Shown here: positions 1 through 64,000 of the stretch, piece after piece | Layout: each line of letters begins with the position of its first letter | How positions within the stretch are numbered: the first letter of the stretch is position 1 | Source of the DNA: Squalus acanthias | Taxonomy: Eukaryota | Reading direction: 5' to 3' | DNA length: 64,000 bases | NCBI GenBank assembly: GCA_030390025.1 | Contig: JASTWF010000288.1 | Span: forward strand, 434,001-498,000 | Notes under the pieces: generated by a model | Told to the model about the DNA's origin: nothing | The model's input: only the letters and a program-made list of their open reading frames with translations | Database searches by the model: none | Position numbers and translations under genes: made by a program

Positions 1-3000
1 TTTCCCTGTCTCGCTGTTCTTTTCAATCTTACCCTCTCGTTCTCTGCTCCTTGCTGTCTGTCCCTCTCTGTCCTTCTCCCTCTCTGTTCCTCTCTTTCTC
101 TTCCTCTCTGACTGACTCTCTATTTCCCTCACTCTCTGCTCCTCTCTTCTCCTCTCGCACTGTTACACACTTTATTCTGTTCCTCTTCCTCTGTTTTTCT
201 CTTTTTCTAATTCTGTTACTATTACTGTATCTCCCTTTCTCTATCTGTTGGTTGTGCTTTCTGTCCCTCACTCCCTGTCTGTCACACTCACTGACCCTCT
301 ACCTCTCGGTCCCACGATTTCTGTTTTTTTCAAAACTCTATCCCCATTCCTGTCTCTGTCCCTGTCACTCTCTGTCTCTGTCCCTGTTCTTGTCCCTGTC
401 ACTCTCTGTCTCTGTTCCTGTCCCTGTTACTCTCTGTCTCTGTCCCTGTCCCTGTTACTCTCTGTCTCTGTTCCTGTTCTTGTCCCTGTTACTCTCTCCC
501 TGTTCCTGTCCCTGTCACTCTCTGTCTCTGTTCCTGTTCCTGTCCCTGTCACTCTCTGTCTCTGTCCCTGTTCTTGTCTCTGTTACTCTCTCCCTGTTCC
601 TGTACTTGTCCCTGTCACTCTCTGTCTCTGTCCCTGTTCTTGTCCCTGTCACTCTCTGTCCCTGTTCCTGTCCCTGTCACTCTCTGTCTCTGTTCCTGTT
701 CTTGTCCCTGTTACTCTCTCCCTGTTCCTGTACTTGTCCCTGTCACTCTCTGTCCCTGTTCTTATTCCTGTCCCTGTCACTCTCTGTCTCTGTTCCTGTT
801 CCTGTCCCTGTCACTCTCTGTCTCTGTCCCTGTTCTTGTCTCTGTTACTCTCTCCCTGTTCCTGTACTTGTCCCTGTCACTCTCTGTCTCTGTCCCTGTT
901 CTTGTCCCTGTCACTCTCTGTCTCTGTTCCTGTCCCTGTCACTCTCTGTCTCTGTTCCTGTTCTTGTCCCTGTTACTCTCTCCCTGTTCCTGTACTTGTC
1001 CCTGTCACTCTCTGTCCCTGTTCTTATTCCTGTCCCTGTTACTCTCTGTCTTTGTTCCTGTTCTTGTCCCTGTTACTCTCTCTCCCTGTTCTTGTGCCTG
1101 TCATTCTCTGCACATGTTCCTTTCCTCTCTCTCTCTCTACCTATCCCTCTCTGTGTTATTGTCATGACCCTCTATCACTGTCTCCCTGTCCCTCTCTCTG
1201 TCTCACTCTCTGTTCCTGTCATGTCACTATCTCTCCCACTCTCTACCCGTCCCTCTCTCTGTCCCACTCTCTGTTCCTCTTCCTCTCTCTCTCTCTCTCA
1301 CTATCTGTCATGCTCTCTCTCTCACTCTTTGTCCCTGTCTCTCTCTCTCTGTATCTGTCACTCTCCCCGTACCTGTTACTCTCTCTGTACTGGTCACTCT
1401 TTCTGTCTCACTCGCTGTTCCTGTTCCTGTCCCACTCTCTTGCGCTCATTCTCTCTCTCTCTCTCTCTACCTGTTTAACTCTCTGTCTCACTCTCTGTCT
1501 CTCTCGGTACCCTTCACTCTCTGTTCCTCTCTCTCTCTACACCTGTCCCTCCCTCTGTCTCACTCTCTGTCCCTGTCTCTCTCTCTCTCTGTACCTGTCA
1601 CTCTCTCTGTCTCACTCTCTGTCCCTGTCAACCCCCCTCTCTGCACCTGTCTCTCTGTCTTGCTCTTTGTTTCTGTCACTCTCTTTGTATCATTCTCTGT
1701 TCCTGTCCCTCTCTCTCTCTCACTCCCTGTTCCTGTCCCACTCTCTCTCCCTGCCTCACTCTCTGTCCCTCTCTCTCTCTACCTGTCATTTGCTCTGTCT
1801 CACTCTCTGTCCCTGTCCCTCTCTCTTTCTCTCTCTCTCTACCTGTCATTCTCTCTCTCTCACTCGGTCCCTGTCCCCCTCTCTCTCTCTCTTCCTGTAC
1901 CTATCCCTCTCACTCTATCTCTGTCCCTGTCCCTCTCTCTTTTTCTGCACCTGTCACTCTCTCTCTCGCTCTCACTCTCTTTCTCTGTCACTCTCTGTCT
2001 CACTCTCTGTCCCTGTCCCTCTCTCTCTACCTGTCACTCTCTCTGTCTCACTCTCTGTCCCTGTTCCTCTCTCTCTTTCTCTCTCTACCTGTCATTCTCT
2101 CTGTCTCACTCTCTGTCCCTGTCTCTCTCTCTCTTCCTGTCACTCTTTCTGTACCTGTTCCTCTCTCTCTCTCTGTACCTGTCACTCTCTCTGTCTCACT
2201 CTCTGTCCCTGTCCCTCTCTCTCTACCTGTCATTCTCTCTGTCTCACTCTCTGTCTCTGTTCCTCTCTCTCTCTCTCTCTCTGTACCTGTCGCTCTCTCT
2301 GTCTCGCTCTCTGTTCCTGTCCCTCTCTATCTCTCTGCACCTGTCACTCTCTCTCTCATTTCTATCCCTGTCCCTCACTCTCTGTACCTTTCACTCTCCC
2401 TCCCACTCTCCGTTAATGTCACTCTCTGTCTCACTCTTTGTTCCTGCCCATCTCTCTCTCTCTGTTCCTCTCTCTCTCTCTCTCTCTCTCTATACCTGTC
2501 CCACTCTCTGTCTCACTCACTGTCCCTCACTCTCTGTCCCTGTCCCTCTCTTTCTGCACCTATCACTCTCTGTCTCGTTATCTGTTTCTGTCCTTCTATC
2601 TCTCTCTTTACCTGTCATTCTCTCTGTCTCATTCTGTCCCTGTCCCTCTCTCTCTCTGCACCTGTCACACTCTCTCTCTCTCACTCCCTGTCCCTGTCCC
2701 TCACTCTCTGTCCCTATCACTCTCTCTGTCTCGCTCTCTGTTCCTATCACTCTCTCTGTCTCGCTCTCTCTCTCATTTCTGTCCCTGTCCCTCTCTGTGC
2801 CTGTCGCTCTCTGTCTCGTTCTCTGTTCCTGTCCTTCTATCTCTCTGTATCTGTCACGCTCTCTGTCTCTCTCTCTCTGTCCCTGTCCCTCTCTCTGTAC
2901 CTGTCACTCTCTGTCTCACTCTTTGTTCCTGTCCCCCTCTCCTTTTCTCTGTGCCTGTCACTCTGTCTCTCTCTCTCTACCTGTCCCTCTCCCTCTGTAC

Positions 3001-3600
3001 CTGTCATTCTCTCTGTCTCACTCTGTTCCTGTCCCGCTCTCTCTTTCTCTCTCTCTCTCTCTCCCACGCTGTACCTGTCACTCACTCTGTCTCTCTCTTT
3101 GTCTCTGTCCTTCTCTCTCTCTGTACCTGTCACTCTCTCTGTCTCGCTCTCTGTCCCTGTCCCTCTCTCTGTACCTTTCACTCTCTGTCTCACTCTCTGT
3201 CCCTCTCTCTCTCTGTACCTGTCACTCTCTCTGTCTCGCTCTCTGTCTCGGTCCCTCTCTCTGTACCTTTCACTCTCTGGCTCACTCTCTGCCCCTCTCT
3301 CTCTGTACCTGTCACTCTCTCTCTCTCGCTCTCTGTCTCTGTCCCTCTCTCTGTACCTTTCACTCTCTGTCCCTGTCCCTCTCTCTCTGTACCTTTCACT
3401 CTATGTCCCTGTCCCTCTCTCTCTGTACCTTTCACTCTCTGTCCCTGTCCCTCTCTCTCTGTACCTGTCACTCTCTGTCCCTGTCCCTCTCTCTCTCGAC
3501 CTGTTACTCTCTGTCTCCCTCTATTTTCCTGTCCCTGCCCCTTTCTCTCTCTCTCTTTCTCCCTGTCCCACTCTTTCCATTCCTCCCACTCTCTGTTCCT
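1..3600. repeat. CT-rich low-complexity/simple tandem tract (intron upstream of class I alpha3 exon)
   Basis: Near-continuous variants of CTCTCTGTCCCTGT/CCTGTCACTCTCT; the long S/L/C/P-rich ORFs here are compositional artefacts. Confidence 0.95.
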
Positions 3601-3612
3601 CCCTCTATAAAG

Positions 3613-3888
3613 GCCGCCCTGTAGTGTACGTCTTTGACCGTAAGCGCCCCTTGGATAGTTCAGTTGCCGTCTCCTGCCTTGTGACTGGTTTCTACCCTCG
3701 GTTTATTGAGGTGGTTTGGCAGAGAAATGAAGATTTCGTTTCGGATGTGGAATCGCCTGGCCTATTGCCGAACCATGACGGAACCTATCAGATAAAGATA
3801 ACTCTAACGCTCGCAGCCGAGGATGAAGCTGAGTATTGGTGTCATGTCACCCACAGCAGCCTGTCAGAGACACAGACTGAGCCTTGGG
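3613..3888 (+). CDS. MHC class I-type heavy chain, alpha3 (Ig C1-set) exon
   Basis: 276-bp phase1/phase1 exon bounded by AG (3611-3612) and GTAAGT (3889); encodes RPVVYVF...VSCLVTGFYPRFIEVVW...LLPNHDGTYQI...YWCHVTHSSL...W, with C1-set motifs CxxxGFYP and YxCxVxH and the class I LPNxDGTYQ motif. Confidence 0.9.
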
Positions 3889-4626
3889 GTAAGTCAGTGT
3901 GACAGTCCATCAGAATGGAGGCGGATTTAAACAGTGAATAAATGGAAATGTAGCTTCCTCTGTCCCCCTGGAAAGCTGGACTGCAGTGTTCGACCCCCTC
4001 AGAGCAACAGGATCCCATGGTTCACCCACCTCCCCACGGCCTGTGCAGAGTTAGCTGATCCTATGTGGGATCGGGCGGTCGAGGGGCTACAATTGGCCCT
4101 GAGCCCCAGAGAGCAGCAAGGGTCCAGGTTTCACACCTGCTGATGGTAAGGGTGAGATGAGTTACAAATGGCCTCACTGCCCTTTGATGGGGACTGTGTG
4201 TGGGGGGGCAGGGCGGGGGGGGGGGGAGGAATCAGTCAGCGTCCATGATCCTGATCATTATCCAAGAGCTCTTGCTGGAAGGTGCGCAGGTGGAGTGTGT
4301 GTCGAGGTCACAGGGCTGGGAGGTGCTCTGGAAGTAGGCCTGGCGAGTTGCTGCACTGCATCCTGATAGTGACAGTACACACTGGAGCCACGGTGCGCCG
4401 GTGGTGGAGTAAGTGGGTCCTGAGTCCAGTGTCACAAGCTGAACACCTCCACCCCTCCTCCCCCCTGCCCAATATTCTACCCACTTGTTGACCCATTCAC
4501 GCCACTGCTAAAACAACAGACGGCGAGATGTACAAGGCTGGCAGAGCAGTGCCCTATTGCTATCAGAAACAGTAAATGCCGGGTTTGGAGCTGGACAGTC
4601 ACACATGAATTGTTTTATATTTCAAG

Positions 4627-4733
4627 TGCCTGAAAGGAGTCCCACAGTTCGAGGAGTGGCGATCGCAGCAGGAATCCTAGGGATTGTCGCAGTAGTGTGT
4701 GTCACTGTCAGAATCTGCACCAGAAGAAGACAG
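4627..4733 (+). CDS. MHC class I-type heavy chain, connecting peptide/transmembrane exon
   Basis: Acceptor ttcaAG, phase 1 matching the alpha3 exon; VPERSPTVRGVAIAAGILGIVAVVCVTVRICTRRRQ (hydrophobic helix plus basic stop-transfer); donor cag/GTGAGG. Confidence 0.85.
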
Positions 4734-4935
4734 GTGAGGAAGACATGTCTGCAGCAAGGAGATTGCAATCACGCACTGTGATTGTTGCTTGTTTCTTGGG
4801 GTTTTAAGATAACATTTGACATGCTGCCCACAAAAACTTAAGGGCTCATTCTCAGGGTCAGGAACTCAGGCAGAGGAGCACAGCTCATAGGGACAGCTGA
4901 TTGGGAAATGGAAAAACCCACACCTCCAGGTTACT

Positions 4936-6803
4936 GGGACAGTGTAGAGGAAGCTTTACTCTGTATCTAACCCGCGCTGTACCTGTCCTGGGAGTGTTTG
5001 ATGGGGCAGTGTAGAGGGAGCTTTACTCTGTATCTAACCCGTGCTGTACCTGCCCTGGGAGTGTTTGATGGGACAGTGTAGAGGGAGCTTTACTCTGTAT
5101 ATAACCCGTGCTGTACCTGCCCTGGGAGTGTTTGATGTGACAGTGTAGAGGGAGCTTTACTCTGTATCTAACATGTGCTGAACTTGCACTGGGAGTTTTG
5201 GATGGGCCATTGTGGAGGAAGCTTTACTCTGTATCTAACCCGTGCTGTACCTACTCTGGGATTGTTTGATGGGACAGTGTAAAGGGAGCTTTACTCTGTA
5301 TCTAACCTGTGCAGTACATGTCCTGGGAGTGTTTGATGGGAGACTGTAGAGGGAGATTTACTCTGTATCTAAACCTGCCCTTGGAATGTTTGATGGAACA
5401 GTGTAGAGGGAACTTTACTCTGTATCCATCCCCATGCTATACCTGCCCTGGGAGTTTTCGATGGGAGAGTGTAGAGGGAGCTTTACTCTGTATCTAACCC
5501 GTGCTGTACCTGCCCTGGGAGTGTTTGATAGGTCAGTGCAGAGGGAGCTTTACTCTGGATCTAACCAGTGCTGTACCTGCCCTGGGAGTGTTTGATGGGA
5601 CAGTGTAGAGCGAGCTTTACTCTGGATCTAACCTGTGATGTAGCTGTCCTGGAATTGTTTGATGGGACAATGTACAGGGTGCTTTACTGCGTATCTAACC
5701 CGCGCTGTACCTGCCCTGGCAGTGTTTGATGGGACAGAGTAAAACAAGCCTTACTCTGTATCTAATGCGTGCTCTATCTGCCCTGGGAGTGTTTGATCGG
5801 ACAGTGTAGAGGGAGCTTTACTCTGTATCTAACCCGCGCTGTAGCTGCCCTGTGAGTGTTTGATGGGACAATGTAGAGGGAGCTTTACTCTGTATCTAAC
5901 CCATGCTGTACCTGCCCTGACAGTGATTGATGGCACAGACTAAAACGAGCTTTACTCTGTATCTAACACGTGCTTTACCTGCCCTGGAAGTGTTTGATGG
6001 GATAGTGTAGATGGAGGTTTACTCTATATCTAACCCATGATATACCTGCGCTGGGAGTGTTTGATGGGGACAGTTTAGAGGGAGCTTTACTCTGTATCTA
6101 ACATGTGCTGAACTTGCACTGGGAGTTTTGGATGGGCCATTGTTGAGGAAGCTTTACTCTGTATCTAACCCGTGCTGTACCTACTCTGGGAGTGTTTGAT
6201 GGGACAGTGTAAAGGGAGCTTTACTCTGTATCTAACCCGTGCTGTACCTACTCTGGGAGTGTTTGATGGGACAGTGTAAAGGGAGCTTTACTCTGTATCT
6301 AACCTGTGCAGTACATGTCCTGGGAGTGTTTGATGGGAGACTGTAGAGGGAGATTTACTCTGTATCTAAACCTGCCCTTGGAATGTTTGATGGAACAGTG
6401 TAGAGGGAGCTTTACTCTGTATCTAACCCGTGCAGTACCTGCCCTGGGACTGTTTGATGGGAGAACTGTAGAGGGAACTTTACTCTGTATCCATCCCCGT
6501 GCTATACCTGCCCTTGGAGTTTTCGATGGGATAGTGCAGAGGGAGCTTTATTCAGTATCTAACCTGTGCTGTACCAGCCCTGACAGTTTTTAATGGGGCT
6601 GTGTAGGGAGCTTTACTCTGTATCTAACCCGTGCTGCACCTGCCCTGGGAGTGTTTGATGGGACAGTGTTAGAGGGAGCTTTACTCTGTATCTAACCCGT
6701 GCTGTACCTGCCCTGGGAATGTTTGATGGGACAGTGTAGAGGGAGCTTTACTCTGTATCTAACCCGTGCTGTACCTGCCCTGGGATTGTTTGATGGGACA
6801 GTG
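4936..6803 (+). repeat. 67-bp tandem satellite
   Basis: Unit GGGACAGTGTAGAGGGAGCTTTACTCTGTATCTAACCCGTGCTGTACCTGCCCTGGGAGTGTTTGAT, about 28 diverged copies with higher-order duplication (about 5140-5520 recurs at about 6070-6580). Confidence 0.95.
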
Positions 6804-6834
6804 TGTGTGTGAGTGTGGGCGATTCCGTCTGTAC

Positions 6835-9800
6835 ATGGGGGCAGAGAGAGAGAGAGGGGGAGAGAGGGAAAGGCGGAGCCAAGAGAGCAGGAGCGAGAGA
6901 GAGCGGGGGGAATGGTGATTGATGGAGGGGTGTATGGAGAAAAAATGATGGGCGAGGGCGAAAGGGGGAGAGGGAGAGCGAAAGAGAGAGAGGGAGGGAA
7001 TGATAGAGAGGGGCATGGGGCGGGAGAGTGAGAGGTGGAGGGGCTAGCGACAGAGGGAGGGGCGAGGTCGAGAGGGGGAAGAGAGAGGGGGAGGGTGTGA
7101 GAAGCAATGGGAGGGTGGAGGGGAAGAGAGAGAGAGCGAGAGAAGGGGACTGGGAGAGAGAGAGGGAGATGAAGAGGGTAAGAGAGAGGAGGACGGGTGA
7201 GAGAGGGATGGCAGAGGGAGAGAGAGAGGAAGAGGGGAGAGAGAGGGTGGGGGTGGGTTGAGAGAGAGAGTGGGGAGATGAGAGAGGGATGGGGAGAGAG
7301 TGGGTGGGGGTGGAGAGAGGGTGGAGAGGGAGAGAGAGAGAGGAAGGCTAGAGAGGGCTGTGAAGGGGAGAGGGTGAGGGAGAGAGTGAGAGTGGGGGTT
7401 AGGAGGAAAGATAGAGAGGGGTAAGGAGTGAGGGGGAGAGGAGAGAGAGGGGGAGGGCCAGAGAGAGGGAGGGGAGAGAGAGGGTGAGAAAGGGAGGGTG
7501 AGGGTGAGAGGGAGATAGGGAATGAGAGAGGGAGAGCAGAGAGAGTGGGTGAGGGGGAGAGAGAGCGATGTGGGAGCAGAGACAGGGGGAGGTGGAGAGA
7601 GAGGCTGGGGAGAGAGAAGAAGGGAGGGGGAGAGAGAGAGAGGAGAGAGAGGGGTAGGGGAAAAGAGAGAGGGGTGGGGGAGTGAAGGAGGGGGAGGGGT
7701 GGAAGAGAGAGGAGAGAGGGGGCAGTGAGATGGAGGGGAAGGGAGCGGAGAGAGGGGGGATAAGAGAGAGTTGGAGGGGCAGTGAGGGAGAGGAGGGGAG
7801 AGCGAAAGAGGGGGAGAGAGAGAGGTAGACGACAGGGAAGGGGAGAGAGACAGGGAGAGAGAGAGGGGGAGGGGGAGAGAGGGAGGGGTATAGAGAGGGA
7901 CAGAGAGGGAGGGTAGAGAGAGAGAGGGATGAGAGAGTAGAGGGGGAGCAATAGAGAGAGGAGCTAGGCGGGAGTTAATGAGGGTAGGGGTAGAGAGAGG
8001 GGAATGGGGAGAGAGAGGGTGGTGGTGGAGAGAGGGCAGAGAGAGAGAGAGATGAAGGCAGGAGAGGGATGGGAAGGGGAGAGGGAGAGAGGGTGAGGGA
8101 GAGAGTGAGAGTGGGGGTAGGAGGTTGATAGTGAGGGGTAAGGAGAGAGGGTTAGAGGAGAGAGAGGGGATGGCTAGAGAGAGGGAGGGGAGAGAGAGGG
8201 TGAGAGAAAGGGAGGGTGAGGGAGAGAGGGAGATAGGAAATGAGAGGGGGAGAGGAGAGAGGGGTCGGGAGAGAGAGCAATGTGGGAGCAGAGAAAGAGG
8301 GGGAGGTGGAGAGTGAGGCTGGGGAGAGAGAGGGAGAGGAAGGGAGAGAGAGAGGACAGAGAGAGGGGTAGGCGAGTGAGGGAGTGGGGGGTGATAGAGA
8401 GAGCAGAGAGGGTGGAGTGTGAGGGAGGAGAGAGGGAGAGGGGGGAAAACAGACAGTTGGAGGGGGAATGAGGGAGGGGAGGGGAGAGCGAAAGGGGGAG
8501 AGGGAGAGGGACAGGGAGGGGGAGAGGGACAGGGAGAGAGTGAGGAAGAGTGACAGAGAGAGGGTGAGAGAGAGGGGGATGGAGGGAGGGGAAGGGGGAA
8601 GGGTAGAGAGAGGGGGGATGTGCGAGAGAGAGGGGGAGAGAGTGAGGGGTATGTAGAGAGGGACAGAGAGGGAGGGGAGAGAGAGAGGGGAAAGGGAGAG
8701 TAGAGGGGGAGCGGTAGACAGAGGAGCTAGGTGGGAGTTAATGAGAGTAGGGAAGCGAGATGGGAATTGGGAGAGAGAGGGGGAGGGGAGAGAGTGAAGG
8801 GGAGAGAAAGAGGGGGAGGGGGAGAGGAGTGGGGGAGCGATTGAGAGAGAGGAATGAGGGGGATGGGGAGAGAGGGAGGGGGCAGGGAGAGAGGGGGAGA
8901 GTAGAGGGGGTGCGGTAGAGAGGGAGGGGAGGGAGTGTGGGCGAGTGGGGAGATATGGAGGGGAAAGGGGCAGAGAGAGTGGGGGAATAGGAGAGTTAGA
9001 TTGTGTTATGGGTTGAGAGAGAGGGTGTGCAGGTAGAGAGGGTGGGGGAGAGAGGTAGGGGGACAGAGGGGGGAAGGGGTGGGAGAGGGGGAGGAGAGGG
9101 GGAGGGGGAGAGAGAGGGGAAGAGGGAGAGGGAGGGGGACAGAGGGGGGAAGGGGTGGGAGAGGGGGAGGGGAGAGAGAGGGGGAGAGGTGGGATGAGGA
9201 GAGAGAGAGGAGGGAGCGGTTTTGAGAGAGAGAGAGAGAGAGACTAGGGGATGGAGGGGAGAGAGAGGGAGAGTCTGGGGAGAGTGATCGAGGGGGAGAG
9301 AGGGGAGGGGGAGGGAGAAGAACAGGGAGGGGGAGAGAGGGAGTGGGAGAGAGAGAGGGGGTAGAGAGGGAGAGAGAGGGGGAGGGGAGAGAGAGCGAGA
9401 GAGGGAGTCGCAAGGGTAAAGAACAAGGGGGAAGGGGAAAGAACGAAGGGGGGGGAAGAGCGAGGGGGAAGGGGTGAGAGAGCTGGAGGGGGGAGAGAGA
9501 AAGAGAGACTGGGGAGGGCGGGAGAGGGAGGGGGGAGAGAGAGGGGGAGGGGGAGAGAGAGGGGAGGGGCAGTGAGCAAGAGAGGGAGGCGCAAGGGTAA
9601 AGAATGAGGGAGAGGGGGAAAGAGCGATGTTGAGGAGAGAGAGGGGGAAGGGGAGAGTGAGGTGGAGGGCGAGAGAGAGCGGGGGGAGAGAGAGAGGTGG
9701 CAGTGTTAAAGAATGGGGGGGAAAAAAGGGGAAGGGGAGAGAGAGGACGACTGGGGGAGAGGGGGAGAGAAGGGGTGGGGAGAGAGAGAGAGTGTGACTG

Positions 9801-12212
9801 GGGGAGAGAGAGGGGTGGAGTATGGAGAGGAGAGAGGGGGAGAGGCAGCGAGGGGGAGGGGAGAGTGAGGGGAATGGGCAAGGGCAATAGAGAGGGGGAA
9901 GGGGAAAGAGACTGGAGAGGGCTGAGTGAGAGGTGAGGAGTAGAGAGAGAGAGAGGGGAGAGAGAGAGGGGTGGGTGAGGGGGGGGCGAGGGAGGGAAGG
10001 AAGATGAGGGAGGGGATGGGTAGAGAGAGACAGGGGGAGGGGTAGAGAGAGACAGGGGAGGGGTAGAGAGAGACAGGGGGAGAGGGGGAAGAGACTGAGA
10101 GGGACAGGGAGAGAGACAGAAAAGGGGAAAGATAGAGCATGAGGGTGAGAGGGAGAGGGGAGGGCGAGATAGAGGGGGAGTGTGAAAAGAGAGAGGGTGA
10201 GTCAGGAGATAGAGAGGGGAGGAGAGAGAGGGAGGGGGAGACAGGGAGTGGGAGAGGGGGAAGGGGAGAGAGAGTGGGAGGGGAGAGGGAGAGGGACAGG
10301 GAGTGGGAGGTAGAGAGGGAGAGGGACTGAAGAGAGAGACGGAGAGGGAGTCAGGAGATAGAGAGGGGAGGAGAGAGAGGAAGACTGGGGGAGGAGAGGG
10401 GGAGAGGGGAGTGGTCGGGAGAGGGGAAGGGGTGGGAGAAGGGGAGGGGTGAGAGAGGGGGTGGAGAAAGGGAAGGGGAGGGGAGAGAGAGAGTGGGGAG
10501 GGAGGGGGAGGGGAGAATGACTGGTGGAGGGCGAGAGAGAGGGGAGCGGGCGAGGGAGAGGGGGAGTGTGGAGAGGAGGGAGAGGGAGAGGGAGCGAGGG
10601 TGAGGGAAGAGCAAGGGAAGGGGGCAAGGGCGATAGAGAGGGGGAAGGGGAGAGAGGGGGAGGGAGAGGAGGGAAGGGGAGAGAGGTGGCGCAGGGGTAA
10701 AGAATGGGGGGAGGGGAAAGAGAGAGAGGGGGAAGGAGAGAGACAGGGGGTGTGGAGAGAGAGGGGGAGTTTGGAGAGAGAGGGGGAGTGTGGAGAGAGA
10801 GGGGGAGTGTGGAGAGGAGAGTGAGGGAGGGGGGAGAGGGAGCGAGGGGGAGGGAAGATCGAGGGGGAGGGGACAAGGACGAGAGATGGGGAGGGGAGAA
10901 GAGAGAGTGGGAGAGAGGGAGGGGAGGGGGAGAGGGAAGGAGAGAGGGAGGGGAGGGGAGGGGGAGAGAGAGGGAGGGATAGGGAGAGGGGAGCAGGAGA
11001 GAGAGGGAGGGGGAGGGGAAGGGGAGAGATAGGAGGGGAAGGGGAGAGAGTGGAGGGACAGAGAGAGGGGGAGGGGGATGGAGAGAGAGGTGGGGGGAGA
11101 GGGAGGAAGACGGGGGAGAGGGGGAGGAGGAGAGAGGGAGGGGGAGAGAGGGGAGTGGTAGGGAGAGGGGGAGGGGTGAGAGAGAGGAGTGAAGGGGAGA
11201 GCGAGGAGGGACAGAGAGAGAGAGGGAAGGAATGGGGACAGAGAGGGGGAGGGGTCAGGTCAGGGGTGGGGGATAGAGAGGAAGACTGGGGGAGAGGGGG
11301 AGAGCAGTGTTGGGGAGAGAGAGAGAGGGACTGGAGGAGAGAGAGAGGGGGAGTGGGAGAGAGAAAGAGGGTGGTGTGGAGAGGAGAATGAGGGAGGGAA
11401 GAGGGAGCGACGGGGAGGGGAGGGGGAGNNNNNNNNNNNNNNNNNNNNNNNNNNNNNNNNNNNNNNNNNNNNNNNNNNNNNNNNNNNNNNNNNNNNNNNN
11501 NNNNNNNNNNNNNNNNNNNNNNNNNNNNNNNNNNNNNNNNNNNNNNNNNNNNNNNNNNNNNNNNGGAGGGGTAGTGAGAGGGGAGGAAGTGAGAGAATGG
11601 GAAGGGGGAGCGAGAGGGAGGGGTAGTGAGAGGGGAGGAAGTGAGAGAATGAGAGGGAGGGGAGGGGGAGAGAGGGGGGGGAGAGAGGGCGGAGTAGGGG
11701 GAGGGGTGAGAGAGAGAGGAGTGGGAAGGGGATAGAGGGAGGAACAGAGAGATGGAGGGGGAAGAGGAGAGGTTAGGGAGCGAGAGAGAGGAGTGGGAAG
11801 GGGAGAGAGGGAGGGACAGAGAGATGGAGGGGGAAGAGGAGAGGTTAGGGAGCGAGAGAGAGGAGTGGGAAGGGGAGAGAGGGAGGGACAGAGAGAGAGG
11901 GAGGGGGAAGAGGAGAGGGGAGGGAAGAGGAGAGGGTAGGGAGCGAGAGAGAGGAGTGGGAAGGGGAGAGAGGGAGGGACAGAGGGAGAGGGAGGGGGAA
12001 GAGGAGAGGGGAGGGGAGGGAAGAGGAGAGGGGAGGGGTGAGAGAGAGGAGTGGGAAGGGGAGAGGGAGGGACAGAGAGAGAGGGAGGGGGAAGAGCAGA
12101 GGGTAGGGAGCGAGAGGGGGGAGGGGAGAGAGACTGGGAGAGGAGATAGAGAGCGAGTGGGCGAGAGGGAGGGGGAGGGGGAGAGAGGGGAGTGGTAGGG
12201 AGAGGGGGAGGG
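6835..12212. repeat. GA-rich polypurine tract with an assembly gap
   Basis: Almost only G/A; N-run at 11429-11564. Confidence 0.95.
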
Positions 12213-12525
12213 GTGCCGTCTTTCGGATGAGACGATAAACCGAGCCAACCTCGGGTAGACACTGAAGATCCCGTGGCACTATTGGAAGAAGAGCAGGGGA
12301 GTTCTCCCCGGTGTCCTGGCCAATATTTAACCCTCTACCAACACCTAAAACAGGTTATCCGATCGTTATCTTGTTTGTGGGATCGTGCTGTGCGCAAATT
12401 GTCTGCCACCTTTCCTAGATTACAACAGTGACAACACTTGGGGTGGGAAAAAGGACTTCATTGGCTGTAAGTGCTTTGGGCCGTCCTGAGGTCATGAAAG
12501 GTGCCGTATAAATGCAAGTCTTTTT
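12213..12525 (+). mobile_element. Deu-domain SINE, 5'-truncated
   Basis: GTGCCGTCTTTCGGATGAGACG...TGAAAGGTGCCGTATAAATGCAAGT; matches the complete copy at 56970-57441. Confidence 0.8.
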
Positions 12526-13057
12526 GTCTGTGGGGTGAATGCCAAAAGCCTGGTAATCATACAAGTTATAGGATCAGAAGCAACCGAGTATTGAGTGGAG
12601 CACTCATTCACCCTTTCTCCCAAGCACGGAAACAGGGGTTGGAAAATCTTGCAGTTTCCTGGAAACGTGTCTGGTCGGTGACTGAAGGAATGCTGACTGC
12701 TTCCGATGGTTATCTGCCTCCCTTCAGGGATTTAATACATTTGGAATGAGCTCGTGACTTTGCAGGATGCATGTGATTCATCGGCAGGAAGGAGAGGGAG
12801 GTCACTCTCCTTCCAATCTCCTCTTGGGAACCTGTTTTTAAAAAAAAAAAATCTATTTTTAGTTTGTTTCAGTGCAGGATCTCTGAGGAAGCTTCAGATC
12901 AGGAAAAAGTCCTCCAATTCATCGCTCCCTTACTCCTAACTTGTTTCTAGAACCTTGGACAAGTGCACAAAGGGAGCTGCTGAATGTTGGGTTCTGTTAA
13001 ATCTGAATGAATCCGTTGCTTACACCAATCACGAGCCACAAACATCAGTTCAACAAT

Positions 13058-13445
13058 ACACTGCCTACTTGCACCTCCGTAACATCGCCCGTCTCCACCC
13101 CTGCCTCAGCCCATCTGCTGCTAAAACCCCCATCCATGCCTTTGTTACCTCTGGACTTGACTATTTCAACGCTCTCCTGGCCGGCCCCCCATCTTCCACC
13201 CGACATAAACTTAAGCCCATCCAAAACTTAGCTTCCCGAATCCTAATTGCACCAAGTCCCGTTCACCCATCACCCCTGTGCTCGCTGACCTACATTGGCT
13301 CCCGGTTAAGCAGCGCCTCGATTTTAAAATTCTCATCCTTGTTTTCAAATCCCTCCATGGCCTCGCCCCTCCCTATCTCTGTAACCTCCTCCAGCCCTAC
13401 AACCCTCCGAGATATCTGCGCTCTTCCAAACTCTGGCCAACTGTG
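13058..13445 (+). mobile_element. L2-type LINE ORF2 3' fragment
   Basis: HLRNIARL, LDYFNALL and LHWLPVKQRLDFKIL motifs across frameshifts. Confidence 0.75.
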
Positions 13446-13469
13446 CATCACTCGCTTACTTCGCCCCAC

Positions 13470-14770
13470 CAAGAAAGGGTGTATGGACAATCCTAGTAAC
13501 TACAGGCTGGTCAGTTTAACATCAGTGGTGGGTAAAGTTTTAGAAACAATAATCAAGGAAAAAATTAACGGGCACTTGGAGAGGTTTAAGCTAATTAAGG
13601 AGAGCCAACACGGATTTGTAAAAGGCAGGGAATGCAATGGATGTTGTCTACATGGATTTTAGGAAGGCGTTTGACAAAGTACCACATAGAAGGCTGATTA
13701 GCAAAATTGAGGCTCATGGAATAGGTGGGTCAGTGGCAGCTTGGATAAGGAATTGGCTTAAAGACAGAAAACAGCGAGTTGTGGTAAATGGCTGTTTTTC
13801 AGACTGGAGGATGGTAGACAGTGGTGTTTCCCAAGGGTCAGTGCTGGGGCCACTGCTTTTTTTGATATAAATGACCTGGATATTGGAATACAAAGTAGAA
13901 TTTCTAATTTTGCCGATGACACCAAACTTGGGGCTGTGGCAAATAGCGAGGATGATACCAATCGACTGCAACAGGACATAGAAAGGCTAGCAGAATGGGC
14001 AGACAAGTGGCAGATGGAATTTAATGCAGAGAAGTGTGAGGTGGTGCATTTTGGCAGAAGGAACAGGGAGAAGCAATATACACTTAATGGCACAGTTTTA
14101 AAGAGTATGAAGGACAGAGGGACCTGGGAGTTAATGTGCATAGGTCCCTGAAGGTGGCAGGACATATTGCGAGAGTGGTTACCAAAGCATATGGGATCTT
14201 GGGCTTCATAACTAAGGTATTGAGTACAAAAGTTGAGAAGTTATGCTGAATCTTTATAAAGCGCTGGTTAGGCCACAACTGGAGTATTGCGTCCAGTTCT
14301 GATCACCACACTTTAGGAAGGATGTGAAGGCCCTTGGGTGCAGAGGAGATTTACCAGAATGGTTCCGGGGATGGGGGAATCTTAGCTACAAGGACAGGTT
14401 GGAGAAGCTGGATTTGTTTTAATTGGAACAAAGGAGGTTGAGGGGTGATTTGATAGAGGTGTACAAGATGATAACGGGTTTGGATAGGCTAGACGGGGAA
14501 AGGCTGCTCCCACTAGTTGATGCTACAAGGACTAGGGGACACAGATTTAAGGTTTTGGGCAAGAGATACAGGGGGATGTGAGGAAAAACTTTTTTACGCA
14601 TTGAGTGGCGAGGACCTGGAATTCGCTACCGACGGAAGTGGTGGAAGCGGACACACTCAATGTTTTCAAGGGGAGACTGGATAGGCACTTGAGGGGAATA
14701 AACTTGCAAAGCTACGGGAATGACTCGATGGGCCGAATGGCCTCCTTCTGTGTTGTCATGACTCTATGAC
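13470..14770 (+). mobile_element. CR1 LINE 3' portion (degenerate RT)
   Basis: NYRLVSLTS, DFRKAFDKVPH, SQGSVLGP, FADDTK; CR1 tail GATGGGCCGAATGGCCTCC. Confidence 0.9.
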
Positions 14771-15344
14771 CATCTATGAGAGGGGGAGAGGAGATAGAGT
14801 GTGAGGGAGGGGAAGAGAGGGGGAGAGGAGATAGAGAGAGAGGGGGAGGGGAGGGGAACTGGGAGGGAGGGAGAGAGAGAGGGAAAGGGTGGGGAGAGAG
14901 AGAGGAGGGCAATGAGAGAGAGAGAGACAGAGGTGGCACAGGAGTAAAATCGACTGAATTGAGTAGATTTACACAACCATGCAACCTTGCTGTTGAGTAG
15001 GGGGAGAGCGGGGCAGGATTTGTAGGTGTTACATATTACTTTTTATCGATATTTTAAAAGCATCTCATTAAGACATTTATGAAGAGAACCTAAAAAGGGG
15101 AAAAAACAAACCATTTTATTTTGTCTGTTGTTCTATTGTCCAAACAAGTCCCAAGAATAATTTAAATATAGATTTCCTCTTAAAAGTTGAGTGGAGTGTT
15201 AATAGAAACACAAGTTATGTAATGAGGTATAAAAATTCCAGGAAGCTAACTTAGAAGAAACCACTATTTGTTTATTGAGAAAGACACAGACAAGACTTTG
15301 ATTAGAACTGATATCGTACAATTTCGATTTGGTATAAATGTTTG

Positions 15345-17066
15345 AAATAGCAGATTAAAAATTGAGAGTACAATGAAGTGCAATGAAACTCCCAGAGATG
15401 TTGGGGAACATCGGGTCTGATGAAAGGGAGGAATTGAATGAAATCAGTATTTGTAGGGAAATGGTGTTAGGGAAATTAACGGGATTGAAGGCCGATAAAT
15501 CCCCAGGGCCTGATAATCTACATCCTAGGGTACTTAAGGAAGTGGCCCTAGAAATAGTAGATGCATTGCTGGTCATCTTCCAAAATTCTATAGACTCTGG
15601 AACAGCGCCCATGGATTGGAGGGTAGCTAATGTAACCCCACTATTTAAAAATGGTGGTAGAGAAAAAACGGGGAATTATAGACCGGTAAGCCTGACATCG
15701 GTAGTGGGCAAAATGCTAGAGTCCATTATAAAAGATGTAATAGCAGAGCACTTGGAAAACAGTGACAGGATCGGACAAAGTCAACATGGATTTACAAAAG
15801 GGAAATCATGCCTGACTAATCTACTGGAATTTTTTGAGGATGTAACTGGTAGAATAGATAAGGGAGAAACAGTGGATGTGGTTATCAGAAGGCTTTCGAT
15901 AAGGTCCCGCATAAGAGATTAGCGTGCAAAGTTAAAGCACATGGGATTGGGGGTGAGGTACTGATTTGGATAGAGAACTGGTTGGCAGACAGGAAGCAAA
16001 GAGTTGGAATAAACGGGTCTTTTTCCGAGTGGCAGGCAGTGACTAGTGGGTTACCACAGGGATCGGTGCTAGGACCCCAGCTATTCACAATATATACGAA
16101 TGATCTAGACCAGGGAACTAGATGTAATATCTCTAAGTTTGCAGACAACACAAAGCTGGGTGGGCATGTGTGCTGTGAGGAGGACGCAGAGAAACTCCAG
16201 TATGATTTGGACAGGTTGGGTGATTGGGCAGATGCATGGCAGATGCAGTATAATGTGGATAAATGCGAGGTTATCCACTTTGGTGGCAAAAACAGGAAGA
16301 CAGATTATTATCTGAACGGCAATAGATTGGGAAAAGGGGAAGAGCAACGAGATCTGGGAGTCCTTGTGCACCAGTCGCTGAAGGTAAGCATGCAGGTGCA
16401 GCAGGCGGTTAAGAAGGCAAATGGTATGTTGGCCTTCATAGCGAGAGCATTCGAGTATAGGAGCAAGGATGTCTTGCTGCAGTTGTACAGGGCCTTGGTG
16501 AGACCACACCTTGAGTATTGTGTGCAGTTTTGGTCGCCTTATCTGAGGAAGGATGTTCTTGCCATGGAGTGGGTGCAGCGAAGATTTACCAGACTGATAC
16601 CTGGGATGGCAGGAATGACGTATGAAGAGAGATTGGGTCGATTAGGCTTATATTCGCTGGAGTTTAGAAGAATGAGAGGGGATCTCATTGAAACTTATAA
16701 AATTCTAACCGGACTTGACAGACTAGATGCAGGAAGGATGTTCCCGATGGCGGGGGAGTCCAGAACCAGAGATCACAGTCTAAGGATAAGGGGTAAGCTA
16801 TTTAGGACTGAGATGAGGAGGAATTTCTTCACCCAGAGAGTGGTGAACCTGTGGAATTCTCTACCACAGAAAGCAGTTGAGGCCAATTCATTAAATATAT
16901 TCAAGAAGGAGATAGATATATTTCTTAAGGCTAAAGGGATCAAGGGATATGGGGAGAAAGCAGGGACAGGGTACTGAATTTGGATGATCAGCCATGATCT
17001 CATTGAATGGCGGAGCAGGCTCGAGGGGCCGAATGGCCTACTCCTGCTCCTATCTTCTATGCTTCT
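15345..17066 (+). mobile_element. CR1 (HER1-like) LINE, RT through 3' tail
   Basis: ORFs 15383-15922 and 15982-16977: KSPGPD, NYRPVSLTS, PQGSVLGP, RPHLEYCVQFW; tail GGCCGAATGGCCTACTCCTGCTCC. Confidence 0.93.
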
Positions 17067-17829
17067 AAGTTTGTTTCCCGCTATTTAATTGCGAAGTACC
17101 TGAAATAATTTGACACTTTTCGTGATAAGAGCAGGGATTAATATTGTGGAGAATGTTTGAGAGAAAAACATTAGAAGCGAATTCATAAATTAACATCTTC
17201 ACATCAGCATATTAAACATTTCCCAGTCAGTCTGATTGGTTCTCTTTTCCAGGAAGAAAGATGAAAGTTAAATCATAGCTTTTCCTGCTTATTGTTTTTA
17301 ATTCGGTGACGCAAATGGTGTGTGTGTTTTTCTGCACTTGTAAACAAGTGCTGCATTTCTGACATGTTACAGGGGGAGAGGGTTGCTGGTTCGGGAAGAG
17401 AACGTTTATCATGCTTTGCAGATGTTTGAAAGAAAAGATAAACCCTTCTCAGAAAAGGAGGAGCCACCTGCTCCCTACCAGTTATACTGTTTCTCGAATG
17501 ACTTGTGCCTTGCCTTGTTATCACTTGGTCCAATCTGTAACTAACTAGTGTGATCCTTTTCTCCTTCGAATGGCCAATTCCTTGGCTTAGGAGATGGAGA
17601 GGATAATAATCCATCGACATCCTGCGTGGTGTTCTTCCAGTCGGTCTCGTGGACTGTCTCTTTTTCACTTTGGACTGGCTGCTCTTATGCCATTCTTGCT
17701 GACAAAAACAAGCTTTTCAGTAACTTTCCATTCTCCCTCTCCCATGGTTCCACAGAATGATGCTACCAAACAGCACTCTGGGGCAGAGTTTCCACTTTGG
17801 CCACAATCGTCGATTCCAGTGCAAATAAC

Positions 17830-19012
17830 GGGCCCTGGTGAGACCACACCTGGAGTACTGTGCACAGTTTCGGTCTCCTTACCTGAGGAAGGATGTACTT
17901 GCCATAGAAGGAGTGCAATGCAGGTTCACTAGACTGATTACAGGGATGAGGGGATTGTCCTATGAGGAGAGATTGAGTAGACTAGGCCTATATTCTCTCG
18001 AGTTTAGAAGAATGAGAGGTGATCTCATTGAAACATATAAAATTCTTACAGGGCTTGACAGGGTAGATGCAGGGAGGATGTTTCCCCTGGCTGGGGAGTC
18101 TAGAACCAGGGGTCACCGTCTCAGAATAAGGGGTCGGCCATTTAGGACTGAGATGAGGAATCTCAGAGGGTGGTGAATCTTTGGAATTCTCTACCCCAGA
18201 GGGCTGTGGAGGCTCAGTCATTGAGTATATTCAAGACAGAGATCGATAGATTTTGGAATATTAAGGGAATTAAGGGATATGGGGATAGTGCGGGCAGGTG
18301 GAGTTGAGGTTGAAGATCCGCCATGATCTTATTGAATGGCGGAGCAGGCTCGAGGGGCTGAATGGCCGACTCCTGCTCCTATCTTCTATGTTTCTATGTT
18401 TGCCTTCATTAGCCGAGGCATAGAATATAAGAGCAGGGAGGTTATGATGGAGCTGTACAAAACGCTAGTTAGGCCACAGCTGGAATACTGTGTGCCGTTC
18501 TGGTCGCCACACTATAGGAAGGATGTGATTGCATTGGAGAGGGTGCAGAGGAGATTCACCAGGATGTTACCTGGGCTGCAGCGCTTCAGCTATGAAGAGA
18601 GACTGGACAGGCTGGGGTTGCTGAGGGGGGACCTGATTGAGGTGTACAAAATTATGAGGGGCTTAGATAGGGTAGATAGAAAGGAACTTTTCCCCTTAGT
18701 AGCGGGGTCAATAACCAGGGGGCATAGTTTCAAGGTAAGGGGCAGAAGGTTTAGAGGGGATTTGAGGAAAAACTTTTTCACCCAGAGGGTGGTTGGAATC
18801 TGGAACTCACTGCCTGAAAGGGTGGTAGAGGCAGGAATCCTCACATCATTCAAGAAGCATTTAGATGAGCACTTGAAACGCCATAGCATACAAGGCCATG
18901 GATCAAGTGCTGGAAAATGGGTTTAGAATAGACAGGGCTTGATGGCCGGTGCGGACACGATTGGTCGAAATGGCCTCCTTCCGTGCTGTGACTTTCTATG
19001 ATTCGATGATTG
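17830..19012 (+). mobile_element. Two tandem CR1 3' fragments of different subfamilies
   Basis: RPHLEYC...tail (to about 18397), then RPQLEYC...TTCTATGATTCGATGA tail. Confidence 0.88.
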
Positions 19013-19299
19013 TCTCAAGATTTGAGACAGTGGGGCGGCGATATGGCATTATTGTGTATATGCTTTAAAGTATTGTTGTTGTTGTAACATTTGCCCACGG
19101 ACGAAAAGGTCGCACTCAAAGGAGTCCGTGGCCCGCTCAGTACAAAAAAACAGATTAGAGGGAACATTGGTTTGGAGTAGGGATAAAAGAAACTGAAACC
19201 CCGGCATTTGGTGCCATTTAAAAACGTCAAACACTCCGTGCAGACGCACCGTCACTGTATTCAACTCCGACTCCCATCAATTTAGATTTATTGACTGTT

Positions 19300-19520
19300 G
19301 TCATTGACTGGTTGGATTGCTGTTGATTTTCTTGCTCCAGCTCAGGACGGTCAGACTCAAAAGCAACCGGCCCTTTTGATTGACGTGAGCTCCAGACCAA
19401 TGGAGCAGCCGAAAGAGACTGGAGGACCGAGCGGGCAGTTGCTCCCCCAACCAATCGGAGTCTGAGGGGCGGGACTTGCGGCACCGAGTGGGCGGGGTCT
19501 GTGCCCAGGTGGCCAATGGT
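19300..19520. promoter_or_regulatory. Orphan CCAAT/GC-box/CRE cluster
   Basis: Three CCAAT boxes (about 19397, 19451, 19513), TGACGT (19381), GGGGCGGG (about 19466) and GGGCGGGG (about 19490) in a CpG-containing stretch I do not recognise as a repeat; no linked coding exon identified. Confidence 0.4.
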
Positions 19521-21257
19521 GAAGAGAACTGTAAGTGGCTCAGTGTGAATGCCTAGGTTAGGAGACGGGTCAGATGAAATTTAACCCAGAGAAATATGAG
19601 GTGATACATTTTGAGAGTTAAAAAAGATAAAATATACACTTAATGGTAAAGCGTTAAAAGGAATTGTAAGAATATTGGAAACGGGGTAAGTTGACATGAA
19701 TTTCTTAATGCTACTAACCAACATGCTCTGCGGGCTGTGCTGTGTATTTTGCCCAGTGTGTGGCTTATTTTGCTAATTTTCAAACTGTTAACCTTTGATT
19801 AGTGACTGACCCTTGTTACCTTCACTGTGAGGCAAAGCAGTTATATGATAAAGAGGAACAACAACCCCAAAAAGCGGAACAATAATCCAAATATAGCGGT
19901 AAAACCAGGTCAATGACGAGATATATAGAAAAGTGTGGTCAGACCTTGAAAAGCAACCTTCTACATAGCTTCAACAACTCTGGGGTACCAACGGCCCTCT
20001 TGTAACCCTCTACCCCATCACTTTCCTCTGATCCCATTCCTCCTTCCAATCTCACCCCTTGTGTTTTCACTGTCACCTCTCTGACCCTGAATGATCAGTC
20101 CTTAGCAAAGGCCTCAGCTTTATCCCCGTACACTCCCGCCTCAGTGAATTACGAGCTCGGCAAAACACTGAGCTCTTCTTCTGTCATCTTCGCCTCCACG
20201 CCGACTTCTTTGGCCAGGAGTCTTCCCCTTGCACAGCAGACCATTTCTCCCATTTTCAGAATTCTCCTTCCTGCTGGATCTCTGGCCTCTTACCCTCTCT
20301 AGATCTTTCCATTGGGAACTGCCGTCGTGACATCAGCCGTCTCAATTTCTCTGCTCCCCTCACTCACTCCAACCTACTTCCCTCTGAACTTGCAGCACTC
20401 CGTTTAATCAGATCCAACCCTAACATTAAACCTGCTGACAAGGGTGGCGCTGTTGTTGTTTGGCGAACCGACCTCTACCTTGCGGGGGGCTGTACGGTAA
20501 CTCTCCGACACCTCCTCCTACCTCCCCCTGGACCATGACCCCACTACCGAACATCAAGCCATTGTTTCCAAGACTGTCACTGACCTCATCTCCTCTGGAG
20601 ATCTTCCCCCCACGGCCGCCAACCTCATAGTTCACCCAACCCCGCACAGCCCGCTTCTCCCCCCTTCCCAAGATCCACAAACAGGACTGCCCTGGTAGAC
20701 CCATCGTTTCAGCCTGTTCTTGCTCCACGGGAAATTATCTATTCCTATCTCGACACTATTTTTTCTCCCCTTGTCCAGTCTCTTCCCACCTACATTCGTG
20801 ACTCTTCCGACGCCCTCCGCCACTTTAACAGTTTCCCGGCCCCAACCACCTCCTTTTTACTATAGACGTCCACCCCCTCTACACCTCCATCCCCCATCAG
20901 GATGGCCTGAGGGCGCTCCGCTTCTTCCTTGAACAGAGGCCCAACCAGTCCCCATTCACCACCACCCTCCTCTGCCTGGCTGAACTTGTTCTCACATTGA
21001 ACAACTTCTCCTTTGACTCCACTCACTTCCTCCAAATCAAAGGTGTTGCTATGGGAACCCGCATGGGTCCCAGCTATGCCTGCCTTTTCGTGGGATATTT
21101 GGAACATTCTTTGTTCCAGTCCTACTCGGGCCCCCTCCCTCACCTCTTTTTCCGGTACATTGATGACTGTATCGGTGCCGTTTCCTGCTTTCGCCCCGAA
21201 CTGGAAAATGTCATCAACTTTGCTTCCAATTTCCACCCTTCCATCGCCTTCACATCA

Positions 21258-21610
21258 TAGGATCATAGAAATTTATGGCACAGACAGAGCCCATTCGACC
21301 CATCGTGTCTGTGCCAACCAAAAAAGAGCTAATCCCACTTTCCAGCTCTTGGTCCGAGGTCTTGTAGTTTACGGCTCTTCAAGTGCATATCCAAGTACTT
21401 TTTAAATGTGATGATGGATTCTGCCTCTACCACCCTTACAGACAGTAGTTCCAGACCCCCACCACCCTCTGGGTGAAAAAAGTTTACGCCCCTCTAATCC
21501 TTCGACCAATTAAATTAAATCTACGCCCTCTGGCTATTGAGCCCTCTGCTGGGGAAATCGATCCTTCCCATCTGATCTAGCTCGGCCCCTCATAATTTTA
21601 TACACCTCAA
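21258..21610 (-). mobile_element. CR1 3' tail fragment inserted in the Penelope RT
   Basis: Reverse-strand LFSLQQRRLRGDL and CR1 tail. Confidence 0.8.
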
Positions 21611-22146
21611 GTAGGTCTCCCCTCAGCCTCCTCTGTTGCAAAGAAAACAACCCCAGCCTCCATCTCTGGACATGGTTCATCTCTGACTCTTCCCTTCCCT
21701 TCCTTGACTTCTCTGTCTCCATTTCTGGTGATAGGCTGTCTACCAATATCTACTATAAGCCCACTGACTCCCACAGCTAACTGGACTACACTTCCTTCCA
21801 CCCCGCTTCCTGTAAGGACTCTATTCCATTCTCCCAGTTTCTCTGTCTCCGTTGCATCTGTTCTGACAATGCCACCTACCATACTAGTCCTTCCAATATG
21901 TTTTCATCAACTGAGGATTCCCCTCCACTGTGGTTGACACGGCCCTCGACCGTGTCCATTTCATTTCCCACACTTCTGATCCCATCCCCTCCTTCCCAGA
22001 ACCACGATAGGGTTCCCCTTGTCCTCATCTTTCACCCCACCAGCCTCCACATTCAATGGATCATCGTCCGCCATTTCCATCACCTCCAGCATGATCCCAC
22101 CACCAAACACATCTTCCCCTCACCTCCCCTCCCCTCCCCTTTCAGG

Positions 22147-25100
22147 AACAAAAGCAACTACTGCAAAACAGTTATAGTGACGTCACAACCAGGGAAGGAG
22201 ACGATTGGTGAGTAGCTGGTAAGTGTTTCTAGTTAATACTCAAAAAGTAAAGGCATGGCAGGGCAGCTCAGCCCAGTGGAATGCACTTCCTGTGCCCTGA
22301 GGAAGTCCTGGACGCTTCTTGTGGCCTGGACAATCACGTGTGTGGGAAGTGTCGCCAGCTACAGCAACTCGAGCTCCGGGTTTCGGAGCTTGAGCGATGG
22401 CTAGAGTCACTACAGTGCATCCGCGAGGCTGAGAGTTACGTGGATAGCAGAGGTGGTCACCCCACAGCTTAAGAGTGTGCAGGCAGAGAGGATGGATGAC
22501 CACCAGACAGAAGAGGAGGACCAGGCAGGTAGAGCAGAAATCCCCCGAATGCATCTTGCTTGATAACCGGTTTTCAGTTCTGAGTACTGGTGGGGGCGAT
22601 GGTTCCTCTGGGGAGTGCAGCCAGAGTCAAGTCCACGGCACCACGGGTGGCTCAGCTGCACAGGGGTGGGGGAGGAAAAAAGAGTGGAAGAGCAATAGTC
22701 ATAGGGGATTCGATAGTTAGGGGAGCAGACAGGCGTTTCTGCAGCCGCAGATGTGACTCCAGGATGGTATGTTGCTTCCCTGGTGCCAGGGTCAAGGATG
22801 TCACTGAGCGGCTGCAGGACATTCTGGGGGGGGGAGGGTAAACAGCCAGAGGTCGTGGTCCACATCGTTACCAATGACATACGTAGAAAGAGGGATGAGG
22901 TCCTGCAGGCAGATTTTAGGGAGCTAGGAGAGAGATTAAAAAGCAGGACCTCAAATGTAGTAATCTCCGGATTACTCCCGGTGCCACGTGCTAGTGAGTA
23001 CAGGAATAGGAGGATAGAACAGATGAATGCGTGGCTGGAGAGATGGTGCAGGAGGGAGGGCTTTAGATTCGTGTGGCATTGGGACTGTTTCTGGGGGAGG
23101 TGGGACCTGTACAAGCCGGACGGGTTACACCTCAACAGAGCCGAGACCAATATTCTCGCGGGGTGGTTTGTTAGTGCTCTTGGGGAGGGTTCAAAGTAGG
23201 TTGGCAGGGGGATGGGAACCTGAGAGAGTAGATTTAGAAGGGAGAGAAGCAAAGCTGGAAATGGAAGGCACAAAATTAGTAAGCAAGTTTGGAAGGCAGA
23301 GGAAATAAAGGCTAGAAAATAGACAACAAGGGAGTTTGGCAGTGCTAAATGGTATATATTTCAGCGCAAGGAGTCTAGGGAATAAAGCAGATGAACTGGG
23401 GCACAGATAGACATGTGGGAGTATGATATAGCTATTACTGAGACATGACTGAAAGAAGGGCAGGAATGGCAGCTCAACGTTCCTGGTTACAGGGTTTTCA
23501 GACGAGATAGAGAGGGGAATAAAAAAGGAGGGGGATCGCAATATTGATTGAAGAAGCAATTACAACTGTGAAGAGGGACAATATGTTAGAAGGATCATCC
23601 AATGAGGCCATAAGGGTTGAACTGAAAAACAAGAGCGGCAATCACTCTGCTGGGAGTGTACGATAGACCCCCAAACAGTCAGAGGGAGATAGAAGGGCAA
23701 ATATGTCAGCACATTTCTGAGACGTGCAAAAATAGGGTAGTAATAGATGGGGATTTCAACTACCTTAATATTAACTGGGTTAAAATTAGTGTCAAAAGGT
23801 ATAGAGGGAGCAGAAATCTTAAAATGAATTCAGGAGAATTTTTTTAGCCAGTATGTAGCAAGCCCAACAAGAGAGGGGGTGGTTCTGGACTTAGTTTTAG
23901 GGAATGAAGCTGGGCAGGTGGAAGGGGTATCAGTGGGAGAGCATTTTGGTGCTAGTGATCATAATTCAGTTAGATTTAGGGTAGTTATTGAAAAGGACAA
24001 GGATAGACCAGGAATAGAAGTTCTCAATTTGGGAAGCGCTAATTTTACTAAGCTGAGATGTGATTTAGCCAAAGTGGACTGGAGACAGAAATTTGAAGGT
24101 AAATAAGTGTCAGAGCAGTGGGAGGCATTCAAGGAGGAGATAGTGAGGGTTCAGAGCAAGTATGTTCCCTTAAAGAAAAAGGGTGCGACTAACAAATCTA
24201 GAGCTCCCTGGATGTCAAGGGGCATACAGGGTAGCATAAAGAAAAAAAAGGAAGCTTATGACAGATACCGAGGACTCAATACTGCAGAAACTCTAGAGGA
24301 GTATAGAAAGTGCAGGGGTGCAATTAAAAAGGAAATTAGGAAAGCAAAGAGAGGGCATGAAAAATTATTGGCAAGTAAAATCAAGGAAAACCCAAAGATG
24401 TTTTATAAATACATTAAGAGCAAGAGGATAACTAAAGAAAAAGTAGGGCCTATTAGAGACCATAAAGGTAATCTGTGTGTGGAGGCGGAAGGCATGCGTA
24501 TGATTCTTAATGAATACTTTGCGTCTGTTTTCACAAAAGAGAGGGACGATGCAGACATTGCTATCAGGGAGGAGGAGTGTGAAATATTAGATGAAATAAA
24601 CAAAGTGAAAGAGGAAGTATTAAGGGGTTTAGCATCTTTGAAAGTGGATAAATCCCATGCCCGGATGAAAATTACCCAGACTGTTAAGAGAAGCAAGGGT
24701 AGAAATAGCAGAGGCTCTGACCATCATTTTCCAATCCTCTCTGGTACAGGTGTGGTGCCGGAGGACTGCTAACGTGGTACCGTTGTTTAAAAAGGGAGAA
24801 AGGGATAGACCAAGTAATTACAGGCCAGTCAGCCTAACCTCAGTGGTGGGAAAATTATTGGAAAAAATTCTGAGGGACAGGATAAATCTTCATTTAGAAA
24901 GACACAGATTAATCAGGGACAGTCAGCATGGATTTGTTAAGGGAAGGTCGTGTCTGACTATCTTGATTGAATTTTTGAGGACGTACCAAGGAAGGTCAAT
25001 GAGGGTAGTGCGTTTGATGTAGTGTATATGGACTTTAGCAAGGCTTTTGATAAGGCTCCACATGGCAGACTGGTCACGAAGTTAAAAGCCCATGGGATCC

Positions 25101-26086
25101 AGGGCAAAGTGTCACGTTGGATTCAAAACTGGCTTGGAGACAGGAAGCAGAGGGTAATGGTTGATGGGTGTTTTTGTGACTGGAAGGCTGTTTCCAGTGG
25201 GGTTCCACAGGGCTCAGTACTAGGTCCCTTGCTTTTTGTGGTATATATCAATGATCTAGACTTAAATATAGGGGGTATGATTAATAAGTTTGCAGATGAT
25301 ACTAAAATCGACTGTGTGGTTCATACTGAAGAAGGAAGCTGTAGACTGCAGGAAGATATCAATAAATTGGTCAGAGGATCAGAGGGACCTTGGAGTGCAT
25401 GTCCATAGATCCCTGAAGGTAGCAGGACAGGTAGATACAGTGGTTAAGAAGGATACTTGCCTTTATTAGCTGATGCATAGAATATAAGAGCAGGGAGGTT
25501 ATGTTTGAACTGTATAAAACACTAGTTAGGCCGCAGCTAGAATATTGCGTGCAGTTCTGGTCACCACATTACAGGAAAGATGTGATTGCACTAGAGAGTG
25601 TGCAGAGGAGATTTACAAGGATGTTGCCTGGGCTCGGGAATTTTAGCTATGAGGAAAGATTGGATAGGCTGGGATTGTTTTCTTTGGAACAGAGGAGGCT
25701 GAGGGGAGACCTAATTGAGGTGTATAAAATTATGAGGGGCCTAGATAGAGTGGATAGGAAGGACCTATTTCCCTTAGCAGAAGGGTCAATAACCAGGGGG
25801 CACAGATTTAAAGTAATTGGTTGGAGGTTTGGAGGGGTTTTGAGGATAATTTTTTCACCCAGAGGGTTGTGGGGGTCTGGAACTCACTGCCTGAAAGGGT
25901 GGTAGAGGCAGAAACCCTCATCACATTTAAAAAGTATTTGGATATGCACTTGTAGTGCCGTAACCTACAAGGCCTCGGACCAAGAGCTGGAAAGTGGGAT
26001 TCGGGTGGATAGCTCTTTGTCGGCCGGCACGGACAAGATGGGCCGAATGGCCTCCTTCTGTGTTGTAAATTTCTATGATTCTATGA
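22147..26086 (+). mobile_element. Near full-length degenerate CR1 LINE (ORF1 Zn-finger/leucine zipper + SGNH esterase; ORF2 APE + RT)
   Basis: ORF1: HVCGKC..LELRVSELE, IVIGDSIVRG, VVVHIVTND, DGLHLN. ORF2: GDFN, LDLVL, SDHN, NYRPVSLTS, PQGSVLGP, FADD. Tail TTCTATGATTCTATGA. Confidence 0.92.
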
Positions 26087-26838
26087 CTGCTCCCTCCACG
26101 ACACCCTGGTCCACTCCTCTATCACCCCCAACACCCCTTCCCCTCCCCACGGCACCTTCCCGTGCAAGTGCAGGAGATGCAACATCTGCCCTTTTACCTC
26201 CTTCCTTCCCACTGTCCAGGGCCCCCAACACTCCTTCCAGGTGAAACAGTGATTTACTTGTACTTCCTGCAATTTAGTATACTGTATTCGCTGCTCACGA
26301 TGCGGTCTCCTCTACATTGGGGAGACCAAACGCAGATTGGGTGACCGCTTTGCGGAACACCTCCGTTCAGTCCGTAAGGGTGACCTTGAGCTTCTGGTCA
26401 CCTGTCACTTTAATTCTCCGCTCCACTCCCACTCTGACCTCTCCGTCCTCGGCCTCTTACACTGTTCCAATGAAGCTCAACGTAAGCTCGAGGAACAGCA
26501 CCTCATCTTTCGATTAGGCACTTTACAACCTTCTGGATTCACCAATATGAGATCTGCCCCCATTTTTTCAGATAGCAGCTGTTTATGATTCTGCCATTGC
26601 CATTTACACCTCATCTCGACTCATCTTTTGTTCCTTTACTTGTCCCATTACCATCTCCTTTTGCTTTGTACCATCATACCTTTTGTCATTTAATCTCTCC
26701 TGCCTTCCACCCTATCACAGACCTTCCCTTTTGTTCTTTCCTCCCCTCCGCCCTTTCCCAGCCTCACAGCTTGCTTAAAAATCTGTTACATCTCTAACTT
26801 TTTCCAGTTGTGACGAAAGGTCATCGACCTGAAACGTT

Positions 26839-29800
26839 GGGCCAAAGATTCGGCCCTTCCCGGGTGAGTACGCGCTGTGTACTCACCCGTAAGGCGTCCC
26901 GAAATGCCGGTTTCCTGCATGCACTGCGCATGCGCGGGAAACCGGAACTTCTGGTGGCCTGAAGGAAAGGGTTCGTAGTTGAATCGCGTGCGCCGGAGAG
27001 GCAGCGCGGGCACATTGAACCTCGCTATTTTTATCAATGGGTTTAGTGCGGGTAAGATCGCGGCAGCTGCGCTTGTAAAAACCTGGAGTAAAGCCATGTT
27101 GGAAGCTCCGTAACGAACAGGAAGAAGAAATCTTTCAGCAGTGGGGCTACTAAACTGAAAATGTTTAATTCTGAAAGGGAGCAAAGTTTATTTCATAAAG
27201 TCTGAGGTAAGTTTCCAATTTAAAAAATTTTTTTAAACGGGTTTTGACCATTTGGAGTAGTCTAGCAACTCTCGCTGTGTGCAAGGCCTAATTGAATTAG
27301 GTTTCTTTCTTCAATATGAAAATGACTGTTTAAAAATGAATTATTTACATTTCCAAAAGTTTTAAAAAAGAAAATGATCATCAATTATATTCCTTTAAGC
27401 AAGTATGTATGTATGACTTTCTGAAAGTGTTACAGTTTTGGAAAATCATCTCGGGCCGTGATATTCATCAGGCGGGTATGACGTGTTCCCAACCCGACAT
27501 CGCACGTTTCCCACCAGAGCCCGACCTGATTTTCTAGCCACTCACTTTATTAAAATTACTTTAACAACTCTTTCCATTTTTTCCTTACAAGTACTTCATC
27601 TGTTTAAAGAGGAAGCCTGTGAGGGAGAAACATGCCCTTTGAGAATGCTGTCCTGGTTCTCGGTGCGATTTTGTATCAGAGAATTTTAAACGCCAGGGAA
27701 CAAGACAGACGGAGGAACCAAAACCGTCTCCTCCTGAGAAGGAGAAACTACTAGCCACCCCAGAGAGTGTACAGGGAGAGTGCTGCTGAAAGTAAGGCTG
27801 CTCGGGGACAGCTGGTAGCCAACACCTTCACCTTCACGAGGTCGTGTCGTCTTGTACCTCCCCCTCCCCCAGCAAGGCAAAGAAAGGAACAGACACGATT
27901 TAAAGTGAAACAGAGAACTTTTATGGCAGCATCAAAGACTTTTGAGGTTCAGTGTTGATGTACATAGTTTATAACTTTTAAATGTTAACTAGCTATTTTC
28001 TACTTTTCAAACATTCGTAAACATAAATAGTTTAGAATAAAATTTGTGAACAGTTTAAAGTGACTTTTTTGGTTTCTTAGTGCAATAAAGACATTCAAGA
28101 TGGAAACGAGCTATTTTCTAATTTTCAAACAGTTGTAATTTTAAATATTTTTGCAAATAAAAATGTTGAATTTTTTCAAAGCGACTAGAGGCTGTACTTT
28201 TTAAATGAAAAGGTTACATACACTTTCAGTCACAAATATATATTTCAATACAAAAAGCAATGAAAACATTTAACATTTAAATAAAATGAAAAATTAAACA
28301 ATTGAACGATTTGCCCTCTCGCATCTGTGCCTGATGGTCAATGGATGTGCATTGTGCAAAAGGTGACACCCTACTGTCTCCTGTGCTTTCCCGCTCCCCG
28401 TGACCGGAGCCCTGTGCTGCGACTTGAAAGGCCCCTGTGTGCCATCTCTTGCCCTTCAGCAATTGCCTCCTGACAGGGTTGCTGCTGCGGCAAGGCAACG
28501 TTTGCTTGCATCACAACTGGCGGAGCAGCTGGCTCTTGGACCTGCACTGTTTCTGCGCTGGGAGCAGGTAAGGGCGGTTCTGCGGGAGTCAAAGTAATGG
28601 CAGCAGAAAGTGGTTTAAGCATATGCAAGAGTCCAACGAGAGACTCATTTATTTGATTAAGCGCCATTCCCACATCTGGTTTGTGCAAGAGTCCAATGAC
28701 AGACTCATTTATTTGATTAAGTGACATGCCAATATAATCCATTCCCTGCCTGATCGAGGCAAGAGAGTCAACTTTCTTCTCAGTAAGAGAACACATCGAT
28801 TCCCTCAACCCTTCAATCTGCTGCATCTGGGCTTGTAACTCATTCTGTTCTGTTGAATGTATATCTGCTTCTCCCACATGCACTGCAGTATCAAGCTGGT
28901 GTCTGTCTGGCACAGAGCCAGAGGGGCCAGGAGATGGAGAGGTACTCTGCAGCAACCCAGGTTCCATACCCTCCTCTTCCACTAGATCCACAAGTTGCTC
29001 CTGCTCCTCCACCACCACCACCTCACTCACTGCTCCCCAGCAACCCCTTCCCCAAAGCCCTCTGCGGCTGCAGACTCAACGCACTGCTCAGCCTGTGTGT
29101 GAGAAGTCTGCTGTCCACCTGTGGAAAGGAAACAGTAAACATTTGCAAAGGTAAAGCATGATGTGCCACATCACAGAAGCTGATATTCAACACACATCTA
29201 ACATTTTTAAACATATAGCTGGCCAGAGCAACTCACGGTTATGTATACCAGTGTCGGTTCGTACACCATCAAAGGGGTAGCCGCTACTAAATCCAAACAG
29301 ATGCTCGAGCCTTTCCTCATGTTCGGATAAAGCCCTTAGCGTGACAACACCACCACCTGTCAGTGCACGTTCTCTGGCGTTGTGAGCAGTTTTACTCTAA
29401 AATGAAAACAGAAAATATGAAATGTCATGAAACGTCAGCTTTTTCTGCAGATTACACCCTAAGTGCATTTGAAACATGGACACAGCTTGCTTTGCAGACA
29501 GGGGTTTTTTTTCACTCACTAATTCATGGAAAAGTCTTTAAAAGTTTGTAAAAGTTAGCAAAACATGCATTAAAATACAAAGAGACAACTTACAATTGAT
29601 GTTCTGCTATTTCCAAAGCTTGCCAGCATGTGGAAAAAATTGGGGGCGTGGCCTATGCAAATGCGACTTCGGAGGGCGTGTCTTCACTGCCCTCCGCTCG
29701 GGAGGCTCCGCGCACGCTGCCCTCCTGGGCGGTGTGACGTCAGATGCTGCTCGGGAGTGCTCTTCAAAAAATCCGAAGTTCCTGTGGCCCAAAAGCAGAA

Positions 29801-29873
29801 CGGCAGACGCGGTAGGTAAGTGCGCGCGCGATCCTTACCCCCGCGGCAAGCCGGAGAGGCGAATTTCTGGGCC
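26839..29873 (+). mobile_element. Non-autonomous PIF/Harbinger-type DNA transposon (3035 bp)
   Basis: Imperfect 14-bp TIRs GGGCCAAAGATTCG / CGAATTTCTGGGCC; exact 3-bp TSD GTT; the interrupted pLTR rejoins seamlessly; carries Myb/SANT-partner gene exons on - and a possible transposase C-terminal remnant (AARGQLVANTF, about 27780-27830) on +. Confidence 0.88.
28371..29396 (-). pseudogene. Harbinger second gene (Myb/SANT-like partner), exons downstream of the Myb domain
   Basis: Exon starting at 29396 after ttttAG encodes SKTAHNARERALTGGGVVTLRALSEHEERLE (the TGGG motif that follows Myb/SANT-like domains). Next acceptor tttccacAG at about 29120 leads, with one frameshift, to an acidic/coiled-coil 219-aa ORF. 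The Myb domain exon itself is not seen. Confidence 0.75.
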
Positions 29874-30277
29874 GTTAACTCTGTTTCTCTCTCCACAGAT
29901 GCTGCCTGACCTGCTGAGTATTTCCAGCACTTTCTGTTTTTATCATGCAAATAGTCTTGTGGGTAGATCAGTAATGTTGAAACAGCTGACCATCTTGAAT
30001 TCTTTGAAAAGGAAATTATTAATCTATAAGGGTCTTGTGAATAACAACCCCAGATATGGTGTGAGGCTCTGGGTGGCGGGGCAGGGGGACGGATGCGGAT
30101 GGGCAGGGCGGGAACGGGTGGGGGGCAGGGGGGTTACAGGCAGAGGTGCTCGGTGGTGGGACATGGGGCAGTCGGGGCCGGCCTGGGGGTCATGGGGGGG
30201 CTTGGTGGAGGGGAGGGGCGACAGGCTGGGGGGTGAGGGGGTGCTTAAAAACTCAGCGCCTTTTGAGCTCAGAGCAG

Positions 30278-30633
30278 AGACCACACAGCTGTTTGAAGAA
30301 CACCCAGCTATCAGAAGACCGCACAGCTGTTTGAAGAACACCCAACTATCAGAAGACCACACAGCTGTTTGAAGAACACCCAGCTATCAGAAGACCGCAC
30401 AGCTGTTTGAAGAACACCCAACTATCAGAAGACCGCACAGCTGTTTGAAGAACACCCAACTATCAGAAGACCACACAGCTGTTTGAAGAACACCCAACTA
30501 TCAGAAGACCACACAGCTGTTTGAAGAACACCCAACTATCGGAAGACCACACAGCTGTTTGAAGAACACCCAACTATCAGAAGACCACACAACTGTTTGA
30601 AGAACACCCAACTATCGGAAGACCACACAGCTG
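30278..30633 (+). repeat. 38-bp tandem repeat, about 9 copies
   Basis: Unit GAAGAACACCCAACTATCAGAAGACCACACAGCTGTTT, each carrying a CAGCTG E-box. Confidence 0.93.
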
Positions 30634-31781
30634 AACTTGAAACAACTACACCACCACTTTAATTGCAGCCTGATGGGGTAATATTGTTTTAATCTCTAAT
30701 AATGCCACAGGAGCCTAAAGTTGTTTTGTTCTCTATTGTTATAATAGTCTTCGAATGTTTGATTTGTCTATTAATAAATGAGACATCGATTACCCTTTGG
30801 TGTCACGTCTGAATCTGTTGCACAGTAGAGGAGCAGAACAGTAAAGGGATGCAAAATTCTACCTAATGCCTTGTCTTATTAATTAGCAGTTTCGAGAGTA
30901 AGTCTCAGCACCTTTAAATACCTTATTAAGAAATACAGGATGAGCAGATACTCTGTCCTCTACCGTACCTTATATTGATCCATCAATCAATAGTGAACCA
31001 TCTCTGGCACCTGACTCTTCTTTGTCTTCTCTGCTGGGTTTTGGCAGGAAGCGAGGGAAAGACAGCTGGAACTTCTCTAATCTGTGATTTACAAGGACAC
31101 TTTGCCTGGTTCCCAGCAGTTACTTTTCTTCAGTAATTTTCTCTTTATCCCTAAACTACCCTGCCTGTTGTTAATGATGTTATTTCTTATAGTTTCACAA
31201 TTATAGTTATAAAGTTCTCACATTATAATCTAATCTATTCTATTACTCATGCTAGTTTAAGCTTATATTGTGCTTAATAACAGACAAACGCTGATCTTTC
31301 CCCTGAGTTCGAAGATTCCAAGTAGTCGACCATGAGGAATGTCTTATCAGTGTTGCCTTGATGCCTTGTTGGAGTTTTCTAATAAGATAAATTCTCTTTC
31401 CCATAATGCACGTTGTAGGAAAGGCTGATATTTAGAGATATTTAGTCGATGAGAATCATATATGTATAACTTCAAGTGTAGCCATTGACTAAATAATATT
31501 AGTCATAATTACTCCTGGGGAACTAAAAAGCTAAGACTTGTTCAGAATGTAGCTGCGGGGACAGCCAAACACAGTTTTGACTAAGCTTTGATAACAAGCA
31601 GCTACAGGCTGCTTGTGAAGGTCAAATCATTAAATAACATATTATGATGCTGTATAGAACTTAGAACTCGCTTAACAAAACTAATTGCAACAATATTTAA
31701 AGGATAATTAGTATAAGGACAGAAAATGAGAGAGATCATGGAAGTTAAGGTATTTATCTGGTAGGTTAAAGTGAGATAGTC

Positions 31782-32090
31782 TGGATGGTGGCATAGTGGT
31801 TAGCACTGTTGCCTCACAGCGCCAGGGACCCGGGTTCGAATCCGGCCACAGGGTGACTGTCTGTGTGGAGTTTGCACATTCTCCCCGTGTCTGCGTGGGT
31901 TTCCTCCGGGTGCTCCGGTTTCCTCCCACAGTCCAAAGATGTGCGGGTTAGGTTGATTTGGCTATGATAAATTGACTCTGAGTGTTAGGGGGATTGAATA
32001 CGTGGGGTTACGGGGATAGGGTGGGATATGTGTCAGTGCAGGCTCGATGGGCCGAAATGGCCTCTATCTGCACTGTGGGGATTCTGTGGA
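31782..32090 (+). mobile_element. V-SINE (HE1-like)
   Basis: tRNA-like head (TGGCATAGTGG...GGTTCGAATCC), V-domain GTGGAGTTTGCACATTCTCCCCGTGTCTGCGTGGGTTTCCTCCGG, CR1-like tail. Confidence 0.88.
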
Positions 32091-32642
32091 TACATCAAGA
32101 CGAGTGAAACAGTGCTGATATGGGCCCTTGGTATAAAGGCCTTGTACCAGGGAGGCTGTGAAATGAAAGAGATATGGTAAATTCCAATGGGGTGAAAAGC
32201 TATAAACAAGATAACACGACAGCGGAACAGAGTTAATGAAAATGTACTGGAAAAGGAGTGGCCAGGTTACCAACCTTAACATGAGTGACAATGGTATTTT
32301 GACCATTAGAACCAATTAAAAAAGGTGATTTTGTTAAAGACCATATATGGACACTGGCCAAACGAACTGTTGATAAGAAAAGGGTTAAAACCTCGATACA
32401 CAAAGAACAACTTCACACAGAGATTTTCTGCGAAGAGAAGGAACAGACTTACGACGACGTTGCCTGTGTCCGAAGGGCTCCAGCAACCAAGGGCTGCCAG
32501 CTATTCGTTTTACTATCGCCTAATGTTAAGTATTGATTACGCTGTAAGCTTAATAAATCTGATCTATTGCTCAAATATGCTGGCTGCTGCCTATTTGTGT
32601 CTTGTCCAAGAACTTTGAGTGGTCACTTGACTGACTCACAAT

Positions 32643-32660
32643 TGGCACCCCAGATGGGAC
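32643..32660 (+). promoter_or_regulatory. Primer-binding site, tRNA-Arg(CCU)-type
   Basis: TGGCACCCCAGATGGGAC is complementary to GTCCCATCTGGGGTG-CCA, the 3' end of a vertebrate tRNA-Arg(CCT) as I recall it; it follows the LTR-terminal CA and precedes gag. Confidence 0.8.
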
Positions 32661-34060
32661 AAGACAAAGCGGCTAGTGTTGTGCAATAGACCAGACCTCG
32701 AGAGTAGCCTCCTGATCAGCTGCTGCTCCTGGGGAGGGATTAACCCTTCGTGGGGAGTGCCCGTGAATTGCGCGCCGATAGTTATAGATGTTAGAGGTCT
32801 GTTAAGAAAACTACAAAATGACTAGTAAAAGTTTTGTTAACACGTATAAGGGTAAGTTAGACAGAGGTGCCTGTGAGGAGGAAGTACAGGTACTATTGAC
32901 GGAATGTTTAAGCAAAGGAGACCGAGTCCCCTTTGACGAAGTGATGAACTTTATTCAGGAACGTGTGGATCTAACAAAGGTTAAAAGTGAGAAGGCGGCT
33001 CGGCTACTCGCCTATGCAGTATTTTACTGTGCTCAAAGAGATGGTGAGTACTGTAAGAAACAAAGGCAAGAGAGAGAAGATTAAGAGCACAACACAATGA
33101 GTCAAAAGAAAAACATAGCCGGGAGGTAGAGGACTTAAGGAAGCAGCAAGAGCTGGAGGTGGAAGACTTCAAAAGAAAGCAGGTTCAGGAAGTGAGAGAT
33201 TTGAAAAAGCGAATTACTGACTTAGAGAGCCGGACCTCTCAAGCTGCGGTAGTTCGGCAACAACAGAGCGTGTGCACAGTCCAGGCAGGAAGCGTTGTAC
33301 GTGAACTAGAAGAAACCAAACTGGCGTTACAATCTTGTGAGATAGAGAGGGAGAATCTTACACGCGATCTACAAGATGCCAGAGACGCCTTGAGGGAACT
33401 CTCCAGCGCCCTTATAGAGAGACGGATCACACCCCGTGTAGATTGAAGATATACAAACTAGAGGGAAAGCTGGGAAAACGGGAGGCTGTTGTGGCTGCTG
33501 TTACTGCCAGATGGTATGATGCAGCAGTGGGAGCAGCGGGCGGAGGAGAAATGATAGACTGGGATACACTAGAAGGCAAAACATATCAGCACGGCCGACA
33601 TGATGGTTGGGGAGACCCCGGGGTGTCCTCCAGCCAAGAGGAGAGGCGGTCGGCCCCTGTGAGTGTCATAGTTAGAACCCAGGCCTATAATGACAAGGGG
33701 GGAGAAAACCTCCTCCGAGAAGCGCTCCGTTCCCCTCAATGCTGCCGAAGTACAAGCTTGTGTTAATGAGTTAGGCCCCATAACACTATCCAAGTGCCCC
33801 ATCGACGATAAAGTTCGATGGAATGCTTGGATGCGGGGACACAGCGAATTAGAGGACAGCGATTTGAAACGCATCCTCCTCGCTGCCACTAACCCCAAGA
33901 TACGGCAAAATCTTCCGTTCCTGGTTTATAATATCGCCACTGCCTCGGCAGCAGTCATGGAGTCCATTCAGGAACAGTTAGGCATTAACAGCATGGAATA
34001 ACAACAGAAAACGCTGGAAAAACTCAGCAGGCCAGGCAGCATCCGTGGAGAGAGAAAGAG

Positions 34061-34097
34061 AGTTAACGTTTCAGGTCGATGACCTTTCATCAGAACT
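34061..34097 (-). ncRNA. Minimal hammerhead ribozyme motif (mirror copy)
   Basis: Exact reverse complement of 34721-34757. Confidence 0.7.
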
Positions 34098-34720
34098 GGG
34101 AAGAGCCGGAAATCAAATAGATTTAAGGCCAGGGTAAAGCTGGGAAAAGGGGGAGGGGATAAAGGAACAAAGGGGGAGATGAAGAGACATTAAGAGACAT
34201 TAAGAGATATGCAAGGCTAGAGGTGGTGTTAATGTGACAGATTAAGGCTGAATGAAGTGTGAAATCCACTGGCAGAATGAAGGACAGCTGCCAGCTTCTA
34301 GGAGGAAAAAAAAGGGTGGGGGGGGACAAATAAAAGGGTGGATAAAATAAAATATAAATGTGATTGGAGCTGAGGTTATGATCTAAAATTGTTGAAGAGT
34401 CCCTCTGGACTCAATATCGAGTTCAACAATTTTAGATCATAACCTCAGCTCCAATCACATTTATATTTTATTTTATCCACCCTTTTATTTGTCCCCCCCC
34501 ACCCTTTTTTTTCCTCCTAGAAGCTGGCAGCTGTCCTTCATTCTGCCAGTGGATTTCACACTTCATTCAGCCTTAATCTGTCACATTAACACCACCTCTA
34601 GCCTTGCATATCTCTTAATGTCTCTTAATGTCTCTTCATCTCCCCCTTTGTTCCTTTATCCCCTCCCCCTTTTCCCAGCTTTACCCTGGCCTTAAATCTA
34701 TTTGATTTCCGGCTCTTCCC

Positions 34721-34757
34721 AGTTCTGATGAAAGGTCATCGACCTGAAACGTTAACT
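34721..34757 (+). ncRNA. Minimal type I hammerhead ribozyme motif
   Basis: AGTT-CTGATGA-A-AGGTC atc GACCT-GAAACGTT-AACT: catalytic core, stem II, palindromic stem III, stem I AGTT/AACT. Confidence 0.75.
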
Positions 34758-35770
34758 CTCTTTCTCTCTCCACGGATGCTGCCTGGCCTGCTGAGTTTTT
34801 CCAGCATTTTCTGTTGTTATTTCGGATTTTCAGCATCCGCAGTATTTTGCTATCGTATTAACAGCATGGATATGGCTAAGAAATGTTACCAAACAACACA
34901 GGGACCAGTAGAATCACCCACTGTATACAGTGATAGGCTCTACACCGTTTATGGTGGAACCCAAGGAGTTGCTCCTGAATCCGATGACGAAGGGAAGGAC
35001 CAGGAACCATTCAAGAAACAATTCTTGCAAAGCTCACTGAGGCGCGCTCTAGGACACACGGTCTCACCTGTGACTGAGTGTCCTGAACTACTCCAGACCA
35101 CCAATCGGGCATGGACTTTTGCAAGGGAGGAGTGTAAACCAAAAAAAACTGTTCGTGTGGTAGAAAAACCTGTCAATGTGGAAGAAAAACCTGTTAGTGT
35201 GGTAGAAGGGCCAGTTATGCCCACTGCACCCCCCTACACACGTCAATTAGAAGGAAATTGTTGCAACTGTCGGAGACCTGGGCACTATTCTAAATTTTGT
35301 AAGAAACCTCAAAAACCGGGCCAACGGCACCCTCCCTTTCAAGGAAATCTACCCCCATCACCACCAATAATATCCGCTGATCCCCTGGAGACCAAGGTAG
35401 ATCAATTGGCCGGAGAAATGAGTAAAATAACAACCATACTGAACACCCACCTTGTTACAAGAGCTAATCGGGTGGCGGCTGTCTCGGATCCGGCTGGATG
35501 ACAGCCACAGGGATCCCAGGCAACGGCCCAATGAAGGGGACGGGCCCCTCTTGGTCGGAAGTGGGGTTCCGACGTGATGTTAACGGGCGACCGGAAATTT
35601 TGGTTGTTCTACCGGGGGGGCCGACAACAAATCATGCTTATTGACACCGGCTCATCCGTTACCATCATCCATACCCCACACCCTGAACGCCATGGTGCGG
35701 CGGGCAAGGGCTGCCTGACATTACAAGGCTTTGATGGGAGGTCAGGCTCTGCTTTTAAGGGAGAAATGAT

Positions 35771-36497
35771 GGGCCAAAAATTCGACCCTTCCCGGGTGAG
35801 TACACAGTCCGTACTCACCCGTAATGCGTCCCGAAGTGCCGGTTTCCTGCATGCACTGCGCATGCGTGGGAAACCGGAACTTCCGGTATGGTGAAGGGGG
35901 CGGTTCCTAGGTGAACCGCGTGTGCGGTAGAGGCTGCGCGCACGCAGCAAACTTAGATTTTTTTTCAGGTTTCTACGCGAGGGTAAGTATTGAAGAAACT
36001 ACGCTAATAAAAAGGAGGCACAGGACCCGTTTTCAACAAGGTAAGTGGTTAATTAAGTATAATTTAAAAAAAATTTCAACAGGTTTATCTTTTGTAGATA
36101 CTTTAAAGAAAGGTAAGTTTATTTTTAGCACTTTTTGTTTAAAGTGGTTAATTTATTTAACTACAGTTATTTTATAAATGTGATGGTTTTTTTTAAAATT
36201 TATTTTAAGTTTAGCTGTTCTTTTGGGGCCGATTTCAATTCACAGATTTGACAGGTCTCCTGTCAAATCTATGAATGAAAGATGGTCTGCTGCCATTGGC
36301 TCTCCATGGCCCACATGATCCCAGGGACGCATCGCACTAACTACGCCCCTGGGACACGCAAGCACTGCGCGCTGGCAATTGGAGCAGGCCCAGGAGCTGA
36401 AGTTCCTGTGGGCCCAAAACACAACGGCAGGCGCGGTAGGTAAGTGCGCGCGCGATCCTTACCCCCGCGGCAAGCCGGAGAGGCGAATTTCTGGGCC
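35771..36497 (+). mobile_element. Harbinger-type MITE in the protease
   Basis: TIRs GGGCCAAAAATTCG / CGAATTTCTGGGCC; TSD GAT; excision restores ...FKGEMIPLRTKG in frame. Confidence 0.92.
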
Positions 36498-37028
36498 GAT
36501 ACCTCTGCGCACAAAGGGGATCGATTTAAATGTTGATGACCCTGTCATGATGACAACTCCTGATGGAAGGGGCATATTGGGAAGTGATGTTTTGGAAAGT
36601 TACGGGACAATTATTGATTACAACCAGAGGTGTATTTGGATCGGGACAGGAGGTAGTGAATTGGTCGAAATATCGGATGCCCACTCCGTATTTGTGATTA
36701 AGAGGACTTGCTTGTACGAGGCACCAGATCACCCAGACGTGCGAGTCAAATTATTAATTCAAATGCACTCACCCGCATTCGCCACTAGTAAGCATGACTG
36801 CGGTTGAATGGAGGGTGAGGAGACGATTAACGGCCCGCCACACTCCTTTGTTAAACAGTACCCAATTCCCAAAGAAAGTCATCCCTATATCCGAGATACC
36901 CAAACCCCCCAAAAAAAACACTGCAGACAGCAGGATTTGACACGTTGGACCCCCTGGGACACATCTCATTGTCTTGGCTGTGCTCTTGGTGTGTCTTTGA
37001 TGTAAGGACACCTTCCCTGAAAGATTGT

Positions 37029-37772
37029 GGGCCGAAAATTGATCCCGGGACGCGAGAGTACGCACTGCGTACTCTCGCGTATTTCCACTCCAATTGCCGG
37101 TTTTCTGCATGCCCTGCGCATGCGCTGAAAACCGGCAATTGCTCTTCTGAAAAGGGGGCGGGGCCTGCGTGCATCGCGTGTGCGCTACAGGCTGCGCGCA
37201 CGCTGTGCACTTCATGCTGTGGACGCGCAGGTAAGTAGGGAAGATTTTGGAAATGTAAAAAGGAGGAGTAAGACCCGCTTTTAAGAAGGTAAGTAGTGAA
37301 TTAAGTATTTTTTTGAATTTTTTTTTACAGGTATATCTTTTTTATAGACTTTAAAGACAGGTAAGTTTATTTTTATAACATTTTAAAAGATTTTAAATTT
37401 TTTCAAAAATTTAATTTTTTATTTAAAATGGTTAATTTAATTAACTATACTTATTTTATTAATGTGATGGTTTTTTTTTTTAATTTAATTGAGGTTTAGC
37501 TGTTATTTTGGGGGGGTGTAAGATTCATAAGTCTCACAGCCATGCTGTGAGACTTATGAATGGAAGATGGTGTGCTGCCATTGGCTCTAACTGAGTCACG
37601 TGATCCCACAGCTCGCACGAATTAACTACGCCGCTGGGATACGCAAGCCCAGCACAGCTGATGTCTGGAACATCAAGTTCGTGCGAGCTGGATCAGAAAA
37701 AGCATAAGCGAGGTGAGACATCGCGGGGAAGGCTTACCCCCGCGGGAACAGAGCGAGATCAATTTCTGGGCC
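37029..37772 (+). mobile_element. Harbinger-type MITE, diverged subfamily
   Basis: TIRs GGGCCGAAAATTGA / TCAATTTCTGGGCC; internal homology to the other copies; TSD imperfect (TGT/ATT). Confidence 0.88.
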
Positions 37773-37834
37773 ATTATCTCTGCAGTGTCTATGTTTATAT
37801 ACGGTGTAATGTTGTAGATTCACTCACTGTACCT

Positions 37835-37872
37835 TTGCCTGACGAAGGGGCGATAGCTCCGAAAGCTTGTAA
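37835..37872 (+). ncRNA. Minimal hammerhead ribozyme motif (degenerate stem I)
   Basis: CTGACGA-A-GGGGC gata GCTCC-GAAAGCTT. Confidence 0.6.
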
Positions 37873-40532
37873 TTTTAAATAAATCTGTTGGACTATAACC
37901 TGGTGTTGTGCGACTTCTCATTTTTGTCCACCCCAGTCCAACACCGGCATCTCCGCATTATATAAGAGATGTCAGCGACTCCCTCGAAACAGGGCATTCT
38001 GAGAACTGGCACTTTCACGACCAATTCACCAGCTTGGCTGGTTCGGAAGCCGGACGATAGCTGGAGGCTTACTATTGATTACCGAAGTCTTAACAAGGTT
38101 ACGCCCAAGAGCGCCCCTATCGTTAAGGATGCGCCGACCTTATTATCAGAACTCCCAAAAAACTCTAAATACTACTCCAGCCGAGACATTGCCAACGGCT
38201 TTTGGAGTATTCCCGTCAGAACAGAGGATCAAGATAAATTTGCCTTCACCTTTGAGGACCAGAGTTACACGTGGACGTGCCGACCCCAAGGCTTCCACAA
38301 CGCCCCGACCGTCTTCCATACCAGAATGGTACGGATCCTGAAAGCTTTTTCTTAGCCCCAGTGCCTGCTTCAGTATGTCGACGACTTGCTACTGGCTACT
38401 AGTACAATCGAGGAGCACCTTGAACTGTTTGATGAACTTTTAACACTGTTAAGCAGGGCGCGGCTTGAAAATTAACCTTCAAAAAGCTCAGCTTTTGCAG
38501 GAACAGGTCACCTATTTGGGAGTGACAATCTCTCCTCAGAGTCTAAGTCCCGACGAGCACAAGATAGAGGTCATTCAACGACTCCCGCTTCCTGTATCCA
38601 GGGCAGCGCTCCGATCGTTTTTGGGACTAGTGGGATACCAGCGTAGTTTTATTCCTGGATTTGCAGAACTTGCAAGGCCCCTCTATGAACTGTTAAAAGA
38701 AAAAGAGGATCAAATTTCCTCCCTGTTGGGACCAGATCACACCGCTGCAGTTAAGAAATTGAAACTGGCTGTTATGCAGGCTACCTGTTTGATATCACCC
38801 GACCCGACACAGCCATTCCATCTCGAGGTCGCATCCACCGAACATAGTCTGACTGCGGTCCTATGTCAAGGACGACTGCACAGGTTACAACCGATCGCAT
38901 GTGCCTCACGGGTTTTGCAGGGGGCAGAACGGACTTATTCAGCCTGTGACCGCCACCTACTGACAACATTCTGGGCCAGTCAACACTTTACCTACTATAC
39001 GGGCTTACAGAGGATCATCTTGCATTCCCCTCACAACCCACTGAACCTCCTTAGCAAACCAGGCAATTCTTTGATCTCATCCCAACGCATCAGTAAATGG
39101 ACTTTAGAACTATTACAACGGGACATTGATATAACCTCCAAACAGACCACTCTTTTGCCACTGATGCTTGCGTACGAGGGACACCCTCACAAGTGTCCGC
39201 TGCCTTTAATAGACTTTGAGTCCCATCCTGTTTTGCGATCACCAATAGAAGGAGCCTCTGAAGTATACGTGGATGGCTCCTCCTACCACATACAGGGCTC
39301 ACCTCATACCGGATGTGCTGTGGTCCTACCCGAGAAGAAACTCAAGTTTAAAAGTAACAAACACTCGAGCCAATATGCAGAGATTTTGGCCCTTCTCATC
39401 GCCGTTCGAGAAACTTCTGGCTACCCGACAAACATTTGCTCTGACAGTGCCTATGCCATCAATGCCATGCTGACCCTTCCCCTCTACCAAAAGAATTCCT
39501 ACTTCTCGTCAGATGGTAAACCCCTAACCCATGGGCCATGGCTGCGTCCCATATGGCAGGCCCTGAAGGCACGACAAAAGCCTCGTCACATTGGTAAGGT
39601 TAATGCTCACAGGAGAGACCAGTCCGCTCACGCCCTGGGAAATAATGCGGCAGATGTAGCTAACTAAAGATGCAGCCCTGACCGGTGATCCTCACCCTCT
39701 ACTACTTGAGGAGGTAATGCCAGTTGCCGCGGTTAGCTCAGCTCTCGATCTGGCTTCCCTTCAGACAGAGTATAGCCCCTATCAGATAGTCATCAATTGG
39801 CATGACCAAGGTAAACCCTTACCGGCACCCACCGCATGGGCCCCCAAGACCCTTCTTACTACAAAGGCTTCAGAACCATTACTTATGTATCAAAATACCC
39901 CAGATAAGTACCCGGTTGTCTGTATTCCCCCACACCTGGCTGAAGAACTCTTGTTCCTATTCCACTCCCACCCTGTAGGAGGTCATTATTCGGCAGAAGT
40001 CACTTTCACAAAGATTGCCTCCACAGCCTGGTGGTCTGATATGAAGGAAACTGTAAATGTAAATGTTTCCCGATGCATACCTTGTTTGCAGCAGAACCCC
40101 TCCCCTTGTTCCAACCGTGCCCTCCTTCGAAGTCAGCCAGGCCCTGATGGGCCCTGGACTCATGTTCAAATTGATTTTATTGGTCCCCTCCCACCTTCGC
40201 AGGGCAATTATAAATACGCCCTCGTTGTTATCGACCAGTTCACGAAATGGATTGAGGCCTTCCCCTCCCGATCCAACACTGCGCTTACCGCGGCCAGATT
40301 GTTATTGAGCGAGGTGTTCCGTAGGTGGGGACTGCCACATCAAGTTGATAGTGATCAGGGCACCCACTTCACTGGTGAAGTTTTTTCCAAATTACAGGAA
40401 ATTAGGGGAATGAAACATAAGCTACATATAGCTCATCATCCCCAATCATCCGGGATAGTGGAAAGAGGGAATCGCACACTGAAATCCATGTTCGGAAAAT
40501 TGTGTGCTGAACACCCCTCTCAATGGGTCAAG

Positions 40533-41274
40533 GGCCCAGAAATTAAACACTGAGTGTTCACGCGGGGGTAAGGCTTCCCCGCGATATCTCACTCCACGCC
40601 TACCTTTTTCCTCCGGACCCACATGAACTTTAGTTTCAAGGCTGCAGCTGTGCAGTGCTTGCGTGACCCAGAGACGCAATTAGTTCATGCGAGCTCTGGG
40701 ATCACGTGATTCAGTTAGAGCCAATGGCAGCACACCATCTTTCATTCATAGTTTTGACAGGAAGACCTGTCAAAGCTATGAATACTATACCCCCCCAAAA
40801 GAACAGCTAAACCTCAATTAAATTTAAAAAAGCCATCACATTAATAAAATAAGTATAGTTAAATAAATTAACCACTTTAAACAAAAAATTAAATTTTTGA
40901 AAAAATTTTAAATCTTTTTAAAAGTTATAAAAATAAACTTACCTTTCTTTAAAGTCTCTAAAAAAGATAAACCTGTTGAAAAAAATTTAAAATAATACTT
41001 AATTAACTACTTACCTTGTTAAAAGAGGGTCTTACGCCTCCTTTCTTTATGTGTAAAATCTTCCATGCTTACCTGCGCGTTCAAAGCACTAAGTGCACTG
41101 CGTGCGCGCAGCCTGTAGCGCGCACGTGGTTCACTTAGGAACCGCCCCCTTTTGAATTCACGAAGTGCCGGTTTCCCACGCATGTGCAGTGCATGCAGAA
41201 AACCGGCAATTGGAGACCTAAAACGCGAGAGTACACAGTGCGTACTCTCGCGTATTAGGTCTAATTTTCGGGCC
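40533..41274 (-). mobile_element. Harbinger-type MITE in the integrase
   Basis: Ends GGCCCAGAAATTA / TAATTTTCGGGCC; TSD AAG/AAT; excision restores HPSQWVNMLPMCLMAIRSTP. Confidence 0.92.
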
Positions 41275-42027
41275 AATATGTTACCCATGTGTTTAATGGC
41301 AATTCGGTCCACGCCACATAGGACCACGGGGATATCACCTTACCAGGCAATGACTGGGAGGCTGATGAGGACTCCAGGTCATCTAACTTTGACTGGCACC
41401 ACCCCACTCATGCAACAACCATGTAACCACTCGTGGTTGGAGCGCACAGCCGTTAACCGACACGTGGCAAAGAATTTAGGGAAATCTAAAAACCAAATCA
41501 AGAAAGACTTTGACCAGAAGGTTCGACCTTTTGAATATCAGATAGGTGATAAAGTCATGCTACTAAATTATGGGAAAAAGATCAATGCGTTTGACCCCAA
41601 ATGGAAGGGGCCCTACTCGATAGTGGATAAATTGAATCCAGCCATGTATCTGGTTCAGTACCCTAAAGGGAGAGTGGAAAAGGCAAAAGTAACTAAATGA
41701 TACCATATCAATCAGTTAAAGACTGTGAAAGAATAAATACTGCACTCTTTCTTCCTCCAGGTGACCAAAATGGCAGGACTCAGATGCATAGTGGGACTTC
41801 TGATGCTCGTTGGTATCGACCAGACTTCGAATTGTAGCATCATCCAGAAAGGAGTCAAGATGCCAACCGACGAGACATCATCATGGGAAGCGGCTTCAGG
41901 AGATGGATGCGATATGACTGTGTACTGTGATTATTGTGAACCCGATAATACGACCGATGGGATCCCTTGTTTATGGGCCAGGGAGGGCAAAGGGATTAAA
42001 ATAGAGTGTCCATGTACTAAAGACAAT

Positions 42028-42791
42028 GGCCCAGAAATTAAACAGTGAGGGTTCCCGCGGGGGTAAGGAATCCCCGCGATATCGCACTCCGCGCCTACCT
42101 TTTTGCTCCGGGCCCACACGAACTTTAGTTTGAAAGGCTCTCTCTGTTGGAACCGTGCAGTGCTTGCGTGACCCAGAGACGCAATTAGTTCGTGCGAGCT
42201 CTGGGATCACGTGATTCAGTTAGAGCCAATGGCAGCACACCATCTTTCATTCATAGTTTTGACAGGAAGACCTGTCAAAGCTATGAATACTACACCCCCC
42301 CAAAAGAACAGCTAAACCTCAATTAAATTTTTAAAAAAGCCATCACATTAATAAAATAAGTATAGTTAAATAAATTAACCACTTTAAACAAAAAATTAAA
42401 TTTTTGAAAAAATTTTAAATCTTTTTAAAAGTTATAAAAATAAACTTACCTTTCTTTAAAGTCTCTAAAAAAGATAAACCTGTTGAAAAAAAATAAAAAT
42501 AACACTTAATTAACTACTTACCTTGTTAAAAGGGGGTCCTACGCCTGCTTTCTTTATGTGTAAAATCTTCACCACTTACCTACGCGTTAAAAGCTGAAAA
42601 AATAACTAAGTGCACTGCGTGCGCACAGCCTGTAGCGCGCACGCGGTTCACTTAGGAACCGCCCCCTTTTGAATTCACGAAGTGCCGGTTTCCCGCGCAT
42701 GCGCAGTGCATGCAGGAAACCGACAATTGGAGACCTAATACGCGAGAGTACACAGTGCGTACTCTCGCGTATTAGGTCTAATTTTCGGGCC
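42028..42791 (-). mobile_element. Harbinger-type MITE in env
   Basis: Same ends as the 40533 copy; exact TSD AAT; excision restores CTKDNVQVTP. Confidence 0.92.
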
Positions 42792-44117
42792 AATGTTCAA
42801 GTAACCCCTGTTAAGATTCTCAAAATTCACAGATCCCCCAAAACTCAGAGAAAAACCCTAAAGAAAAGGACTTTGGACTCTTTTCTAACCACTTCAGGGT
42901 GATAAAATGTATTGGGCCTAACAGAGGGAGAGATTCAAGGTCAAAAACCGAGATTTGGTATTTTAAAAAGGCATGTTTGGGCTTGTAAAGGAAAAAGGCT
43001 GCAACAGGAATGGGATCAACCTCTGTAAAGACAGTTTGGGTATTGGAGTTAATCAAACTGTCTGGGGAACTGTCTAACGTCACTTGGCCCCTATCAGACA
43101 ATTTACATTCCAACAATAGACCCACGGAAGAGCAGTCCCCACCCAAATTACAAGACCCATCCAAAACATGCATAAATCAAATCACCTGGCCCCACTCCAT
43201 AGAAATCTCAGGCCCAGTCAGGAAACTCGAAACCTGAGCACAATGACTGCAATCAAGAAAGAGCTCAACAGCTCATGGAACCCTCCCGAAACCATTTCAC
43301 ACATTCATAAACAAGTTACTATTAACGAGCCCGCCAAAATCTTACAATAAACCGGGACTGATTTGGCGCGCAGATTAGGAGGCCCCAATTAGTATAATTG
43401 AAGGCCTGTTTTCTCAAGAAGGCAGTTCAAGTTCAAACGGTTCAGCAGTTACACAGAAGTTCACCAGGTTCAACAGCTCTGCAGTTCTCAGGAGTTCATC
43501 GAGTTCGAAGAAGTTCACCATTCTAGAAGTGGATCAACACCAAGAAGACACCAGAGCAACAGTTCCAGTGACCGTCAGACACCTCGCGTCAACAACCAAC
43601 CGAATATTACCACCAACCAACCGGGAAATATTGGGCCACCGCGACCAAAGAAAACCAACTCGGGAGAAAACCGAAGACTCGCAAGTTTCCACTCTGCAAT
43701 CTATTCCTGACTTACCCCTGGGTAAGATTTTTACTCAAAAGACTCTAAACCCTAACTCTAACTGAAGAAAAGTGGGTACTCACCCGATAAATCCAATACG
43801 CACCCTACCGCATCAGCGGACTCGCGAAGACTGACGAGCTATGCAGTTGAAGTCCTCTACCGCGTCCGGGGTACGGCAGACACCAACCAACATATAGAGC
43901 GAACCCCAATACCGCGAACCAGCTCAACTCTCAAGGAATCGTTTTGGTGAGTATCATCCCTGGTTCTCTCGGGTCCAACTTAGCTAGTAAAGTGGGATTG
44001 GGAGGGGTGAGGTATTTTTCTACTGTAATTTCCTTCATGTGTATCGAAGTGTTCCCCATTTTATTAATGTGAGAAGTCGCACAACACCAGGTTATAGTCC
44101 AACAGCTTTATTTGAAA

Positions 44118-44154
44118 TCACAAGCTTTCGGAGCGCTGCTCCTTCGTCAGGTAA
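44118..44154 (-). ncRNA. Minimal hammerhead ribozyme motif
   Basis: Minus strand TTAC-CTGACGA-A-GGAGC agc GCTCC-GAAAGCTT-GTGA. Confidence 0.72.
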
Positions 44155-44461
44155 AGTGAAGAGATGCATATAGGCACAGCATATATAGTCAGAGAACACT
44201 GCCAGATGATTACAGTTAATCTTTCCAACTGCCCTTTATCACACCTCGGCAGAGAGATAATCACGGCAATCAAAGGTGTGGATGGTGTCCAAACAGGTCA
44301 GTCAGGAAAACATTACATCAAAGACAATGTGGCAGATGCTGGTGTCTGTATGGAAAACAAAAAACGTTTTTTGCTGGAAATCACAGCAGGTCCGGCCGCA
44401 TCTGTGTAGAGAGAACAAGCCAACAACGACTCGAGTCTGGATGACTCTACGTCAGGTGGGG

Positions 44462-45646
44462 TTACATGTAGCGTGACATGAACCCAAGATCCCGGTTGAG
44501 GCCGTCCTCATGGGTGCGGAACTTGGCTATTAGTTTCTGCTCGATGATTTTGCGTTGTCGTGTGTCTCGAAGGCCGCCTTGGAGAACGCTTACCCGCAGA
44601 TCCGAGGCTGAATGTCCTTGACTGCTGAAGTGTTCCCCGACTGGGAGGGAACACTCCTGCCTGGCGATTGTTGCGCGGTGTCCGTTCATACATTGTCGCA
44701 GTGTCTGCATGGTCTCGCCGATGTACCATGCTCCGGGGCATCCTTTCCTGCAACGTATGAGGTAGACAACGTTGGCCGAGTCACATGAGTATGTACCATG
44801 TACCTGGTGGGTGGTGTCCTCACGTGTGATGATGGTATCTGTGTTGATGATCTGGCATGTGTTGCAGAGGTTGCCGTGGCAGGGTTGTGTGGTGTCGTGG
44901 TCGCTGTTCTCCTGAAAGCTGGGTAATCTGCTGCGAACGATGGTGTGTTTGAGGTTAGGCGGCTGTTTGAAGGCGAGTAGTGGGGGCGTGGGGATGGCCT
45001 TAGTGAGGTGTTCGTCGTCATCGATGACATGTTGAAGGCTGCGAAGAACATGGCGTAGTTTCTCCGCTCCGGGGAAGTACTGGACGACGTAGGGTACTCT
45101 GTTGGTTGTGTCCCGTGTTTGTCTTCTGAGGAGGTCGATGCGATTTTTCGCTGTGGCCCGTCGGAACTGTCGATCGATGAGTCGAGCGTCATATCCCGTT
45201 CTTACGAGGGCGTCTTTCAGCGTCTGTAGGTGTCCATCGCGTTCCTCCTCGTCTGAGCAGATCCTGTGTATTCGCAGGGCTTGTCCATAGGGGATGGCTT
45301 CTTTAACGTGGTTAGGGTGAAAGCTGGAGAAGTGGAGCATCGTGAGGTTGTCCGTGGGCTTGCGGTAGAGTGAAGTGCTGAGGTGTCCGTCTTTGATGGA
45401 GATTCGTGTGTCCAAGAATGAAACCAATTCTGAGGAGTAGTCCATGGTGAGTTTGATGGTGGGATGGAACTTGTTGATGTTATCGTGTAGTCTTTTCAGT
45501 GATTCTTCGCCGTGGGTCCATAGGAAGAAAATGTCGTCGATGTATCTGGTGTATAGCGTTGGCTGGAGGTCCTGTGCAGCGAAGAAGTCTTGCTCGAACT
45601 TGTGCATGAAGATGTTGACGTATTGGGGTGCGAATTTGGTCCCCAT
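44462..45646 (-). CDS. Penelope RT C-terminal half + GIY-YIG endonuclease (open 394 aa, N-truncated)
   Basis: MGTKFAPQY, RYIDDIF, FLD, LYRKPTD, HP, NVVYLIRC...WYIGET..LR..MNGHR, E.KLI..F....GLN. Confidence 0.9.
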   Translation of the reverse strand: MGTKFAPQYVNIFMHKFEQDFFAAQDLQPTLYTRYIDDIFFLWTHGEESLKRLHDNINKFHPTIKLTMDYSSELVSFLDTRISIKDGHLSTSLYRKPTDNLTMLHFSSFHPNHVKEAIPYGQALRIHRICSDEEERDGHLQTLKDALVRTGYDARLIDRQFRRATAKNRIDLLRRQTRDTTNRVPYVVQYFPGAEKLRHVLRSLQHVIDDDEHLTKAIPTPPLLAFKQPPNLKHTIVRSRLPSFQENSDHDTTQPCHGNLCNTCQIINTDTIITREDTTHQVHGTYSCDSANVVYLIRCRKGCPGAWYIGETMQTLRQCMNGHRATIARQECSLPVGEHFSSQGHSASDLRVSVLQGGLRDTRQRKIIEQKLIAKFRTHEDGLNRDLGFMSRYM

Positions 45647-45928
45647 GGCTGTTCCGTCGTTGGCTTGTTCTCTCTACACAGATGCGGCTGGACCTGCTGT
45701 GATTTCCAGCAAAAAAAGTTTTGTGTTTTCCGTACAGACCCCAGCCTCTGCCTCATTGTCTTTGATGTAATGTTTTCCTGACTGACCTGTTTGGACACCA
45801 TCCACACCTTTGATTGCCGTGATTCTCTCTCTGCCGAGGTGTGATAATGGGCAGTTGGAAAGATTAACTGTAATCATCTGGCAGTGTTCTCTGACTATAT
45901 ATGCTGTGCCTATATGCATCTCTTCACT

Positions 45929-45966
45929 TCACCTGATGAAGGAGCAGCCGCTCCGAAAGCTTGTGA
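45929..45966 (+). ncRNA. Minimal type I hammerhead ribozyme motif
   Basis: TCAC-CTGATGA-A-GGAGC agcc GCTCC-GAAAGCTT-GTGA; stem I TCAC/GTGA, palindromic stem III AAGCTT. Confidence 0.78.
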
Positions 45967-47240
45967 TTTCAAATAAAGCTGTTGGACTATAACCTGGTGT
46001 TGTGCGACTTCTCACATTTGTCCACCCCAGTCCAACACCGGCATTTCCACATCAAGCCCATTTTATTAGAGTGTTAAGATTATTGTGTTATATTTTCTCT
46101 TTTGAATAAAGATCAAAGTTCTTGCACCAAACTCAGTTGTCTGCTGCACCTTTTGTCACAACCCCCAAATAAGTCCACGGTCTAGAACCAAGGGAGTGGG
46201 AGCGATTCGAACCGCTCAGAGGTCAGAGGTGAAACTGACACACACCGCCACCCCCTACACCCCCAAAGTTTCAATTAGGAAAAGGAAAGTTTGTAGATCT
46301 AGGGTTCGGATTCGACGAAGCGGTTGAGATTACATCAAATAGTGTGGGGATCCCATATCTGGGACAGAGTTTGAATACACTGAATTGGCCCAAAATAGGT
46401 AAAAGAGATAGGGGAATGATGGGATGTTTCAATGTGGAGCACAAAGAGAGACCCAGGCAAGGACAAGCACTACAGATGGAAATCAGGGGAAGAACAGAGG
46501 AGATAAGGTTACAAAGGAAAAGCGACAAGCATAAAAATAAGAGATACCCATTAATAACAAAAGGACCATCAAACGGATTGGTTGTCAGCCGTACCTATAA
46601 ACAATTGTATAGTGATGACTGGAACGAAATTATCCTGGTAATCTTTAATTTTACAGGTATTCCCTTTCCCGGAAATTTATGTCCTACAGGAGACCGCGGA
46701 TATGATGACCATTTGGTGAGGAAAATGGTGAAGGATAATTTAGATAAGAACCATGCCCAAGACAGATGGGGTTCGTGGGATTTAGAACAGATTTACGTAA
46801 TGGTCAACATTTCAGATCATAATAGTAGCCACTTGAGAACAAAGAGAGGCCTGGGAGAATGGTTAGGGATAGGAACCACCGCGGGAACCGCTGCCTTGAA
46901 CAGGATAGATATAGAAACTATGTGGGAACATGACGAAGTAATGAGGAGACAGTTGAAAGGCCTTCTATCTAACATGAATAAGGGAGATTCAGACACCATA
47001 CAGGAATTGGAGAATATGCTGATAACCACATGAGACGAAACAGAAATATACAGACATCTTCAGGATCATTTTAACAATGCGACAAGAGGGATTAGTAAAA
47101 CAGAACAAGACATCTCAAGGGCTATGGTATGTTCAATTTATGGGAGTTACATGATGGACCAAGTGATGGCAGGGTTAAGTGAAACAGAACGGAACCGAGT
47201 CCCCTCATTTGTCAATGATTCCATGATTAGGAAGTGGCTC

Positions 47241-48733
47241 CACTGTCGGAGGGGCAGTACTGAGGGAGCGCTGCACTGTCGGAGGGGCAGTACTGAGGGG
47301 ACCTGCACTGTCAGAGGGTCAGTACTGAAGGGGGCGCTGCACTGCCGGAGGGGCAGTAATGAGGGAGCGCCGCACTGTCAGAGGGGCAGTACTGAGGGGG
47401 TGCTGCACTGTCGGAGGGGCAGTACTGAGGGGGTGCTGCACTGTCGGAGGGTCAGTACTGAAGGGGGCGCTGCACTGTCAGAGGGGCAGTACTGAGGGAG
47501 CGTGCACTGTCGGAGGGGCAGTACTGAGTGAGCGCCGCACTGTCGGAGGATCAGTACTGATGGAGCGACGCACTGTCGGAGCGGCAGTACTGAGGGAGCG
47601 CCGAACTGTCGGAGGAGCAGTACTGAGGGAGCGACGCACCGTCGGAGGGACAGTACTGACAGAGTGATGCACTGTCGGAGGGGCAGTACTGAGGTTGCGC
47701 TGCACTGTCAGAGAGGCAGTACTAAGGGAGCGTCGCACTGTCGGAGGATCACTACTGAGGGGCGACGCACTGTCGGAGGGGCAGTACTGAGGGGCGATGC
47801 ACTGTCGGAGGGGCAGTACTGAGGGAGCGCCGCACTGTCGGAGGGACAGTACTGAGGGAATGCCGCACTGTCGGAGGGGCAGTACTGAGGGAGGGGTGCA
47901 CTGTCGGAGGAGCAGTACTGGGGGAGCGCTGTACTGTCGGACGGGCAGTACTGAGGGAGTGCTGCACTGCCGGAGGGGCAGTACTGAGGGAGTGCCGCAC
48001 TGTCAGAGGGGCGGTACTCAGAAAGCACTGCACTGTCAGACGGGTAGTACTGAGGGAGGCATGCACTTTCGGAGGGGCAGTACTGAGGGCGCGCCGCACT
48101 GTCGGAGGGCAGTACTGAGGGAATGAGGCACTGCCGGAGGGGCAGTACTGAGGGAGTGACGCACTGTCGGAGGGGCAGTACTGAGGGAGCACTGCACTGT
48201 CGGAGGGGCAGTACTGAGGGAGCGCTGTACTGTCGCAGGGGCAGTACGGAGGGAGCGACGCACCGTCGGAGGGACAGTATTAAGGGAGTGACGCACTGCC
48301 GGAGGGGCAGTACTGAGGGAGCGTCGCACTGTCGGAGGATCAGTACTGAGGGAACGACGCACTGTCGGAGGGGCAGAACTGAAGGGGGCGACGCACTGTC
48401 AGAGGGTCAGTACTGCGGGAGAGCTGTACTGTCGGAGGGGGAGTACTGAGGGAGCACTGCACTGTCAGAGGGGCAGTACTGAGGGAGCGCAGCACTGTCG
48501 GAGGGGCAGTAGTGAGGCAGTGTTGCACTGTTGGAGGGGCAGTACTGAGGGAGTGCTGCACTGTCGGAGGGGCAGTACTGAGGGAGCGCCGCACTGTTGG
48601 AGGGGCAGTACTGAGGGAGCGCCACACTGTCGGAGGGGCTGTACTGAGGGAGTGTTGCACAGTCGGAGGGGCAGTAGTGATGGAGTGCCGCACTGTCGGA
48701 GGGGCTGTACTGGGACAGCATTGCACTGTCGGA
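47241..48733 (+). repeat. 33-bp minisatellite (Deu-SINE-derived), about 45 copies
   Basis: Unit CACTGTCGGAGGGGCAGTACTGAGGGAGCGCTG; runs directly into a Deu-SINE body. Confidence 0.95.
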
Positions 48734-49755
48734 CGTGTCGTTTTAATGCAAGCGTTTAGCCGAGTGCCCCGTTTGCCATCTCAGGTGGATGTAAAATGTC
48801 CCACGGCATTATGTCGAAGAGGAGCAAAGGGGATTTCTTCCCCGGCGTCCCAGGGCCAATAGTTATCTCGCAGTCAGCATCACTTAAATCCAGATGCTCT
48901 GATCTTTATCACATTGCTGTTTGTGGTAGATTCGGTAACCATCGCCCCTTGTTGTACAGCGGCATTACCATCGCCGAATCCCCCACCATCAACATCCTGG
49001 GGATCACCATTAACCAGAAACTTAACTGGACCAGCCACATAAATACTGTGGTAACAAGAGCAGGTCAGAGGCTAGGTATTCTGCGGCGAGTGTCTCACCT
49101 CCTGACTCCCCAAAGCCTTTCCACCATCTACAAGGCACAAGTCAGGAGTGTGATGGAATACTCTCCACTTGCCTGGATGAGTGCAGCTCCAACAACACTC
49201 AAGAAGCTCGACACCATCCAGGACAAAGCAGCCCGCTAGATTGGCACCCCATCCACCACCTTAAACACTCACTCCCTCCACCACCGGCGCACCGTGGCTG
49301 CAGTGTGTACCATCTACAAGATGCACTGCAGCAACTCTCCAAGGTTTCTTCAGCAGCACCTCCCAAACCCGCGACCTCTTCCGCCTAGAAGGACAAGGGC
49401 AGCAGGCGCATGGAAACATCACCACCTCCAAGTTCCCCTACAATTCACACACCTTCCTGACTTGGAAATATATCGGCCGTTCCTTCATCGTCGCTGGGTC
49501 AAAATCCTGGAACTCCTTCCCTAACAGCACTGTGGGAGTACCATCACCACACGGACTGCAGCGGTTCAAGAAGGCGGCTCACCACCACCTTCTCGAGGGC
49601 AATTGGGGATGGGCAATAATTGATGGCTTTGCCAGCGACGCCCAGATCCCATGAATGAATTAAAAAAAAGATTGCCTGCTGCATTACAACACTTCAAAAA
49701 GTACTTCATTGGCTGTACAGGCTTCAGGACATCCTGAGGTGGTGAAAGGCGCTGG
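48734..49755 (+). mobile_element. Deu-SINE body interrupted by a LINE 3' fragment (about 48930-49670)
   Basis: SINE breaks at ATTGCTGTTTGTGG and resumes at about 49670 (TGCCTGCTGCATTACAACACTTCAAAAAGTAC); insert encodes ILGITINQKLNWTSHI..IYKAQVRSVMEY and ends in an A-rich tail. Confidence 0.75.
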
Positions 49756-49929
49756 ATAATTCTTCCTTACAGGGAGAAAGCTGGGCTGTGGGACGAAATT
49801 TGACATCTGGTTCAGCCGGCGTAGGCACAGCGGGCTGAATGGTCTCCTTCCCTGCTCTAACCTGCCCTGATTCGACATGTCCTGACTTTGTTCTCGAGCA
49901 GTTGCCCACAAGCCAAGCTGAATGAGCCA

Positions 49930-50330
49930 AGCTTGGCACTTCCTGGCTGTGTCACAATTCGAAGCAGCTGATGATTACCCGGCCAGTTACAACACCACTG
50001 TCTCCCTTCAAAAGGGAAGGAGGCTGCACGCAGTGAGCGAGTCGGTCTCAGTCCTCACTGAGCTTTGCAACACAGCATCTCCTCCAGCTCCAGGAGGAAC
50101 TAGGAGGAGGATTGAGAGGTGAAATCAGCCCAACTCTCCCACAGCTCGGACTTTCCGCTGTGTGTCCGGCGCTCTGAGAGCACTGGGCGTTGAGACAGGA
50201 GTCTCGCTCTCTCTCTCTCTCTGGCTCTGTCCCCCCGCCCTGACCGAATGGGACGCCCGATAGACGCTCTCCTACCAGCCATGCTGTGCCTGACTGCCGG
50301 TAAGTCCCAAAACCTTCCTGTTACCACAAG
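49930..50330 (+). promoter_or_regulatory. Putative TATA-less leukocyte integrin promoter / intron-1 element
   Basis: ETS-type CACTTCCT (about 49937), kB-like GGACTTTCC (about 50149), and adjacent TTCCT + ACCACA (ETS/RUNX) at about 50315-50328. Confidence 0.4.
50248..50299 (+). CDS. I-domain integrin alpha (CD11-like), exon 1, signal peptide
   Basis: MGRPIDALLPAMLCLTA, then phase-1 donor g/GTAAGT that joins exon 2 in frame. Confidence 0.75.
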
Positions 50331-50384
50331 TCTGTGAGCAACCCTAAGCAGGGCCAATGGGTTTGGAAGAGAACAAGGAGAGGA

Positions 50385-50706
50385 ACGCCCGCCTTTCACC
50401 ATCTCGGGACATCCCAAAGCGCGACGCAGCCAAGGAATAGTTTAGCCGAAGCGCGGTTGCTGTTGTACTGCAGGGAAACGCGGCGGCCAACGTACGCACA
50501 GCAGGATCCCATGAACAGCAATGTGGGAAAGACCAGATAAGCTGCTTCTTTAGTGATGCGGGTCGAGGGATAAACATTGGCCCCAGGACACCGGGGCGAT
50601 CCCCCCCCCCCTCCCCACTGCTCTTCTTCCAATCGTGTCCGTGAGATTGTATATACCCACCTGAGACGGGGCCTCAGTTTAATGTCTCGTCTGAAAGACG
50701 GCACCT
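50385..50706 (-). mobile_element. Deu-SINE body
   Basis: Reverse complement of GGTGCCGTCTTTCAGACGAGACATTAAACTGAGG...GTGAAAGGCG. Confidence 0.78.
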
Positions 50707-52155
50707 CCGACAGTGCAGCGCTCCCTCAGTACTGCCCCTCCGACAGTGCGGCGCTCCCTCAGTACTGCCCCTCCGACAGTTCAGCGCTCCCTCAGTACTG
50801 CCCCTCCGACAGTGCAGTGCTCCCTCAGTACTGCCCCTCCGACAGTGCAGCGCTCACTCAGTACTGCCCCTCCGACAGTGTGGCGCTCCCTCAGTACTGC
50901 CCCTCCGACAGTGCGGCGCTCCCTCAGTACTGCCCCTCCGACAGTTCAGCGCTCCCTCAGTACTGCCCCTCCGACAGTTCAGCGCTCCCTCAGTACTGCC
51001 CCTCCGACAGTACGGCGCTCCCTCAGTACTGCCCCTCCGACAGTGCGGCGCTCCCTCAGTACTGCCCCTCCGACAGTACGGCGCTCCCTCAGTACTGCTC
51101 CTCCGACAGTGCGGCACTCCCTCAGTACTGCCCCTCCGACAGTGCAGCACTCCCTCAGTACTACCCCTCTGACAGTGCGGCACTCACTCAGTACTGTCCC
51201 TCCAACAGTGCAGCGCTCCCTCAGTACTGCCCCTCCGACAGTGCAGCGCTCCCTCAGTACTGCCCCTCCGACAGTGCAGTGCTCCTTCAGTACTGCCCCT
51301 CCGACAGTGTGGCGCTCCCTCAGTACTGACCCTCCGACAATGTGGCGCTCCCTCAGTACTGACCCTCCGACAGTGCGGCGCTCCCTCAGTACTGACCCTC
51401 CGACAATGTGGCGCTCCCTCAGTACTGACCCTCCGACAATGTGGCGCTCCCTCAGTACTGACCCTCCGACAGTGCGGCACTCCCTCAGTACTGACCCTCC
51501 GACAGTGCAGCGCTCCCTCAGTACTGCCCCTCCGACAGTGCGACACTCCCTCAGTACTGCCCCTCTGACAGTGCGACGCTCCCTCAGTACTGCCCCTCCG
51601 ACAGTGTGGCGCTCCCTCAGTACTGACCCTCCGACAGTGTGGCGCTCCCTCAGTACTGACCCTCCGACAATGCGGCTCTCCCTCAGTACTGCCCCTGCGA
51701 CAGTGCAGCGCTCCCTCAGTACTGCCCCTCCGATAGTGCGGCGCTCCCTCAGTACTGCCCCTCCGACAGTGCAGCGCTCCCTCAGTACTGCCCCTCCGAC
51801 AGTGCGGTGCTCCCTCAGTACTGCCCCTCCGACAGTGCAGCGCTCCCTCAGTACTGCCCCTCCGATAGTGCGGTGCTCCCTCAGTACTGCCCCTCCGACA
51901 GTGCGGCACTCCCTCAGTACTGCCCCTCCGACAGTGCGGCGCTCCCTCAGTACTGCCCCTCTGACAGTGCGGCGCTCCCTCAGTACTGCCCCTCCGATAG
52001 TGCGGCGCTCCCTCAGTACTGCCCCTCCGATAGTGCGGCGCTCCCTCAGTACTGCCCCTCCGACAGTGCGGCACTCCCTCAGTACTGCCCCTCCGACAGT
52101 GCGGCGCTCCCTCAGTACTGCCCCTCCGACAGTGCGGCACTCCCTCAGTACTGCC
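50707..52155 (-). repeat. 33-bp minisatellite, about 44 copies, reverse orientation
   Basis: Unit CAGTGCGGCGCTCCCTCAGTACTGCCCCTCCGA. Confidence 0.95.
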
Positions 52156-52889
52156 TTCTCCTGTTCCTGTGTAAAGGGCTCGAGGGGCTGAACGGCCTCC
52201 TCCTGTTCCTTTCCCTATCCTGCAACAGTCCGATGGATCGCGCTCTCTCGATCTCCATATTGGAAGCGTGGGATCTCGTGTTCCGCCAGTCTAATTTCTA
52301 GGCTGGTGATTCCTCTGTGGGAAGAGTCCCACGATTCCCTCCCCCGCAGCCCCCCCCCCGACTATTCAAACAGAGGGGTAGCACAAACACACGCAGGGAG
52401 CGTGCAAACGGTGCCCTATCCCAGCAGGGTGCGAGTTGCCGGGCTGGTCTCCCATTCCGTCAGCCAGGGGGTGGCTGTCTTGGGTCCGTACCCATTGTCC
52501 GCTGAGTTGTTTGATCTGGGCTGAGGTTGGCGTTTGGTGTCAGCTCCTGCCCTGGGTTAAGCAGTGGAGGACAATTTTTTATTATTAATTCATGGGATGT
52601 CGGTGCCGCTGGCAAGGCCGCCATTTTTCGCCCATCCCTCGTTGCCCTGGAGACGGTGGTGGTGAGCTGCCATTTCAGAGGGCGGTTTAGAGTCAACCAC
52701 ATCGCTGTGGGTCTGGAGTCACAAATCAGCCGGACCGGGTAAGGACGGCAGATTTCCCTCCCTAAAGGACATTAGTGAACCAGATTGTTTTTTACGACAA
52801 TCCGGTATTGACATGGTCACCATTACAGACACTAGCTTTTTATTCCAGATTTATTTGATTAACTGAATTTAAATTGCTCTGCCCCCCAG

Positions 52890-52995
52890 GGCTGCTGCCT
52901 GTTCACAGTTTCAACATGGAGACGGAGAATCCAGTTTCCTTCTCTCAAGACCAGCGCTCGCAGTTTGGCCACACGGTGACTCAGTTCCAAGACTG
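52890..52995 (+). CDS. Integrin alpha exon 2 (mature N-terminus)
   Basis: 106 bp, AG/GT bounded; GLLPVHS-FNMETENPVSFSQDQRSQFGHTVTQFQD(W): FN start and FG motif of beta-propeller repeat 1. Confidence 0.88.
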
Positions 52996-53019
52996 GTAGG
53001 TCCAGACAGCAACTCTCGC

Positions 53020-53280
53020 TCTGACCCCTGACCCTCCGCACTCACTCACTGACCCGCCTCACTCTCCCACTGACCTCTGACCCTCCTCACTTACTCAATG
53101 ACCCCTGACCCTCCTCACTCACTCAATGACCTCTGACCCTCTTCACTCTCCCACTGACCCCTGACCCTCCTCACTCACTCGATGACCTCTGAAACTCCTC
53201 ACTGAATTACCTCTCACCCTCCTCACTCACTCAATGACCCCTGACCCTCATCTCTCACTCAATGATTATCTGACCCCTAT
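53020..53280. repeat. Degenerate short tandem repeat in intron 2
   Basis: Recurring CTCACTCAATGACCCCTGACCCTC variants. Confidence 0.8.
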
Positions 53281-53442
53281 CAGTTGCTTCTGAATTTCCA
53301 TCAGTAGGGATGTCACGTGCCATCCACCTTGACCCCAATCACACCACGTTTCAGGCCCGTGAACCCGCAGAAGTTTATCGAGTGCTTGAATCGAGATCCA
53401 GCCCCGATGTGTACATGATGGTGGTACACGGAGAAGTGGAGA

Positions 53443-54830
53443 GGATCAGAGGAGCGCAGGTGCACAAATCCCTGAAGGGAGCAGGACAGGTAGATAAGGT
53501 GGCTAAGAAGGCAGACGGGATACTTGCCTTTATTAGCTGAGGCATAGAATATAACAGCAGCGAGGTTATGCTTGAACTGTATAAAACACTAGTTAGGCCA
53601 CAGCTAGAGTACTGCGTACAGTTCTGCTCACCACATTACAGGAAGGATGTGATTGCACGAGAGAGGGTACAGAGGAAATTTATGAGGATGTTGCCTAAAC
53701 TGGAGAATTTTAGCTATGAGGAAAGATTGGATAGGCTGGAGTTGTTTTCTTTGGAACAGAGGAGGCTGACGCGAGATTTAATTCAGGTGTATAAAATTAT
53801 GAGGGGCCTAGATAAAGTGGATAGGAAGGACCTATTTAACAGAGTGGTCAATAACCAGGGGGCTTAAATTTAAAGTAATTGGTAGAAAGATTAGAGGGGA
53901 GTTGACAAGAACTTTTTTCACCCAGAGTGTGGTGGGGTTCTGGAACTCACTGCCTGAAAGGGTGGTAGAGGTAGAAACCCTCATCACATTTAAAAAGCAC
54001 TTGGACATATTTTTAAAAATTCGTTTTATGGGATGTGGGCGTCGCTGGCAAGGCCAGCATTTATTGCCCATCCCTAATTGCCCTTGAGAAGGTGGTGGTG
54101 AGCCGCCTTCTTGAACCGCTGCACTTGAAGATCCGTAAACTGCAAGGCTATGGACCAAGAGCTGGGAAGTGGGATTAGGCTCTTTCTTGACCAGCACGGA
54201 CATGATGGGCCGAATGGCCTCTTCCGTGTCGTAAATTACTATGATTCTATGATCAGTCTGGTGTGTTCAAGCACTTGGAGAGGGTGCAGAAGAGATTTAC
54301 TAGAATGAAGTGGAGAAGCTGGGATTGTTCTCCTCAGAACAGAGAAGGTTAAGGGGAGATTGACCAGAATGGTACCAGGGATGAGGGACTTCAGTTATGT
54401 GGAGAGACTGGAGAAGCTGGAGTTGTTCTCCTTAGAGCAGAGAAGGTTAAGGAGAGATTTGATAGAGGTGTTCAAAATCACGAGGGGTCTGGACAGAGTA
54501 AATAAGGAGAAACTGTTTCCAGTGGCAGGAGGGTCGATAACCAGAGGACACAGATTTAAGGTGATTGGCAAAATAACCAGAGGGGGAGATGAGGAAACAT
54601 AATTTTAGGCAGCGAGTTGTTGTGATCTGGAATGCGCTGCCTGAAAGGGCGGTGGAAACAGATTCAATAGTAACTTTCAAAAGGGAATTGGATAAATACT
54701 TGATAGTGGAAATATGCACGCATGGGGGGAAAGAGCAGGGGAGTGGGATTAATTGGAGAGCTCTTTCAAAGAGCCTGCACAGGCACGATGGGCCGAATGG
54801 CCTCTTTCTGTGCTTTAAAAGTCAATGATT
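53443..54830 (+). mobile_element. Stacked CR1 3' fragments
   Basis: RPQLEYCVQF, LFSLEQRRL, two CR1 tails; short inverted tail of another LINE at about 54010-54125. Confidence 0.85.
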
Positions 54831-54860
54831 TGGTGATGTATATTCATCTCTCTGATGCAG

Positions 54861-54967
54861 GATGTTGGTCAGTGCCCCGCTAATGGAGGATGACAAAGGA
54901 GTTCGCACTGGTGCAATCTACAAATGCAAATACAATCAGAGAGCATGCAACAAGATCAACATCAACC
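54861..54967 (+). CDS. Integrin alpha exon 3 (GAP motif)
   Basis: 107 bp, tgcAG / GTAAGG; MLVSAPLMEDDKGVRTGAIYKCKYNQRACNKININ resembles CD11 VVGAP...GSLYQCDY..GSCEPI. Confidence 0.9.
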
Positions 54968-55000
54968 GTAAGGGGTCTAAAATTATTACCTTTATTACAG

Positions 55001-55921
55001 AGGGTCAGTACTGAGGGAGCGCCGCACTGTCGGAGGGGCTGTACTGAAGGAGCGACGCACTGTCGGAGGGGCAGTACTGAGGGAGTGCAGCACTGTCGGA
55101 GGGGCAATACTGAGGGAGTGCAGCACAGTCGGAGGGGCAGTACTGAGGGAGCGCCGCACTGTCGGAGGGGCAATACGGAGGGAGCGCTGCACTGTCGGAG
55201 GGGCAGTACTGAGGGAGCGCTGCACTGTCGGAGGGGCAGTACTGAGGGAGCGCTGCACTGTCGGAGGGGCAGTACTGAGGGAGCGCTGCACTGTCGTTGG
55301 GGCAGTACTGAGGGAGTGCTGCACTGTCGGAGGGGCTGTACTGAGGGAGTGCTGCACTGTTGGAGGGGCAGTACTGAGGGAGTGCTGCACTGTTGGAGGG
55401 GCAGTACTGAGGGAGTGCTGCACTGTCGGAGTGCAGTACTGAGGGAGCATTGCACTGTCGGAGGGGCAGTACTGAGGGAGCGCTGCACTGTCGGAGGGGC
55501 AGTACTGAGGGAGCGCTGCACTGTCAGAGGGGCAGTACTGAGGGAGCGCTGCACTGTCGGAGGGGCAGTACTGAGGGAGCGCTGCACTGTCGGAGGGGCA
55601 GTACTGAGGGAGTGCTGCACTGTCGGAGGGGCTGTACTGAGGGAGTGCTGCACTGTCGGAGGGGCAGTACTGAGGGAGCGCCGCACTGTCGGAGGAGCAG
55701 TACTGAGGGAGCGCCGCACTGTCGGAGGGGCAGTACTGAGGGAGCGCCGCACTGTCGGAGGGGCAGTACTGAGGGAGCGCCGCACTGTCGGAGGGGCAGT
55801 ACTGAGGGAGCGCCGCATTGTCGGAGGGGCAGTACTGAGGGAGCGCCGCACTGTCGGAGGGGCAGTACTGAGGGAGCGCTGCACTGTTAGAGGGGCAGTA
55901 CTGAGGGAGCGCCGCACTGTC
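55001..55921 (+). repeat. 33-bp minisatellite, about 28 copies, followed by a Deu-SINE body (to about 56195)
   Basis: Same unit; continues into TTTCGGATGAGACGTTAAACCGA. Confidence 0.95.
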
Positions 55922-56329
55922 ATGATTTCGGATGAGACGTTAAACCGAAAGCTCCATCTGCTCCCTCAGTTGGACTTATAATATCCCGCGGCCACTGTTG
56001 GAGCAGGGGAGTTCTCCCCGGTGTCCTAGGACCAATATTTATCCCTCAATCAACATCTCTAAAATGATCAGTTTATTATCACAGTGCTGTTTGTGGGAGC
56101 TTGCTGTGCTTAAATTGGCTGTCACGTTTCCCACATTAGAACAGTGACTACACTTCAAAAGTACTTCATTGGCTGTGAAGTGCTTTGGGATGTTCGTTTA
56201 CCCGCTGTGTACTGTACATGTACAGGAGCTGACAGAGACACACATTGGCCATACAGTACCACGTGGCAGTGATTATGTCATTAATCTATTAAGAAGAATT
56301 ATGTTTTATCCCTTTTGATTTCAAACCAG

Positions 56330-56397
56330 TGCCAAAAGGAACGAAGAATCTCGGTCTCTCAATAACAACAGGTGATTCAGCACAACCGAAGGCTGTT
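56330..56397 (+). CDS. Integrin alpha exon 4
   Basis: 68 bp, ccAG / GTAAGT; LPKGTKNLGLSITTGDSAQPKAV (LGLS motif); phases match neighbouring exons. Confidence 0.85.
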
Positions 56398-56405
56398 GTA
56401 AGTAT

Positions 56406-56915
56406 CTACACTGTCCCCTCAAACACTCCCAGGGCAGGTACAGCACGGGGTTAGATACAGAGTAAAGCTCCCTCTACACTGTCCCCTCAAACACTCCCAG
56501 GGCAGGTACAGCACGGGTTAGATACAGAGTAAAGCTCCCTCTACACTGTCCCCTCAAACACTCCCAGGGCAGGTACAGCACGTGTTAGATACAGAGTAAA
56601 GCTCCCTCTACACTGTCCCCTCAAACACTCCCAGGGCAGGTACAGCACGGGTTAGATACAGAGTAAAGCTCCCTCTACACTGTCCCAACTAACACTCCCA
56701 GGGCAGGTACAGCACGGGTTAGATACAGAGTAAAGCTCCCTCTACACTGTCCCATCACACACTCCCAGGGCAGGTACAGCACGGGTTAGATACAGAGTAA
56801 AGCTCCCTCTACACTGTCCCATCAAACACTACCAGGGCAGGTTAGATACTGAGTAAAGCTCCCTCTCCACTGTTCCATCAAACACTCCCGGGGCAGGTAC
56901 AGCACGGGGTTAGAT
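56406..56915 (-). repeat. 67-bp satellite, reverse orientation, about 7 copies
   Basis: Reverse complement of the 4936-6803 unit. Confidence 0.93.
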
Positions 56916-56969
56916 AAAGTTGATCCATGGTCTTTATAAACTCACTGATCTGCTCACTTTCTCCATTGG

Positions 56970-57441
56970 TGTCAGCTGTGGCTCAGTTGGTAGCACACTT
57001 GCCACTGTGCCACAAGGTTGTGGGTTCAAGTCCCACTCCACGAGACTTGAACACATAAAGCTAGGTTGACAATCCAGTGCAGTGATGAGGGAGTGCTGCA
57101 CTGTCGGAGGTGCCGTCTTTCGGATGAGACGTTAAACCGAGGCCCCGTCTGCGCTCTCAGGTGGACGTAAAAGATCCCATGGCATTATTTCGAAGAAGAG
57201 CAGGGGAGTTATCCCTGGTGTCCTGGCCAATATTTATCCCTCAACCAACATAACAAAAAAAATAGATTATCTGGTCATTATCACATTGCTGTTTGTGGGA
57301 GCTTGCTGTGCGCAAATTGGCTGCAGAGTTTCCCATATTACAACAGTGACTCCACTTCAAAAAGGTACTTCATTGTCTGTAAAGCTCTTTGAGACGTCCG
57401 GTGGTCGTGAAAGGCGCTATAGAAATGCAAGTCTTTCTTTT
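56970..57441 (+). mobile_element. Complete tRNA-headed Deu-SINE
   Basis: A box TGGCTCAGTTGG, B box GGTTCAAGTCC, Deu core GTGCCGTCTTTCGGATGAGACGTTAAACCGAGG, tail TGAAAGGCGCTATAGAAATGCAAGTCTTTCTTT. Confidence 0.88.
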
Positions 57442-57446
57442 ATTAG

Positions 57447-57561
57447 ACCTGCGTTCCAAGGTTCTCGTATGAATGCCACACGAACACCTACATCAACGGT
57501 TACTGTGACGTTTTGGATTCGTCTTTGACCCCGTCACGGAGGGTTCCGAATAAGCTGCCAG
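57447..57561 (+). CDS. Integrin alpha exon 5
   Basis: 115 bp, ttAG / GTAATC; TCVPRFSYECHTNTYINGYCDVLDSSLTPSRRVPNKLP matches the CD11 pattern AC.P.....C..N.Y..G.C. Confidence 0.9.
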
Positions 57562-57864
57562 GTAATCGCCCCCTTGTCCTCCAGACCCCGATGGGTCAAT
57601 CAGTCGCAGATGTTCAGGGCAAGTTTGAGGTCCCTCCGAGCACCGCGGAAATAGCTGGACACAGGGACAGGAGGAGGCCGTTCAGCCCCTCGAGCCTGTT
57701 ATCCCATTCAATCAGATCGTGACTGTTCTGTACACAGGGACAGGAGGAGGCCGTTCAGCCCCTCGAGCCTGTTATCCCATTCAATCAGATCATGACTGTT
57801 CTGTATATGGGTAAAGGAGGAGGCCATTCAGCCTCTTGAACCTGTTCCATCATGTCAAGTGTTT

Positions 57865-58395
57865 GACTCCTTATCTAAGGAAGGATATACTTGCCTTAGA
57901 GGCGGTCCAACAAAGGTTCACTAGCTTGATCCCTGGGATGAGTGTGTTGTCCTATGAGGAGAGATTGAGTAGACTGGGCCTATACTCTCTGGAGATTAGA
58001 AGAATGAGAGGTGATCTCATTGAAACATATAAAATTCTTACAGGGCTTGACAGGGTAGATGCTGAGAGGATGTTTCCCCTGGCTGGGGAGTCTAGAACCA
58101 GGGGTCACATTCCCAGGATAAGGGGTCAGCCATTTAGGACTGAGATGAGGAGAAATTTCTTCACTCAAAGGGTTGTGAATCTTTGGAATTCTCTACCCCA
58201 GAGGGCTGTGGATGCTCAGTCGTTGAGTATATTCAAGACTGAGATCGATAGATTTTTGGACACTAGGTGGAATCAAGGGATATGGGAAAGTGGGGTTGAG
58301 GTAGAAGATCAGCCATGATCTCATTGAATGGCGGAGCAGGCTCGAGGGGCCGAATGGCCGACTCCTGCTCCTAATTCTGATGTTGCATATGTTTC
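57865..58395 (+). mobile_element. CR1 3' fragment
   Basis: PYLRKDILALE...FFTQRVVNLWNSLP plus tail. Confidence 0.87.
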
Positions 58396-58889
58396 TTGTG
58401 TCATTCTATTGCATCTGTGAGTCTCTCTTTCTCTATCGAGCTGGCTATGTATATGTCTATTAATCTGTCTATCTATCTGTACATCTCTCTGCTTATCCCT
58501 ATCTCCTCCTGTCTCTATCTCTCCATCCATTATCCATTCACCGATGTATCTATCGAGCTCTCTATCTCAAACTATGTCTCCCCATTCATACCTCTGTCTG
58601 TAGGCTCAGAGGGCGAATTTCAAGAGCCGCATTCAGGTAAACTTTATATAGTGTGGTTGGAAACAGAGAGAGCCGTGTGTGCCCATGATGGGAGAGAGAA
58701 AGAGGAAAGACTTTAGTGATTGTATACCTATCGGATTTGTGGATTGTCTCTAATCTGGGATGTTCTATAAAGTTCAGAAAGTGTATTAAGCTGAGAGAAG
58801 GACTCAGGATACTTTAGGGAAGGAAACCTGTCACCCTTACTCGGTCTGCCCTATACGTGACTTCAGTCCCACACCAGCGTGTTTTACAC

Positions 58890-59679
58890 TCATACATATA
58901 ACATACTCACACAGATATATCACACACACACACACACACTTATATATCACACACACACACACAGAGATATATCTCTCTCACACACACACACACACACAGA
59001 TATATCACANNNNNNNNNNNNNNNNNNNNNNNNNNNNNNNNNNNNNNNNNNNNNNNNNNNNNNNNNNNNNNNNNNNNNNNNNNNNNNNNNNNNNNNNNNN
59101 NNNNNNNNNNNNNNNNNNNNNNNNNNNNNNNNNNNNNNNNNNNNNNNNNNNNNNNNNNNNNNNNNNNNNNNNNNNNNNNNNNNNNGATATATCACACACA
59201 GATATATCACACACACACACACACACACAGATATATCACACACNNNNNNNNNNNNNNNNNNNNNNNNNNNNNNNNNNNNNNNNNNNNNNNNNNNNNNNNN
59301 NNNNNNNNNNNNNNNNNNNNNNNNNNNNNNNNNNNNNNNNNNNNNNNNNNNNNNNNNNNNNNNNNNNNNNNNNNNNNNNNNNNNNNNNNNNNNNNNNNNN
59401 NNNNNNNNNNNNNNNNNNNNNNNNNNNNNNNNNNNNNNNNNNNNNNNNNNNNNNNNNNNNNNNNNNNNNNNNNNNNNNNNNNNNNNNNNNNNNNNNNNNN
59501 NNNNNNNNNNNNNNNNNNNNNNNNNNNNNNNNNNNNNNNNNNNNNNNNNNNNNNNNNNNNNNNNNNNNNNNNNNNNNNNNNNNNNNNNNNNNNNNNNNNN
59601 NNNNNNNNNNNNNNNNNNNNNNNNNNNNNNNNNNNNNNNNNNNNNNNNNNCAGATATATCACACACACACACAGATATA

Positions 59680-59710
<31 letters not shown>

Positions 59711-60014
59711 TTTATCACACACACAGAGATATATATTACACACACAGATATATATCACACACACACACAGATATATATCACACACACAGATATATATCAC
59801 ACACAGATATATATCACACACACAGATATATATCACACACACAGATATATATCACACACAGATATATATCACACACAGATATATATCACACACACATATA
59901 TATCACACACACACACACAGATATATATCACACACACACAGATATATATCACACACACACAGAGATATATATCACACACACAGATATATATCACACACAC
60001 ACACATATATATAT

Positions 60015-60051
<37 letters not shown>

Positions 60052-60095
60052 CTCAGACACACACACATAGATATATGTCACACAGACACACATAT
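58890..60095. repeat. Compound (CA)n/(TA)n microsatellite with assembly gaps
   Basis: CACACAGATATATAT units; two N-runs. Confidence 0.95.
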
Positions 60096-60178
60096 ATAAG
60101 AAATGTGACTCTGCACGATCTGTAAGGGTGTGAGTGCTAGCTGCTGTTTAATGTTCCTGGTATTTCTCTTCCTCTCAG

Positions 60179-60309
60179 TGTGTCCCAAGGTCCTGATCGA
60201 TATTGCCTTTCTGATCGACGGTTCAGGCAGCGTGGGAGCAAGCGATTTTTCTAAAATGAAAAGCTTCATGGTAGCGATTATGAAGAAATTCAACAACAAG
60301 CAGACACAG
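60179..60309 (+). CDS. Integrin alpha exon 6, start of the I (vWA) domain
   Basis: 131 bp, ctcAG / GTAATC; VCPKVLIDIAFLIDGSGSVGASDFSKMKSFMVAIMKKF with MIDAS DxSxS; DIAFLIDGSGS is the CD11b/c/d-type signature. Confidence 0.93.
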
Positions 60310-60319
60310 GTAATCACGG

Positions 60320-63300
60320 CGACCGAAGGAGGCCATTCAGCCCCTCGTGTGCGTGCTGGTGCTAGATCCCATCGAAGAACGGTCTACACTAATCCCATTT
60401 CCCTGCTCGGTTCCCATATCCTTACATGTTGGCAAAAGAAACAGAGGGGTAGATGAGGAGAACATAAGAAATAGGAGCAGGAGTCGGCCATTCGGCCCCT
60501 CGAGTCTGTTCCGCCATTCAATAAGATCATGGCTGATCTTCTACCTTATCTCCACTTTCCCGCCTGATCCCCATATCCCTCGATTCCCTTAGTGTCCAAA
60601 AATCTATCGATCTCTGTCTTGAATATACTCAACGACTAAGCATCCACATCCCTCTGGGGTAGAGAATTCCAAAGATTCACCACCATCTGAGCGAAGAAAT
60701 TCTTCCTCATCTCAGTCCTAAATGGCCGACCCTTATCCTGAGACTGAGCCCCCTGGTTCTAGACTCCCCAGCCAGAGGAAACATCCTCTCAGCATCTACC
60801 CTGTCAAGCCCTGTAAGAATTTTGTATGTTTCAATGAGATCACCTCTCATTCTTCTAAACTCCAGAGAGTATCAGCCCAATCTACTCAGTCTCTCCTCAT
60901 AGGACAGCCCTCTCATCCCAGGAATCGACCTAGAATTTTTTCACACAGCGAGTTGTTGTAATCTGGAATGCGCTGCCTGAAAGGGCGGTGGAAGCAGATT
61001 CAACAGCAACTTTCAAAAGGGAATTGGATAAATACTCGAAGGGGAAATATTTGCAGGGCTGTGGGGAAAGAGCAGGGAGTGGGATTAATTGGCGAGCTCT
61101 TTCAAAGAGCCGGCACAGGCACGATGGGCCAAGCGGCCTCCTTCTGGGTTTGGCTCTGTTAATCGATAATCATTGGAAGTATAGTGAAGAGTGAGGAGGA
61201 TGGGGTTAGACTTCAAGTGGACATAGACAGGCTGGTGGAATGGGCGGACACATGGCAGCTGAAATTTAACACAGAATTTAAGAAACAAGGGAGAGAGAAA
61301 ACGGGGAACTACAGACCAGTTAGTCTGACATCAGTAGCAGGGAAAATACCAGAATCTATTATTAAGGACGTGGTAACAGGGCACTTAGAAAATAATAATA
61401 GGATTGGGCAGAGTCAACACGGATTTATGAAAGGGAAATTGTGTTTGACAAATCTGTTGGAGTTTTTTGAGGTTGTAACTAACAGAATAGATAAGGGGGA
61501 ACCAGTGGATGTGGTGTATTTGGATTTTCAGAAGGCATTCGATAAAGGGCCACACAAGAGGTTATTAAACAAAATTAGGGCTCATGGGATTGGCGGTCAT
61601 AGAGTCATAACTCCACAGAAAGAGTCCATTCAGCCCATCGAGTCCGTGCCGGCTCTCTGCAGAGCAATCCAGTCAATCCTATTCCCCCGCTCTATCCCCG
61701 TAGCCCTGCAAGTTTATTTCCCTCAAGTGCCTATCCAGTCTCGCCTTGAAAACATTGAGTGTCTACGCTTCCACCACTTTCCTCACATCCCCCCTGTATC
61801 TCCTGCCCAAAACCTTAAATCTGTGTCCCCTAGCCCTTCTACCATCAATTAGTGGGAACAGTTTCCCCATCTAGCCTATCTAAACCCGTCATAATCTTGT
61901 ACACCTCTATCAAATCACCCCGCAACCTCCTTTGCTCTAATGAAAACAAATCCAGCTTCTCCAACCTGTCCTTGTAGCTAAGATCCCCATCCCCAGAAAC
62001 ATTCTGGTAAATCTCCTCTGCACCCTCTCAAGGGCCTTCACATCCTTCTTAAAGTGTGGTGACCAGAACTGGCCCCAATACTCCAGTTGTGGGCTAACCA
62101 GCGCTTTAAAATGGTTCAGCATAACTTCTCTACTTTTGTACTGAATACCTCTATTTATGAAGCCCAAGATCCCATAAGCTTTGTTAACCACTCTCTCAAT
62201 ATGTCCTGCCACCTTCGGGGACCTATGCACATTAACTCCCAGGTCCCTCTGTACCTGCACACTCTTTAAAACTGTGCCATTAAGTGTATATTGCCTCTCC
62301 CTGTTCCTTCTGCCAAAATGCATCACCTCACACTTCTCTGTATTAAATTCCATCTGCCACTTGTCTGCCCATTCTGCTAGCCTTTCTATGGCCTGTTGCA
62401 GTCGATTGATATCATCATCACTGTTTGTCACACCCCCAAGTTTGGTGTCATCGGCAAATTTAGAAATTCTACTCTGTATTACAATATCCAGGTCAGTTAT
62501 TTATTTATATATATATATATATAAAAAAGCAGTGACCCCAGCACTGACCCTTGGGGAACACCACTGTCTACCATCCTCCAGTCTGAAAAACAGCCATTTA
62601 CCACAACTCGCTGTTTTCTGTCCTTAAGCCAATTCCTTATCCAAGCTGCCACTGACCCACCTATTCCATGAGCCTCAATTTTGTTAACCAGCTTTCTATG
62701 TGGTGCTTTTCAAACGCCTTCCGAAAATCCATGTAGACAACATCCATTGCATTCCCTTCATCATCAAAAAATTCAATTAGATTAGTAAAACACGATTTTC
62801 CTTTTACAAACCCATGTTGGCAATCCTTAATTAGCTTAAACCTCTCCAAATGCCCGTTAACTTTTTCCTTGATTATTGTTTCAAAAACTTTACCAACCAC
62901 TGATGTTAAACTGACCGGCCTGTAGTTACGAGGATTGTCCTTACACCCTTTCTTGAACAATGGTGTCACATTTGCCACTTTCCAATCCTCAGGCACCTCC
63001 CCCACATCTAGGGAAGATTGGAAAATTATGGCAAGCCCTCCCGCTATCTCCTCCCCCAGTTCCCTTTGCAACCTGGGATGCAAGCCATCTGGACCAGCCT
63101 AGATTGAGGATTGGTTAATTGACAAAAAACAGAGAGTAGGAATAAACGGGTCATTTTCGGGTTGGCAGGCTGTAATTAGTGGGGTACCACAAGGATCAGT
63201 GCTTGGGCCTCAGCTATTCACAATCTACATCAATGATTTGGATGAGGGGACCAAATGGAGTATATCCAAGTTTGCTAATGACACAATGCTGGGTGGGAAT

Positions 63301-64000
63301 GTAAGTTGTGAGGAAGATGCAAGGAGGCTTCAAGGGGATATAGACAGGCTAAGTGAATGGGCAAGAACATGGCAAATGGAATATAATGTGGAGAAATGTG
63401 AAGTTATCCACTTTGGTAGGAAAAATAGAAAAATAGAGTATTTTCTAAATGGTGAGAGTTTGGGAAATGTTGGTGTTCAGAGGGACCTGGGTGTCCTTGT
63501 ACACGAATCACTGAAAATTAACATGCAGGTACAGCAAGCTATTAGGAAAGCAAATGGTATGTTGGCCTTTATTACAAGAGGATTTGAGTATAAGAGTAAA
63601 GATGTCTTACTGCAATTATTTAGGGCCTTGGTGAGTATTGTGTACAGTTTTGGTCTCCTTACCTAAGGAAGGATATACTTGCCATAGAGGGAGTGCAACG
63701 AAGGTTCACCAGACTGGTTCCTGGGATGGGGGGATTGTCCTATGAGGAGAGATTGAGGAGACTAGGCCTATATTCTCTGGAATTTAGAAGAATGAGAGGT
63801 GATCTCATTGAAACATACAAAATTCTTACAGGGCTCGACAGGGTAGATGCAGGGAGGATGTTTCCCCTGGCTGGAGAGTCTAGAACTAGGGGTAATAATC
63901 TCAGAATAAGGGGTCGGCCATTTAGGACAGAGATGAGGAGAAATTTCTTCACTCAGAGGGTGGTGAATCTTTGGAATTCTCTACCCCAGAGGGCTGTGGA
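60320..64000. mobile_element. Mosaic of nested CR1 fragments in intron 6
   Basis: Minus-strand tail about 60460-60925; a plus-strand RT (about 61280-61597, resuming about 63098-64000) split by a minus-strand CR1 (about 61598-63097). Confidence 0.87.

Follow-up and report, generated by a model that had tools for sequence, protein, structure and literature searches.

The genome of Squalus acanthias harbours what is very probably a germ-line relic of a canonical retrovirus, dead and lacking its 3' end, from a lineage that branches deep among fish and amphibian retroviruses and likely belongs to the loosely defined Huo grade (snakehead-retrovirus-like, SnRV-like); for the Env of its family a paramyxovirus F type is predicted. 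The window, that is, the whole stretch of 64,000 nt that was analysed, spans positions 434,001-498,000 of contig JASTWF010000288.1 (GCA_030390025.1, + strand). The element is a genuine endogenous retrovirus with a tether plus RNase H and an env gene, and the copy has no evident function. A sequence-only reading had taken it for a loki-type ERV; the loki cues of that reading are real but common to other retroviruses.

Organization of the provirus

The + strand carries a 5' LTR, a PBS, gag, pro, pol and the 5' part of env, in the order that had been proposed:

31415..32640, + strand: 5' LTR, TGT...ACA, split by a SINE-like insert; 84-92% to both LTRs of two-LTR sister copies
32643..32660, + strand: PBS complementary to tRNA-Arg (complement and T-loop pattern search)
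32819..35534, + strand: gag, broken by frameshift and insertion; its terminal TGA is in frame with pro
35535..36897, + strand: protease (DTG) and spacer, interrupted
37959..39664, + strand: RT (YVDD) with tether and RNase H; the RT part has a single stop and a single frame change
39660..41736, + strand: integrase (HHCC, DDE, GPY-type C-terminus), interrupted (Pfam, IN tree)
41770..47236, + strand: env, 5' part only, interrupted and 3'-truncated
47237..48733, no strand assigned: 33-bp satellite, beginning where env ends, outside the provirus

The element had been thought to start at 30060. This is not the case, because sister copies align only from ~31413; upstream of the provirus lie a 38-bp tandem array (30278-30633) and a separate repeat family (30824-31417). 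What had been described as an LTR end is indeed LTR, but the whole 5' LTR is present there and is split by the SINE-like insert. Neither the rest of env nor a 3' LTR was found in the window or in the 10 kb upstream and 30 kb downstream of it.

The PBS complement combined with the T-loop pattern has 85 exact genomic matches against 0 for the control, and ARAGORN calls a tRNA-Arg at four of five loci matching the complement. A tRNA-Arg PBS is also a likeness to the SnRV-like group, SnRV itself reportedly being primed by tRNA-Arg; other subfamilies of the present ERV family differ in their PBS sequences. Gag has an N-terminal coiled coil and a CCHC zinc knuckle. Pfam did not find a capsid domain in gag, and a test of the N-terminus for smc-like sequence gave weak coiled-coil Pfam matches only. 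Of 20 copies examined, 12 have an in-frame TGA directly ahead of the protease frame, and the remaining eight are off-frame, ambiguous or without a match; this layout suggests that Gag-Pol would have been made by stop-codon readthrough. Such an in-frame gag stop is described for SnRV, gamma, epsilon and Ovex1 in PMC2717909.

Pfam places RVT_1 at 37966-38352 (E 2e-15) and finds both the RT_RNaseH tether (E 1e-22) and RNase_H (E 2e-13) in a single open frame at 38453-39664, which bears out the earlier argument for a retrovirus rather than a Ty3/Gypsy element. Integrase_H2C2 and rve lie at 39660-40532, and MLVIN_C was also found. The motifs reported before (DIANGFW, PQGF.N.P and YVDD) are present as DIANGFW, PQGFHNAP and QYVDD. 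In the PDB, the best matches are foamy RT for the N-terminal part of RT (1e-23), MLV RT for its C-terminal part (1e-35) and foamy virus for IN; a search of viral contigs with the RT fragment gave no match.

Insertions

Natural sister copies, and not excision, served to check the insertion sites. Six such copies, ~83-96% identical at the nucleotide level, are colinear across the sites. Seven insertions lie at the top level, among them the SINE-like insert in the LTR, unlisted earlier; at least two further insertions are nested, and two of the earlier boundaries were wrong:

31787..32086, + strand: tRNA-headed SINE-like insert within the LTR, short flanking duplication; a gap in all sister alignments
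33998..34856, no strand assigned: palindromic insert in gag; 827-bp inverted self-match, 97.9%
35771..36497, no strand assigned: MITE in protease/spacer, terminal inverted repeats, 3-bp duplication
36898..37958, no strand assigned: composite insert with a Penelope-like tail (sister alignments, empty sites)
~37028-37775: MITE nested within the composite insert
40533..41274, no strand assigned: MITE in integrase
42028..42791, no strand assigned: MITE in env, 92% identical to the integrase MITE
42809..46259, + strand: LTR-like repeat of another family in env, TGT...ACA, 4-bp duplication; 39 other matches, 90-93%
44066..46018, - strand: fragment of a Penelope-like retroelement, nested inside the LTR-like repeat; 403-aa frame, weak RVT_1, 364-bp inverted ends

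Empty sites were seen in three of the six sister copies for the gag insertion, in all six for the PR and the pol insertions, in five for the IN insertion (the remaining copy bears an insertion of its own there) and in four of six for the env insertion. The target duplication is 14 bp and exact at the gag insertion, ~12 bp and imperfect at the pol insertion, and 3 bp at the three top-level MITEs, one of them imperfect. Four MITE copies within the element are related (70-92% alike), and the one at 35771..36497 is taken here to be of the Harbinger type; the insert at 31787..32086 is presumably a SINE and the fragment at 44066..46018 presumably a Penelope element.

The last env insert, previously thought to start at 43024, in fact starts at ~42809. 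Positions 42809-43023 are not env, because 42812-43700 is one continuous repeat in all 39 other genomic matches among those listed and is skipped by all five sister copies that retain env. A two-copy arrangement of this LTR-like repeat (locus L098) encloses a Harbinger-like transposase and no internal retroviral region. Removal of the inserts had been expected to restore the reading frames. The insertion sites do agree with the sister copies, but in-frame stops and frame changes beyond the insertions persist in gag, pol and env.

Phylogenetic placement

The RT tree comprised 39 rows, pruned from a quick 65-row tree by dropping 26 near-duplicate, long or gappy rows, and the topology at the loki node was the same in both. 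The trees are without ERV-L/S, ERV4, Odin and class II rows, and row labels come from motifs; the SnRV row (P0024) was matched to the published SnRV row by four motifs. In the 39-row tree the lokiretroviruses stand apart (100/100), and the window falls in the canonical clade (98/97) as sister to the Xenopus P0001 ERV (100/98). RT+tether trees likewise place it within the canonical clade (100/100 and 100/99). Nesting of RT within canonical retroviruses, the outcome set beforehand as refuting the loki reading, is thus what was found, and the proposed loki-type ERV lies outside a fully supported loki clade. An AU test rejects the grouping of window and lokiretroviruses for RT+tether (p=0.0006) and does not reject it for RT alone (p=0.059). 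Exclusive sisterhood with SnRV is also rejected (p=0.008), so that 'SnRV-like' is here the label of a grade and not of a demonstrated clade.

Sequence identities agree with this placement. The RT fragment is 50-61% identical to unnamed frog and coelacanth ERVs and 48% to SnRV, the closest named virus, as against at most 43% to 20 loki-type proteins. The loki RT signatures, present in all but one divergent row of the 13 published-alignment loki rows, are missing from the window, which has PQG and LLQYVDD where lokiretroviruses have CPFG.NSP and IYVDD.

In the RNase H tree, which is unrooted, has a long loki branch and contains no foamy RNase H row, the window groups with lokiretroviruses and coelacanth and frog ERVs, away from SnRV and class I (99/96). 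Integrase scores 182 bits against loki-type proteins and 89 bits against SnRV; the IN tree, with weak deeper nodes and no CGIN1 row, keeps the window outside the loki clade (100/100).

Env and its predicted fold

The env remnant encodes a signal peptide, SU, an RTKR furin site, a fusion peptide and a first heptad region. A first model, from a shallow alignment of 16 rows, was unusable (pLDDT 34). The fold was predicted from the natural frame of a related subfamily, 33-49% identical to the three env fragments of the window (pLDDT 70). Foldseek matches this model to the F protein of hPIV3 (E 7e-10), and VIA gives Z 11.9 (rmsd 25 A, 343 residues) and Z 11.8 (rmsd 5.3 A, 288 residues). The earlier reading was, by implication, right that Env resembles the fusion proteins of Mononegavirales, and the fold predicted for the family Env is similar to that of the F protein of measles-type viruses. 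The model also matches foamy (Foldseek 2e-7), WEHV1 and WDSV Envs, so an F-like Env is not diagnostic of lokiretroviruses.

Shark and frog ERV Envs and ORF3 of chicken Ovex1 are among the matches of the Env profile, which also finds foamy Env structures (E 6e-4). None of 60 Env-profile matches has the loki-type fusion-peptide motif, and neither CX6CC nor an ISD was found in the folded Env frame. PF00523 matched weakly in three of seven Env frames, profile A3 gave chance coiled-coil matches only against the PDB, and Pfam on 33 Env-like proteins found no convincing viral family, with one weak Baculo_F match (E 0.001).

Gene annotations from three shark orders include a full-length relative of the family Env (GCC29952.1, XP_072333160.1 and XP_067889054.1), with identities of 85-88%.

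In a database search, the family Env itself had only two matches, both shark proteins. Broken env copies from the S. acanthias genome are 67-88% identical to a catshark protein; the search for an intact counterpart of the conserved shark Env in this genome returned only broken copies, the best of 57 candidates reaching 80% over 113 aa, which is a floor. The conserved shark relative is a candidate for a captured F-type env.

Comparison with known retroviruses

ERVs clustering with SnRV have been published from the elephant shark (CmiERV lineage I, PMC4422223), and according to Xu et al. 2018 (PMC6001957) the clade Huo infects every major lineage of vertebrates. With this SnRV-like/Huo group (see also Naville and Volff 2016, PMC4977317) the element shares a canonical RT, the in-frame gag stop before pro, a Gag with zinc knuckle and N-terminal coiled coil, and nearest relatives in frogs and coelacanth, where the group is reported. 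It differs in that no accessory ORFs were seen in the element and in that its RNase H and IN are far from those of SnRV. With lokiretroviruses (Wang and Han 2021, PMC7947760) it has in common tether plus RNase H, an RNase H apparently of the same broad group, a predicted F-like Env core and a coiled coil ahead of capsid, whereas its gag/pro stop codon contrasts with two loki entries labelled as single smc/spc7-gag-pol genes.

The C-terminal subunit of Env is homologous by profile and fold to that of foamy viruses (8rm0, 8rm1 and 8ozh; PMC11468914), from which the element differs by its signal-peptide type Env, zinc-knuckle Gag and fused gag-pol. Bird Ovex1 (PMC2717909) shares the readthrough layout, the lack of ISD and CX6CC, and an ORF3 matched by the Env profile (E 1e-4), but is a single conserved locus with an inactive RT, whereas the shark family is multicopy and decayed. 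Chondrichthyan gamma-type syncytin-like Envs (bioRxiv 10.64898/2026.05.06.723177) are likewise shark retroviral Envs with furin site and anchor. That screen, however, required ISD and CX6-7C, and Envs such as the present one are therefore not expected among its candidates.

Alternative explanations

A lokiretrovirus, or a sister group of lokiretroviruses, in a shark is very improbable and already largely refuted. The F-like Env, the loki-side RNase H, the integrase similarity, the Gag coiled coil and the AU result for RT alone speak for it. Against these stand loki monophyly to the exclusion of the window (100/100 in the careful RT, RT+tether and IN trees, 100/99-100 in the RNase H trees), the AU rejection for RT+tether, the absent RT motifs and the lack of the loki fusion-peptide motif. 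Moreover, a lamprey loki-type Pol query reached at best 36% identity among 53 scored candidates in the genome in a strict first look, and the loki survey table has no star against five chondrichthyan genomes, which speaks against this reading as we interpret the star. The conflict between RT and RNase H trees could also reflect recombination, in which a canonical RT was joined to RNase H, integrase or env from a loki-like donor, and domain swapping is documented (PMC7947760). This is improbable, as frog and coelacanth ERVs show this combination too, the RT, RNase H and IN trees keep the same nearest rows (own-genome relatives and Xenopus P0001), the RNase H and IN trees place the lineage outside loki diversity, and shared retention of old characters suffices without a swap.

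That the element is of Ty3/Gypsy type with an env, or a foamy virus, is hardly credible and is refuted by the RT and RT+tether trees: the nearest proteins are automatically named 'Gypsy integrase-like' and foamy virus is the best PDB match for two domains, but Gypsy rows form the outgroup (100/99-100), endogenous foamy rows from the same genome lie far from the window, and the tether with second RNase H, the zinc knuckle and the in-frame gag-pol junction do not fit. Unlikely is an unnamed earliest canonical grade that branched before foamy, SnRV and class I with an ancestral RNase H and F-type Env. When two foamy rows were added and three rows dropped (one long branch, two near-duplicates), foamy, SnRV and class I grouped to the exclusion of the window (93/96 and 94/96); the short branches, the loki-side RNase H and an F-type Env common to loki and foamy viruses (PMC11468914) are in line with this. 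The key nodes, however, are unstarred, the foamy branch is very long (3.2), sampling is thin, and the conventional tree, in which foamy viruses lie outside, withstands the test (p=0.25). A deep-branching canonical lineage, likely of the Huo grade, remains the preferred placement.

Family, life history and implications

At least 105 matching segments of the ERV family occur in the genome, and three two-LTR copies have 4-bp target duplications. A search of sequencing runs listed no RNA run. The ancestor would have primed reverse transcription on tRNA-Arg, made Gag-Pol by readthrough of the gag TGA and expressed Env from a spliced message, with an acceptor-like tract just ahead of 41770. Cleavage at the RTKR furin site may have matured Env, and membrane fusion may have proceeded through F-like refolding. 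The family would have spread by reinfection, and env-less subfamilies intracellularly; the window copy has since gathered nine mobile insertions and point damage.

As the copy is a single defunct member of a large family whose RT nests in canonical retroviruses, the shark gap that it had been proposed to fill for lokiretroviruses stays unfilled, and an F-like Env with a loki-side RNase H is insufficient to identify a lokiretrovirus. In the view of Wang and Han (2022, PMC9040795), Envs arose independently, as no similarity was seen between those of canonical and loki viruses; Fernandez et al. (2024, PMC11468914) separate orthoretroviral Env from the F-like class. The hypothesis that F-type Envs go back to one ancient origin becomes testable with such an Env in a canonical lineage other than foamy viruses and with its structural matches to walleye epsilonretrovirus Envs, an argument not found in a targeted literature search that covered non-subscription papers. 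A joint scenario, doubtful as a whole, would have a very early, unnamed canonical branch that kept a loki-type RNase H and an F-type Env, with the F-type Env ancestral to loki and canonical retroviruses and one Env captured in the galeomorph-shark ancestor. If true, this ancestral Env would contradict the published preference for independent origins, and the conserved Env of three shark orders, a capture candidate of a type that an ISD-requiring screen would miss, would be a captured envelope of the F type and not of the syncytin type.

Structure of the provirus

The provirus occupies the + strand of the window, in a genome of 3.71 Gb. A reading of 29000-49000 combined with Pfam recovered the retroviral layout recognized in the sequence-only reading, with RT, tether plus RNase H and integrase in order and an integrase C-terminus of MLV type (Pfam).

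Retroviral features of the provirus
~31415-32640, + strand: complete 5' LTR, split by a SINE-like insert (sister-copy alignment)
37966-38352, + strand: RVT_1 (Pfam)
38453-39664, + strand: tether (RT_RNaseH, RT_RNaseH_2) and second RNase_H in a single 404-aa open frame (Pfam)
39660-40532, + strand: integrase zinc finger and core (Pfam)

Comparison with sister copies of the family led to three corrections, concerning the start of the element, the start of its last env insertion and additional damage. The provirus begins at ~31415 and not at 30060, as sister copies match from 31413 onward; 30824-31417 is part of a different repeat family outside the provirus and 30278-30633 is a tandem array. The last env insertion starts at ~42809 instead of 43024, since the stretch is one continuous repeat elsewhere and is skipped by 5/5 env-bearing sisters. 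Excision of the inserts had been expected to restore the reading frames, but the copy is damaged beyond its insertions, with stop codons and frame changes persisting. Neither the 3' LTR nor the 3' portion of env was found in the window, in the 10 kb upstream or in the 30 kb downstream.

The primer-binding site corresponds to tRNA-Arg: its pattern has 85 exact hits in the genome and the control 0, and four of five of the loci were called tRNA-Arg. The primer of the snakehead retrovirus (SnRV) is an arginine tRNA. In 12 of the 20 copies a TGA lies in frame immediately 5' of the protease, which points to the production of Gag-Pol by readthrough.

Insertions and neighbouring repeats

The insertions were checked against natural copies of the family: six close sisters are colinear across the region and supply empty sites, and the duplicated targets measure 14 bp, 3 bp and about 12 bp. 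The total is seven top-level and at least two nested insertions. The insert within the 5' LTR is presumably a SINE, the MITE inserts are taken to be of Harbinger type and the nested retroelement is assumed to be a Penelope. Four copies of one MITE family lie in a 7-kb stretch of the provirus (35770-42794), in both orientations, and one sister copy (L015/L016) carries a different, independent insertion a few bases from the integrase MITE site (~40530). The insertion at 33998-34856 is a near-perfect palindrome of 827 bp with the 14-bp target duplication, whose ends match a short repeat also present at 29873-29948. A 33-bp satellite forms three blocks (47237-48733, 50704-52155 and 55000-55921), the middle one inverted.

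Family size, age and subfamilies

The 404-aa frame has at least 105 matches in the genome (103 scored of 16,564 candidates), and for twenty copies 20 kb of sequence apiece was inspected. Target duplications of 4 bp flank three copies that have two LTRs and clear ends. LTR-pair distances in five copies were 0.013, 0.020, 0.020, 0.032 and 0.24, the last probably from a mismatched pair. With yearly per-site rates of 2.2e-9 and 2.2e-10, as used in the available parts of PMC7947760 and PMC4422223, the LTR distance of the closest two-LTR sister copy would correspond to an age of 3 to 30 million years. The pol distance of the window copy is 0.056-0.059 to three sister copies and 0.092-0.095 to two.

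Subfamilies differ in their primer-binding site. In the two-LTR relatives L025/L026 and L035/L036, pol ends ~0.7-1.1 kb before the 3' LTR, too short a gap to hold env. At locus L040, a family copy is adjoined by a second retroviral element, of a different type; its pol frame is long and open, its gag encodes a zinc knuckle, and by eye it looks epsilon-like. The genome also holds an endogenous foamy-virus family (62 matches to PF03539, e.g. L134-L137), whose frames have foamy Pol as best PDB match (E 2e-146).

Placement among retroviruses

The provirus had been proposed to be a lokiretrovirus, a group defined by RT position in the available part of PMC7947760. For comparison, 131 Pol-like proteins from two protein searches were labelled by motifs from the published RT alignment (supplement of PMC7947760, seen in part): 20 were loki-type, one (P0024) matched the SnRV row at four motifs and the remaining labelled proteins were class I, Gypsy and unnamed frog, coelacanth and fish ERVs. 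The RT fragment of the window shares 61% identity with an ERV from Xenopus tropicalis and 48% with SnRV; with the loki-type proteins its identity does not exceed 43%. Trees were built for RT, RNase H and integrase, as the sequence-only reading had suggested, without rows for ERV-L/S, the ERV4 group, Odin and class II. In a careful 39-row RT tree, lokiretroviruses form a clade of their own (100/100), and the window copy joins four frames of its own genome and the Xenopus protein (100/98) inside the canonical retroviral clade (98/97).

Forcing the window copy with lokiretroviruses costs 24.9 log units on RT alone, which is no rejection (p=0.059), and is rejected on RT plus tether (402 columns; p=0.0006), where the canonical clade reaches 100/100. 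The integrase tree also leaves the window copy outside the loki clade (100/100). A contrary signal comes from RNase H, which groups the window copy with lokiretroviruses and coelacanth and frog ERVs (99/96), apart from SnRV and class I. A constraint uniting the window copy with SnRV alone is rejected as well (p=0.008). With two endogenous foamy frames of the same genome added, the canonical clade persists (100/99), and foamy viruses, SnRV and class I unite at 93/96 to 94/96, excluding the window lineage; the usual foamy-first order was not rejected (p=0.25). A lamprey loki-type Pol used as query reached at best 36% identity among 53 scored candidates in the genome.

The provirus is genuine: a decayed ERV that belongs to a broad kind already known, and not a lokiretrovirus. 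In the parts of the literature available, an SnRV-clustering ERV lineage is reported from elephant shark (PMC4422223), and the Huo or SnRV-like group is broad, including coelacanth and amphibians (PMC6001957, PMC4977317, PMC12193657). Five chondrichthyan genomes stand unstarred in the loki survey table, where a star apparently denotes positives (PMC7947760, in part). The available parts of PMC10699275, PMC12440569, PMC13709493, PMC8278194 and 10.1101/2023.10.26.564294 contain no loki record from sharks, nor did any title or abstract opening among the matches listed announce a lokiretrovirus paper on sharks.

The envelope protein

The window env retains a signal peptide, SU, an RTKR site, a fusion peptide and the first heptad region; the missing parts were read from natural open frames of related copies. 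Fusion_gly matched weakly in 3/7 env frames (Pfam, E 0.026-0.086). A model of a 511-residue natural frame from a related subfamily (53-row alignment, pLDDT 70) matches paramyxo- and pneumovirus F, in line with the F-like Env that had been expected: hPIV3 F is found at E 7e-10, structural alignment with F gives Z 11.9 but a high rmsd, and Nipah F aligns at Z 11.8 with 5.3 A over 288 residues. Neither CX6CC nor an ISD was found in the folded frame. Foamy Env is matched by the model (Foldseek, 2e-7) and by profile (6e-4). Since the model also matches predicted WEHV1, WDSV and feline foamy Env, an F-like Env, as modelled, is not diagnostic for lokiretroviruses. In the parts available, PMC11468914 describes foamy Env as F-like and sets orthoretroviral Env apart, and PMC9040795 prefers independent Env origins.

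The predicted Env proteins of walleye epidermal hyperplasia virus 1 (BFVD Q9WHI8, E 5e-10) and walleye dermal sarcoma virus (BFVD A4GTG3, E 1e-7) match the model with low TM-scores, suggesting an F-type Env in epsilonretroviruses. An Env profile search returned 60 relatives; ten were looked up, and the eight named ones come from sharks, frogs and one chicken protein. The latter, ACR23647.1 (873 aa, E 1e-4), is conserved across galliforms, fits Ovex1 ORF3 in length and features and may be an F-type Env; in the available part of the 2009 description of Ovex1, it is uncertain whether ORF3 is an envelope (PMC2717909). Another relative (P0150) shows weak similarity to a V-set Ig domain at its N-terminal end (E 0.045), and the frog Mantella aurantiaca has 16 near-identical annotated Env copies (P0153 cluster), pointing to a young family that carries this Env type.

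A candidate captured env in sharks

A word-index search with the family Env gave only two matches, both annotated shark genes, and a third lies in the same cluster.

Full-length Env relatives annotated as host genes
GCC29952.1 (P0142), Chiloscyllium punctatum
XP_072333160.1 (P0143), Scyliorhinus torazame
XP_067889054.1 (P0144), Heterodontus francisci

The three proteins, from three shark orders, are 739-754 aa long, gap-free and 85-88% identical overall, with the highest identity in the TM ectodomain (89-93%), followed by SU (83-84%) and the anchor and tail (60-71%). Each species has one annotated sequence in the clusters read, and only broken relatives were seen in the S. acanthias genome. 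Capture of an F-type env by the host is plausible, with chances about even or better. The alternative is a set of recent independent infections, and a replicating virus would yield the same regional skew in conservation. Literature searching, with the main gene co-option survey outside its reach, found no description of this shark gene; shark genomes have been screened for env according to the available parts of PMC12813294 and of bioRxiv 10.64898/2026.05.06.723177, the latter requiring an ISD.

Proposed life history and significance

What the data show is the anatomy and copy number of the provirus, its primer site, the stop at the gag-protease junction and its position in the trees; the life history that follows is proposed. 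Reverse transcription would be primed by tRNA-Arg, Gag-Pol would arise by readthrough of the TGA, and Env would be translated from a spliced message, matured by furin and mediate membrane fusion of F type. Germ-line infection would have been followed by spread through reinfection, and the env-less subfamilies may have spread by intracellular copying. The window copy itself is dead; the weight of the finding lies in an F-type Env on a canonical retroviral lineage and in the shark env lead, rather than in this copy.
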